Source: Bacilli bacterium (GTDB lineage Bacteria > Bacillota_I > Bacilli_A > RFN20 > CAG-826). From it: a stretch of 51,414 nucleotides of DNA. Positions 1 through 51,414 of the stretch are shown here, piece after piece. The stretch spans positions 1-51,414 of the forward strand of contig JAILEX010000029.1 of the NCBI GenBank assembly GCA_024687185.1, given 5' to 3'. A program made the position numbers and the translations under genes. How positions within the stretch are numbered: position 1 is the first letter of the stretch; each line of letters starts with the position of its first letter. The notes beneath the pieces were generated by a model. That model did no database searches and was not told the origin of the DNA. It saw only the letters and a program-made list of their open reading frames with translations.

Positions 1-1134
1 GATCCAGGGAAGGTCTTCCACGGTCCAGCCAGGGTGATTGGCGCGGCAGAAGTCAACGAGCCTTTCCAAAGTGGCCTTTTCGTAGGGGGCGTATTCGGGG
101 TTTTCGTTCTTTAGGGTCTTTTCCGCTTTTTCGATGGCGAAATTGCATTCGCCTTCGGCCTGTTCGATGAAACTGGAGATGAGGATATAGCATCTAACGG
201 CGGCGGGGCTTTCTAAAGCGGAGATGAAGGACTTGGTCCCATCGTCTAATTCGTCATACATCTTTCTGCCTTGGACGCTTCTAGGATCTTCTAAAAGCAA
301 GGCGAGTTTCATGGCCTTGGCCTTATAGAAGTTGCTCTTAGAGAAGCCTTTATCGGTGTTGATGGCAAGTTCGAGGATGTTCAATGCGGTCTTTATGTCT
401 TTCTTTTCAACCGCTTCGTAATAGGATCTAAGGTTTAGTTCGAAGGTAAAGTCGGTGACGGTTTCATAAATAGGCGTCTTAGGAGCGGGTTTGCCCATCC
501 TGACGGCTTCTTCCGCGAGGAGGATGTTGTTATAGGCGATCTTATTGATGTTTTTGGAGGTAACCATCATAAGGTAACCGTCGGTTACTTCGTCTAGCCT
601 AGTCGGGAAATAGTCGTAGATAACGATCATGGCGGCCACGCCTAGTAGCGTGATGCCGATCGGGGCGAGCATACCGGCGCCATTGGTGTGGTTGGCGTTA
701 CCGATAGCGATCATAACGGCACATCCGATGGCCTCAAGAAGGAAGAATAATAGCGGCAGGGTGATATATCCGCCTAGACGGCATTTCTCAACGTCGGTTG
801 GGACGACTTTGGTTTCGCCGGTCAGCCCAGAGAACTTATGGAATCCGAATTTCGTTTTCTCTTCGCCTTCTTTGGCTTTCTTCCCTAAGCCCAAAATCAC
901 AAAGCTTCTAATATCGTAGTGGCCCATCTTGGCGCCTAGATAATGGCCAAATTCCAATAGGACTGCGTTAAGAATGATTCCAACAACGAGCGAAATGACC
1001 ACCAAAACGATGCCGGGAATCAAGGGGTTGCTTAGGTTTTCGATGGTGGGGCGAATCCAAAATATGCCGAATAACACGGCCACGACAATCATGACCACAT
1101 ACACCAAGAATGTGGCGAATTCATTTTTCTTCAT
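1..1134 (-). CDS. Membrane protein resembling M50/site-2 protease, degenerate zinc motif (3' end runs off the window)
   Basis: Absent from the ORF track because it is open to the window edge. ATG at 1134 follows AGGAGG. Translates MKKNEFATFLVYVVMIVVAVLFGIFW... with several TM helices, LEFGH at the HExxH position and a later P-x-DG-like segment (YFPTRLDEVTDG). Confidence 0.7.
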   Translation of the reverse strand, partial: MKKNEFATFLVYVVMIVVAVLFGIFWIRPTIENLSNPLIPGIVLVVISLVVGIILNAVLLEFGHYLGAKMGHYDIRSFVILGLGKKAKEGEEKTKFGFHKFSGLTGETKVVPTDVEKCRLGGYITLPLLFFLLEAIGCAVMIAIGNANHTNGAGMLAPIGITLLGVAAMIVIYDYFPTRLDEVTDGYLMMVTSKNINKIAYNNILLAEEAVRMGKPAPKTPIYETVTDFTFELNLRSYYEAVEKKDIKTALNILELAINTDKGFSKSNFYKAKAMKLALLLEDPRSVQGRKMYDELDDGTKSFISALESPAAVRCYILISSFIEQAEGECNFAIEKAEKTLKNENPEYAPYEKATLERLVDFCRANHPGWTVEDLPWI

Positions 1135-1385
1135 CTTTTTTGCCTCCTGGGCCGCCCATATCAAGGGCTCGATTGGTAACGACCAATCAGACGTGTACCG
1201 TTACCTTAAGCTTTGCCAGCGAGGGCATGAGGTGATTGCCTGGGGTTAGGAAACAATGTTTCCTTTCCTTTGGCTTCGCTTATTATAGACGATTATTCGC
1301 TTTCATGTACCCCTATATAACTAGGCGCAAATTATCGTCGAATTGAACGGGTTTTTGCGGAAATAATAGGCGAAATGCAGCGTTT

Positions 1386-1952
1386 TTAGACCTGTTTTCC
1401 CTCTTCTTTTTTGTTCATTTCCACTAAAGAGGGAAGAAGCAAGGTGAGTGCGCTATCAATGATTCGGCACATCTTTTTATAAAACTTTTCGCTGGTGTAG
1501 CTTTGGCTTTTGAAGTAATAACCGATTTCAGAGGAAATATAGTTCGCGAGCCTTCTGGCGAGGTTCCTTTTGCTTTCTAACTTCAACCCCGCATACTCTG
1601 GGTCGGCTTGGATTAGGTTAAAGATCTTGACGTTGAATTTGCCGAACATGAATTCTTCGACAAGGTCTTTCGCGGCGGACCCATAGGTTTGCCTTAGGAA
1701 CACAAAGTTGTCGCGGGCATATAAAACGAAGGCGCGAAGGGCTTCGCGAATGGTTTTGGCCGTTTCGAATTTGCCTAGGTCCTCGGTTAGCAAAATGGCG
1801 GCGATCAAATCGTAGATGTCTTGGTAATGATAATAGAAGGTCTGCCTATGGCATCCGCATTTGGCGCAAAGCGCGGTAACGTTGATGTCTTCTAGGGGCA
1901 TCTCGTTCATCATGTCTTTGAGGGCATATTTGAATTTGGCGTTCGTAATCAT
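1386..1952 (-). CDS. TetR/AcrR family transcriptional regulator (DhaS-like)
   Basis: N-terminal HTH (INVTALCAKCGCHRQTFYYHYQDIYDL); start overlaps the stop of the upstream ATPase. Confidence 0.9.
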   Translation of the reverse strand: MITNAKFKYALKDMMNEMPLEDINVTALCAKCGCHRQTFYYHYQDIYDLIAAILLTEDLGKFETAKTIREALRAFVLYARDNFVFLRQTYGSAAKDLVEEFMFGKFNVKIFNLIQADPEYAGLKLESKRNLARRLANYISSEIGYYFKSQSYTSEKFYKKMCRIIDSALTLLLPSLVEMNKKEEGKQV

Positions 1953-4522
1953 TTCTGCTCCTCACTTCCTTCGGTTTTTTCTTCTTCTATGGCTGGGGCG
2001 ACGACGAATTCCGGGCCAGGCCCCTTTTTGTTCATCTTATAGACCATGTCGATCAACTTTCTTAACCCATAGAAGATAATGGTCGATATGGCTACACATC
2101 CGATCACGATGGGCACAAACCATTGGCTGAGTCCGTTCCATCTAACGGCGAGCAGGATGCCGTCTCCCTTAGGCGTTCTAATGAAGTAATCGACGATAAC
2201 CACGATTATGCCGCCTACAAGCATCGAGATGAAAACGACGAGGCGGTATTTGTTGGGCGGCAAGCATACCGCAAACAAAGTAATGTAGGCGTTGATGGTA
2301 AACACGACGATGGAGATTGAGGTCGCGGCCATAAACGCTTCTTGTTGTCCCGGGTTCCAGCTAAGGATGTTGGGCCATACCAAATATAAGAAGAAAGGCG
2401 CCATGGAACCCACCAAATTAGCTATCGCGCTAGGTAAGGCCTTTGTGACGATATTCGCCCCAAAGGATCCACTAAGCCTATCGGCAGAAGGCTGCAAAGC
2501 CAGGAAGAAGGAGGGAACGCCTATGGCAAACACCTCCCATAGAAGCAAATTGGACGTGGAGAAAGGATAGGTTTTGCCTCCCCATAAGCCAGAAATCAAG
2601 AACACCAACGTGGCGAAAACGGCAAAGAAGGTTTTGTTTAGGAACAAAGAACAGGTCCTTTGGAGGTTATTGATAACTCTTCTTCCCTGGAAGACGACGT
2701 CTGGCAGCCTAGAAAAGTTGCTTTCCAAAGTGACTAGGTGGGCAACGTTTCTCGCCGCCTCCGACCCGCTTGCCATGGCAATGGAGCAATCGGCAACCTT
2801 AAGGGCCATAACGTCATTGACGCCATCGCCCGTCATGGCGACTTTTCTACCTTGTTTTTGGAAAGAGGAGATTAAAATCGCCTTCTGTTCGGGGTTGGAA
2901 CGGCCAAATACGACATATTTATTCGCGATGGCCTCGACTTCCGCGTTGCTTTTCCCTTCAAGGGAAATGAATAAATCGGAGCCATTCACGCCACACCTTT
3001 TCGCGATTTCGCTTACGGTACGGGGGTCGTCGCCCGAAACGACCTTGATTTCGACGCCGTTGCTTTGGAACCATTCGACATTTGCCTTGGCATCCTCTTT
3101 GATGTGGTCGCTTAAGACAAGGAGGGCCAATAATTCAAAGCCGCCAGGCAAAGTGTTGTTCGTAATGGGCTTTTTGCTTTTTGCCACGATGAGGCAGCGG
3201 TATCCCTTAGATGCGTAATTGCTTAATACCCTGCCCACTTTTTCGTTGGGTTTGGCCTTGATATAGCCATAGGCGCCCATGGCGTAGGTAATTCCGGTTT
3301 CCAGGGTAACCGCGCTAACCTTCGTCTCCGAATCAAAAGGAAGTACCGCCTTAAAGGAGAAGGCACTGCTTTCCCCAAAGGCGAGTTTTAAGGCGTTGGC
3401 GGTCGCGTTAGAGTCCTTCGTACCATCCAAAATAGAGGTAACGGCCTTTCTGATTTCCCTATTCTCGGCCGTTTCGATAGGAAGACACTTATATAGTTTC
3501 AAGGTTCCATCGGTCAGGGTTCCGGTCTTATCGAAGCAAACCATATCGACCCTAGCCAACATCTCAATGCAGTAAAGCTGTTGGACCAAAACCTTCTTGG
3601 TGGCGAGGTTTACTACCCCAGACGCCAAAGCAGCCGAGGTAAGCAAAGCCATGCCGGAAGGAATCATGGCGACCATAGAACCCGAAATGGTCTCGATTTT
3701 ATCGCCTATTCCACTATCGAGGTGGGTAAGGATATCGAAGAAATCCCTGCCGTGGCTCATTTCGTTGGCGAAGAAGATCGCAAACTGAGCCAAGCCCATG
3801 ACGACGCAGAAGATCGCGCACACGGACATTATTATATTGGTAGAGGATTTGATCTCGCTTTTTGGCTGGGAGAATTTCTTGGCGGAAGCCTGTAGCTGCT
3901 CCGCATAGTTCGCGCTTCCAACCCTTTTTACTTCGACCTTAACATTGCCCTTCGTCAAAAAAGAGCCGGACAAAAGCATATCCCCAACGCCTTTTCCGAT
4001 TGGGACGGATTCCCCCGAAATCAAGGATTCGTCGACACGGCAAACGCCTTCTACAATCTCTGAGTCGGCGGGTATTTGGTCGCCGGCAGAAAGCAAGACG
4101 ATATCGGAAAGGACGATGGCGTCGCTTTCTATTTCCATGATGACGCCGTTTCTTAAGACCTTGATTTTGGCCGCGGCCAACACCTTAAGCTTATCGGTTA
4201 GCCTTCTTGAATGGATGTCTTGGATCAAACCGATGGTGATGTTGGCGACCAAGATGATCATGAAGAAGTAGTGGCTGAGGGTCAGTTGGGCATAGACCAT
4301 CAACAGGAACACCAATAGCAAAATGATGTTTAGGACATTGAAAAGGTTATCGAAAATAATCCTTGGGTAGGATCTGGAGACGTGTTTTTGGGTTTTATTG
4401 GTAAGCTTAAGGGATTTCCTCTGCTCGACGTCCTCTTGGGTCAGACCGCGACTGATGTCGACGTCGATTTGAGGCGCGAAGGTAATGGACTCTGATATTT
4501 TTTTGAATGCTTGGGGTGCCAT
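1949..4522 (-). CDS. P-type (HAD-IC) cation-transporting ATPase, CtpE-like
   Basis: DKTGT phosphorylation motif, SGES actuator, SGD and GDGVND motifs, multiple TM helices. Confidence 0.92.
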   Translation of the reverse strand: MAPQAFKKISESITFAPQIDVDISRGLTQEDVEQRKSLKLTNKTQKHVSRSYPRIIFDNLFNVLNIILLLVFLLMVYAQLTLSHYFFMIILVANITIGLIQDIHSRRLTDKLKVLAAAKIKVLRNGVIMEIESDAIVLSDIVLLSAGDQIPADSEIVEGVCRVDESLISGESVPIGKGVGDMLLSGSFLTKGNVKVEVKRVGSANYAEQLQASAKKFSQPKSEIKSSTNIIMSVCAIFCVVMGLAQFAIFFANEMSHGRDFFDILTHLDSGIGDKIETISGSMVAMIPSGMALLTSAALASGVVNLATKKVLVQQLYCIEMLARVDMVCFDKTGTLTDGTLKLYKCLPIETAENREIRKAVTSILDGTKDSNATANALKLAFGESSAFSFKAVLPFDSETKVSAVTLETGITYAMGAYGYIKAKPNEKVGRVLSNYASKGYRCLIVAKSKKPITNNTLPGGFELLALLVLSDHIKEDAKANVEWFQSNGVEIKVVSGDDPRTVSEIAKRCGVNGSDLFISLEGKSNAEVEAIANKYVVFGRSNPEQKAILISSFQKQGRKVAMTGDGVNDVMALKVADCSIAMASGSEAARNVAHLVTLESNFSRLPDVVFQGRRVINNLQRTCSLFLNKTFFAVFATLVFLISGLWGGKTYPFSTSNLLLWEVFAIGVPSFFLALQPSADRLSGSFGANIVTKALPSAIANLVGSMAPFFLYLVWPNILSWNPGQQEAFMAATSISIVVFTINAYITLFAVCLPPNKYRLVVFISMLVGGIIVVIVDYFIRTPKGDGILLAVRWNGLSQWFVPIVIGCVAISTIIFYGLRKLIDMVYKMNKKGPGPEFVVAPAIEEEKTEGSEEQK

Positions 4523-4627
4523 AAGTCAGTGAATTTTCAAAAATAGTCGCAAAGTAGGTTTTGCCTAGGATTTCCTTCTCTTTTTTTGCTTAAAGTACGA
4601 AATTTTACGTAGAACAAATCTGTATTA

Positions 4628-4648
4628 AATTTATACAGTGTCTAAATT
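4628..4648. promoter_or_regulatory. Palindromic operator (probable TetR site) overlapping a -10 box of the ATPase-tetR operon
   Basis: AATTTATACA-G-TGTCTAAATT (10-bp arms, 1 mismatch); TATAAT on the - strand at 4646-4651. Confidence 0.6.
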
Positions 4649-4695
4649 ATACAACGGCTAGGAATACTTAAAATAAGCAACTTCAAGAATTGTTG

Positions 4696-5142
4696 CTATC
4701 TTCTCTTATTTGCGAAAAAGAGGTTGATAAGTTCGGCCGATTCTTCCTTCATGACGTTCCTATATATTAAAGGAGAAGGGTATATCCTCTTTGAAAAGGG
4801 GTCTAATCCAGAGGAGATTCCCCCATAGGTTGGATCGTCCGCGCCATAGACAAGGGTTGAGATCCTCGCCTGGGCAATCGCACCCATGCACATTAAGCAT
4901 GGTTCGAGGGTCACGACGAGCTGGCATCCATCTAGTTGCCATCTGCCTAATTTCTTTTCCGCGGCCTCTATCGCCAATATTTCGGCGTGTCCAGAGATCT
5001 TGGATTCCCTTTCCCTGTTGTTATGGGCTTTTGAAATGAGTTCGCCGTCTTTTAAAACAACCGCGCCAACGGGTATTTCGCCTTCTTGGAAGGCTAGGTT
5101 CGCCTCATCTAGGGCTATTTTCATTGCCTCGTCTAGGTTCAT
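4696..5142 (-). CDS. tadA: tRNA adenosine(34) deaminase
   Basis: HAE and TLEPCLMC zinc motifs, EIPVGAV. Start moved to ATG 5142 because the longer ORF would overlap the SRP RNA. Confidence 0.9.
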   Translation of the reverse strand: MNLDEAMKIALDEANLAFQEGEIPVGAVVLKDGELISKAHNNRERESKISGHAEILAIEAAEKKLGRWQLDGCQLVVTLEPCLMCMGAIAQARISTLVYGADDPTYGGISSGLDPFSKRIYPSPLIYRNVMKEESAELINLFFANKRR

Positions 5143-5152
5143 GAAATAATAA

Positions 5153-5235
5153 GACCACCGCACAGGGGAGGATGATTTAAGGCTGCTTGGTTCCCCACCT
5201 GACCTGGTTCATCACTCTCTCCTCGCGATGGCGTA
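5153..5235 (-). ncRNA. ffs: Small bacterial signal recognition particle RNA (4.5S)
   Basis: The - strand reads GAACCAGGTCAGG-TGG-GGAA-CCA-AGCAGCCTTAA (SRP helix 8 core with GGAA tetraloop). The 5' GCCATCGC pairs with the 3' GCGGTGGT; TATGAT -10 box at 5243-5248. Confidence 0.9.
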
Positions 5236-5267
5236 GGGATTTTATCATAAATAAGGGATGTGTGGCC

Positions 5268-6542
5268 TTATTTCTCTTCCATCTCGCGGCGTAAGTTGGC
5301 CAGCATCAACTTCAAGCGGTTCTCTTGATTGACTTGGGTGGAGGAAGCATCGAAATCCAAGGGGATGATGTTGGCTTCCGGAACAAGTGCCTTAACAGGT
5401 CTTATCATGCCTTTCCCAACGATATGGTTAGGTAGGCATCCAAACGGCTGAACGACCACGATGTTCTTGGTATCACCCTCAACGAACGCGACCATTTCGG
5501 CGGGAATAAGCCATCCTTCGCCCATCTTAACGCCGGTGTTGATGACCTTTTTGCCTTCTTCGACGACGTGTTCGAAGTCCTCATATGGCAAGAAACCAGA
5601 GTTTTTCATGGCTTTGGCCTGCGTTCTTGTTGCCTTTAGGAAGATTTTATAGGCGATCTTAAAGGCCCCGACGGTGGCCTTGCCTTGGCCATATTGGTTA
5701 TAGTCGTTGATGTTGTTGTAGATGCAGTATAAGCAGAACTCGGCCAAAGAGGGATAAACGACTTCGCAGCCTTGTTTTACAAGGAAGTCGGCGAGGTTAT
5801 TGTTGGCATAGGCTGAATATTTCACATAGATTTCGCCGACGATGCCGACTCTAGGCTTCCTCTTTTCTAGGTTTGGCTTAAGGTCTTTGAAGGCATCGAG
5901 CATCATCTTGTAATTGGCTTTCCTTCTATAGAAACAGTGGTGGCCGATTTTCTTTTTTAGCTCATCCATGCAATGGTTTAAGGCGGCGTTGACTTCTTTT
6001 TCATCATGGTAAGGAATGGATTGGTCATATAGGTTCATGAGCATGTCGCCATACATGACCGCGTGGATCATCTGATACATCTCCCTTAGATTGAGGGGCA
6101 GGGAGAACATCTTTTCTAACCCAGAGAAGTTCAAAGAAAGGACCGGCACGGTCGGGAATTCCTTCTCAAAGGCTTTGCGGATTAAGGAAATGTAGTTGGA
6201 AGCGCGGCAACCACCACCGGTTTGAGACATGATGACCGCGGTTTTGTTTAGGTCGTATTTCCCGCTTTTTAGTTCGGCGACGAATTGGCCCGTGGTGATG
6301 ATCGCGGGATAGCAGGCATCGTTTTGGACGGTTCTTAGGCCTTCGTCTTTGGCTTCTCTTCCCATTGGGGGGACGACCACATAATTCAAACCCTTCTTCG
6401 CCAAGATGGAGCGGATCAAATCGAAATGGATCGGGAGCATGTCTGGGACGATTACCGTGTAGTGCTCCTTGCAGATCTTCTTAAAGAAGGCCCTTCTTTC
6501 CTTGGCTTCCTGTTTTCTTTCTTTCTTGCTGGCCATCTTCAT
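5268..6542 (-). CDS. 2-hydroxyacyl-CoA dehydratase-like subunit (C-terminal module of activase-related protein)
   Basis: NDACYPA, QTGGGCRASNY, GEGW and QPFGCLPNH motifs; overlaps the stop of the upstream activase gene. Confidence 0.8.
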   Translation of the reverse strand: MKMASKKERKQEAKERRAFFKKICKEHYTVIVPDMLPIHFDLIRSILAKKGLNYVVVPPMGREAKDEGLRTVQNDACYPAIITTGQFVAELKSGKYDLNKTAVIMSQTGGGCRASNYISLIRKAFEKEFPTVPVLSLNFSGLEKMFSLPLNLREMYQMIHAVMYGDMLMNLYDQSIPYHDEKEVNAALNHCMDELKKKIGHHCFYRRKANYKMMLDAFKDLKPNLEKRKPRVGIVGEIYVKYSAYANNNLADFLVKQGCEVVYPSLAEFCLYCIYNNINDYNQYGQGKATVGAFKIAYKIFLKATRTQAKAMKNSGFLPYEDFEHVVEEGKKVINTGVKMGEGWLIPAEMVAFVEGDTKNIVVVQPFGCLPNHIVGKGMIRPVKALVPEANIIPLDFDASSTQVNQENRLKLMLANLRREMEEK

Positions 6543-9499
6543 TTCCTCGCCTTCGCGTCTTCCACGGCCGCAAGCAAAGAACGCAAGCGGATCCTTACGG
6601 CGCCTAGGTTATTGATTTCGTCTATTTTGATTTGGGTATAGAGCCTGCCATTACTTTCCATGATGCGCCTGACTTCGTCAGAAGTGATGGCGTCTACGCC
6701 ACAGCCAAAGCTTACGAGATGGACGATTTCCATATCGGGTTGGTCTTTTACGAAGTTGGCCGCGTCATATAGCCTTGCGTGATAGGTCCATTGATTTAAG
6801 ACGCGGAGTTTTTGCCTGGGGGATTCATATTCGATGGAGTCTTCGGAAAGCACGGCCACGCCCATGCCGTCTAGAAGCTTATCGATGCCGTGGTTTATTT
6901 CCCTATCGACGTGATAGGGCCTACCGACCAAGACCACGATTTCCTTGCCGTCTTTTCTTGCGGTTTCGATGATTTCCTTGCCTTTTGCTTTGACGTCATT
7001 ACGGTAACGGGTCTCTTCTTCGATGCCGAATTTCAATGCACGCTCCACCTCTTTTTTGGAAACACCATATTTTTTAAGAGAGGCGACAAGGATTTCCACG
7101 CTCTTTTTGAAGTTGTTCAAATCGAGGAATGGGTCGATGAAATTATCGTCGTTTAACCTAGAGTCATTGCGTTTTAATAGCTCGCCATAATAGGCGACGA
7201 CGGGGCAATTGTAATAATTGTCCGCCCTATGCTCGTTCACGTTATAGGATTCGGATGGATAGAAGATGAAGTCGACTTTCTGTTCGAGCAGATAATCGAT
7301 ATGGCCATGCATGATCTTGGCGGGATAGCATGCGGTATCGCTGGGAATGGTCTTTTGGCCGCGGCGGTACAAAGACCTAGTGGAAATCGGGCTTACCTCA
7401 ACCTCGAAACCGAGTTCTTTGAAGAAAGTATCCCAAAGGGGCAATTGCTCATACATCGCTAGGGTAAAGGGGATACCGACTTTGCATCTAGTGACGGGGG
7501 TTTCGGTGGTATAACGTTGCAAGACCCTCTTCCTCTTGTAGTGATACATATCCAAATCGTGTCTTGCCTTAGGCTTTCCTTCGCCTTTTTCGCATTTGTT
7601 GCCGGAAATATAGACGCCTCCTCCAGGGAAACGAAGGATCGTAAGGTTACAATAAGCCGTGCATTGGCGGCAATTGGTATGGGAGGTGGTATAGGAGAAT
7701 TCCTCGAGTTCCTTTTGGCTGATAAGTCCCTTTTCCCCACCTTTTTCCTTGGCGTAAAGGGCTGCACCGAAAGCGCCCATAAGCCCAGCGATGGAAGGGC
7801 GGATAACCTCGTGTCCGATTTCCATTTCGAAGCAACGGAGGACCGCGTTATTTAGGAAGGTTCCGCCTTGGCAGACGATTCTTTCGCCAAGTTCTTCGAA
7901 ACTTCTGACTCGGATAACCTTATAAAGGGCGTTTTTGATGACGGATCTACTTAAACCAGCGGAAATATCCTCGATTGTCGCGCCGTTCCTTTGGGCTTCC
8001 TTAACGGAGGAATTCATGAAGACCGTGCATCTACTTCCGAGTTCAACGGGGTTCTTCGCATATAGTCCCAATTTGGAGAATTCTTCCATTCCATAGCCTA
8101 AAGCGGCCGCGAAGGAAGAAAGGAAGGAGCCGCAGCCAGAAGAGCAGGCTTCGTTAAGCATAATGGAGTCGATCGCCCCGTTTTTGATGCGGAAGCATTT
8201 GATGTCCTGACCGCCAATATCGATAATGAAATCCACGTTTGGTTCGAAGAATTTGGCCGCCTTGAAATGGGCAACGGTCTCAACTAGGCCATAATCGACA
8301 TGCAGGGAGTTCTTGATAAGCTCTTCACCATATCCCGTGACCGCGGAACCGACGATTTCTAGTTTCGGGGAAGCGGTTTTGTAGATCGTCTTGATTTGAT
8401 CGACGATTTTTTCGATGGGTAGGCCGTTGTTGGGTTCATAATGGGAATAGAGGATTTCATTGTTCTCGGATAGCAAAATGACTTTGGTAGTCGTCGAGCC
8501 TTCGTCGATTCCTAAATAGGCCTTGCCTTCATAGGTCGATAGGTCGCGCTTTTTCACATCGAAGTCTTGGTGGCGTTTTAGGAACGCATTAAAGTCCGCC
8601 TCATCTTCGAATAGCCTTTCGCCGACGATGATTTGTCCCAAGGTGTTCGCGGCTTCTAGCTTTTTTAAAACCTCTTCCAGGGTCATCGTCTCGCTTCTGT
8701 GGCGAGAATAGATGGCCGCGCCTTTGGCCATGAAGGTTGAGGCGTCGTCTGGGAAATAGGCATGTTCATCGGTGAGTTTAAGCCTATCCATGAACGCTTT
8801 TCTTAGTCCCTTAAGGAAGAATAATGGGCCACCTAAGAACAAAACGTTGCCTTTTATTTCCCTGCCCTGGGCAAGTCCGGCGATCGTTTGGTCTGCGACG
8901 GCATAGAAAATGGAAAGGGCGATGTCTTCTTTGGATGCGCCTTGGTTTAGGATGGCCTGGATATCGCTTTTTGCGAAAACGCCGCATCTAGAAGCGATGG
9001 GGTAGGCCTTTTCCGCCCTCAAAGCCATCTCGTCCATTTCGGACAAAGAGATATTCAGTAGGGTGGCCATTTGGTCGATGAAGGCCCCGGTGCCACCGGC
9101 ACACTGTCCGTTCATCCTTTCTTCTACACCACCCGTAATAAAGATGATTTTGGCGTCTTCTCCGCCTAATTCGATGGCGCAATCAACCTCGGGATAGAGT
9201 TCTTTGATCGCAAGGAAGGCGCTTTCGACTTCTTGGACGAAAGGAAGATCGGCTCTTTCCGATAAGCCTAAGCCGGCGCTGCCGGTAAGAGAGACCTTAA
9301 CGTTGATGTTCCCGTATTTTTCCTTTATCTCATTAAGCTCGACGATCGAGGTTTCCTTAACCTTTGAGCCATGGCGAACGTAGTTTGCGTATAGGGTGTT
9401 GCCCGCTTCATCCAAAAGAACGGCTTTGACGGTGGTGGAGCCAACGTCGATGCCTAGCGTATATAAACTATCTTCTCTGCTTTCCTTTTGCATAGGCAT
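6539..9499 (-). CDS. Acyl-CoA dehydratase activase-related protein (two BadF/BcrAD ASKHA ATPase domains plus DUF2229-like region)
   Basis: GIDVGSTT...ELGGED...CAGGTG, a second GIDEGSTT...DIGGQD...CSSGCG, and Cys clusters. Confidence 0.88.
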   Translation of the reverse strand: MPMQKESREDSLYTLGIDVGSTTVKAVLLDEAGNTLYANYVRHGSKVKETSIVELNEIKEKYGNINVKVSLTGSAGLGLSERADLPFVQEVESAFLAIKELYPEVDCAIELGGEDAKIIFITGGVEERMNGQCAGGTGAFIDQMATLLNISLSEMDEMALRAEKAYPIASRCGVFAKSDIQAILNQGASKEDIALSIFYAVADQTIAGLAQGREIKGNVLFLGGPLFFLKGLRKAFMDRLKLTDEHAYFPDDASTFMAKGAAIYSRHRSETMTLEEVLKKLEAANTLGQIIVGERLFEDEADFNAFLKRHQDFDVKKRDLSTYEGKAYLGIDEGSTTTKVILLSENNEILYSHYEPNNGLPIEKIVDQIKTIYKTASPKLEIVGSAVTGYGEELIKNSLHVDYGLVETVAHFKAAKFFEPNVDFIIDIGGQDIKCFRIKNGAIDSIMLNEACSSGCGSFLSSFAAALGYGMEEFSKLGLYAKNPVELGSRCTVFMNSSVKEAQRNGATIEDISAGLSRSVIKNALYKVIRVRSFEELGERIVCQGGTFLNNAVLRCFEMEIGHEVIRPSIAGLMGAFGAALYAKEKGGEKGLISQKELEEFSYTTSHTNCRQCTAYCNLTILRFPGGGVYISGNKCEKGEGKPKARHDLDMYHYKRKRVLQRYTTETPVTRCKVGIPFTLAMYEQLPLWDTFFKELGFEVEVSPISTRSLYRRGQKTIPSDTACYPAKIMHGHIDYLLEQKVDFIFYPSESYNVNEHRADNYYNCPVVAYYGELLKRNDSRLNDDNFIDPFLDLNNFKKSVEILVASLKKYGVSKKEVERALKFGIEEETRYRNDVKAKGKEIIETARKDGKEIVVLVGRPYHVDREINHGIDKLLDGMGVAVLSEDSIEYESPRQKLRVLNQWTYHARLYDAANFVKDQPDMEIVHLVSFGCGVDAITSDEVRRIMESNGRLYTQIKIDEINNLGAVRIRLRSLLAAVEDAKARK

Positions 9500-9645
9500 A
9501 TTCTACTAGTTTTTCCTTCTAGGAAACACTTAGATGCATTGAACGCGCTTTCATCGCGGGTTTTTGAATGGGAAAGGGCATCAAATTCATCATAAATACC
9601 AGGTTTTTGCGCCAATTTAAATGTTTTTACAGACTTTTTCCGTTC

Positions 9646-9671
9646 AAAAAAACCGCCCCCGAGGGAGCGGT
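9646..9671 (-). terminator. Rho-independent terminator after serS
   Basis: GC-rich hairpin (ACCGCTCC.../...GGGGCGGT) followed by a T-run on the - strand. Confidence 0.8.
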
Positions 9672-9692
9672 GATTCATCTAGGTTTCGACCC

Positions 9693-10973
9693 TTACTTTT
9701 TGATGGGTTTGATAATCTCTAGACCACCCATGTATTTCCTTAGGACCTCAGGGATGACTAGGCAGCCATCCTCGGTCTGGCACTGCTCGACTAGGGCAGG
9801 GAAGATACGGGAAGTCGCTAGACCAGAACCGTTTAGGGTATGGGCGAACTGGATCTTGCCATTGGCGTCACGATACCTGATCATGCCGCGACGGGCTTGG
9901 TAATCCCTGGCGTTAGAGACGCTTGAGACTTCCTTGTAAATTCCCATGGAGGGGATCCAAACCTCGATATCGTAGGTGCGGGCCATAGAGTGGCTGCAAT
10001 CGCCGGCGGCAAGTTTGTCTAGCTGATAGGTTAGGCCAAGCCCTTCGACGAGCTTTTGGGCTTTCTTAACCATTTCCTCAAAGGCGGCATCGCTACCTTC
10101 GATGGTGGTGTATTGGACCATTTCGACCTTATTGAACTGATAGCCGCGGATCATGCCACGTTCTTCGCTACGGTAGCTGCCGGCTTCCTTACGGTAGCAG
10201 GGGGTATAGGCGAAGTATTTCTTAGGAAGGTCATTGACGTCCATGATCTCGTTGCGGTGGAGGTTGACTAACGCGGTCTCAGCGGTAGGAAGGATGAATT
10301 TCCTAGGCTCGGTGCCTTCTAGCCAGAAGACGTCTTCCTCGAATTTCGGGAATTGTCCGGCGGTGAAGCCGGAATCGTAGTTAAGAAGGTGGGGAGGAAG
10401 GATCATCTCATAGCCATCGCCCAGATGGGTTTCGATGAAGTAATTGAGCAAAGCCCATTCTAGCCTTGCGCCAAGGTTAGTGTAGATCCAGGTGCCGGTG
10501 CCAGAGATCTTAGCGGCCCTCTTATAGTCGATTAGACCTAGGGATTCGCAAAGGTCAACGTGGTTTTTGGGTTTGAATTTCATGGAAGAAGGATCGCCAA
10601 ACTTATAGATGGGGTGGTTATTTTCCTTTCCTCCTGCGACCAAATCGTCATCGGGGATATTGGGAAGGACCTCAAGCTGGGCCTTTAATTCGGATTCGAC
10701 CTTCTCTGGTTCCGCTTCCTCTTCCTTATTCTCGGCTGCCAAGGCTTTGACTTTGGCGAAAATGGCCTGGACGTCGCCGCCTTCTTTCTTGACCTGGGGA
10801 ACGGATTTGGACAAAGCGTTTTGCTCGGCCTTATTCGATTCGACCTTCTTTAGGAGTTCTAGCCTCTTGCCGGAGAGCTCGATGATGGGTTGGGGGTCAA
10901 ATTCCCATAGTTTCTTTGCCAAAGCGGCTTTTACGCCTTCTGGGTTTTCCAGAATCCTTTTGACATCAATCAT
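9693..10973 (-). CDS. serS: Serine--tRNA ligase
   Basis: N-terminal coiled coil; PTAE, CYRKEAG, QFNKVEM, EVSSVSN and HTLNGSGLA motifs. Confidence 0.97.
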   Translation of the reverse strand: MIDVKRILENPEGVKAALAKKLWEFDPQPIIELSGKRLELLKKVESNKAEQNALSKSVPQVKKEGGDVQAIFAKVKALAAENKEEEAEPEKVESELKAQLEVLPNIPDDDLVAGGKENNHPIYKFGDPSSMKFKPKNHVDLCESLGLIDYKRAAKISGTGTWIYTNLGARLEWALLNYFIETHLGDGYEMILPPHLLNYDSGFTAGQFPKFEEDVFWLEGTEPRKFILPTAETALVNLHRNEIMDVNDLPKKYFAYTPCYRKEAGSYRSEERGMIRGYQFNKVEMVQYTTIEGSDAAFEEMVKKAQKLVEGLGLTYQLDKLAAGDCSHSMARTYDIEVWIPSMGIYKEVSSVSNARDYQARRGMIRYRDANGKIQFAHTLNGSGLATSRIFPALVEQCQTEDGCLVIPEVLRKYMGGLEIIKPIKK

Positions 10974-12018
10974 GTTTTTTTCCTTCTTTCTTCTTAACGT
11001 TATCCTCTTCTTCCTTAGTGGGCGTAGGAGGCGATAACAATTTGTTATATTCCTTCAAAAGCAGTCTGCCACTTCTTAGCAACGTGCTTTTCGAGGCGAT
11101 GGCATAGGCGGAAACGGTGGTGTCTTCGCATCTGTTTTCCGCAACGGCGGGGATAAGGTCGATTAGATCTTTCTCCGTAGCCGCCATATGGGCGGTGACC
11201 CCATCGATTAGGAGGGGGTTTAGGGTTTGGTCAGCGAATCCGATGACCGGGGTTTTGGCGGCGAAGGCTTCCATGATGGTCATCCCGTTGGGAAGAGGAG
11301 AGAGGACCAAGTAGGCAGAAGCATGGAGCATGGCGCTACGGTAGATGTCGTCGCCGCTAATTTTGGAGAATTTTAGGTTGGGGGTGGCCCTAACTTTGTA
11401 GTGGCGGACGATGAATTCGTCGCCGGGATGGGTTTCTCCGAAGAAATAGAATCGGATTTTGGGCAAGGCCTTGGCCAAACCCCTGATGAGATCGATCTTC
11501 TTCCTTTCATAGAAGTTGCCCGTTATCATCACGAACTTCCTCTCCGGGGAGACCCCGTAATACCTTAGGAACAGCCTGCTCTCCAAATCGCTTAGGTTGA
11601 ATCTAGGGATGTTGACCGGGACGGGGAAGACGCTAACATTGGCACTTACCCCGTTTTCCTCAACGAGCTTCTTCGCTTGCTTAGAAGGGACAAGGACCAA
11701 ATCGGCCGCGTTCATGAGGGCTTTTGCCTTTTTCCTAAGGCCGATTTTGCCATAACGCCCAATTTTTAGATGGGCGCATTCGAGGTCTTCCTCGCAATAA
11801 AGTGCGCTGACGACGGTTTTGGTCCCGCCTTTTTTCGTTTTCTGAAGCAGGGGGAGGTCCTTTTCGGAGATAAAATGGGCGACTTCCACATGTTCGGACT
11901 TATCATCCACCCATGGGACGTCCTGGCTTTCGCATGCACCCTTGAGGGTTTTGCGAAGCCTCGCTCCCTCAAAGGTGTCATGTGGGTTTTTGGAATTGAA
12001 GTAGATAAGAACCTTCAT
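10966..12018 (-). CDS. GT-B (GT4-like) glycosyltransferase
   Basis: ADLVLVPS and GMTIMEAFAAKTPVI motifs typical of the GT4 fold. Confidence 0.7.
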   Translation of the reverse strand: MKVLIYFNSKNPHDTFEGARLRKTLKGACESQDVPWVDDKSEHVEVAHFISEKDLPLLQKTKKGGTKTVVSALYCEEDLECAHLKIGRYGKIGLRKKAKALMNAADLVLVPSKQAKKLVEENGVSANVSVFPVPVNIPRFNLSDLESRLFLRYYGVSPERKFVMITGNFYERKKIDLIRGLAKALPKIRFYFFGETHPGDEFIVRHYKVRATPNLKFSKISGDDIYRSAMLHASAYLVLSPLPNGMTIMEAFAAKTPVIGFADQTLNPLLIDGVTAHMAATEKDLIDLIPAVAENRCEDTTVSAYAIASKSTLLRSGRLLLKEYNKLLSPPTPTKEEEDNVKKKEGKKHD

Positions 12019-12031
12019 AGGCCCTTTCTCT

Positions 12032-14776
12032 TTAGTTCACCTCGTCGGGGGTGACGACTTCCTCGACTTCTTCGGTTTCGGCTTCGACGGCCTCTTCGTC
12101 CTCGACGAATTCGTCTTCTTCCGGATCGTCGCTATGGGGGATGATGGCGGTGGAGGCGACTTTGCTGCCGTCTTCAACGGAGATTACCTTGACGCCTTTG
12201 GCGACGCGACCGGTGAGCCTGACTTCGGATAAGGGGGTGCGGATAACGATGCCCTTTGTGGTGACGACCATTAGGTCTTCATCGCCATAGACGGCCCTGG
12301 CAACGACGAGTTTGCCGATGTTTTTGCCACCGACCTTCTCTTTGAGGTCGATGGTCATGACGCCTTTGGCGCCCCTCTTGGTGAGGCGATATCCATCATA
12401 ATGGCGGCCGTCTTCGGTATCGGTATCGGCGGCATAGGAGATCTTGCCGTAGCCCTTATCGGTCAAAACAAGGATCTTGTCGCCTTCGTTTTGGACGCAG
12501 ACGCCGACGATGAATTCGTCTTCCTCGATGTCCATACCGGTGACGCCGGCCGCGGTTCTGCCCATGGCGCGGACGTCTGTTTCATAGAAGGAGCAGAGTT
12601 TGCCATTGCTTGCGGCAAGGCTAACGATGTCGTTGCCTGTGGTGCGCTTGACATCGAATAGGTCGTCGCCTTCCTTTAGACCGACGGCGATTTTGCCGTT
12701 GGAGTGGATGGAAGCGAATTCCTTAAGGGAGGTACGCTTGACAACGCCTTTTTTGGAGATGAAGAAGAGGTAGTTGTCTTCTGGATAATCGTCGCAGGGG
12801 ACGATGGCCACGATCTTCTCATCCTTATCTAGGTTAAGGAAGTTCTGCGCGGGCATACCCTTTCCCGTGCGACCGGAATCGGGGATTTGATAGCCACGTA
12901 GACGGTAAACCTTACCTTCGGTGGAGAAGAAGAGGATATCGGTATGGGTGTGGGTGTGCTTGATGAGCCTGACGATGTCGTTGCCGACGGTCTTCATGCC
13001 AGTCACGCCAACCCCGCCGCGATGCTGCGTGGAGAAGGTATCGTCATCGACTCGCTTGATATAGCCGTTGCGGGTAAGGGCGATGATGATGTTCTTTTGC
13101 GGGATGAGGTCCTCGTTTTCGATATCGGCGGCATCGTCGGTGATTTCGGTGCGCCTTTTATCGGCATAACGCTCCTTGATCTCGGTGAGTTCCTTGACCA
13201 TGACGTCGATTTCGTTTTCACGGCTAGAAAGGATGCGGTTATATTCTTGGATGTTAGCTTCTAACTGGGCCTTTTCGGCGTTTAGCTTATCCTGTTCCAT
13301 GCCCTGCAAGCGGCGTAAGGTCATGGCCAAAATGGCCTGGCACTGCGTTTCGGTCAAACCAAAGCGGTCGTTTAGCCTACGGGTGGACTCTTCGTCGTTT
13401 TTGGAGTCGCGGATGATGTGGATGACCTCGTCGATGTTATCGTGGGCGAGGATCAAACCTTCGACGATATGGAGCCTATCGGTGTCCTTCTGGAGGAGGA
13501 ATTTGGTCCTTCTTTCGATGACATTGACCTGGAATTCGATGTAATCCTTTAGCAAAGGAACGATGCCTAGGGTCTTCGGGGCGCCATCTTCAAGGCAGAG
13601 GTTGATGATGCCGAAATTGCTTTGAAGCGCGGTGTGCTTAAGCAAATTGTTGACGACGACCTCGGGGATCATATCCTTCCTGACGTCGATTACGACGCGG
13701 ATTTCGCCTTTGGAGGATTCGTCGCGGATGCCGGTGATGCCGTCGATCACCTTGTCGCGGACGAGCTGGCCGATATTTTCGACAAGGGAGGATTTGTTCA
13801 CCTGGTATGGGATTTCCGTGACGACGATTTGGGCTTTGCCGTTATCGAGTTCGTCGATATGGTATTTGCTTCTGACGGTCACGGTGCCGGTACCGGTGGT
13901 ATAGGCGTCGAGGATTCCCTGACGGCCCAAAATGATGCCGCCACCCGGGAAATCGGGACCGAATAGGTAATTGGTCATAATCTCGGTCGGGGTGATTTCG
14001 GGGTTATGGGCAACGGCGATCGTGGCGTCGATTGCCTCGCCTAGGTTATGGGGCGCCATGTTGGTGGCCATACCGACGGCGATGCCCTGGCTTCCGTTAA
14101 CGATGAGGTCGGGGAAGCGGGAAGGCAAAACCTCGGGCTCGATTTCGGTGCCATCGTAGTTAGGAACGAAATTGACCGTATCCTTATCGATGTCACGCAC
14201 CATCTCGAGGGCAAGGCGGTTCATCCTGGCTTCGGTATAACGCATGGCGGCGGGTTTGTCGCCGTCGATGGAGCCGAAGTTGCCATGTCCGTCAACTAGG
14301 GTATAGCGCAAGGAAAAGGTCTGCGCCATACGGGCTAGGGTGTCATAGATCGCGCTATCGCCGTGGGGGTGGTATTTACCCATGACGTCACCGACGATAC
14401 GGGCGCTCTTCTTATGGGGTTTGTTGGGGGTGATGCCCGCCTCGTTCATGCCATAGATGATACGGCGCTGAACGGGTTTTAAACCGTCGCGGACATCGGG
14501 GATGGCACGGGAGACGATAACCGACATGGAGTAGTCAAGGAATGCCGTGCGGACTTCCTTGGCGACGTCCCTATCGATCAGTTCGGGGATGATGCCGCTT
14601 TTGGCGGCCTCTTCGCCAAACATCGCGTCGTCGCTTTGGGCGCCTTCCTTGCGTCCTTCCACGACCGTCACGCCTTTGCGGGAAGCGATTTCCGAGGAGG
14701 ATTCTTCTTCGGAGCCCTCTTCTACTTCGTCTTTTTCCTCTTCGTCGAGGATTTCTTTCTTTTCGTCATCAATCAT
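12032..14776 (-). CDS. gyrA: DNA gyrase subunit A
   Basis: [22 protein letters not shown] (catalytic Tyr), GyrA-box-like QHRGGVG, beta-pinwheel repeats; origin-proximal. Confidence 0.97.
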
Positions 14777-14797
14777 TGAAATTGCCTCCTTTTCTCA

Positions 14798-16873
<2,076 letters not shown>

Positions 16874-17938
16874 TTACCTCCTTACGGCTACATTCCCCGA
16901 GACATCCACGAACGACGCATCGGAGATATTTAACTTTGTTGTCGTCACGAATACTTGGCCCAGTTCCCTTAATAGGGCAATCAGGCGTTCAACCCTACCT
17001 TCATCGAGCTCGCTGGTGACGTCATCGAGCACGCATATGGGCTTTTTGCCCTCCCCGCTTACGAGGAAGTAGGGCGCTAGTTTTGTCGCTAGGGCGCATA
17101 CCCTATTCTCGCCTTGCGACCCATAGTCGGCGAGATCCTTGCCCTTATAGACCATCTTTATGTCTTCCCTGTGTGGGCCATTTTGGGTGAAGCCCCTCCT
17201 AAGATCGCTTTCTAGCGCATCCTGGAAGAGTTTCTTGGTCGATGCGAGGAATGAATCGTCCGGCCTCGCAAACGGCTTGTAGATGAGCCGGCAATCCCCT
17301 TTCTCGCCCGTAAGCTTCTCGATGAGGGTCGGCAATACGCCGTTGATCGAGGAGACATACATCGACCGATACCTCACTAGCGGCAGGGCCACGGCCATCA
17401 TCTGCTCGGACATTACCTCGAGCAGGTTGCGGTCGGGGTTGCCGCCCTTTAGCAAGGCGTTCCTTCCTTTTAGCAGCTTTTCGTAGCGGTTATGGAGGAA
17501 GTAGTAGTCGAGGGTTTGCTTGGATAGGCTCGAATCGAGGAAGTTCCTCCTTTCGCTGGGGGAACCCGTGAACAGAGTCACATCCCTCGGGGTGAATAAG
17601 ACGATGTTTGTGAGCTTGCTTAGCTCCGACATCTTCGTGGCTTGCTTGCCGTTGATGGAGACCTTCTTGGAATCGGGTTTAATCTCGAACTCGATTCTTC
17701 TTTTCAGGATCCCCTCGGTTATATCGGCCTCGATATATGCCGCGTCCTTTCCATCCCTTATGAGCTTATCGGCATCGCTTCTCCAGCTTTTGGCGAAGGA
17801 GAGGTAATAGATGGCTTCGGCAAGATTGGTCTTGCCAGCGCCGTTTTCGCCTTCGATCACCGTCAGCCCCTTTTCGAAGCTTAGGTCCAATCGCTCATAC
17901 CCTCGGAAGTCCTTAAGGGCGATGCGGGTTAGGATCAT
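16874..17938 (-). CDS. recF: DNA replication and repair protein RecF
   Basis: GENGAGKT Walker A, GPHRED, GSQGE, VLDD; canonical position. Confidence 0.95.
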   Translation of the reverse strand: MILTRIALKDFRGYERLDLSFEKGLTVIEGENGAGKTNLAEAIYYLSFAKSWRSDADKLIRDGKDAAYIEADITEGILKRRIEFEIKPDSKKVSINGKQATKMSELSKLTNIVLFTPRDVTLFTGSPSERRNFLDSSLSKQTLDYYFLHNRYEKLLKGRNALLKGGNPDRNLLEVMSEQMMAVALPLVRYRSMYVSSINGVLPTLIEKLTGEKGDCRLIYKPFARPDDSFLASTKKLFQDALESDLRRGFTQNGPHREDIKMVYKGKDLADYGSQGENRVCALATKLAPYFLVSGEGKKPICVLDDVTSELDEGRVERLIALLRELGQVFVTTTKLNISDASFVDVSGNVAVRR

Positions 17939-18153
17939 CGAACCACTTTATAGGTGTTGCCGCCTATCTCCAGGGTTTCGCCGCCTCGAAGCTTCCTGCC
18001 CCTTCTGTTGTCTTGGACGCCGTCGATGATGACTTCGTTCTCGAGCAAGAAGATCTTGGAGTCGCTTCCGCGGTCAACGATGCCCGCGAACTTCAGAAGT
18101 TGCCCCAAAGTGATGTATTCGGTGCTGATTTTGATTTCCGTGGGTCGTTGCAT
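17935..18153 (-). CDS. yaaA: S4-domain RNA-binding protein YaaA
   Basis: EYITLGQLLK...RRGRKL; located between dnaN and recF. Confidence 0.92.
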   Translation of the reverse strand: MQRPTEIKISTEYITLGQLLKFAGIVDRGSDSKIFLLENEVIIDGVQDNRRGRKLRGGETLEIGGNTYKVVR

Positions 18154-18198
18154 ACTTAAATCCTTTTTTACCGCGAAAATAGTTTACTACATAGTAGT

Positions 18199-18230
18199 AA
18201 AAAACGCTAGGTTTTTTCTAGCGTTTTTTT
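18199..18230. terminator. Bidirectional terminator-like hairpin downstream of dnaN
   Basis: AAAAAACGCTAG-gtttttt-CTAGCGTTTTTT. Confidence 0.7.
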
Positions 18231-18268
18231 GGGGTCTTTCGGTGAAACTTTAAGCGGGGTTTAAAGGC

Positions 18269-19393
18269 TTAATAATTCCTCATTGGCGTGATTAATTCGA
18301 TGGCGGATTCATCTTTGGGTGACTTCACCACAAACGGCCTTCTTTCGGCCTGGAAACAGATGACCACATCCTCGGCCTTCAAGACGCGGATCGCCTCGAT
18401 GACGAAACGGGAGTTGAAGCTGATCGATAGGGGCTCGCCTTCATATTGGAAGGTGAGGATAGGTTCGTTGCCCGATCCGTTGCGGTCGCTTTTCACACTG
18501 ACCTCGACGTTTTCCTCGCTCATCGAGAGCTTGACGACGCTTTCCCTATCCATGGAAAGGATGGAAATACGGCTCATGGCTTCAAGAAGTTCGTTGGAAT
18601 TGACCTGCAATTGGTAATTGAAGGCATAGGGGATAGCGGATTCGGAGACAACGTAATCGCCGGGGATAAGCCTTGCGGAAACGACGTTGCCATCGAATAG
18701 GAATAGGGCCTTGTTGCTAGAAACGAACATCTGGACCTTGTCGCATCCCTCAATCATTTTGGAGACGTCGACCATCGATTTGGCGGGGATGTTGGTGGAG
18801 AAGCGGACGTCGCTATCGATGTTGATGGCTTTGCGGGCCAAACGGGCAGAATCGGTCGTGGTGGCCTTTAAAACGCCATCCTGGGCACGTAGGTTGATCG
18901 CCGTCATAACGGGGCGCTGTTCCTTTGTAGAAGCCGCGTAAGCCGTTTGGGAGACGAGTTCGATTAAATCCTCGGCAGGTAGTTCCAATTCGATTCCATT
19001 GGGCTCTAAATCGATATCGGAGTATTCCTCCGCCCTTGCGCAGTTGGTCAACTTGATACTGGTATGGCCGTCGCTGATATTCGCGATCGCGTTATCGATA
19101 ATATCTAAATTAATGGTCGTGCCCCCGAGTCCGCGTATTAGATTGGTGAGGATGTTGGCTTCGATTAGGATGGAGCCAGGGACTGCGTTGGAGATTATCG
19201 TTTTTCCGTTTTTGGAATATGGGACAAAGCTACGGACGGTGATCTCGCTATTGGAACCGGTGACTTCCAATCCCCTTTCGTTTAGGTCGAGTTTGAAGCT
19301 CGATAGAACGGGGATTGGGTTTTTCGGAGCAATGGCATGGCCAGAGTTCGTTAACGCTTTTAGGAAATATTCTCTTTCGATGGTAAGACGCAT
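18269..19393 (-). CDS. dnaN: DNA polymerase III beta sliding clamp
   Basis: RPVMTAI, TTDSARLA, SFNSRF, C-terminal LITPMR; immediately downstream of dnaA. Confidence 0.95.
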   Translation of the reverse strand: MRLTIEREYFLKALTNSGHAIAPKNPIPVLSSFKLDLNERGLEVTGSNSEITVRSFVPYSKNGKTIISNAVPGSILIEANILTNLIRGLGGTTINLDIIDNAIANISDGHTSIKLTNCARAEEYSDIDLEPNGIELELPAEDLIELVSQTAYAASTKEQRPVMTAINLRAQDGVLKATTTDSARLARKAINIDSDVRFSTNIPAKSMVDVSKMIEGCDKVQMFVSSNKALFLFDGNVVSARLIPGDYVVSESAIPYAFNYQLQVNSNELLEAMSRISILSMDRESVVKLSMSEENVEVSVKSDRNGSGNEPILTFQYEGEPLSISFNSRFVIEAIRVLKAEDVVICFQAERRPFVVKSPKDESAIELITPMRNY

Positions 19394-19399
19394 GTTTTT

Positions 19400-19473
19400 T
19401 ACCTCATTTTATCTATTCAAATTAATTTAGATTATTTAGTTACAATAATAAGGGCTGTGGATATTGTGGATAA
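19400..19473. other. oriC unwinding region between dnaA and dnaN
   Basis: Tandem DnaA boxes TGTGGATAT (19456-19464) and TGTGGATAA (19465-19473). On the - strand these are followed by a GCCC spacer, TAT-TAT trio-like triplets and an AT-rich tract. Confidence 0.8.
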
Positions 19474-19546
19474 CTCGAATTCCGCTTGCCTAGAAATTGT
19501 ACCATTTAACGGAATATTGAGAAACCTTTTATTTAATAAATAAACT

Positions 19547-20908
19547 CTATTTCACAAGTTTGTTTTTCAACTCTTGCAGAGCTATCCCCATATCGGGGTT
19601 TTCTTTCAACTCTTTTTCCACTTTCGCGATGCCGTTAAGCACAGTCGAGTGGTCCCTTCCGCCGAAGGTCTGGCCGATTTTGATGAGCGGGGTCTTCAGT
19701 AGTTCCCTATCAAGATACATTGCAATATGACGGGCGAGGGCGACCCTGGCGGTACGGATCTTGCCGGTGAGCTGAGATGGGGTGAGAGAATAGTAATTGG
19801 CAACGGTAACGATGATTTTGTTTTCCGTCAATTCATCCTTGTCGTCCTGAGCCTCCAGCAAAGGCTTGATCGCTTCGGTCGCAAAGCCCATGGAGATGTG
19901 CTTGGTGGGCCTAATCGTTACGGAGTAGAAGATAAGCCTTAGCAAGGCTCCTTCGAGTTCCCTGACGTTTTTGCTGAACTTGGTGGCCAAGTATTCAATA
20001 ACCTCGTCATCGAAGTCATCAGGATTCAAATTTTGCTGCAAAATCTTAACCTTTAAAATCTTTTTGCTTGTTTCCACGTCGGGTGGATTGATGTTCAGAA
20101 CAAGTCCTTTGGAGAACCTCGACTTCAACCTTTCGTCAAAGCCGTCTAGGTTTGCCGGAGGTTGGTCTGAGGTGATGACGATTTGCTTTCCAGCATCGAT
20201 GAGATTTTGGAAAATCACAAAGAACATTTCCATGGTCTTTGCCTTATTCTTCAAAAGTTGAATATCGTCAATCAAAAGAATGTCGACATCGTTTTTGAAG
20301 TAGTCCACCAAAGACTTGTCTTCCTTATAGCCGGTGGCGAATTTGACGTATTCGTCGATGAAGCCAGACGCCGAAGTGTAGAGGACCTTGGTGCTTGGTG
20401 AGGCCTCTTTGGCCGCGTTGCCGATAGCTTGGATCAAATGGGTTTTGCCTAACCCTGGGCCAGAATAGAGCATCAAGGGGTTATAAAGCTGACCGGGTGT
20501 CGAAGAGATCATCAAAGATGCCTGATAGGCCTCGAGGTTGCAGGTGCCAACGACGAATTTGTCGAAGGAGAACTGTTTGTCTAGTTTTGAGTCTTTGAAG
20601 TACTGGGGAGCTTTTTCCGCCTTTTCCGCTTCCTGGATCTTTTCCACAGAGCTTCCATCAACGAAGGAAGCATGCAGATCGGTTCCGGTGACTTTAAGCA
20701 AAATATCATCGATGGTTTCGGAATACTTTTGGGAAATAAGCACCGCCGCCGTGGTTGTGGAAACGCCGACCGTGATGGTCTTTTCCTTGATGCTTAGGGC
20801 CTTGGTATCCGCGAAGAAGCTATCATAGAACCTCTCGTGAACCTGTTTTTTGATTTCTTTCAGCACATTTTCCCAGATGAGGGTGATTTCGGTGATCGTT
20901 GCAGACAT
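19547..20908 (-). CDS. dnaA: Chromosomal replication initiator DnaA
   Basis: YNPL, GPGLGKTHL, LIDDIQ, NVRELEGAL and GGRDHSTV motifs. Confidence 0.98.
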   Translation of the reverse strand: MSATITEITLIWENVLKEIKKQVHERFYDSFFADTKALSIKEKTITVGVSTTTAAVLISQKYSETIDDILLKVTGTDLHASFVDGSSVEKIQEAEKAEKAPQYFKDSKLDKQFSFDKFVVGTCNLEAYQASLMISSTPGQLYNPLMLYSGPGLGKTHLIQAIGNAAKEASPSTKVLYTSASGFIDEYVKFATGYKEDKSLVDYFKNDVDILLIDDIQLLKNKAKTMEMFFVIFQNLIDAGKQIVITSDQPPANLDGFDERLKSRFSKGLVLNINPPDVETSKKILKVKILQQNLNPDDFDDEVIEYLATKFSKNVRELEGALLRLIFYSVTIRPTKHISMGFATEAIKPLLEAQDDKDELTENKIIVTVANYYSLTPSQLTGKIRTARVALARHIAMYLDRELLKTPLIKIGQTFGGRDHSTVLNGIAKVEKELKENPDMGIALQELKNKLVK

Positions 20909-20929
20909 AAGTTTTCTCCGAACAAATTA

Positions 20930-21240
20930 AAACATTTCCACAATAGAAATGCATTAAAAATGTAAAGAAATTAAACTTTCCACAAAAATGGTATCGAAAA
21001 CAGTCAAAAACCACTTTTTCACACCATTGAAATTGTGGATAACTACCCTTTTCTTTGAAAGCGGTTAAATTATTGTGGATAATTTTATAAATAAAACCAT
21101 TTTGTTGAAAAATATCAGGGCTAAAAAAGGGAATAACTCGGACCTATGGATGGTTTTCCACTTTGTCCACAAACAGGTTTACCAACATGGCAAATCGAGG
21201 CTTTCAAACCCGTGTTGAAAAGCTTTTTATCCGCTTTGGA
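20930..21240. promoter_or_regulatory. DnaA-box cluster upstream of dnaA (oriC left part / dnaA autoregulation)
   Basis: Perfect TGTGGATAA at 21034-21042 and 21074-21082, plus several near matches (TTTCCACA, TTGTCCACA, TGTTGAAAA); AT-rich; gene strand switches here. Confidence 0.85.
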
Positions 21241-21359
21241 TATGTTGAAACTTTGTTTTGTCATTCTATTTCTCGGGCTGGAGGGATCGAAGTCAAAACG
21301 GCTGCGTAAATTGGGCTTTCAAGTCCGTTTTTCACGCTTTAATCGCGATATTTTTGTGG

Positions 21360-21388
21360 TTGTCCGACTCCAAGCGCGCACGTATAAT
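21360..21388 (+). promoter_or_regulatory. Sigma-A promoter of the rpmH operon
   Basis: TTGTCC-17 nt-TATAAT. Confidence 0.7.
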
Positions 21389-21415
21389 AGACACCGCACC
21401 GAAAGGAGACCAACC

Positions 21416-21553
21416 ATGGGAAAGAAAACTTACCAACCCTCAAAGATCAAACATGCTCATAAGGCCGGATTCCGCGCCCGCATGGCCACCCACTGTGGCA
21501 GGAAGGTTTTGGCACGCCGCCGCGCCAAAGGCCGCGCAAGGCTCGCCGCCTAA
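21416..21553 (+). CDS. rpmH: 50S ribosomal protein L34
   Basis: [25 protein letters not shown]...RRRAKGR; RBS AAGGAG. True start is 21416, not 21146. Confidence 0.96.
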
Positions 21554-21571
21554 TCCCCTTTTGACTCACCC

Positions 21572-21916
21572 ATGAAAAGAGAATACCGGGTTAGAAAACA
21601 CAGCGATTTCGACCGTATTATTCAGGGTGGGAGAAAAATCAAATCCTCGCACTTCAACCTTTACTTTCTTCCCGCGACGGGCAACGAAACTCACGGCTAT
21701 ATCGGTATAGCTATCTCCAAAGCCAACGGGAACGCCGTAACTAGAGTAAGGGAGAAACGTCAGGTACGGGCCATTTTAGCCAAGTCCGGTTTCGAGAAGG
21801 AAAAGGTCTACCTCATTGTCGTGATCCGTCCTAGCTATGACCCTGGGACGTATCACGAAAACGAGTCAGAATTGCTAGAAAAGCTAGAATTGATTAAAAA
21901 GGACTACCTAAATTGA
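21572..21916 (+). CDS. rnpA: Ribonuclease P protein component
   Basis: YRVRKHSDF, GIAISK, NAVTRVREKRQVR (RNR-like motif); follows rpmH. Confidence 0.92.
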   Translation: MKREYRVRKHSDFDRIIQGGRKIKSSHFNLYFLPATGNETHGYIGIAISKANGNAVTRVREKRQVRAILAKSGFEKEKVYLIVVIRPSYDPGTYHENESELLEKLELIKKDYLN

Positions 21917-23622
21917 AAAACACGTTAGAGAAAAAATCGCACAAATCCCTGTTCGCGTTCTTAGCGGTCGGGGTGGGTTTGCTAACGCTGACTAGCTGCA
22001 CCGCGAATTTCTGCTCCGACGAAGACCGCGCGCAAATGGCGTACCCCTATGATCAGGGCGTCACGGTCTATTGCACCGAAGCAGAATATAACAGCTATAA
22101 AGCGGACAATGCCGCCCTTGTCGAATATGAAGAAAGCATCGGCATCTCTGGCAAGGTTTTCGATTGCAACGATAACATCTATAAATACGTCCCATACCAA
22201 GTCAATGCGTATGGCATTTATGAATTTACCGGAGCCAAGACTACCTTCCTCCAGGGAACCGTTTTGAAAGCGGCCTATTCCGCCGGCTATCCCCTTCCCT
22301 CCCTCCAATATTGGGCGGAAATCGATAACCAGGTTTTGGAGGCCTGCGTCTATATGGCCTATCAAAGCGATCGTGGCCAAACCCCCACATTCGACGTCAC
22401 CGCGACCAACCAAGTCGCGCCCGATACCTTTAAGGAATCGCTTACCGCACATGAAGATAGCGAAACCGTCTGGTCCATCAGCGCCTTCACCAAAGCGGAT
22501 AGCGACACCGTCACCGAAGACTCCAAAATAATCAAGCATTCCGTCTTACGCCAATATGGCTATTTGAAGTTCACGGGCAAGGACAACAAACTCTGGGCCA
22601 ACCTCGACCAGTGGTATAAAAACGCCTATGCCAGCAATGAAGCGGGGCTAGGCATCGACGGTTGCCCAACCAGCGACTTCATGACCTATTACCAAACCCA
22701 GGTCAATAACAAAGTCGCGAATATCCGTTCTTGCATCGCCACGCGCACCGGCTCCTATGGCCACTATGGCTCGAATGCGAACTGGGAAGTCAACATCACC
22801 AAAAAGGACTGGGGCTATGCCTGGAGCAAAGGCTTCTTGGAAGGCTTGCTCGTCTATCCCGTCTCCTGGCTCGTCGATACCTTCGCCTTCAGCTTTGACT
22901 CTAGTTTAAGCGGCGTGGGTCAGATCTGGGCCCTAATCCTAGTCACCTTAATCGTTAGGGGACTATTGATGCTAGTCACCTTCCGCTCGACGATGTCGCA
23001 GCAAAAGATGACGGCCTTGCAGCCCGAACTCGCCAAATTGCAGGCGAAATACCCCAATTCCAACACCAATCAAGCCGAAAAGCAGAAGCTTGCGCAGGAA
23101 CAGATGGCGTTATATCGCAGGAACAAGATCCATCCGATGGGTCAAATCCTCGTTCTAATCATCCAGTTCCCCGTATTCATCTGCGTTTGGAGCGGCTTGC
23201 AGGGTGCGTCCACTTTGTCCACCGGCCAAGTTCTAAACCTCAGGTTGAGCGACAACATCAACACGATTTTGATGAATGTCTCCGGCACCTGGTATGCGAA
23301 TACGACCGGATGGTGGACCGCATTGGTTCTCTTCCTGTTGATGGCTGGCGTTCAGATCATGGCCATGGTCTTGCCTAGAATCATCCAGAAGAGAGCGCAG
23401 AAAAACGCTCCTAAACTAAGCGCGAACCCCGCGCAAACCGATCAGCAGAAGCAAATGAAGATGATGTCTATCGTCATGGTAGGCTTCACGATCGTCATGG
23501 GCTTCATGCTTCCCGCCGCTATGGGTGTCTATTGGTTGATATCCGGTCTTCTCTCCATGCTGCAGACCCTAATCACCCAACTCATCATCCGTAGAAGGGG
23601 CGCCAACAAAAAGACTCGATAA
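21913..23622 (+). CDS. yidC: Membrane protein insertase YidC with lipoprotein signal and long extracytoplasmic domain
   Basis: Lipobox LTSC; C-terminal Oxa1/YidC core (LQPEL, QEQMALY, LIIQFPVF, GVYW); TTG start overlaps rnpA. Confidence 0.9.
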   Translation: MKNTLEKKSHKSLFAFLAVGVGLLTLTSCTANFCSDEDRAQMAYPYDQGVTVYCTEAEYNSYKADNAALVEYEESIGISGKVFDCNDNIYKYVPYQVNAYGIYEFTGAKTTFLQGTVLKAAYSAGYPLPSLQYWAEIDNQVLEACVYMAYQSDRGQTPTFDVTATNQVAPDTFKESLTAHEDSETVWSISAFTKADSDTVTEDSKIIKHSVLRQYGYLKFTGKDNKLWANLDQWYKNAYASNEAGLGIDGCPTSDFMTYYQTQVNNKVANIRSCIATRTGSYGHYGSNANWEVNITKKDWGYAWSKGFLEGLLVYPVSWLVDTFAFSFDSSLSGVGQIWALILVTLIVRGLLMLVTFRSTMSQQKMTALQPELAKLQAKYPNSNTNQAEKQKLAQEQMALYRRNKIHPMGQILVLIIQFPVFICVWSGLQGASTLSTGQVLNLRLSDNINTILMNVSGTWYANTTGWWTALVLFLLMAGVQIMAMVLPRIIQKRAQKNAPKLSANPAQTDQQKQMKMMSIVMVGFTIVMGFMLPAAMGVYWLISGLLSMLQTLITQLIIRRRGANKKTR

Positions 23623-23638
23623 TCAAGGAAGTGCCAAT

Positions 23639-24241
23639 ATGAAAGAATTCACAGGAAAGACGGTGGAAGAGGCGGTTGCTAACGCCTGTTCCGAACTAGG
23701 CGTCGCGGAAAACCGCCTCGTCTACGAAGTCCTCGAAGAGAAGAAGGGCCTATTCAAAAAGGTCGCGCGTATCGTCATCTATGATATTACTGATGCGCGT
23801 GCGTATGCCGAGGAATATCTTAATAAGGTGTTTGAGGCGATGGGCTTAGACGTCGAGGTCAATAGCACCGTCGAAGACGACATCATCAAAGTCGTCCTCG
23901 AATCCGATCGTAACCCCATCCTCATCGGCAAAAACGGCAAGACCCTACAAAGCCTTAACGAAATCACCAAGCTCGCGGTTTCCAACAAATACCGCCATCG
24001 CTACCGCGTCTTGCTAGACGTTGGCGACTATAAGAGCGAGAAATACGAGAAATGCGTCCGCATCGCCATTCGCGTCGCCAAGGAAGTCAGAAGGACTAAG
24101 GTCGATGCCGAGCTCGATCCGATGACCCCCGACGAAAGAAGGATGGTCCATAACGCCCTCACCGATTTCCGTGGCGTTCGCACCGAATCGGAAGGCGAAG
24201 GACCCAATCGCAGGATCTTCATCCGCTACGTAAACGATTAA
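23639..24241 (+). CDS. jag: RNA-binding protein Jag/EloR/KhpB (Jag_N-KH-R3H)
   Basis: FTGKTVEEA, LIGKNGKTL (KH), ERRMVH (R3H). Confidence 0.93.
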   Translation: MKEFTGKTVEEAVANACSELGVAENRLVYEVLEEKKGLFKKVARIVIYDITDARAYAEEYLNKVFEAMGLDVEVNSTVEDDIIKVVLESDRNPILIGKNGKTLQSLNEITKLAVSNKYRHRYRVLLDVGDYKSEKYEKCVRIAIRVAKEVRRTKVDAELDPMTPDERRMVHNALTDFRGVRTESEGEGPNRRIFIRYVND

Positions 24242-24244
24242 TCA

Positions 24245-24288
24245 AAACCCTTCTTTTCTAGATACCTATCTGGGACGGAAGGGTTTTT
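24245..24288 (+). terminator. Terminator-like hairpin between jag and mnmE
   Basis: AAACCCTTC...GAAGGGTTT stem followed by T-run. Confidence 0.6.
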
Positions 24289-24311
24289 CTCTCAATAAGG
24301 AATAAGAACAA

Positions 24312-25637
24312 ATGGATCCAATCATCGCCCTGGCCACACCGCCTCTAAAAAGCGCTTTGGCTCTCCTGAGGTTATCGGGAGAGGGCGTTTTCGATGCGGT
24401 CTCCAAAAGCCTAGACATGGATCTAGAAACGTTTTTGAAACGTAAAATACAAGTCGGCTACCTCAAACATAAAGGCCAAATCATCGACCAGGTCGTCTGT
24501 TTTATCTATGTCGCCCCCAATTCCTTTACGGGCGAAGATAGCGTGGAAATCACTTGCCACGGCTCCATGGTCATCGCAAAGGAGATACTCTCCCATTTCT
24601 ATTCGTTAGGAATTAGGCAAGCCGAAAGAGGCGAGTTCTCCGCAAGGGCTTTCTATAACGGCAAGCTCGATTTGATTGAGGCTGAGGCCGTCAATGATTT
24701 GATCAACGCCTCAACCATAGAAAGCAAAAACGTTGCCATGCTCTCCTTAAAAGGCGAGACCAGTAGCCTTCTTTATCCCGTTTTGAAGCAAATAGATGAG
24801 ATGCTTGCCTTAATCGAAGTGAATATCGATTACCCCGAATACACCGATATAGAGGAAGTAAACCTCTCTAAGATCGCGAAGAATTGCGAATCCTTGAGGG
24901 AGGATATCCTTTCCCTAATCAAGGAAGGGAACGAAGGGAAAATCGTTCGCGAAGGCATCAAAGTCGCCATCGTAGGCGAGCCAAACGTTGGCAAAAGCTC
25001 TTTGTTAAATGCCTTAGTGGAAGAAGAAAAAGCCATTGTATCCTCTATTCCAGGCACCACTAGGGATATCGTGGAAGGCGATATTTCCGTTAAGGGCATC
25101 CCTTTGCATCTACTAGATACCGCCGGGATTAGGGAATCGAAGGATTACGTGGAAAACCTAGGCATCGAAAGAAGTAGGGACGCGATTAAAAACGCCGACC
25201 TCGTTTTGCTGATCCTTGATTCTAACGAGGAAGAAAAGGGATCGGACCTAATCGAATTATGCGAAGGCAAAGAATGCATCCGCGTATATAACAAAGCCGA
25301 TTTGCTAAGCGAGGAAAAGAAAAAGGATGGCCGCATCTATATTTCCGCTACCAATAAGGATATAGGCGAACTAAAGGAAGCCATCTATCAAAAACTAGGC
25401 CTATCCGATAAAGCCTTCCATGCGCCTAGCTTCTCTAACGCCAGGGAACTTGCTTTGTTGGAAAAGATCGCCGATTCCCTTTTTGAAGCAAAGAACATGT
25501 GCGAAGCAAACCTTACTAGCGACCTCATCTCCTCTTGCTTACAGGAAGCAAGGCTATATGGCAACGAGATCATAGGCAAGGAAGCGTCCTTGGATTTAAG
25601 CGAGGAGATCTTCTCTCGTTTCTGCGTGGGTAAATAA
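24312..25637 (+). CDS. mnmE: tRNA modification GTPase MnmE/TrmE
   Basis: SFTGED, GEPNVGKSS, GTTRD, DTAG, NKAD and C-terminal FCVGK. Confidence 0.97.
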   Translation: MDPIIALATPPLKSALALLRLSGEGVFDAVSKSLDMDLETFLKRKIQVGYLKHKGQIIDQVVCFIYVAPNSFTGEDSVEITCHGSMVIAKEILSHFYSLGIRQAERGEFSARAFYNGKLDLIEAEAVNDLINASTIESKNVAMLSLKGETSSLLYPVLKQIDEMLALIEVNIDYPEYTDIEEVNLSKIAKNCESLREDILSLIKEGNEGKIVREGIKVAIVGEPNVGKSSLLNALVEEEKAIVSSIPGTTRDIVEGDISVKGIPLHLLDTAGIRESKDYVENLGIERSRDAIKNADLVLLILDSNEEEKGSDLIELCEGKECIRVYNKADLLSEEKKKDGRIYISATNKDIGELKEAIYQKLGLSDKAFHAPSFSNARELALLEKIADSLFEAKNMCEANLTSDLISSCLQEARLYGNEIIGKEASLDLSEEIFSRFCVGK

Positions 25638-26423
25638 ATGGACTATCTAGATTCGCATTGCCATCTTAACGACGAAGCCTTTAAGGATGATGTAGACGAA
25701 GTTATCCAAAAGGCTCTCGTTGCCGGCGTCAAACGCTTTTTGGTCATCGGATATGACGTTGAATCCAGTAAAAAAGCCGTGGAGATCGCATCTAGATATG
25801 ATGGCGTCTATGCCGCGGTCGGCATTCATCCCGAGAACATCCCGGGAACGGCCTTTTACGTACTAGATGAAATCGAGGCCTTGGCTAAATCCAACAAGGT
25901 CATCGCAATAGGCGAAATCGGCCTAGACTATTATTGGTATAAGGACGAAGAGCATCGCCAAAAGCAGAAGGAATGGTTTGTTCGCCAGATTGAATTAGCC
26001 AATCGCCTTGGGCTGCCCGCATCGATCCACGCGAGGGAATGTAGCGGGGACATGTATCAATTATTGAAGGAAAGCCCCATTGAAAACAAAGCGGTTTTAC
26101 ATTGCTATTCCGGGTCGAAGGAGATGTTGGTTGAGTTTGCCAAACTCGGTTACTATTTCGGTTTTGACGGACCCATCACCTTTAAAAACGCCATCGAGCC
26201 AAAGGAATGCGTCAAGGTTTGTCCGATAGATAGAATCCTCACCGAAACCGATTGCCCCTATATGGCCCCGGTACCCTTTAGGGGGAAAAGAAACGACCCA
26301 TCTTTGATCCCCTATATCGCGGATTATGCCGCGGAATTAAAGGGGCTATCGAAAGAAGAGTTCAAAAAGGCTGTTTGGGACAACTTCGACAGATTGTTCC
26401 ATATGAAACATGAGCAAGATTAA
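25638..26423 (+). CDS. tatD: TatD family hydrolase/DNase
   Basis: DSHCH, GIHP, GEIGLDYY, HCYSG and ETDCPY motifs. Confidence 0.95.
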   Translation: MDYLDSHCHLNDEAFKDDVDEVIQKALVAGVKRFLVIGYDVESSKKAVEIASRYDGVYAAVGIHPENIPGTAFYVLDEIEALAKSNKVIAIGEIGLDYYWYKDEEHRQKQKEWFVRQIELANRLGLPASIHARECSGDMYQLLKESPIENKAVLHCYSGSKEMLVEFAKLGYYFGFDGPITFKNAIEPKECVKVCPIDRILTETDCPYMAPVPFRGKRNDPSLIPYIADYAAELKGLSKEEFKKAVWDNFDRLFHMKHEQD

Positions 26424-26952
26424 CTACCCTGCGATAATAGTTGTTGAAGGCACTTCCGATAAGACTTTATTGGAGGGTTTTATCGATGCTGAAATCATTA
26501 CTACCAATGGGTCGGATGTTCCATATGAAACATTGCAGTTTTTGAAAGAAGCCCGTAAGGGCTCTGAGATAGTGGTCCTAACCGATCCCGATAGTCCTGG
26601 TAAAAGGATAAGGGATGTTCTTGATGCTGAAATCGAAGGGCTACACCACGCGTTTATTCCAAAGAGAAAAGCCATAAAGAAAAACAAGGTAGGCGTGGCG
26701 GAAAGCGACAAAGAAACCATATTGGAAGCCTTGACGGCAATAGACCTATCTCCTATTTCCAAACCCCAAGGCAATATCTCCTATGCGGATTTATTGGAAC
26801 TAGGTTTAGTGGGGGAAGCGAATTCTTCCATAAAAAGAGAAAAGATAGGCGAAATTCTCCATGTGGGCCACACAAACGGGAAAACGCTTCTTAAAAGGCT
26901 TAATATGTTGGGGATCACGTTAGAAGAACTAAAAAAGGCGGTCGAAGAATGA
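26410..26952 (+). CDS. rnmV: Ribonuclease M5 (Toprim)
   Basis: IVVEG, LTDPDSPG, KVGVAE, LLKRLN; lies between tatD and rsmA. Confidence 0.92.
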   Translation: MSKINYPAIIVVEGTSDKTLLEGFIDAEIITTNGSDVPYETLQFLKEARKGSEIVVLTDPDSPGKRIRDVLDAEIEGLHHAFIPKRKAIKKNKVGVAESDKETILEALTAIDLSPISKPQGNISYADLLELGLVGEANSSIKREKIGEILHVGHTNGKTLLKRLNMLGITLEELKKAVEE

Positions 26953-27764
26953 GGGAAGAAGAATACTTCGAACATATCCAAGAATATGGAATGCTTGCCA
27001 AAAAGGAAGTAGGCCAGAATTTCCTCATCAATCTAGACGCCTGCAAAAGGATTGTTGGAGCTCTAGAGGCAGAAGAAGGGGATAAGGTTTTGGAAATCGG
27101 TGTTGGCGCAGGCTCATTAACCTATTTCCTATCCCTACTGCCTAACGATATCGAGGGCATTGATATCGATGAGGCCATGGTCACCAAGCTTCAAAACGAT
27201 TTCAAGGAAAACGCCAACGTGAATGTCCATATGGGCAATGCGATGCGTTATGAATATAAAGGATACCAAAGGATCATCGGTAACCTTCCCTATTACGTGA
27301 CCTCGGGGATCTTGGAAAAGGTCTTGCTTGGGGCAAACGATTGTAAGAAGGCGGTATTCATGGTCCAACAAGAGGCCGCGAATAGGTTTTTGTCGAAACC
27401 CGGAAGCAAGGATTATGGGCCATTACCCATCTTGATGGCGTTATCTGGGAAGGCAAAAAAGCTATTCAACGTCGGAAGGAATAGCTTCATTCCAATCCCA
27501 AACGTCGATTCAAGCGTTTTCCAGATCGAGTTCGACGATAATAGAGGTGATTTGTCTTTCCTTTATTACCTATGCAACCAACTTTTTTTGAACAGGAGAA
27601 AGACCATATTCAACAATCTTAAAAACGTAACCAAAAATGCGGAATTTGCGCAGAATTTACTTGAAAATGCAGGGATTTTGCCTACTCTTAGACCTGAGCA
27701 AATCAACCCCCAAACTTACCTACTATTATCTAAGAATCAAAAACTAGTACAATTAAGAAAATAG
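26949..27764 (+). CDS. rsmA: 16S rRNA dimethyladenosine transferase KsgA/RsmA
   Basis: GQNFL, VLEIGVGAG, GNLPYY and RRKT motifs. Confidence 0.95.
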   Translation: MREEEYFEHIQEYGMLAKKEVGQNFLINLDACKRIVGALEAEEGDKVLEIGVGAGSLTYFLSLLPNDIEGIDIDEAMVTKLQNDFKENANVNVHMGNAMRYEYKGYQRIIGNLPYYVTSGILEKVLLGANDCKKAVFMVQQEAANRFLSKPGSKDYGPLPILMALSGKAKKLFNVGRNSFIPIPNVDSSVFQIEFDDNRGDLSFLYYLCNQLFLNRRKTIFNNLKNVTKNAEFAQNLLENAGILPTLRPEQINPQTYLLLSKNQKLVQLRK

Positions 27765-27772
27765 GATTTCGT

Positions 27773-28624
27773 ATGAATCTAAAAGCCCACGCCAAGATCA
27801 ATCTTTCCCTTCGGGTGCTCGGAAAGAAAGACAACGGTTACCATGACCTTGAGATGGTTAACCTACCAGTAGAACTCCACGATGCAATCGACTGCACCTT
27901 TTTGCCTTATTCCTCCAATGACACCTTTATTACCTGCAACGATTTAAGGCTTCATGCGGGCAGGGCCAATCTTTGCCATAAGGCGGTCGATGCGATGCGT
28001 CAGGTATACGGCTTTACCAAGAACTTCAGAATTGATATCTATAAGGAAATCCCCTTTTCCGCAGGGTTAGGCGGAGGGAGTTCCGATGCCGCGGCAACCT
28101 TAATCGCGGTCAACAAGATGCTCAAACTAGGCGCAACCCTAGATCAACTAAAGGAAATTGGTCTAAAGGTTGGAAGCGACGTGCCTTTCTTTTTGGAGAA
28201 TAGGCCCTGCATCGTTAGGGGAATCGGCGAAAAGCTAGAACCCATTACCGTGAAGGACCAATACGAATGCCTTATCGTTAAGCCAAAGGACGGCTTAAGC
28301 ACCGAGACCGTTTATAAGACATGCGATTCCTTTGATAGGCTGCCTATCGATACCCAAGGCGTGGTCGAGGGTTTAAGAAATGGCGACGAAGAAAGAATCG
28401 CGAACTCTTTAGGCAACGATTTGATGCCACCCGCGGCAAGCCTAGTGCCCGAAGTCAAAAAGGTTTATGAAATCCTAAAAGCCCAGGGCTTCCTAATAGC
28501 CTCTATGTCTGGATCTGGAACATCCGTTTTCGCGCTGACGAAGAGTGCGAAGAAGGCAAAAGAGGTCTACCACAAACTAGAAAAGACCGACTACACGGTT
28601 ATCCTTACCAGGACGCTTAGGTAA
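27773..28624 (+). CDS. ispE: 4-diphosphocytidyl-2-C-methyl-D-erythritol kinase
   Basis: AKINL, GYH, AGLGGGSSDAA, GSDVPF and MSGSG motifs. Confidence 0.95.
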   Translation: MNLKAHAKINLSLRVLGKKDNGYHDLEMVNLPVELHDAIDCTFLPYSSNDTFITCNDLRLHAGRANLCHKAVDAMRQVYGFTKNFRIDIYKEIPFSAGLGGGSSDAAATLIAVNKMLKLGATLDQLKEIGLKVGSDVPFFLENRPCIVRGIGEKLEPITVKDQYECLIVKPKDGLSTETVYKTCDSFDRLPIDTQGVVEGLRNGDEERIANSLGNDLMPPAASLVPEVKKVYEILKAQGFLIASMSGSGTSVFALTKSAKKAKEVYHKLEKTDYTVILTRTLR

Positions 28625-28659
28625 AGGGTAACCCCTTTTTATTAGATAAGGAGAAACAT

Positions 28660-30054
28660 ATGGGACGTTACGCAATCATCATGGCTGCCGGAAAAGGCAC
28701 GAGAATGAAGTCATCTAGGGAAGATATTTCCAAAGTCTCCTTCCCGATTTTAGGCAAACCCATGGTGGGTTATGTTTTGGATGCCTTGAAAGGACTTAAC
28801 CTCGACCGCATCGTCACCATCGTCGGGTTTGGTGGGGAAATGACCAAATCCATCGTCGAAAAGGATTCTGAAGTCGTTTGGCAAAAGGAACAAAAAGGCA
28901 CGGGCCATGCCGTTATGATGGCTAGCGATATCCTTTCTGAAGAAGAGGGTGAAACCATTATCTGCTGCGGCGATACCCCTTTGCTTACCGGCAAAACCCT
29001 ATCAGCCCTTTTATCTAGCCACGAAACAAACCATAACGACCTCACCTTAATGACTGCCATCTTCGAAGATCCCCATGGCTATGGAAGGATTGTAAAGAAG
29101 AACGGAAGGGTCGTTAAGATAGTCGAGCAGAAGGATTGCTCCATCGAAGAAGACACGATACATGAAGTCAACGCGGGCGTATATGTCTTCAATAACAAAG
29201 AGCTATTCAAAGATCTAAAGAGGCTGACCCCGAATAACGCCGCCGGCGAATATTATCTGACGGATGTTATCTCCATGTTTGTCAAAGACGGGAAAAAGGT
29301 CGATTCCTTTGCGGTAAGCGATGCAAAGGAAACGATGGGTGTCAATGACCGCTACAACCTATCCAAAGCCGAAAAGATCATCCGTCATAGAATCAACAAA
29401 AAGTGGATGCTTGCCGGCGTTTCAATGGATGACCCCGACACAACTTACATCGGACCAGACGTTAAGCTTAGCCAAGATTGCGTCATTAGACCCAACACCA
29501 TGATTCTAGGTAACTCTAGATTAGGGAAGGGTAACGTCGTTGGGCCCAATTCCTATCTAGAAAACGTAGAGGTAGGAGAAAATAACGTCATCGAATATAG
29601 CCATATCACCGATTCCTCTATCGGTAACGGCAATAACCTTGGTCCATTTCTAAGGGTGAGGCAAAACTGCGTCATCGAAAACAATATCCACCTTGGCAAC
29701 TTCAACGAACTCAAAAACGTTACCATCAAAGACGATACCTGGTGCATGCACCTTTCTTATCTAGGCGATGCCGATATCGGCAAAAACGTAAATATCGGTT
29801 GCGGAAGCATCATCGCCAATTACGATGGCGTGAATAAGACCCATTCCTCTATTGGCGACAACGCCTTCATCGGAAGCGGAACGATTTTGATCTCCCCAAT
29901 CACCGTTGGAGAATCCAGCTTCACCGGCGCGGGAAGCGTGATCAACAAAGACGTCTCTTCTCATGATTTCGCAATCGCAAGGGCCAGACAAGAAAACAAA
30001 GAAGGCTATGCCGACACGTTAAAAGAAAAGGCCTTAAAGAAGGCAAGCAAATAA
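28660..30054 (+). CDS. glmU: Bifunctional UDP-GlcNAc pyrophosphorylase/glucosamine-1-phosphate acetyltransferase
   Basis: AAGKGTRMKS, GTGHAV, EYYLTD, hexapeptide repeats, HLSYLGD, NYDG. Confidence 0.96.
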   Translation: MGRYAIIMAAGKGTRMKSSREDISKVSFPILGKPMVGYVLDALKGLNLDRIVTIVGFGGEMTKSIVEKDSEVVWQKEQKGTGHAVMMASDILSEEEGETIICCGDTPLLTGKTLSALLSSHETNHNDLTLMTAIFEDPHGYGRIVKKNGRVVKIVEQKDCSIEEDTIHEVNAGVYVFNNKELFKDLKRLTPNNAAGEYYLTDVISMFVKDGKKVDSFAVSDAKETMGVNDRYNLSKAEKIIRHRINKKWMLAGVSMDDPDTTYIGPDVKLSQDCVIRPNTMILGNSRLGKGNVVGPNSYLENVEVGENNVIEYSHITDSSIGNGNNLGPFLRVRQNCVIENNIHLGNFNELKNVTIKDDTWCMHLSYLGDADIGKNVNIGCGSIIANYDGVNKTHSSIGDNAFIGSGTILISPITVGESSFTGAGSVINKDVSSHDFAIARARQENKEGYADTLKEKALKKASK

Positions 30055-30197
30055 AAATCAGCGACATTTAAATGAACGGGGTTTGGGCCATAAAAAGCGC
30101 AAATCCCTAATTTTTATCTCGTTTTATCACCCGATAAGGCTCGTTCAAAACAAGACGCAGATGGCTTCCATGTATTGCCAATGATAAAATTGGTTTA

Positions 30198-31274
30198 ATG
30201 AATATTCTTGCTTACACAAAGGCGAACAAGAAGACTTTCGAGGAAGAGGCGATCAACGCGGTTGATTACCTGATTCTTTCTTGGGTCAGTTATTTTGATT
30301 TCGCCTCAGTGGCAAACGAGCTTCCGATTAGCCTAGAGGAACTAGGCAAGAAAGACCTCTTTGTAAAGACCTCCAAGCCTTATCAAGAATGTTTCGAGCC
30401 CCTAAAAACCCGTTCCTTGACCAGGGCGCTAGGACTATCCCCAAGATTCAAAGACATTCAAATCATCGCCACCAAAGCGATTTATAACGATAACGGTACG
30501 ATGCTATTTGCCGCAGTCGCGCTTAAAGTCAATGATTTCGTGGTCATCTCCTATAAAGGGACCGGGTATAGCTATCAAGGATGGAAAGAGGATTTCATGC
30601 TTTCCTATCGACCCGAAATCGAATCGCATAAGGCCTCAAGGGAATTCTTTGCGGAAGTCGCTTCCAAAACCGAAGGCGACATCTATTTAATCGGGCATTC
30701 AAAAGGCGGTAACCTAGCGGTCAACACCCTTTTTACGGTCCCTGACCCCTCTAGAATCAAGGGCGCCTATTCTTATGATGGTCCAGGATTAGGAAGGTTT
30801 CCTTCAAGCATGGACCTTTCTTTGAAGGAAAGGGTTCATAAATACATTCCCCAATCTAGCATCGTAGGCCTTTTATTCGAAAGCGAATTCGAATCCAAGA
30901 TCGTAAAAAGCAATATGTTCTTCGTCTTCCAGCATAATCTCTTCACCTGGGAGATTAGGAACAAGGACTTCGTCTATTTAAGCAAACGTTCCGCCTATAC
31001 CGATAACCTCGTGGAATCGTTAAAAGCCTGGATCGATTCGTTAAACAAAGAGGACAAAGAGAAGTTCACTTTCCTCGTCTTTGGGGCGTTAGAAGGACTA
31101 AAGGCAACCGACTTCAACCAGTTTGGGAAAACCTGGCTTTTTCAGGTGGCGCCGTTATTACGTTCCTATAACAAGATGAGCAAGGAAGACAAAGCCCTAA
31201 TCGACCGCGTACTAAAAAGTCTTGGGAAGCATATCAACCAGCCCAAGAGGAAAAAATTACCAAAGCCAAAATAG
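30198..31274 (+). CDS. DUF2974/Mbeg1-like alpha/beta hydrolase (lipase-like)
   Basis: YKGT...GWKEDF, GHSKGG nucleophile, DGPG, PQSSIVG, QH..FTW. Confidence 0.85.
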   Translation: MNILAYTKANKKTFEEEAINAVDYLILSWVSYFDFASVANELPISLEELGKKDLFVKTSKPYQECFEPLKTRSLTRALGLSPRFKDIQIIATKAIYNDNGTMLFAAVALKVNDFVVISYKGTGYSYQGWKEDFMLSYRPEIESHKASREFFAEVASKTEGDIYLIGHSKGGNLAVNTLFTVPDPSRIKGAYSYDGPGLGRFPSSMDLSLKERVHKYIPQSSIVGLLFESEFESKIVKSNMFFVFQHNLFTWEIRNKDFVYLSKRSAYTDNLVESLKAWIDSLNKEDKEKFTFLVFGALEGLKATDFNQFGKTWLFQVAPLLRSYNKMSKEDKALIDRVLKSLGKHINQPKRKKLPKPK

Positions 31275-31385
31275 ACGATATCGAGGTTTTTCCCGAGTTT
31301 AAGCAACCTAGGCAATTAGGGGTCTATCTTTTATCTATCTATGGTATGATTTTTCGGCTTTCCTTTTTTGGGAAAAAGGACTCAT

Positions 31386-32492
31386 ATGAAAATCACTACT
31401 ATCGTCATTACCGGCGGACCCTGTGCTGGCAAAACCACCGCTATGAGCTGGGTGCAAAACGCCTTTAGCTCCTTAGGCTATGCCGTCCTTTTCGTTCCAG
31501 AAACGGCTACCGAACTAATCACCGGGGGCGTCGCCCCTTGGACCTGCGGCACTAACTGTGACTATCAAAAAGGGCAGGTTAGGCTACAACTAGAGAAGGA
31601 AAGCGTATTCCTAGAAGCCGCGAAGACGATGAACGCGGAAAAGGTTTTGATCGTCTGCGATAGGGGCTGCATGGATAACCTTGCTTATATGAATGACGAG
31701 GAATTCCAAGAGGTTTTGAAATACGTTGGCAAAACCGAGGAAGAACTAAAGAATAGGTATGACGCGGTATTTCATCTTGTCACCGCGGCCAAAGGCGCCG
31801 AGGAATTCTATTCGACCAACAATAACGCGGCTAGGACCGAAACCGTGGATGAGGCGTCCCGCATCGACGACAAACTAATCTCCTGTTGGAGTGGCCACCC
31901 CCATCTACGCGTCATCGATAATTCCGTTGAGTTCCAGCTTAAGATGAAGCGCCTAATCGGCGAAATCGCCTCTTTCCTAGGCGAGAAGGCTCCGTTTGAA
32001 TTCAATAGGAAGTTCCTTATCAAATACCCCGACATCAAGTGGCTTGAATCCTTGCCGGACTCTCACCGCATCGAAATCGTCCAAACTCACCTCAATAGCA
32101 CCAATAACCTTTCCGAAGTCCGTCTTCGCGAAAGGGGAATCGATGGCAACTTCGTCTATTATCAGACAATGAGGAAAGTCATCGGAGACGGGCAAAGCGT
32201 CGAGATCGAAAAAAGGCTTTCCCAAGAGGAATACCTCGAACTTTTATGGGAGGCAGATGCCAGAAAGCCACAAATCAGAAAGACGAGGTACTGTGTCTCC
32301 TTCAAGGGCCTATTCTTCGAAATCGACCTCTATCCCTATTGGAACGAGAAAGCCGTTTTGGAGGTTTCCTTCAATCCTGGAAGGAAGGCGCTAAAGTTCC
32401 CGGAGGAAATCGAAGTGATGCGCGAAGTCACCGACGATCCCGCTTTCTCTGACGTTAGGCTTGCCGCCCACCGCATTCCGAAAAACCGCTAA
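31386..32492 (+). CDS. NadR/Ttd14-type P-loop (AAA_28) domain fused to CYTH-like domain
   Basis: TGGPCAGKTT, VPETA, CDRG; C-terminal EFNRKFLI...RLRERG...IRKTRY...FEID. Start at ATG 31386 after AAAGGA. Confidence 0.85.
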   Translation: MKITTIVITGGPCAGKTTAMSWVQNAFSSLGYAVLFVPETATELITGGVAPWTCGTNCDYQKGQVRLQLEKESVFLEAAKTMNAEKVLIVCDRGCMDNLAYMNDEEFQEVLKYVGKTEEELKNRYDAVFHLVTAAKGAEEFYSTNNNAARTETVDEASRIDDKLISCWSGHPHLRVIDNSVEFQLKMKRLIGEIASFLGEKAPFEFNRKFLIKYPDIKWLESLPDSHRIEIVQTHLNSTNNLSEVRLRERGIDGNFVYYQTMRKVIGDGQSVEIEKRLSQEEYLELLWEADARKPQIRKTRYCVSFKGLFFEIDLYPYWNEKAVLEVSFNPGRKALKFPEEIEVMREVTDDPAFSDVRLAAHRIPKNR

Positions 32493-32526
32493 AACCACGG
32501 TTTAAAAGAAGTAAAAACCCATTAAA

Positions 32527-32569
32527 CAAAGAAAGGCGCCCGCTTGTTTGAACGGGCGCCCTCCTTTTT
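32527..32569. terminator. Bidirectional terminator between convergent genes
   Basis: GGCGCCCG (32535-32542) / CGGGCGCC (32553-32560) stem with A-rich and T-rich flanks. Confidence 0.75.
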
Positions 32570-34527
32570 CATTCGTCGCTATCGTCGCCGGCCTTCCAGT
32601 TGAAGGAGGGGAAGTCAAACGGTAGTTCGGAGGAGGATTCCTTGGTTTCTTCTTCCGATTCGATCTCCTCGATCTCCTCTTCTTCGTCCTCTTCGTCTAG
32701 ATCGACGCTAAGGCCTTCTTCCTTCTTGTAGGTACGAACGCCTTTGTAGGTATGTTCTTCGTCATTTGGAAGAATGGAGTTGAACGGGGCGAAGTCCCTA
32801 ACCGCGTATTCGTCGCGGAAGTCTTCGAAGTAGCCGTATTTGGCACAGACATAGCTTCTGATATATCCGCCTTTAACAACGGGGGAATAGATCCTCTTGA
32901 TGAAGATCTCGCCCGGCTTAATTAGGTCTAGGTCGGAAGTTGGGACGACTGGGACGGTTGTCCAGCTATAGGTTCCCTTGATCAGCGATTCATAGGAACG
33001 GATCGTCTTGGAGCCGCATTCATCGGAGAAACGTTTCTTGGTAAGCATCGATTGCGATCCCAAAAACGCCTGCTGGTTGCAGTTATCGATAACGATCTGG
33101 GCGCCTTCTTTGCCATAGACCAAATCGATTTGCTCATAGGATTGGACGAAGAGGTGGAACCAGATTTTGCGCGACCTCGCGGTTGCGATCTTGTTTTCGA
33201 AGTCGGGGATCTTGGGGATGTTGCCGAATTCGTCCAAAAGGAAATGGGTATCCCTTACCAAAGGCTCGTTCTCGTCGTTTTTGGGCGCGTTTTCCGCCTT
33301 TAGCAAAGTCTGGCGGTAGACCCAATCGACGAAGGTCGCGGCGATGGTGAAATCGCTTTTGTCATAATCCCTTGTGGCGATGAAGATCGCAAAGGGGGCG
33401 CTATCGTCTTCGATGTTGATGGTGGTGCCGGAGGTGATGAAGAAGATGTGGCCCGAGAACCATGGGGTCATGCGCGATTCGAATGTGCTTAGGAAGCCTT
33501 TCATTGTGCCATCGGCGGTTTGGGTGACGGCGTGTAGTTTTTCCAAAACCTCCAACGGTCTTCCTTCCTCTAGTTTGGCGAGCTTTCTTTTGGCGTCTTG
33601 GTTATTGGAGGTGCAGGCCGTGCGGATCATGCCGAAGGTATCGGAGACCGTCTTAAGGGTAAACATGTCCTTGGTCAGTTTTTTCTTTTCGTCTAGGGCA
33701 TCATAGAAAAGAAGCATCAATATGGCGAAAAGCAATCCTCTGCTTCCCTCTTCCCAAACGGGGTCCTTGTTGCTTTGGACGGGAATCATGGAGGAGGCGA
33801 ACTGATTGGCCAAAGAAGTCGCCTTGGAGATAAGGGAGAACTTCTCCACGTCGATGGAGGCCATAAGCATGTTCTTGGAAGGATATGCCTTTCCCTCATA
33901 TTCGTAATAGGAGGATTTGTATTCTGCTTCTGGGACGACCAAAGTCACCTTGGAATCGGGCTTTCCCGCAACTTGCCTTATCCCCTTTCCGATTTTCCTA
34001 ATGTCGGAAACGAGGTTATATAGTTCTTCTAGTGGGTTCCATCTATGGGTTTTGGTGAAGTCTTTGAAGTTAAGGACGAATAGGTTATATCCCATCTTCT
34101 TTAGGTGACGGGCGTTATGGTTGAATAGTTCGCCTTTGGGGTCGGTGATAAAGAGGTTAGGTTTGTTTTTCTGCGAGGAAACGGCCCTGATTTGGGGTTC
34201 CATGCACCCCGTGGTTTTGCCGCTACCGGTCGTGCCGACATAAAGCTCGTGGTAATTCTTCATGAAGGCATAACGCAACTTGCATTTGGCCTTTTTCTCT
34301 TCGGGAAGCGCCAAAAATTCGTCGGTGGAATAGGTCTTGCCCCTGTTATCGACAAAGTCGCTGCAGAAGGGGAAGCCTTTGATCTCGGTCTTTGGGAGGT
34401 CTTTGTAGTCGACGTAGGTAACGTCTTTTTCCGGTAAATCGCGATAATCGATGATCCTGCCGTCTTCTAGGTTTTCCTTGATGTAGCTTTCGGCGGATAG
34501 CGATGAAAATGTTTTGTACTGAGCCAT
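32569..34527 (-). CDS. VirD4/TraG-like type IV coupling-protein family ATPase without N-terminal TM anchor
   Basis: HELYVGTTGSGKT (Walker A), ITDPKGEL, RWNPL, LLDEFGNIP (Walker B), ATARSR, VQSYEQI; acidic C-terminal tail. Confidence 0.88.
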   Translation of the reverse strand: MAQYKTFSSLSAESYIKENLEDGRIIDYRDLPEKDVTYVDYKDLPKTEIKGFPFCSDFVDNRGKTYSTDEFLALPEEKKAKCKLRYAFMKNYHELYVGTTGSGKTTGCMEPQIRAVSSQKNKPNLFITDPKGELFNHNARHLKKMGYNLFVLNFKDFTKTHRWNPLEELYNLVSDIRKIGKGIRQVAGKPDSKVTLVVPEAEYKSSYYEYEGKAYPSKNMLMASIDVEKFSLISKATSLANQFASSMIPVQSNKDPVWEEGSRGLLFAILMLLFYDALDEKKKLTKDMFTLKTVSDTFGMIRTACTSNNQDAKRKLAKLEEGRPLEVLEKLHAVTQTADGTMKGFLSTFESRMTPWFSGHIFFITSGTTINIEDDSAPFAIFIATRDYDKSDFTIAATFVDWVYRQTLLKAENAPKNDENEPLVRDTHFLLDEFGNIPKIPDFENKIATARSRKIWFHLFVQSYEQIDLVYGKEGAQIVIDNCNQQAFLGSQSMLTKKRFSDECGSKTIRSYESLIKGTYSWTTVPVVPTSDLDLIKPGEIFIKRIYSPVVKGGYIRSYVCAKYGYFEDFRDEYAVRDFAPFNSILPNDEEHTYKGVRTYKKEEGLSVDLDEEDEEEEIEEIESEEETKESSSELPFDFPSFNWKAGDDSDE

Positions 34528-34530
34528 GTT

Positions 34531-35439
34531 TTATTCCTCGTCGATGCGGAAGCCAAACCCTTTGCTGGGCGCGACGGTGGGATTGGAGGCTTCTTTCCAA
34601 TCGCCGTTTTGGTAGTGGTTGATGTAATTCATCTTGGTGCGGTAGTCGATGGAGGGCAAAAGCATGATTTCCACGAAGGAATAATCGATGGAATAACGCC
34701 CTAGTCCCAAGACGATATCTTGCTTGATGGAGGAAATGAGGGCGAATTCCGTCTTCGCCTTCTCGCTTGCTTTGATCTCGCTAGGCAAAACCGTGATGCC
34801 TTCCTGGATATAGGGAGAAAGGGAAACGAGTTCCTTTAGTAGCTCTTCCTCTTCTTTCTTGCCAAGTTCCTTATAGGCAAGGGAAAGCAGCCTCAAGGAA
34901 AGTGCATCGCCCCAATAGGCGCACTGGATGAGCCTTCTTATGCCGGCATCTTTGTCTTTGCTGCATCCAATCCCTAGGAAAAGCATCATGCCGACCAGGC
35001 GGTTGATGGCGAGGAAGCCATTGCTTGCGACTATCTTTAATTCCCTTAGCCTCATGGACGCGCTATAGGCCAAATAGTTCTCATAAGAGAACCAAGACGG
35101 GTTGATTTCCGGGCATTTGGACCTAGAGATAAGCTGGAGGGAATGGATGACGTCACATTTGGTTTGGAACAAAAGGACATCCCCTTTGTCGATTCCGGCC
35201 TTATCGGTGGCATAGAAGCCCGCGATATCGCTTTCGATTCCGATGGCGGGAAGCTTCTCGGAGATGATTTTAACGCACCCATCTATCAGTTCTTCGCTAA
35301 ATCCATAGGATTGCCCAATGAATTCGACGAGCTTTTTTATGTCTGTGCTTGGCTCGTCGGTGGGGCTATTGGACAAAGCGGTGGCGGCCTCTACCATGTA
35401 GTAGAAGGCGTCGTAGTTCTTTTCGATTTCCTTAATCAT
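34531..35439 (-). CDS. Hypothetical protein with a SEL1-like repeat and C-terminal KGFGF motif
   Basis: VGMMLFLGIGCSKDKDAGIRRLIQCAYWGD matches the SEL1 pattern; ATG abuts the clpP stop (TAAATG). Confidence 0.7.
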   Translation of the reverse strand: MIKEIEKNYDAFYYMVEAATALSNSPTDEPSTDIKKLVEFIGQSYGFSEELIDGCVKIISEKLPAIGIESDIAGFYATDKAGIDKGDVLLFQTKCDVIHSLQLISRSKCPEINPSWFSYENYLAYSASMRLRELKIVASNGFLAINRLVGMMLFLGIGCSKDKDAGIRRLIQCAYWGDALSLRLLSLAYKELGKKEEEELLKELVSLSPYIQEGITVLPSEIKASEKAKTEFALISSIKQDIVLGLGRYSIDYSFVEIMLLPSIDYRTKMNYINHYQNGDWKEASNPTVAPSKGFGFRIDEE

Positions 35440-35982
35440 TTACTTTTTCTCCCCTTTGTTGGATTTGGTGATTTTGTCGATGAGTCCGTATTCCTTGGCT
35501 TCTATGGCGCTCATCCAATTGTCCCTTTCGCAATCCGCGTGGATGACTTCGAGGGGTTTGCCGGTATTTTCGGAAAGCACCTTCTCGAGGGTATTGCGGT
35601 TTTTGGTGAGGCTTTCGGCTATTTTCTCTATCGCCCTTTGCGAATCCGCGAAGGAGCGTTCGTTGCCTAGTAGGGGCTGATGGATGAGGATCCTGCTATG
35701 GGGCAAGGCGTAACGATGGCCTTTCTCGCCGCAAGAGAGCAAGAATGCACCCATGGAGGCGGCCATGCCATAGCAAACCGTATAAACCGGGGCGGAGATA
35801 TTTTGGATCGTATCGTAGATGGCCAAACCGTGGATGATGTTTCCGCCAGGGGAATTGATATACAAGGAGATGGGTTTGGTTTCGTCTTGGGCGTTGAAGT
35901 CAAGTAGGCGTAAGACGACGTCCATGGCGCTAGATTCGTTAACTTCGCCGACTAGGAATATGATTCTGGGTTCGTTTTCCAT
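35440..35982 (-). CDS. clpP: ClpP-family serine peptidase subunit, catalytic triad intact, N-terminally short
   Basis: YINSPGG, GMAASMG (Ser), IHQP (His), ERDNWM (Asp), EYGLID. Confidence 0.93.
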   Translation of the reverse strand: MENEPRIIFLVGEVNESSAMDVVLRLLDFNAQDETKPISLYINSPGGNIIHGLAIYDTIQNISAPVYTVCYGMAASMGAFLLSCGEKGHRYALPHSRILIHQPLLGNERSFADSQRAIEKIAESLTKNRNTLEKVLSENTGKPLEVIHADCERDNWMSAIEAKEYGLIDKITKSNKGEKK

Positions 35983-35993
35983 TGCTTTTCTCC

Positions 35994-36527
35994 TTAGATG
36001 ACCTTGTCCACGATTCCAAAGGCGACCGCGTTTTCTCCGGTTAGGATCTCGTTATTGTCGATTGCCTTTTGGATTTCCTCTAGGGGTTTGCCCGTATGCT
36101 CGGATAAAACGGCTTCTAATGCCGCCCTTTCCTCGCGCGCTTCCTCAACCTCGATTAGGGTTTCGGTCTGTTGGACCCTTGGCTTAAGGACGACGAGGGG
36201 CTGGATGAACTGGATTTCCGAGTTCTTGAGCATGAAACGCTTTCCCTTCGTGCAACTTGCAAGGATCGCGAGCGCATATCCCCCAACCGCGCCGATAACA
36301 TAGCACTCGATTGGGTTGGATAAGGATTCGATGACGTCGACTATCGCCATGGCGTCGGTGTAATAATGTGAGACGGAGGCGATATAGATCCTTATGGGTG
36401 CCGTCGAGCTCGACTCGGATAAAACAAGCAGGCTGCTGATGACGTTGCTTGCAACTCCCGCATCGATTTCCCCTTCAATGGTTATGATGCGGTTTCGAAA
36501 AAGTTTTTCTGAAAATGATTTGTCCAT
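35994..36527 (-). CDS. Non-catalytic ClpP homologue (ClpR-like)
   Basis: ClpP fold landmarks (RIITIEGEI, TKGKRF, HTGKPLEEI, AVAFGIVD) are present, but the triad positions read Gly/Ile/Asn. Start ATG 36527 after AAGGAG. Confidence 0.82.
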   Translation of the reverse strand: MDKSFSEKLFRNRIITIEGEIDAGVASNVISSLLVLSESSSTAPIRIYIASVSHYYTDAMAIVDVIESLSNPIECYVIGAVGGYALAILASCTKGKRFMLKNSEIQFIQPLVVLKPRVQQTETLIEVEEAREERAALEAVLSEHTGKPLEEIQKAIDNNEILTGENAVAFGIVDKVI

Positions 36528-36535
36528 TAAAAACA

Positions 36536-36614
36536 CTCCTTTGACGCAAAGGAGGAAGCCTAGCTGCGCTTACCCCCGCTGCGCCGTTTTGGTTTTACCA
36601 AAATAAGTATATCA
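36536..36614 (-). promoter_or_regulatory. Extended -10 promoter and structured leader of the clp-VirD4 operon
   Basis: TG-A-TATACT at 36614-36606; leader hairpins TTTTGGT-AAA-ACCAAAA and CTCCTTTG-CGT-CAAAGGAG, the latter containing the SD. Confidence 0.6.
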
Positions 36615-36816
36615 CCAAAAGATTTTGAAAAAACGCCAAAGAAGGGTCTTCCATCTTTCCGTATTTCGTTCTTAATTATTATGAAAGGCGCCCTCCATAA
36701 CATGTCCTGCAAACCATTTTTTCCACATAGAGTCTTAACTATAGATACTTAGTCTTATTTGATCCGGGTAATGTTAAGGGGGTCGTTTTTAGATTAATCA
36801 TGAGAAAGGATACGCA

Positions 36817-37170
36817 GTGGAAGTGAATCAAGAACAAACGGTCACGGCGTTAATCCTGCTTGCGCTAATGAAGAACCTAAAAGCATCGCGAGCAGGTCTT
36901 GCGCGCTATTTTCACGTCAACCCCTCATCCGTGTTTGCCTGGACGGAAAACTATTACGAACCAAGCCTGGCAAGCTGCATGAAGATCAAGGAGGTCACCA
37001 ACTTCAATCTTATCCGTGCATACGATATGACCGTCAGCGCCGGAGGCAAGGAAGCGATATTGGGAGATCTAAGCAAACTGGCTCCCTTCGACCCTAGGGA
37101 ACTCAGCGACAAAAGGCTGAAATTCCCCAAAAAGAGATATCCAAGATTAACCAACCTACCCGAAAACTGA
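36817..37170 (+). CDS. Cro/C1 (XRE)-type helix-turn-helix protein
   Basis: SRAGLARYFHVNPSSVFAWTENYYEP matches the XRE HTH pattern; GAAAGGA RBS before GTG. Confidence 0.7.
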   Translation: MEVNQEQTVTALILLALMKNLKASRAGLARYFHVNPSSVFAWTENYYEPSLASCMKIKEVTNFNLIRAYDMTVSAGGKEAILGDLSKLAPFDPRELSDKRLKFPKKRYPRLTNLPEN

Positions 37171-37346
37171 CATAAGAAACAAAGAATTGCAGGGTTTTTG
37201 GCTTCCCCTTTGCAAACTCTTTGTTCAAAAAAGGGGCAGGCCATAAAGGTTTTTGATTCCCCCAAAATAGGGGGAGGTGTCAATGAATCCGAAACTAGGT
37301 TATAATCTTTCTGCAAAGGAGGTATTACTAGAAAAGTAATAATTGT

Positions 37347-39041
37347 ATGTCAAACTACAAAGATGAGATGAAGTACTCATCGCTGGCCAAGATCATGTCC
37401 GGTATTGACTATGTGATCATCGATACTTGCTCATTGATGGAAGATTCCTTCCCCGAATGGTTGGATATCTTGGTAGAGACAAAAGAAGAATACTTGGATT
37501 CCGCTTTGCCGATTTATGTATTGGAGTCCAGCGTAAAAGAGCTGGAAAGGCTATCAAAGGACAAGAAGTCCGCCGATAAGAGAATCGCAGCAAAGCGCGC
37601 GCTACGCATCCTAAAGAAATCAAAGCGTCACAAAGTGGTTGATTTCGTAAACATCGGAGCGAACCTAGAAGAAAAAGCCAATGAATCCAAAGAAGGCGAA
37701 TACGAATTCGCCGATCCAAAGATTGTCTCCCTCATCAATCTATATCGAATCCAAAAGAATATCGTGGCGATCACCCAGGACAAGAAGCTTGCGTCCGACA
37801 TTTTAGGGTTGAGAAGCCAACAAAGCGTTCATGGTAGGGTCGTAAAGGTCTATAAGATCGATGAGAACGCGTCCCTTCAGCCAAACCTTGGCGAAGAAAG
37901 CGCGCCCGCCCGCAAACCAGCGAAGACTACGAAAAAAGAGGCTAAGAAGCCAGTCGAAACAAAACCCGCGCCCAAAAAGGCGCCCACTAAGCCCGCAAAG
38001 AAGGAAAAGGATGAAACCACGGCTTTGCTTGAGAAGGTTTTAGCCGCGGACAATAGGCTGCATTCCATTCTTTCTAACCCCACCTATCCTAACGATAAGA
38101 AGGTGGCCGATTTGAAAACCCAACTCGCCGACTTGGAAAAGTTAGGGGCGGAAAAGCTTGGGAACAACAAACTCAAGCATGATGCCAATTCCATTAAGGA
38201 AGACATCAAGCGTTTTGAATCCGTTCCCGCTCTCCCTCTAAAGGAAGAGAAACCCAAGGCCATCCCCATGAAGGAGCCTAAGCCCGTTACAAACGATAAG
38301 AAGGCGCAGAAGAAGGACCTATGGTATGAATACGGCCAAACCGTAGAGGACGCTTTCCGCAACGTCGGAAACCATTATGGCGTCGTCTTCCGTGACCCCA
38401 ACATCCCTTATGTCCCCAACGTCCATGGCCCAATCAATTTCACAAGCGACGACCTTTCCAAAATCGCCGCTTCCTTCGGGAATACCCTTAAGGAAGGGCA
38501 AAAGATCGTTAAGCAATACAAAACCGTGAACCTTATGGCGGAGAGAACGCAAAAGGGAATCAAAGCCTGGATCGACTTAGAACGCAAACTGATCGTCCTT
38601 CCTTCCGCTAAGTCGGTAGAACCGGTTAAGGAAGAGGCGAAGGAAGCTATTAAGACCGAAGAAAAGCCTAAGCAGGTCAAAAAGATAAAGAAACCCGCCG
38701 CAAAGAAGGAACAGCCTAAGGCCGAGGAAAACCCAAAGCCATCAAAAGAAAAGGCTGAAGCCCCGAAGGCGGAAAAGGCAAAGCCAACCCAAAAGAAGGC
38801 GAAGGAAGAAGAACCAAAGCCTGAGGCGGCAAAAACCAAAAAGCCAACCAAATTAGAGGAGACGATCGCCTCCGACAAAAGGCTAAAGGCCAATATCCAT
38901 AACCCCAATTATCCCAAAGCCCAAAAGCTGAAGGATGTCGAGGAGCAGATCGCCAGGGTCAAAAAGATTCCTCTTAAGGATAGGGGCGAGCTCAATTTCG
39001 GGCTCGATTCCTTAAAAGCGCTTCTTGAACTTTTGAAATAA
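37347..39041 (+). CDS. PIN-domain protein with K/P/E-rich linkers and an internal duplicated helical domain
   Basis: IIDTCSL, VKELE, ADPKI and ITQDKKL give the PIN acidic residues; two A.D.RL....NP.YP repeats. Confidence 0.75.
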   Translation: MSNYKDEMKYSSLAKIMSGIDYVIIDTCSLMEDSFPEWLDILVETKEEYLDSALPIYVLESSVKELERLSKDKKSADKRIAAKRALRILKKSKRHKVVDFVNIGANLEEKANESKEGEYEFADPKIVSLINLYRIQKNIVAITQDKKLASDILGLRSQQSVHGRVVKVYKIDENASLQPNLGEESAPARKPAKTTKKEAKKPVETKPAPKKAPTKPAKKEKDETTALLEKVLAADNRLHSILSNPTYPNDKKVADLKTQLADLEKLGAEKLGNNKLKHDANSIKEDIKRFESVPALPLKEEKPKAIPMKEPKPVTNDKKAQKKDLWYEYGQTVEDAFRNVGNHYGVVFRDPNIPYVPNVHGPINFTSDDLSKIAASFGNTLKEGQKIVKQYKTVNLMAERTQKGIKAWIDLERKLIVLPSAKSVEPVKEEAKEAIKTEEKPKQVKKIKKPAAKKEQPKAEENPKPSKEKAEAPKAEKAKPTQKKAKEEEPKPEAAKTKKPTKLEETIASDKRLKANIHNPNYPKAQKLKDVEEQIARVKKIPLKDRGELNFGLDSLKALLELLK

Positions 39042-39059
39042 AACGAGTACTTTTTGATT

Positions 39060-39095
39060 GTCGGTTACCTCACCCCCTGTAGTAGCCGACTTTTT
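39060..39095 (+). terminator. Rho-independent terminator after the PIN gene
   Basis: GTCGGTTAC...GTAGCCGAC stem followed by TTTTTT. Confidence 0.75.
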
Positions 39096-39196
39096 TGTTG
39101 CCTTGATAGTGCTCTCGAATTGTTTTGCATTATAAACAAATCCGTTTTTGTCCGCTTTCCCCTTCTATTTACAAATAAGTAAGTAGGAGGACAAAA

Positions 39197-39664
39197 ATGA
39201 TTAATTTTCTCGATGGCGATAGCCGCGCCCAACCATTCGTTCAATTTCTTAACCGCCTTATCTACGACCATTACTCCGTGATTTACCCCAAAAGGAAAAG
39301 ATCGCCCCTTGGGGAGCCTTTATATAGGATAAATGACGTATTGGGCGTGCTCGCGTTCGCGTGCGCCACAAAAAGCGCCTATCCGGAAAAGGAGATACGC
39401 AATTGCTCGCTAGAGGCCATTAGACAACTCCCGCCCACGGAAAGCATCTTTAAGGAATGGGCGAGTTTAAGCATAGAGGGGGTGGTGATCGGATATTGCG
39501 AGAAAATAGACGACATCGTTTATAGGCTCGCGCAGGAAAAAGGGGAAGAAGGGCTTTGCATCAGATGCCCTCTTTTCCTTAGAAGAACCGAGATCACCGA
39601 GGCCTTATTTAAGGAAATTCAAAAAATGAGTAAAGAAAAAGATTCGATTAATTCTAGCAACTAA
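39197..39664 (+). CDS. Hypothetical protein
   Basis: 155-aa ORF with strong AGGAGG RBS; no recognisable motif. Confidence 0.6.
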   Translation: MINFLDGDSRAQPFVQFLNRLIYDHYSVIYPKRKRSPLGEPLYRINDVLGVLAFACATKSAYPEKEIRNCSLEAIRQLPPTESIFKEWASLSIEGVVIGYCEKIDDIVYRLAQEKGEEGLCIRCPLFLRRTEITEALFKEIQKMSKEKDSINSSN

Positions 39665-39681
39665 AGGAAATTGCAAAATAT

Positions 39682-39708
39682 TTAGCACTCAGGTGTTGAC
39701 TCTGCTAA
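39682..39708 (+). promoter_or_regulatory. CIRCE element 1 (HrcA operator) overlapping the -35 box
   Basis: TTAGCACTC-N9-CTCTGCTAA; TTGACT at 39696-39701 and TATCAT at 39718-39723. Confidence 0.8.
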
Positions 39709-39727
39709 AAAATGGTATATCATATAG

Positions 39728-39754
39728 TTAGCACTTAGGAAGAACGAGTGCTAA
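39728..39754 (+). promoter_or_regulatory. CIRCE element 2 (HrcA operator)
   Basis: TTAGCACTT-N9-GAGTGCTAA. Confidence 0.9.
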
Positions 39755-39783
39755 AGAACTTAGATTTCCAGGAGGTTAACACC

Positions 39784-40203
39784 ATGAACTACATTACCAG
39801 AACCAGCGATCCCTTCTTCGGGGCATTCCTAGACAACTTCTTCGGAGAGGAGGTTTCTCCTCGCGAAGGCTCCCTTGCCATGAGGACCGACATCATCGAG
39901 GGCAAGGAGGATTACCTCATCACCATAGAGATCCCGGGCGTCAAGAAAGAGGATATCGCCCTCTCCTTGAAGGACCGCTATCTCACCGTCACCGTCACCA
40001 ACAAAAACGAATCCAAAGAAGTCAAAGACGTCCACTATCTACGCGCCGAGAGAAGCTATGGAACTTCCAGCCGCAGCTTCTATGTCGGCGATGCGACCGA
40101 AACGGATTTCAACGCCAACTACGAAAACGGCATCCTCTCGATTGAATTCGCCAAGAAGGCATTCAAGCACGAGGAAGAACCCCGTAAGATCGCCATCAAA
40201 TAA
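39784..40203 (+). CDS. Hsp20/alpha-crystallin small heat-shock protein
   Basis: MRTDI, EIPGVKKEDI, ERSYG, ANYENGILSI; true start ATG 39784 after AGGAGG. Confidence 0.95.
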   Translation: MNYITRTSDPFFGAFLDNFFGEEVSPREGSLAMRTDIIEGKEDYLITIEIPGVKKEDIALSLKDRYLTVTVTNKNESKEVKDVHYLRAERSYGTSSRSFYVGDATETDFNANYENGILSIEFAKKAFKHEEEPRKIAIK

Positions 40204-40233
40204 AGGTTGCAGGAATTAAGTACTCCTTTCAAC

Positions 40234-40263
40234 CGGGGCCCTTAGGACAAGGGTCCCTTTTTT
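40234..40263 (+). terminator. Terminator after hsp20
   Basis: GGGGCCCTT-aggac-AAGGGTCCC followed by a T-run. Confidence 0.75.
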
Positions 40264-40305
40264 GTTGCGTATTCTTTGAATAACCACGACGGAGTTGCTA
40301 AGATA

Positions 40306-40328
40306 TAGACACCCCCAGGGGGTATCTA
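40306..40328. promoter_or_regulatory. CsoR operator
   Basis: TAGACACCCCC-A-GGGGGTATCTA palindrome with C/G tracts, directly before the copA ATG; csoR is in the same operon. Confidence 0.8.
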
Positions 40329-40330
40329 AA

Positions 40331-42688
40331 ATGAAAAAGAAATACGAAGTAACCGGCATGATGTGCGCGGCTTGCCAAGCCCACGTCGAAAAGGCCGTCA
40401 ATGGCGTTAACGGCGTGAAAAACGTCTCCGTTTCCCTACTTGGAAAGAACATGGTCGTCGATTATGACGAAGGCTGCTGCGGCGACGAAACGATCATCGG
40501 AGCCGTTTCCAAAGCGGGTTATGGCGCTTGCGTCTATCAACCAGAATCGGTCAGAGTCGCCCAAGAGAAAAAGAAGAAAGCCCTGAAGAAGCAAAGGAAT
40601 AGCATGATCCTAAGCGTTATCTTCCTCCTTCTTTTGATGGTGTTTTCCATGGGGCCCATGATCCCTGTGGTTATGGAACAAATCGAGGCTTTGGCGACGT
40701 CAAACACCGGCCTATATTACTTCGTTAGCGTCTTCAACGTCGCGATTCAGTTCGTGTTTTTGGCCCCGATTGTGATTTTGAACCGTCAAAGGTTTGTTTC
40801 GGGCTTCAAAAGCCTCATTTCAAGGAACCCAAACATGGATGCCTTGGTCGCTTTGGGCTCGACGGCGAGCATGATCTATGGCGTGTATGCCTTTATTAGA
40901 TTGATTATCGGAGTAGTTAACGATAATCCGATGGAAGTCATGGATTTCTCGATGAGGATGTATATCGAATCCGCGGCCATGATCCCCGTCTTTATTAGCA
41001 TTGGTAAATATCTAGAAGCCAAAGCCACCGCGAAAACGACTTCTTCCATTGCCTCTTTGATGGCCCTAGTCCCCGAAACCGCTTGGCTAATGAAGGGGGA
41101 TGAAGCCATTGAAGTCGCAACCGATTCCCTAAAGGAAAACGACCTGGTCATGGTAAAGCCTGGCGAAAGCATTCCTACCGATGGCGTGGTCGTTTCCGGT
41201 TATTCTTCCGTTAACGAAGCCGCGATCACAGGCGAAAGCGCACCCATAGAAAAAGGGGAAGGCGATAAGGTCGTCGGCGCAACCGTCAACATGGAAGGAA
41301 GGCTAATTTATCGGGTAACCGAAGTTGGAAAAGATTCGACCATCGGCAAGATTATTACCCTGGTTGAAGAAGCAAGCGAAACCAAAATGCCCATCGCTCG
41401 CCTTGCCGATAAGATCGCCAAGGTATTCGTTCCCGCCGTTATTGGAATCGCCATATTCGTTTTTGCCCTATGGATGGTTTTAACTGGCGTTGGCGCAGTT
41501 GAAAGGGAGGCTAGGCCAGATGTGGACCTAGCGTTCCAACTCGCGATTTCCGTTTTGGTCATTTCTTGCCCGTGTGCCTTAGGCTTAGCGACCCCGGTCG
41601 CCGTGATGGTTGGCACTGGCAAGGGCGCGGAAAACGGTATCCTCATCAAATCCGCGACCGCGTTTGAAACCCTAATCAAAGCCGACACCGTCGTGTTCGA
41701 CAAAACCGGAACCTTGACCACCGGGGAGATGAGCGTAAAGGAATTCATCAGCTACGAAAAAGAGGAAAAGGACATTTTGACCAAGGTCATGTCCATTGAG
41801 AAAAACTCTGAGCACCCCTTATCGAAAGCCGTTACGAAATATGGGGAAGAAAAAGGATTATCTACCATTCCCGTTGACGATTTTGAATATATAATGGGAC
41901 AAGGGGTAAAAGGGCTAGGAATCTCCATTGGAAATAAGCGCCTATTAAAAGAAGGAACCCTAGAGAAAGAAGAGAGGGTCCGCGAGGATTTCAAACGTCT
42001 TTCTAGCTTAGGGTTAACCGTTTTGTTCATAGTCGTAAATGAACGCGTATCTGGGCTTATCGGCATTGGCGATAATTTGAAAGAAAATGCGGTTTTGGCT
42101 GTAAAAAATCTTAAATTGCAGGGAAAACGCGTGATTATGCTTACCGGGGATAATAGCGTTACTGCAGAGGTGATTGCAAAGCCTTTGGGGTTAGATCAAG
42201 TCTACTCTGAGGTCCTTCCGGATCAGAAGCAGGAAATCATTGAAAAACTGCAAAGGGAAGGCCATGCGGTTTGCATGGTCGGAGACGGTGTAAACGACGC
42301 TCCTGCATTGACAAAAGCGGACATTGGTATCGCTATAGGCGCAGGAACCGATGTCGCCATCGATTCTAGCGACATAATCCTTGTTAGGGGAGACCCGATG
42401 GACGTCGTTTCTGCGATTGAACTTAGCAAAAAGGTCAACTCCAATATCAGGGAGAACCTCGCCTGGGCGTTTATGTATAACATCATCCTCATTCCCTTTG
42501 CGGCTGGCGCCTTTTATGGCATTAGCGTTTCGCCCAATTGGTTCACAGGCAGTCAAAGCCATTTGGTTTTGACGCCTATGATCGCTTCGATGGCCATGTC
42601 GCTATCAAGCGTTACCGTGGTTTGCAACGCATTACGTTTGCGTTTATTTAAATCTTCATCATCTAAAGGAGGTAAAAAAGATGTTTGA
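40331..42688 (+). CDS. copA: Copper-translocating P1B-type ATPase
   Basis: GMMCAAC metal-binding domain, TGES, CPC, DKTGT, SEHP, GDGVND, YN and MSLSS motifs; start at ATG 40331. Confidence 0.95.
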
Positions 42689-42902
42689 TAAGGCAGTTAA
42701 GGAAATTAAGGTTGGCGGAATGATGTGCGACCACTGTGTCGCCCACGTCAAAACCGCTTTGGAAGGGGTCGAAGGAGTTAAATCCGCCGAAGTCGACCTA
42801 AAGAAAGGCTCCGCCAAAGTGAAATACAAAGGCGAATTCCCGGAAGAGGCGATCAAGAAGGCGATTGAAGATGCCGACTATACCTATGGGGGAACCATTT
42901 GA
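42681..42902 (+). CDS. copZ: Copper chaperone (HMA domain)
   Basis: GMMCDHC motif, 73 aa. Confidence 0.9.
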
Positions 42903-43165
42903 TGAGAGCTGACCACGACCTCGTCAAAAAACAGCTCAATATCGTTAAAGGCCAACTCGAGGGCATCTCGAAGATGGTGGACAACGACGAATATTGCATC
43001 GATATCTCCAACCAATTGCTTGCGTCGATATCCTTGCTTAGGAAAATCAACCAAATCGTGATATCCGCCCATCTTCAAGGATGCGTGAAAGAAGCGAAAT
43101 CCGAAAAGGAGCTCGAGGATAAGCTGGCTGAGATCGACTACGTATTGAATAGAGCCTTACGTTAG
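42902..43165 (+). CDS. csoR: Copper-sensing repressor CsoR family
   Basis: GQLEGI...YCIDI...HLQGC (C-H-C ligands). Confidence 0.92.
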   Translation: MRADHDLVKKQLNIVKGQLEGISKMVDNDEYCIDISNQLLASISLLRKINQIVISAHLQGCVKEAKSEKELEDKLAEIDYVLNRALR

Positions 43166-44349
43166 TCCAAATTCATTATTTCGATAATTTTGTCTTGGAG
43201 TCCGCCTACGACGACTAGTTTTCCGCCGTCGTTATGGAGGTCGGTTTCGCTACGTACGCCAAAATCTTCCGCGTAAATGCCGGGCTCGTCGGAAAAAGAA
43301 GTGCCATCGAGAAGCTCGCGGGTATCGTGAGTTTCATAATTATCTAAATTGGCGCCTGCGCCATGGGGAGAAACGTCGTCAGCGATGTTGTGGCCAACCC
43401 TATGCTTGAAATAGGGCCCATAGCCTGCATCGGTGATGATTTTCCTGGCGACATCGTCGGCCTCATAGGCCTCTACTCGCCTTTTGGGAAGCTCCCTTGT
43501 TAAGAATTCGATTACGCCATCCCTGGCGGCCTTAACTATGTTAAAGCGGTCTTCGTAAACCTTAGGGACCTCTTTTCCTACATACCCCATCCACGTTATA
43601 TCGGCATAAACGCCTTCTGGGTCGATGTTTTTTGCCCACATGTCGATGAGGACCAAATCGCCTTCCCTAATGGGGGAATGGACGTCTTCGCTAGGACCAT
43701 AATGGGGGTTGGAGGCGTTTGGCCCGATCGCAACAATCGGAGCCTCATCATATACCATGCCCTCTTCGGTAAACCTTCTTGCGATGAATTGCTGAATCTC
43801 ATATTCGTCTGAGATGCCTTTTTCCAATATGTCGTCTTTGATCCTTCTAAAGGCTTCGTCTTTTATCCTTAATGCCTTTTTGCATGCATCTATTTGGGTT
43901 TCATAGGCATGCTTAGAGAGTTTGGCGGAAAAAAACTGCTGGATATCGGCGCTAGAAAGGATTTCGATTCCAAGACCACGAACAAAGTCGACGGACCCAT
44001 AGTCCGCCAAAGATACGCGGGGCAGTAGGCCATATTCGGAGATATCCATCATGACTTTTTTATAGCCCTGAAATTCTTCCCTTTCCAAAGTAAGCATTTC
44101 CTGCCATGTTTTATACCCTTTGATATCGAAAACCGATGTAAGGGTGTCCTCATTTAGGAATACGGTGTCGATAAAATGCGCGATAACATAGGGTTTGGAG
44201 GAAGCAGGTATGACCAAAATGATTTTCCTCGTGAGCATTTTGTTCCCCAAAAGCTTTGCCACGGTCGGGTTCTTGTTTTCGTAGTCGATCATGATCCACG
44301 CGTCGACGCCTTTTTCCCTTAATAGGGCCTGAATTGAATTGATATCCAT
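43162..44349 (-). CDS. M24 family (Xaa-Pro) aminopeptidase
   Basis: PHY, LIDMW, YADIT, HRVGH, SDEPG and GVRSE metal ligands; probable start ATG 44349. Confidence 0.9.
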   Translation of the reverse strand: MDINSIQALLREKGVDAWIMIDYENKNPTVAKLLGNKMLTRKIILVIPASSKPYVIAHFIDTVFLNEDTLTSVFDIKGYKTWQEMLTLEREEFQGYKKVMMDISEYGLLPRVSLADYGSVDFVRGLGIEILSSADIQQFFSAKLSKHAYETQIDACKKALRIKDEAFRRIKDDILEKGISDEYEIQQFIARRFTEEGMVYDEAPIVAIGPNASNPHYGPSEDVHSPIREGDLVLIDMWAKNIDPEGVYADITWMGYVGKEVPKVYEDRFNIVKAARDGVIEFLTRELPKRRVEAYEADDVARKIITDAGYGPYFKHRVGHNIADDVSPHGAGANLDNYETHDTRELLDGTSFSDEPGIYAEDFGVRSETDLHNDGGKLVVVGGLQDKIIEIMNLD

Positions 44350-44443
44350 AAAAAGTCTCTTTCCGTGAGGTAGTATAACGCGTTTTAAGGAAAACAATGT
44401 TTCTTCCTCCCCTTATGGAAGAGAAATCGATTACAATTTACCT

Positions 44444-46180
44444 ATGCAAAGCATATTTTCGAAAAACATAGATTTGGAATTGCCTAGAAACGAGTATCCA
44501 AGACCTCAGTTTAGGAGGGAATCCTTCCTTTGCCTCAATGGGAAATGGGATTTCGCGATCGGCAAAGAAGAACTTAGGGAAGAAGGATACGACAAAACGA
44601 TCGTCGTCCCCTTTGCCCCCGAGACGGAGCTAAGCGGTTTGTCTCGCCGCATAGAAAAAGGCGAGCATCTCCATTATCAAAAGGAATTTGTTTTGCCCAA
44701 AGGTTTTGCAAAGGAAAGGACCTATTTGCATTTCGAGGCGGTAGATCAGATTGCAGACGTCTATTTTAACGGCAAGAAGGTCGCCCATCATGAAGGCGGC
44801 TATTTGCCTTTTTCCGCCGAAGTCACCGATTGTTTAGAAGAGAAAAACGTCATTAGGGTCGATGTCTATGATGACGTTGATAGCGACGTTTATCCTAAGG
44901 GAAAGCAAAACAACAACCCTAGGGGAATATGGTATACGCCCACCTCTGGCATATGGGGAAGCGTATGGATGGAAAGCGTCCCGAATACCCACATCGAAAG
45001 GATTGTCCTTACCCCAAACCTAGATGAAAAAACGCTTAACTTAGAGATTGTTTGTAAGGATTGCGACGATTTAGCGGACGTTTCCATTTGCTTTAACGGC
45101 AAAGAGATCCGCTTAGAAAAAGTGGCTACGAACACCAAGGTCGATATACCCATCGACCCGGTTCGTCCCTGGTCTCCCGAAGATCCTGCTCTATACGATT
45201 TGAAGATAAAGCTAGGCGAAGACGAGGTCTCTTCCTATTTCGCCATGCGCAAATTCTCCTCAATCGAATATAGGGGCAAAAAGGTTTTGGCCCTCAATAA
45301 CAAACCCTATTTTCTTCATGGCGTCCTTGACCAAGGCTATTGGCCAGAAAGCGGCTTAACCCCGCCTAGCGAGGAGGCGTTGGTGTTTGATGTGAAAGCC
45401 ATGAAAGACCTTGGCTTCAACATGCTTAGGAAGCACATCAAGATAGAGCCAATGCCGTTTTATTATCACTGCGACCGTTTGGGTATGGTGGTGATGCAAG
45501 ATATCTTGAACGCCGGCAAATACTATAGCGAATTCCTAATCCATACCTGCCCGTTCATCAGGTGGCCGATAAACGACACGAAGAGCTATAAGCTCCTTGC
45601 TAGGGGGAACAAGGAGTCGCGCGATTACTTCGAAAAAGAGCTTCCCTTATACGTGGAGCACCTATATAACGTGCCCTCTATCGGTGTATGGACCCTATTT
45701 AACGAAGGCTGGGGCCAATTCGACTCCGTTAGGCTATCTAAAAAGTTTAGGGAATACGATTCCTCAAGGCTTTTGGATTCCACCTCCGGTTGGTTTGATA
45801 GGGGCGCTGGCGATTTCTGCTCCAGACACATCTATTTCAGGCTTCCCAAAGCCAAAAACGACGGCAAAAGGATACTGAGCCTATCCGAATTCGGCGGTTT
45901 CGTTTTGCCTATTGAAGGACATGGCTCCGGAACGGGCAAGGGCATCTTCTATACAAGCTGCAAAGGCAAAGAAGACTATGAAGCCAAGATGAGGGAAAGC
46001 TATTTGGACGTTCTTCAACCAATGATTGAGAAAGAAGGGCTTTCGGTAGCGGTCTTCACCCAGCTTAGCGACGTCGAAGAAGAACAAAATGGTCTTTATA
46101 CCTATGATAGGGCCATATGCAAAGTCGATAAGGGCGTATGTTTGGAGATAGCGGAGAAAATGAGGTTCCCCAATGATTAA
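44444..46180 (+). CDS. Glycoside hydrolase family 2
   Basis: EYPRPQF, LNGKWDF, LDQGYWP, GFNMLRKHIK, FNEGWGQF (acid/base), SEFGG (nucleophile). Confidence 0.92.
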   Translation: MQSIFSKNIDLELPRNEYPRPQFRRESFLCLNGKWDFAIGKEELREEGYDKTIVVPFAPETELSGLSRRIEKGEHLHYQKEFVLPKGFAKERTYLHFEAVDQIADVYFNGKKVAHHEGGYLPFSAEVTDCLEEKNVIRVDVYDDVDSDVYPKGKQNNNPRGIWYTPTSGIWGSVWMESVPNTHIERIVLTPNLDEKTLNLEIVCKDCDDLADVSICFNGKEIRLEKVATNTKVDIPIDPVRPWSPEDPALYDLKIKLGEDEVSSYFAMRKFSSIEYRGKKVLALNNKPYFLHGVLDQGYWPESGLTPPSEEALVFDVKAMKDLGFNMLRKHIKIEPMPFYYHCDRLGMVVMQDILNAGKYYSEFLIHTCPFIRWPINDTKSYKLLARGNKESRDYFEKELPLYVEHLYNVPSIGVWTLFNEGWGQFDSVRLSKKFREYDSSRLLDSTSGWFDRGAGDFCSRHIYFRLPKAKNDGKRILSLSEFGGFVLPIEGHGSGTGKGIFYTSCKGKEDYEAKMRESYLDVLQPMIEKEGLSVAVFTQLSDVEEEQNGLYTYDRAICKVDKGVCLEIAEKMRFPND

Positions 46181-46955
46181 GATCGCCTTCTTCGACATCG
46201 ATTGGACCTTATATGACCATGCTTCGCAACGTTGGATCGAATCTGGATTAGAAGCCATAAAGAAACTTCAGGAAAAAGGGATCAAGGTCTTTGTTTGTTC
46301 GGCTAGACCCTACAATTCCCAAGAACTCTTCGGCGTTTTCGATTTAGGTATCCAATGGGACGGCTATATCGCCTCCGCGGGTGCGATCGCGGTTGTGGGC
46401 GATAAAACCGTGAAGAAGATGCTGATGAAGGAAGAAGACGTCTATAAGATCATCGACAAGACGAAGGAACTTGGGAGAACGCTAGAGGTGGTTACGCCTT
46501 TGGACCGCTTCCTCATCGCCCCTCCCGACCATTACGTCTCCTCTTACCATTACGTCTATCAATACATATTGCCCGAAATCAAAGACTACAAAGGGGAAGA
46601 GGCGACCGGGCTTCTGCTATTCACCCCAGAAAGCCTCGATGAGGAAATACATGCGGTATGCCCACATCTAAATTGGTATAGGTTCCATGAATCCGGCGTG
46701 GACATTAGCGATGGGCTCCACGAAAAGGGCGAAGCGATCCAGTCGGTATTAGACTATCTGGGTCTAAGCAAAGAAGAGGCCATATCCTTTGGAGACGATA
46801 CCCAGGATATATCGATGGCTAGGTCCACGGGCGTTTTCGTCTGTATGGGAAACGGTAAGGAAGAGGCCAAAAAAGCGGCCACTTTCGTGACCGATAGAAT
46901 CGAAAACGACGGTGTGGAAAAAGCCCTAATAAAACTAGGCTTAATAGAAAAATAA
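46173..46955 (+). CDS. Cof-type HAD-IIB phosphatase
   Basis: FFDIDWTL, CSAR, K...FGDDTQD motifs. Confidence 0.9.
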   Translation: MIKIAFFDIDWTLYDHASQRWIESGLEAIKKLQEKGIKVFVCSARPYNSQELFGVFDLGIQWDGYIASAGAIAVVGDKTVKKMLMKEEDVYKIIDKTKELGRTLEVVTPLDRFLIAPPDHYVSSYHYVYQYILPEIKDYKGEEATGLLLFTPESLDEEIHAVCPHLNWYRFHESGVDISDGLHEKGEAIQSVLDYLGLSKEEAISFGDDTQDISMARSTGVFVCMGNGKEEAKKAATFVTDRIENDGVEKALIKLGLIEK

Positions 46956-46967
46956 GGAGGGCGTGTC

Positions 46968-47882
46968 ATGAAATTCGGCTCATTTTTCGTTGGATTGCTC
47001 GTAAGGCTACAGAACAAATCCGAAGCGAAAAGAAGGAAACCATTCCCTTCGGAAATACCCGTGGAAGCCAAGTTAGACGTTCCCTATTTAGATGATGGCA
47101 ACTTTTATCACAAAATAGACGTATTCTTGGCCAAAGAAAAACGCAACGACATCTGCCTTGTGGACATCCATGGGGGTTCCTATATCTTCGGGATGAGGAA
47201 GAACAACCATTATTTCGCCTCCAAGTTCGTGAAAGAAGGCTTCGATTTCATCTGCGTCGACTATATCCCCAACGACAAAAAGCGCGGGACCGACTCCATG
47301 ATAAAAGACGTCGCGAGCTGCTTAAGCTTTATCGCCTCGCATAAAGAAGAACTAGGCATAGAGGGCGATCAATTTGCTTTGCTTGGCGATTCTGCCGGGG
47401 GACATATGGCTTTATTCATGCAAGAACTCAGCGAAAGCAAAAAGATGCAGGAGACCTTGGGTTTTGGGGTTGGAGACTTCTCTTCCTATGCCGTCGCGCT
47501 CAATTGCCCCGTCTACGATTATAAAATCGCGATCGATTCCTCCACCTTGACCAAAGGCGGTCGTAGGCGCATGTTCGGGCCCGACGCCAATGACTTCGAA
47601 TTTGCCGATAGATATTCGCCTAGAACCTATATCGACGAAGAAAGCGCCCCAATTTTCGCCTCTACCTTCACCAATGACTTCTTACGTGGCCACCCCTTGC
47701 TTATGAAACAGGAACTACTCGCATTGAAAAGGGAGAATTTCGAGATCTTGGACATCGAGGAAAACGATAAAAACATCGCCCACGTCCATAACCTAATCGC
47801 GCCCGATTTGGAGCAGTCGATAAGGGTAAACGAAGCCATCATCGCCTTCTTGTTAAATTACGCCGACAAAAAGAATTCATAA
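46968..47882 (+). CDS. Alpha/beta hydrolase (HSL-like esterase)
   Basis: HGGS oxyanion motif, GDSAGG nucleophile, C-terminal His. Confidence 0.88.
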   Translation: MKFGSFFVGLLVRLQNKSEAKRRKPFPSEIPVEAKLDVPYLDDGNFYHKIDVFLAKEKRNDICLVDIHGGSYIFGMRKNNHYFASKFVKEGFDFICVDYIPNDKKRGTDSMIKDVASCLSFIASHKEELGIEGDQFALLGDSAGGHMALFMQELSESKKMQETLGFGVGDFSSYAVALNCPVYDYKIAIDSSTLTKGGRRRMFGPDANDFEFADRYSPRTYIDEESAPIFASTFTNDFLRGHPLLMKQELLALKRENFEILDIEENDKNIAHVHNLIAPDLEQSIRVNEAIIAFLLNYADKKNS

Positions 47883-47994
47883 GACTTCTTTTTACTTTCG
47901 TCACACCTATCCGACTTAAACCCATAAAAAAGTGGTTTAAAATCGGTATTTTCCTTTGAGTTTCCCTGTGATTGCTTGTACCATTTTCTTACCT

Positions 47995-48867
47995 ATGGTA
48001 AGCGAGAATGTTGTTTTGGTTTTGCAAGGGGGTGGCACACGTGCCATTTTTTCGGCCGGCGTGACCGACGCCCTCATCGATGGAGGCCTGACTTTCTCTA
48101 GATATGCCGGAACCAGTGCTGGCGCCCTTATTTGCGTCAATCTTGTGGCCAACCAAAGGGGCAGGTCCAAGGATATTGTCATAAAGGGCATGGCGGATAA
48201 GAGGTTCGCAAGCTTTGGAAACTATATCCGCACGGGCTCCTATTTCGGCTTCGATTACCTTTTCAACGTCGTTCCAAAGGAAAAGATCCCCTTCGACTTC
48301 GATTCGTATAACGCGAGTAAATCCGCCCTCTATGTCGGCGCGACTGGGGTTAACGATGGGCAGGCCCACTATTTCGATAGGAATACCTGCAAGGACTTTG
48401 TCGCGGCCTGTTCCGCTTCCTCTTCCCTTCCTTTTCTAGGCAAACCAATCGAGGTGGAAGGCGACTTGTATATGGATGGCGGGACCAGCTGCGCCATCCC
48501 CTATAAAAAGGCGCTAGAAGACGGCGCGGAAAAGCTCGTCGTCATCATGACCAGGGCCAGAGACTATAGGAAAAAGCCCCATAACAAGGTGTCAAGCCTC
48601 CTATACAAGGCGAAATACCATAAATACCCCAAATACCTTTACGCCATGCTCCATGAATATGGCGTCTATAACGACGACCTAGAAGAACTCTTCGCCATGG
48701 AGAAGCAGAAGAAGGCCTTTCTTATCATGCCTAGGACCGCGCCAAAGGTCGGTAGAAAGGAAAAGAACGTCGAAAAGCTCGAAGAACTCTACCAAGAGGG
48801 CTACGAAAGGGGTCAGGAACTTTTGGATTCCCTAAAGGAATTCTTGGGGGAGGACATCCATGAATAG
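47995..48867 (+). CDS. Patatin-like phospholipase family protein
   Basis: QGGGTR, GTSAG, ASSSLP and DGG motifs; probable start ATG 47995. Confidence 0.9.
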   Translation: MVSENVVLVLQGGGTRAIFSAGVTDALIDGGLTFSRYAGTSAGALICVNLVANQRGRSKDIVIKGMADKRFASFGNYIRTGSYFGFDYLFNVVPKEKIPFDFDSYNASKSALYVGATGVNDGQAHYFDRNTCKDFVAACSASSSLPFLGKPIEVEGDLYMDGGTSCAIPYKKALEDGAEKLVVIMTRARDYRKKPHNKVSSLLYKAKYHKYPKYLYAMLHEYGVYNDDLEELFAMEKQKKAFLIMPRTAPKVGRKEKNVEKLEELYQEGYERGQELLDSLKEFLGEDIHE

Positions 48868-49924
48868 AAACGATTCGAAGAAGACCTCCGCTAATAGAAA
48901 AGGCCTTGTTGATCCAAAGCAAATCCAGGACTTTAAGGTCTACCGCAAAACAACGTTGCTCGAATTCCTCTTTTTCAAAATGCCAAACGTCCCCAAAAAG
49001 ACCGTGAAAAGCCTTTTGTCCCACCATCAAGTCGCGGTGGGCGGGGTACCCGTAAGCCAATTTGACTTCCCTTTGGTGGAAGAAGACGTAGTCACGATCA
49101 GCAAAAAGCCCATCGCAAAGCATGAACGCCACGACCTACCGATCATCTATGAGGACGAAGATATCATCGCCATCGACAAACCCACCAGGCTCCTTTCGGT
49201 CGCCAGCGATAGGGAAAGGGGCCATACGGCTTACCGAATGGTTTCGGATTACCTCCTTTCCAAAGACAAAAAGGGCAGGGCCTATATCGTCCATCGTTTA
49301 GACGAAGACACATCTGGTGTGCTTATCTTCGCCAAAAGCGAAGCGGTCAAAGACGCCCTTCAGAAAAGCTGGACCGACATCGTTTCCTATAGGGGCTATT
49401 ACGCTATCGTAGAAGGCGAGATGGAGCAAAAAGAGGCGACGTTACAGAACTATTTGGCCGAAAGTAGCGTTCATCTTGTCTATGTGAGCAAAAACAAAAA
49501 CTATGGCAAGAAAGCCATCACCAACTATAAGCTCATCCAGTACAAAGACCCGTATTCGTTACTAGATATCAACATCGAAACGGGTAGGAAGAACCAAATC
49601 CGCGTCCAGCTTGGCAACATCGGCCACCACGTCATCGGAGACGATAAATATGGCGAGCCCTCCGATCCTTTGAAACGCCTTGGATTGCATGCCTATCGCC
49701 TAACTTTCGTTAACCCCCTAAACAAAAAGCAATATGACCTAGTTTCCCCTATGCCCAAGGAATTCAAAAAGCTCATGTTTGGCGAGAAGAAGCTAACCAA
49801 AGAACAAAAGGCCGATAGGGAGAAGCAAGAAAGGAAGCTGACTAGGGACACCAGGACCGCCACCAAGATCAAAAAAGCCCAGAGCAGCTTCAAGAACTAC
49901 CGCAGGAGAAATAGCGGAAGATAA
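48860..49924 (+). CDS. RluA-family pseudouridine synthase
   Basis: IIYED, VHRLDEDTSG (catalytic Asp), TGRKNQIR, LGLHA. Confidence 0.93.
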   Translation: MNRNDSKKTSANRKGLVDPKQIQDFKVYRKTTLLEFLFFKMPNVPKKTVKSLLSHHQVAVGGVPVSQFDFPLVEEDVVTISKKPIAKHERHDLPIIYEDEDIIAIDKPTRLLSVASDRERGHTAYRMVSDYLLSKDKKGRAYIVHRLDEDTSGVLIFAKSEAVKDALQKSWTDIVSYRGYYAIVEGEMEQKEATLQNYLAESSVHLVYVSKNKNYGKKAITNYKLIQYKDPYSLLDINIETGRKNQIRVQLGNIGHHVIGDDKYGEPSDPLKRLGLHAYRLTFVNPLNKKQYDLVSPMPKEFKKLMFGEKKLTKEQKADREKQERKLTRDTRTATKIKKAQSSFKNYRRRNSGR

Positions 49925-49926
49925 TT

Positions 49927-51414
49927 ATGAGCAAAGGCGGTTATTGGCTATCAAAACTTTTGGAGTCATTCCTCTCCACGGCCCCGATTGCCGCGGTCAT
50001 CATCGTTTTCTATTTGCTCCAAAAGTATGCCTTCCCCTCCCAATTCGCCGACAAATACCTAATCTCCCAAGTCGAATTCTTCACCTTTATCTTCGCCGCT
50101 TTGTCCATTGTCATCGGCATGGGCCTATTCAACGTGGGAACCGAACAATCCATGACCGAGATCGGTAGGATCATCGGCAGTTCCTTGATGAAGAAGAAAA
50201 ACCTGTTCTTCGTTTTGACGATGACCTTCCTTCTAGGCGTTCTTGTCACCGTCGCCGAGCCCGACCTATCGGTTTTGTCGAACCAAATCGGGGTCAATAA
50301 GATCGTCATCATCCTTTCCATTGGCTTAGGCGTTGGTTTGTTCCTGGTCATCGGTGTCTCAAGGACCTTTTCAAAGAAGAACCTAAACATGCTCTTTTTG
50401 GCCTTCTATGGCCTTACCTTCATGCTCATCTACCTCATCAACCCGCGCTTCTTGCCCGTGTGTTTTGATGCGGGTGGCGTCACTACGGGCCCGGTCACCG
50501 TACCGTTCCTATTGGGCTTTGGCCTAGGTTTGGCGGCGTCTCATGGTGGTAAAAACAGCGAAGACGCCTTCGGTTTGACGGCATTATGTTCGGTTGGGCC
50601 GATCATCGCTGTCGTCATCATTTCCTGGATTATGGAATTAACGGGCTCCCATCTACCGGAAGAATACGTCATGCCCGTATTTTCCGGAGACGTGATACAC
50701 GAAATAACCTCCAGCGTCGCCGGTTCTTGCGTCTCCGTTGGCATATCGGTAGGCCCCATATTGGCTTTCTTCCTCGTTTACGAGCTTATCTTCGTCCGCG
50801 TTCCTTGGAAGACCGTCGTCAGGATTATCCTAGGAATGTTTATCACCTACGCCGGTTTGGTCCTCTTCCTATCCGCCGTCGAATATGGCTTCATGCCCAT
50901 TGCGAGCAAGGTCGGCCAAGGCTTTGGCAGCGACGCGAAGTTCTTACCCATCGCAATATGCATGGGCCTACTTTTTGGCGTATTCGGCGTATTGGCCGAA
51001 CCCGCGGTCCATGTCTTGGTCCAACAGATCGAAGACGTCACCGAAGGCACCATCAAGAAAAAGACCGTTTTGTTTATTTTGGCGGGCGCAATCGGGGTAG
51101 CCGTAGTGATGGCCATCGTCCGTTCCTATTTCGAATTCGATATCGTGTATTACCTAATTCCCGGTTATATCATCGCCTTTGCCCTGTCTTTCTTTGTCCG
51201 TCCCATCTATACGGCCATGGCCTTTGATTCGGGCGGCGTCGCTTCGGGTCCTATGACCTCGACCTTTGTTTTGCCTTTCTGCATAGGCTTTGCCTATTCG
51301 CAGGGGAAAGACGTCTATCTCTATGGTTTTGGCTTGGTCGCTTTGGTGGCCATGATGCCTTTGATAGTTTTGCAGGCCCTAGGCTTAGTTAGTGGCGTTA
51401 AGCAAAGCTTGGCA
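49927..51414 (+). CDS. DUF1538 family membrane protein (tandem domains; 3' end runs off the window)
   Basis: Open frame from ATG 49927 to the edge with VAEPDL, FDAGGVTTGPVTVPF, LAEPAVHVL and AFDSGGVASGPMT. Confidence 0.85.
   Translation, partial: MSKGGYWLSKLLESFLSTAPIAAVIIVFYLLQKYAFPSQFADKYLISQVEFFTFIFAALSIVIGMGLFNVGTEQSMTEIGRIIGSSLMKKKNLFFVLTMTFLLGVLVTVAEPDLSVLSNQIGVNKIVIILSIGLGVGLFLVIGVSRTFSKKNLNMLFLAFYGLTFMLIYLINPRFLPVCFDAGGVTTGPVTVPFLLGFGLGLAASHGGKNSEDAFGLTALCSVGPIIAVVIISWIMELTGSHLPEEYVMPVFSGDVIHEITSSVAGSCVSVGISVGPILAFFLVYELIFVRVPWKTVVRIILGMFITYAGLVLFLSAVEYGFMPIASKVGQGFGSDAKFLPIAICMGLLFGVFGVLAEPAVHVLVQQIEDVTEGTIKKKTVLFILAGAIGVAVVMAIVRSYFEFDIVYYLIPGYIIAFALSFFVRPIYTAMAFDSGGVASGPMTSTFVLPFCIGFAYSQGKDVYLYGFGLVALVAMMPLIVLQALGLVSGVKQSLA

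What the first reader, a model, noticed from the sequence alone, without database searches (positions are those of the whole stretch)
32569..36527. Candidate new system: ClpR-like + ClpP + SEL1/IGF-tail protein + anchorless VirD4 ATPase in one operon
Seen: four genes with gaps of 11, 0 and 3 bp, one promoter and one terminator, oriented against the local replichore. There is no clpX/clpC/tig, relaxase, VirB4 or integrase in the window. Established: ClpP needs a ring ATPase that docks via IGF loops, and VirD4/TraG proteins are hexameric HerA/FtsK-superfamily translocases of DNA and protein, normally membrane-anchored in T4SS. Inference: a dedicated ClpP/ClpR barrel, docked by the SEL1 protein's FGF tail, is fed or triggered by a soluble VirD4 ring. 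This would be either a non-AAA+ ATP-dependent protease or a DNA-sensing defence/conflict module. I do not recognise this architecture from described systems.
Basis: partly seen in the sequence, partly recalled or inferred. Interest (0 to 1): 0.9.

Follow-up and report, generated by a model that had tools for sequence, protein, structure and literature searches.

The report
Soluble VirD4 motor coupled to ClpP
A conjugation-type motor protein that has lost its membrane anchor travels through gut and rumen bacteria with a small helper protein whose tail looks like the plug that docks onto the ClpP protease, often with its own odd ClpP pair, which suggests an undescribed ATP-driven protease or defence module.

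Summary
The four genes are real, with gaps of 11, 0 and 3 bp. They lie head-on about 12 kb from dnaA.

They encode:
- a ClpP paralogue with no catalytic triad (ClpR-like);
- an active ClpP lacking about 22 N-terminal residues (the axial loops);
- a 302-aa helical protein ("Sel") with one Sel1-like region and a disordered C-terminal FGF tail;
- a VirD4/TrwB-fold ATPase with intact Walker motifs, no membrane segment and no type IV secretion system (T4SS) nearby.

Comparative evidence:
- The module is conserved. Sel is followed directly by the VirD4-like gene in 23 of 24 genome loci and 12 of 12 assessable metagenome loci.
- The truncated ClpP/ClpR pair lies beside them in at least four different gene orders.
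- All 8 carrier genomes without an ordinary ClpP carry the pair. ClpX was not found in 5 of 5 of these tested.
- A hydrophobic-Gly-hydrophobic tail motif, the shape of the Clp-ATPase docking tripeptide, occurs in 28 of 28 aligned homologues and 49 of 57 family representatives.
- There is no PADLOC match, no phage hit and no paper.
- Neighbours often include TIR, RyR-domain and large membrane proteins.

Physical docking, substrate and biological role remain unproven. My best reading is an accessory, conflict-type, T4CP-driven ClpP protease.

The parts
35994..36527 (-). ClpR-like gene: ClpP paralogue with no catalytic triad (177 aa from the ATG; 180 aa from the GTG at 36536)
   Evidence: Pfam CLP_protease 1.3e-36. 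Triad columns read G/I/N. One clade with 13 other inactive paralogues, support 100/100. Alignment A4.
35440..35982 (-). ClpP with an intact Ser-His-Asp triad but lacking about 22 N-terminal residues (the axial-loop region)
   Evidence: Pfam 1.2e-61. NCBIfam ClpP models all score below their cut-offs (216.6 against 249). Triad SHD and N-terminal extension 0, against 22-42 in 14 ordinary ClpPs. Separate clade, support 100/97.
34531..35439 (-). 'Sel': 302-aa all-helical protein with one Sel1-like repeat region (about residues 132-200) and a disordered C-terminal tail
   Evidence: No hit in Pfam, NCBIfam or PADLOC. AlphaFold2 pLDDT 91, with tail 287-302 below 50. The family profile hits multi-Sel1 proteins through positions 132-200. 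78 family representatives at E<=1e-30 and no fusions.
34549..34557 (-). FGF tripeptide (Sel residues 295-297) in the disordered tail; candidate ClpP-pocket docking motif
   Evidence: G296 is invariant and F297 at least 90% conserved in 28 sequences. A hydrophobic-G-hydrophobic motif lies in the last 24 residues of 49 of 57 full-length representatives. The Clp-ATPase consensus is (L/I/V)-G-(F/L) (PMC8745299, passages read).
32569..34527 (-). Anchorless VirD4/TraG/TrwB-type ATPase (652 aa) with a disordered acidic-aromatic C-terminal tail (611-652)
   Evidence: Pfam PF02534, PF12696 and PF10412. AlphaFold2 pLDDT 88. Foldseek best hits are Cag-beta and TrwB at E about 1e-16. No membrane-like segment in 23 of 23 homologues.
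34210..34236 (-). Walker A motif GTTGSGKTT (residues 98-106) of the VirD4-like ATPase
   Evidence: Eight of its nine residues are invariant in 23 of 23 locus homologues; the first T is conserved in at least 70%. In the 48-sequence alignment G98, T100, G101, G103, K104, T105 and T106 are invariant, and T99 and S102 are conserved in at least 90%.
33226..33243 (-). Walker B motif FLLDEF (residues 429-434)
   Evidence: Invariant or nearly invariant columns.
32530..32565 (-). Terminator-like G+C-rich hairpin plus T run after the VirD4-like stop codon (shared with the convergent gene)
   Evidence: Terminator scan and direct reading of the sequence.
36536..36554 (-). 8-bp hairpin CTCCTTTG/CAAAGGAG that includes the Shine-Dalgarno sequence of the first gene
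   Evidence: The minimum-free-energy fold of the leader uses another pairing, so its role is open.

Best explanation
An accessory, horizontally spread module built around an obligate pair: a soluble ring ATPase of the type IV coupling protein (T4CP: VirD4/TrwB) family and a small helical Sel1-like adaptor.

Inferred mechanism:
- The ATPase forms a hexamer and uses ATP to grip and thread a substrate, either a protein or a protein attached to DNA.
- Sel binds the ATPase. It supplies in trans, on a flexible C-terminal tail, the hydrophobic-Gly-Phe plug that Clp ATPases carry on their IGF loops.
- This tethers the motor to the hydrophobic pockets of a ClpP barrel, which degrades what is threaded.
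- The barrel is the module's own one where it exists: an active ClpP without axial gating loops plus an inactive ClpR. Otherwise it is the host's ClpP.
- The sporadic distribution and the TIR/RyR/STAND-rich surroundings point to a conflict role against phage, plasmid or conjugative elements, not to housekeeping.

Shown: the gene linkage, the motifs, the folds and the phyletic complementarity.

Inferred: the contacts, the direction of threading, the substrate and the defence role.
For: (1) Linkage.
- Sel is followed directly by the VirD4-like gene in 23 of 24 genome loci and in 12 of 12 metagenome loci with enough downstream DNA, out of 17 fetched.
- A ClpR/ClpP pair lies within 2.3 kb in 11 of 24 genome loci. 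A single N-short ClpP does so in 2 more. Pairs or part-pairs occur in 7 of 17 metagenome loci.
- At least four gene orders are seen: R-P-Sel-V; Sel-V-R-P; P-R divergent from Sel-V; and Sel-V-f7-R-P-f6.
- One apparent exception is a pair split from Sel by a contig break.

(2) Reverse test. A ClpR profile search of 399 scored genomes of the class gave true ClpR (above 230 bits) in 3. Each lies next to a VirD4-like gene.

(3) Complementarity. All 21 of 21 carrier genomes tested have a ClpP-family gene:
- 8 have only the module pair;
- 5 have an ordinary ClpP plus the pair;
- 7 have an ordinary ClpP only;
- 1 has a single N-short ClpP beside Sel.
ClpX was over cut-off in 0 of 5 pair-only genomes tested. 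In the window's genus ClpP was found in 1 of 24 other genomes.

(4) Tail. It is disordered, with G296 invariant. Motif counts are IGF 22, FGF 11, LGF 7, VGF 5, MGF 2, IGL 1 and FGL 1, making 49 of 57. The motif is also kept in loci without their own ClpP. It matches the published docking consensus, and an IGF motif grafted onto a foreign scaffold can act on ClpP (PMC8745299).

(5) The ATPase is competent. Walker A and B are conserved and the fold is TrwB/Cag-beta.

(6) The module ClpP and ClpR form separate, well supported and broadly congruent clades.

(7) Context. TIR_2 is the commonest Pfam family among 132 neighbours (5 members). TIR-STAND, HicB-like and RyR proteins recur.
Against: - No contact has been shown.
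- The window's own tail reads FGF, outside the strict (L/I/V)-G-(F/L) consensus. Only 35 of 57 representatives are strict, and 8 of 57 have no motif.
- The module ClpP lacks the N-terminal loops. From recalled literature these matter for functional coupling to ClpX/ClpA, so coupling, if any, must differ.
- 11 of 24 genome loci have no ClpP nearby, so Sel plus VirD4-like may work without ClpP.
- One genome of the genus (G002, 76% complete) has the ClpR/ClpP pair on a 2.6-kb contig next to an unrelated gene. No Sel or VirD4-like gene was found in it.
- In one genome, Sel and the VirD4-like gene are on different contigs (L039/L054).
- There is no match to any PADLOC model except a weak mad8 hit (1.1e-7).
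- The carrier genomes are related MAGs, so the counts are not independent.
- In the window itself no TIR or RyR neighbours are present.
Confidence: 0.45

Rival explanations
1. Trigger model (abortive infection). The VirD4-like ring senses foreign DNA or a foreign protein. Sel's tail then acts like an acyldepsipeptide, switching on or assembling the loop-less ClpP/ClpR barrel (or the host's ClpP). Uncontrolled proteolysis stops the infected cell. Nothing is threaded by the ATPase.
For: The same linkage and tail evidence applies. The module ClpP lacks the gating loops, so regulation must lie elsewhere. IGF-type motifs on a foreign scaffold can stimulate ClpP (PMC8745299). The surroundings are defence-like. 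ATPases of the same superfamily paired with effectors occur in defence (Foldseek hits to HerA defence complexes; MAD7-MAD8 described as an ATPase-nuclease module, PMC13662399 passages).
Against: A barrel without gates that is made constitutively would be hard to keep silent. The inactive ClpR partner and the strict conservation of the T4CP translocase features fit a threading machine better. No activity data exist.
Confidence: 0.2
2. The four genes are part of a larger membrane-linked signalling or transport system. Its other parts are the large membrane proteins with TrkA_N-like and RyR-like domains (f3/f6/f7), small RyR proteins and TIR proteins. The soluble VirD4-like ring docks on those membrane proteins, and ClpP/ClpR processes or removes a component. 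The window holds a reduced version.
For: f3, f6 or f7 lie in the locus in 12 of 24 genome loci and 7 of 17 metagenome loci, twice inside one co-directional six-gene string. f6 has a weak RyR hit (4.2e-5, below cut-off) and f4 a strong one (1.9e-37). Atlas look-alikes of f7 carry RyR and TrkA_N, which is a lead only. RyR domains were reported to bind or cleave 2'/3' cADPR made by TIR proteins (PMC13232231, abstract read).
Against: These genes are absent from the window and from about half of the loci. Only weak relatives lie elsewhere in the genome (an f5-like on C64 and a weak f3-like on C69). f3 and f7 have no Pfam hit. No PADLOC hit.
Confidence: 0.15
3. Housekeeping substitute. In reduced genomes that lost ClpX/ClpC and ordinary ClpP, the module is simply the cell's general Clp protease with a recruited motor.
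For: In the window's assembly these are the only ClpP genes. There is no ClpX, and the one Clp/Hsp100 protein is ClpB. The same holds for ClpX in 4 other pair-only genomes. The cassette has the same G+C content as its surroundings and sits about 12 kb from dnaA.
Against: The distribution is sporadic. Sel was found in 0 of 40 relatives, ClpP in 1 of 24 congeners and true ClpR in 3 of 399 scored class genomes. 12 carrier genomes also have an ordinary ClpP.
Confidence: 0.1
4. Decayed remnant of a conjugative element or prophage, with genes merely left side by side.
For: VirD4-type genes normally belong to conjugative elements. NCBIfam's closest model is a conjugal VirD4-like family (CD1115, 230 bits, below its 250 cut-off).
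Against: All four frames are intact and the ATPase and protease motifs are conserved across about 40 loci. No recurrent T4SS, relaxase or integrase family appears among the 25 commonest families of 132 neighbours. No AAA_10 over cut-off in the genome. No relative in 2.9 million viral contigs. No flanking att-like repeats.
Confidence: 0.03

Closest known systems
AAA+ Clp proteases (ClpXP, ClpCP, ClpAP)
   Same: A ClpP-family barrel. A hydrophobic-Gly-hydrophobic tripeptide on a flexible element, of the kind that plugs into ClpP's hydrophobic pockets (consensus from PMC8745299). A ring ATPase encoded beside it.
   Different: The ATPase is a RecA-fold T4CP of the FtsK/HerA superfamily, not AAA+. 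The tripeptide sits on the C-terminal tail of a separate Sel1-like protein. The ClpP lacks the N-terminal axial loops and is paired with an inactive paralogue. No ClpX is present in the genome.
Type IV secretion coupling proteins (TrwB, VirD4, Cag-beta with its regulator CagZ)
   Same: The fold: Foldseek E about 1e-16 and TM-score up to 0.71 normalised by target length. Pfam T4SS-DNA_transf, TraG-D_C and TrwB_AAD_bind. Walker motifs. A small helical protein is encoded next to it, as CagZ is a partner of Cag-beta (known to me only from the PDB title 8DOL).
   Different: No N-terminal membrane anchor in 23 of 23. No recurrent T4SS or relaxase nearby. No VirB4-type gene in the assembly. No sequence-level hit to any PDB chain at E<=0.01.
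HerA/FtsK-type ATPase plus effector defence pairs (Sir2-HerA, DUF4297-HerA, MADS MAD7-MAD8)
   Same: A ring ATPase of the same superfamily is coupled to an effector enzyme in accessory loci. Foldseek also finds HerA defence complexes at E about 1e-7. Weak PADLOC hit to mad8 (1.1e-7).
   Different: The effector here would be a ClpP protease reached through an adaptor. None of the four proteins matches a PADLOC model convincingly.
ClpP/ClpR and ClpP1/ClpP2 hetero-complexes (cyanobacteria, plastids, actinobacteria; recalled)
   Same: An active and an inactive or specialised ClpP paralogue are encoded side by side and inherited together, with congruent clades.
   Different: Both proteins are N-terminally short. 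The clade is tied to Sel plus VirD4-like genes. Kinship to cyanobacterial ClpR was not tested, so 'ClpR' is used here only as a description.
TIR/cADPR signalling with RyR-domain proteins (Thoeris and its phage antagonists)
   Same: TIR and RyR-domain genes recur in the neighbourhoods. RyR domains were reported to bind or cleave cADPR isomers (PMC13232231, abstract).
   Different: None of these genes is in the window, and no functional link to the four genes has been shown.

Membership tests
Type IV coupling protein (VirD4/TraG/TrwB) | P-loop NTPase core with Walker A and B | tested here: met
   GTTGSGKTT and FLLDEF are conserved in all 23 locus homologues and in the 48-sequence alignment, with nearly every residue invariant and the rest conserved in at least 70%. 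Pfam PF02534 2.2e-35.
Type IV coupling protein (VirD4/TraG/TrwB) | TrwB-like fold including the all-alpha domain | tested here: met
   AlphaFold2 pLDDT 88. Foldseek best hits are Cag-beta 8DOL and TrwB 1E9S/1GL6 at E about 1e-16. PF10412 4e-20.
Type IV coupling protein (VirD4/TraG/TrwB) | N-terminal transmembrane anchor | tested here: not met
   The highest 19-residue Kyte-Doolittle mean in the first 150 residues is at most 0.64 in 23 of 23. The model shows a soluble alpha/beta N-terminal region.
Type IV coupling protein (VirD4/TraG/TrwB) | Encoded with a T4SS (VirB4) and relaxase | tested here: not met
   No T4SS or relaxase family among the 25 commonest Pfam families of 132 neighbours in 22 loci. 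Rarer single occurrences are not excluded. No AAA_10 over cut-off in the window's assembly. None among the 34 window proteins scanned.
NCBIfam NF045973 (VirD4-like conjugal transfer protein, CD1115 family) | Score over the curated cut-off (250 bits) | tested here: not met
   230.3 bits, matching only residues 234-516.
ClpP (peptidase S14, PF00574) | Family profile match and Ser-His-Asp triad | tested here: met
   Gene 2 scores 208 bits with triad SHD. This holds in 16 of 16 module ClpPs.
ClpP (equivalog level, TIGR00493 / PRK00277) | Curated cut-off and full-length N-terminus with axial loops | tested here: not met
   194.6 bits against a cut-off of 308.6, and 216.6 against 249. About 22 residues are missing relative to 14 ordinary ClpPs.
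ClpR-type inactive ClpP paralogue | ClpP fold with the catalytic residues lost | tested here: met
   The full Ser-His-Asp triad is lost in 14 of 14: none keeps the His, 2 keep the Ser and 1 keeps the Asp. PF00574 1.3e-36.
ClpR-type inactive ClpP paralogue | Common descent with cyanobacterial or plastid ClpR | not tested
   No cyanobacterial sequences were fetched. The name is used descriptively.
Sel1 repeat (PF08238) | Pfam match | tested here: not met
   No Pfam family at E<=0.1.
Sel1 repeat (PF08238) | Profile or fold likeness to Sel1-repeat proteins | tested here: inconclusive
   The family profile hits many multi-repeat proteins through positions 132-200. Four of four of these checked are Sel1 proteins. 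The Foldseek top hits are Sel1-repeat proteins, but only at E about 0.1 and TM-score about 0.26.
ClpP-docking tripeptide of Clp ATPases | (L/I/V)-G-(F/L) on a flexible element | tested here: met
   The tail is disordered. The strict motif occurs in 35 of 57 representatives and a hydrophobic variant in 14 more. The window has FGF. The consensus is from PMC8745299.
ClpP-docking tripeptide of Clp ATPases | Binds the hydrophobic pocket of ClpP | not testable with these tools
   This needs binding assays or a structure. The one complex job gave no verdict (see Tried and rejected).
Known anti-phage systems (PADLOC-DB 2.0) | Match to a system's protein models | tested here: not met
   Only mad8 at 1.1e-7 for the ATPase and a chance-level MTase hit. 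Nothing for ClpP or Sel. Nothing convincing for the neighbours.

The most novel reading that the evidence does not exclude
This is the first ClpP protease driven by a non-AAA+ motor. A type IV coupling protein has been freed from the membrane and from secretion. It is plugged onto ClpP by a trans-acting Sel1-like adaptor carrying a ClpX-like IGF tail. It serves as an immune device that captures what coupling proteins naturally recognise, namely relaxases or other DNA-linked proteins of incoming plasmids, conjugative elements or phages, and feeds them to the protease.
Probability: 0.25. Interest if true: 0.92.

Novelty: categorically new. Interest (0 to 1): 0.8.

Why it matters
To my knowledge (recalled), every described ATP-dependent partner of ClpP is an AAA+ unfoldase with the docking loops built in. 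Every well-described coupling protein is a membrane-anchored part of a secretion or conjugation machine.

This module would break both rules. It would show that the ClpP docking plug can be supplied by a separate adaptor. It would also explain how ClpP-less, ClpX-less gut bacteria come to carry a lone ClpP.

If it is a defence against conjugative DNA or phage, it adds a proteolytic effector class to the ATPase-plus-effector immune systems. It would also give a handle on gene flow in rumen and gut communities.

The hypothesis is directly testable with four small genes and three point mutants.

Tried and rejected
- **Complex prediction**. ClpP x2 + ClpR x2 + Sel residues 200-302 with my own alignments gave 'no answer': score 0.02 against a mark of 0.32. 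This is neither for nor against binding. The design was unlike the tool's calibration, and a Sel-VirD4 pair could not be run because the cap is 1.
- **RNA evidence**. No RNA holder is listed, so nothing can be said on expression.
- **PADLOC** on the four proteins and ten neighbours. Nothing usable.
- **Rfam** on 32.4-37.4 kb. No match at E<=1.
- **Leader fold**. Ambiguous.
- **Viral contigs** with the Sel profile. None found.
- **att-like repeats** around the cassette. Only short chance-level matches.
- **Island borders by synteny**. The flanking AAA_28 gene is itself rare (3 of 25 congeners) and sits on short contigs, so no borders were obtained.
- **Gene beside the G002 ClpR/ClpP pair.** The 279-aa gene is not Sel-like (hhalign probability 0.13).
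- **ORF beside the VirD4-like gene on contig C21.** The 302-aa ORF is not Sel-like (probability 0.15).
- **PDB by sequence** for the ATPase. No hit; the fold search was needed.
- **Fold search of Sel**. No significant match.
- **Literature.** Eight full-text searches found no paper joining ClpP with a VirD4/TraG-type ATPase or a Sel1 adaptor. This covers only the held library. Subscription journals are largely missing and supplementary tables are closed, so a listing in a large defence-candidate catalogue cannot be excluded.
- **Composition**. The cassette has no G+C anomaly, and GC skew does not mark the origin here, so orientation was judged from gene order.
- **Coordinate errors.** Searches failed on my own minus-strand coordinates. 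I corrected them and reran.

Full report
**What is there.** Four ORFs lie on the minus strand at 35994-36527, 35440-35982, 34531-35439 and 32569-34527. The gaps between them are 11, 0 and 3 bp. The first gene has an AAAGGAG Shine-Dalgarno sequence before its ATG. A G+C-rich hairpin with a T run follows the last gene. The promoter scan found no sigma-70-like site upstream.

The window holds the origin region. gyrA, gyrB, recF, dnaN and dnaA run leftward at 12-21 kb. yidC, jag and mnmE run rightward from 22 kb. Its G+C content matches its surroundings.

**The proteins.**
- Gene 1 and gene 2 are ClpP-family proteins (Pfam 1.3e-36 and 1.2e-61).
- Gene 2 keeps Ser-His-Asp. Gene 1 has Gly, Ile and Asn at those columns.
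- Both score below every curated NCBIfam ClpP cut-off.
- Aligned with 14 ordinary ClpPs from related genomes, the module ClpP starts about 22 residues later. It therefore lacks the N-terminal stretch that forms the axial loops. The function of those loops is recalled knowledge.
- Gene 3 ("Sel", 302 aa) matches nothing in Pfam, NCBIfam or PADLOC.
- Gene 4 (652 aa) carries the three coupling-protein Pfam domains. Its Walker A and B motifs are conserved.
- Gene 4 gives a confident model (pLDDT 88) with a disordered acidic tail at 611-652. Its best structural matches are Cag-beta and TrwB at E about 1e-16, ahead of VirB4 and HerA.
- Neither gene 4 nor any of 22 homologues has a membrane-like segment.

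**The host genome.** The assembly is 1.62 Mb and 88% complete.
- It has no other ClpP gene.
- No ClpX scores over cut-off.
- It has a single Clp/Hsp100 protein, a ClpB without its N-domain.
- It has no VirB4-type AAA_10 ATPase over cut-off.
- It has no tyrosine recombinase on this contig.

In the genus, ClpP was found in 1 of 24 other genomes. Sel was found in 0 of 40 relatives. The cassette is therefore accessory.

**Conservation.** A search with Sel found 8 other clusters. A profile search over 1.84 billion representatives found 78 at E<=1e-30. All are about 300 aa or fragments, and none is fused to another domain.

DNA scans with the Sel alignments returned 24 genome loci and 17 metagenome loci (A1; A2). 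The records are titled as gut or rumen MAGs of Bacilli, Clostridia, Christensenellales, Izemoplasmatales, Acholeplasmatales and others.
- The VirD4-like gene follows Sel directly in 23 of 24 genome loci.
- It does so in 12 of 12 metagenome loci that have downstream DNA. The other 5 of 17 end too soon.
- The exception, L039, has its VirD4-like gene on another contig.
- A ClpR/ClpP pair lies in the locus in 11 of 24 genome loci. A single N-short ClpP does so in 2 more. Pairs or part-pairs occur in 7 of 17 metagenome loci.

Four gene orders are seen:
- ClpR-ClpP-Sel-VirD4 (the window and L057);
- Sel-VirD4-ClpR-ClpP;
- ClpP-ClpR divergent from Sel-VirD4;
- Sel-VirD4-f7-ClpR-ClpP-f6.

One seeming absence is a locus cut by a contig break.

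The reverse test agrees. A ClpR profile over 399 scored genomes of the class gave scores above 230 bits in only 3. Each lies next to a VirD4-like gene. Ordinary ClpPs scored about 170 bits or less.

In a maximum-likelihood tree, ClpR (14 rows, 100/100), paired module ClpP (14 rows, 100/97) and ordinary ClpP (14 rows, 100/99) are separate groups. The two module groups have broadly parallel branching. Two single-copy N-short ClpPs fall nearer the ordinary ones.

**Dependence on ClpP.** All 21 carrier genomes tested have a ClpP-family gene. Four carriers were not tested.
- 8 have only the module pair.
- 5 have an ordinary full-length ClpP plus the pair.
- 7 have an ordinary ClpP only.
- 1 has a single N-short ClpP right beside Sel.

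So every carrier without an ordinary ClpP brings its own pair. ClpX was over cut-off in 0 of 5 such genomes tested. These genomes are related, so the pattern is indicative and not a statistical test.

One counter-case is G002 (76% complete). It has a ClpR/ClpP pair on a 2.6-kb contig beside an unrelated gene, and no Sel or VirD4-like gene was found in it.

**The adaptor.** Sel gives a confident all-helical model (pLDDT 91, pTM 0.89). The last 16 residues have pLDDT below 50.

In that tail G296 is invariant and F297 nearly so across 28 sequences, while the flanking residues vary. Among 57 full-length representatives, 49 have a hydrophobic-Gly-hydrophobic motif in the last 24 residues: IGF 22, FGF 11, LGF 7, VGF 5, MGF 2, IGL 1, FGL 1. 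By my own rough estimate, not a tool result, about one in eight would have it by chance.

The motif is kept in loci without their own ClpP. It has the shape of the (L/I/V)-G-(F/L) tripeptide with which Clp ATPases plug into ClpP's hydrophobic pockets. An IGF motif grafted onto a foreign scaffold can act on ClpP (PMC8745299, passages read).

The window's FGF lies outside the strict consensus.

The middle of Sel (about residues 132-200) is Sel1-like. The profile hits many multi-repeat proteins there, and four of four checked are Sel1 proteins. The fold search puts Sel1-repeat proteins first, though only at E about 0.1.

**Wider neighbourhood.** Clustering of locus ORFs shows several recurrent neighbours:
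- Three weakly related families of large membrane proteins (f3, f6, f7) occur in 12 of 24 genome loci and 7 of 17 metagenome loci. One has a sub-threshold RyR hit and RyR/TrkA_N look-alikes in the Atlas, which is a lead only.
- Small RyR-domain proteins (1.9e-37) occur in 6 genome loci.
- A TIR-STAND-TPR-kinase protein occurs in 3 genome loci.
- A HicB-like protein occurs in 3 genome loci.

In a Pfam census of 132 neighbours from 22 loci, TIR_2 was the commonest family (5 members). No T4SS, relaxase or integrase family was among the 25 listed. RyR domains were recently reported to bind or cleave the cADPR signals made by TIR proteins (PMC13232231, abstract read).

None of these genes is in the window.

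**Mechanism.** The linkage, the complementarity with host ClpP, the conserved plug-like tail, the competent ATPase and the missing canonical partner together favour one machine. In it the VirD4-like ring is tethered by Sel to a ClpP barrel.

I commit to threading and degradation of a captured substrate in a conflict setting (0.45). The rivals are:
- a trigger model in which Sel's tail switches on the loop-less barrel (0.2);
- a larger membrane/RyR/TIR system of which this is a reduced part (0.15);
- a housekeeping substitute (0.1);
- a decayed mobile element (0.03).

Contacts, substrate and phenotype are all inferred.

**Novelty and limits.** No PADLOC model fits. There is no relative in the viral contigs. 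None of eight full-text searches found a paper linking ClpP to a VirD4/TraG-type ATPase or a Sel1 adaptor.

The paper library omits much of the subscription literature, and supplements were closed. The notes of earlier scans could not be consulted.

The evidence is comparative. It comes from incomplete, related MAGs, and the loci were found through Sel, so frequencies are conditional on that.

Noticed in passing
G000 contig C21 (L003, L004): 5769-7355 and 12879-14450, minus strand: The assembly has two more VirD4-like genes (528 and 523 aa, 26% identical to the window's) that also lack a membrane-like segment. The first is preceded by an unrelated 302-aa ORF ending ...FYMGLIGD. The assembly has no VirB4-type gene over cut-off. 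Soluble coupling-protein relatives may be a wider class with different partners.
   Followed up: partly
L023, L031, L033, L067 and other related loci: TIR proteins (ThsB-like and TIR-STAND-TPR-kinase), small RyR-domain proteins and large membrane proteins with RyR-like ends recur beside the Sel-VirD4 pair. A 2026 preprint reports RyR domains acting on cADPR signals.
   Followed up: partly
window 36536-36554, minus strand: A perfect 8-bp hairpin (CTCCTTTG / CAAAGGAG) followed by a T run contains the ribosome-binding site of the first gene. It may be a translational or attenuation control. The minimum-free-energy fold of the leader prefers another pairing.
   Followed up: partly
window 32569-32700 (VirD4-like residues 611-652) and homologues: The C-terminal tail of the ATPase is disordered, acidic and carries an F-D/E-F-x-x-F-like motif in the nearest relatives. 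An acidic plus aromatic last 15 residues occurs in 81 of 120 homologues, against 36-40 of 120 in two internal control stretches. It is a candidate second docking motif, perhaps for Sel.
   Followed up: partly
window 12032-25637: This is the chromosomal origin region. gyrA, gyrB, recF, dnaN and dnaA lie on the minus strand. yidC, jag and mnmE lie on the plus strand. GC skew does not switch sign here as it usually does.
   Followed up: no
window 36817-37170 (+) and 37347-39041 (+): A 117-aa ORF is transcribed divergently from the cassette. By eye it looks like a small helix-turn-helix protein. It is followed by a 564-aa lysine-rich protein with a PIN-like start. Neither has a Pfam, NCBIfam or PADLOC hit.
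   Followed up: no
window 31368-32492 (+) and 30198-31274 (+): The genes on the other flank are an AAA_28 NTPase whose C-terminal half looks CYTH-like by eye, and an Mbeg1-like hydrolase. The first is itself rare in the genus (3 of 25), so the cassette sits in a variable stretch.
   Followed up: partly
G002 contig C80 (L021): A ClpR/ClpP pair of the module type sits next to a divergent 279-aa gene of no known family. Neither Sel nor a VirD4-like gene was detectable in this 76%-complete genome. The pair may serve other partners too.
   Followed up: partly
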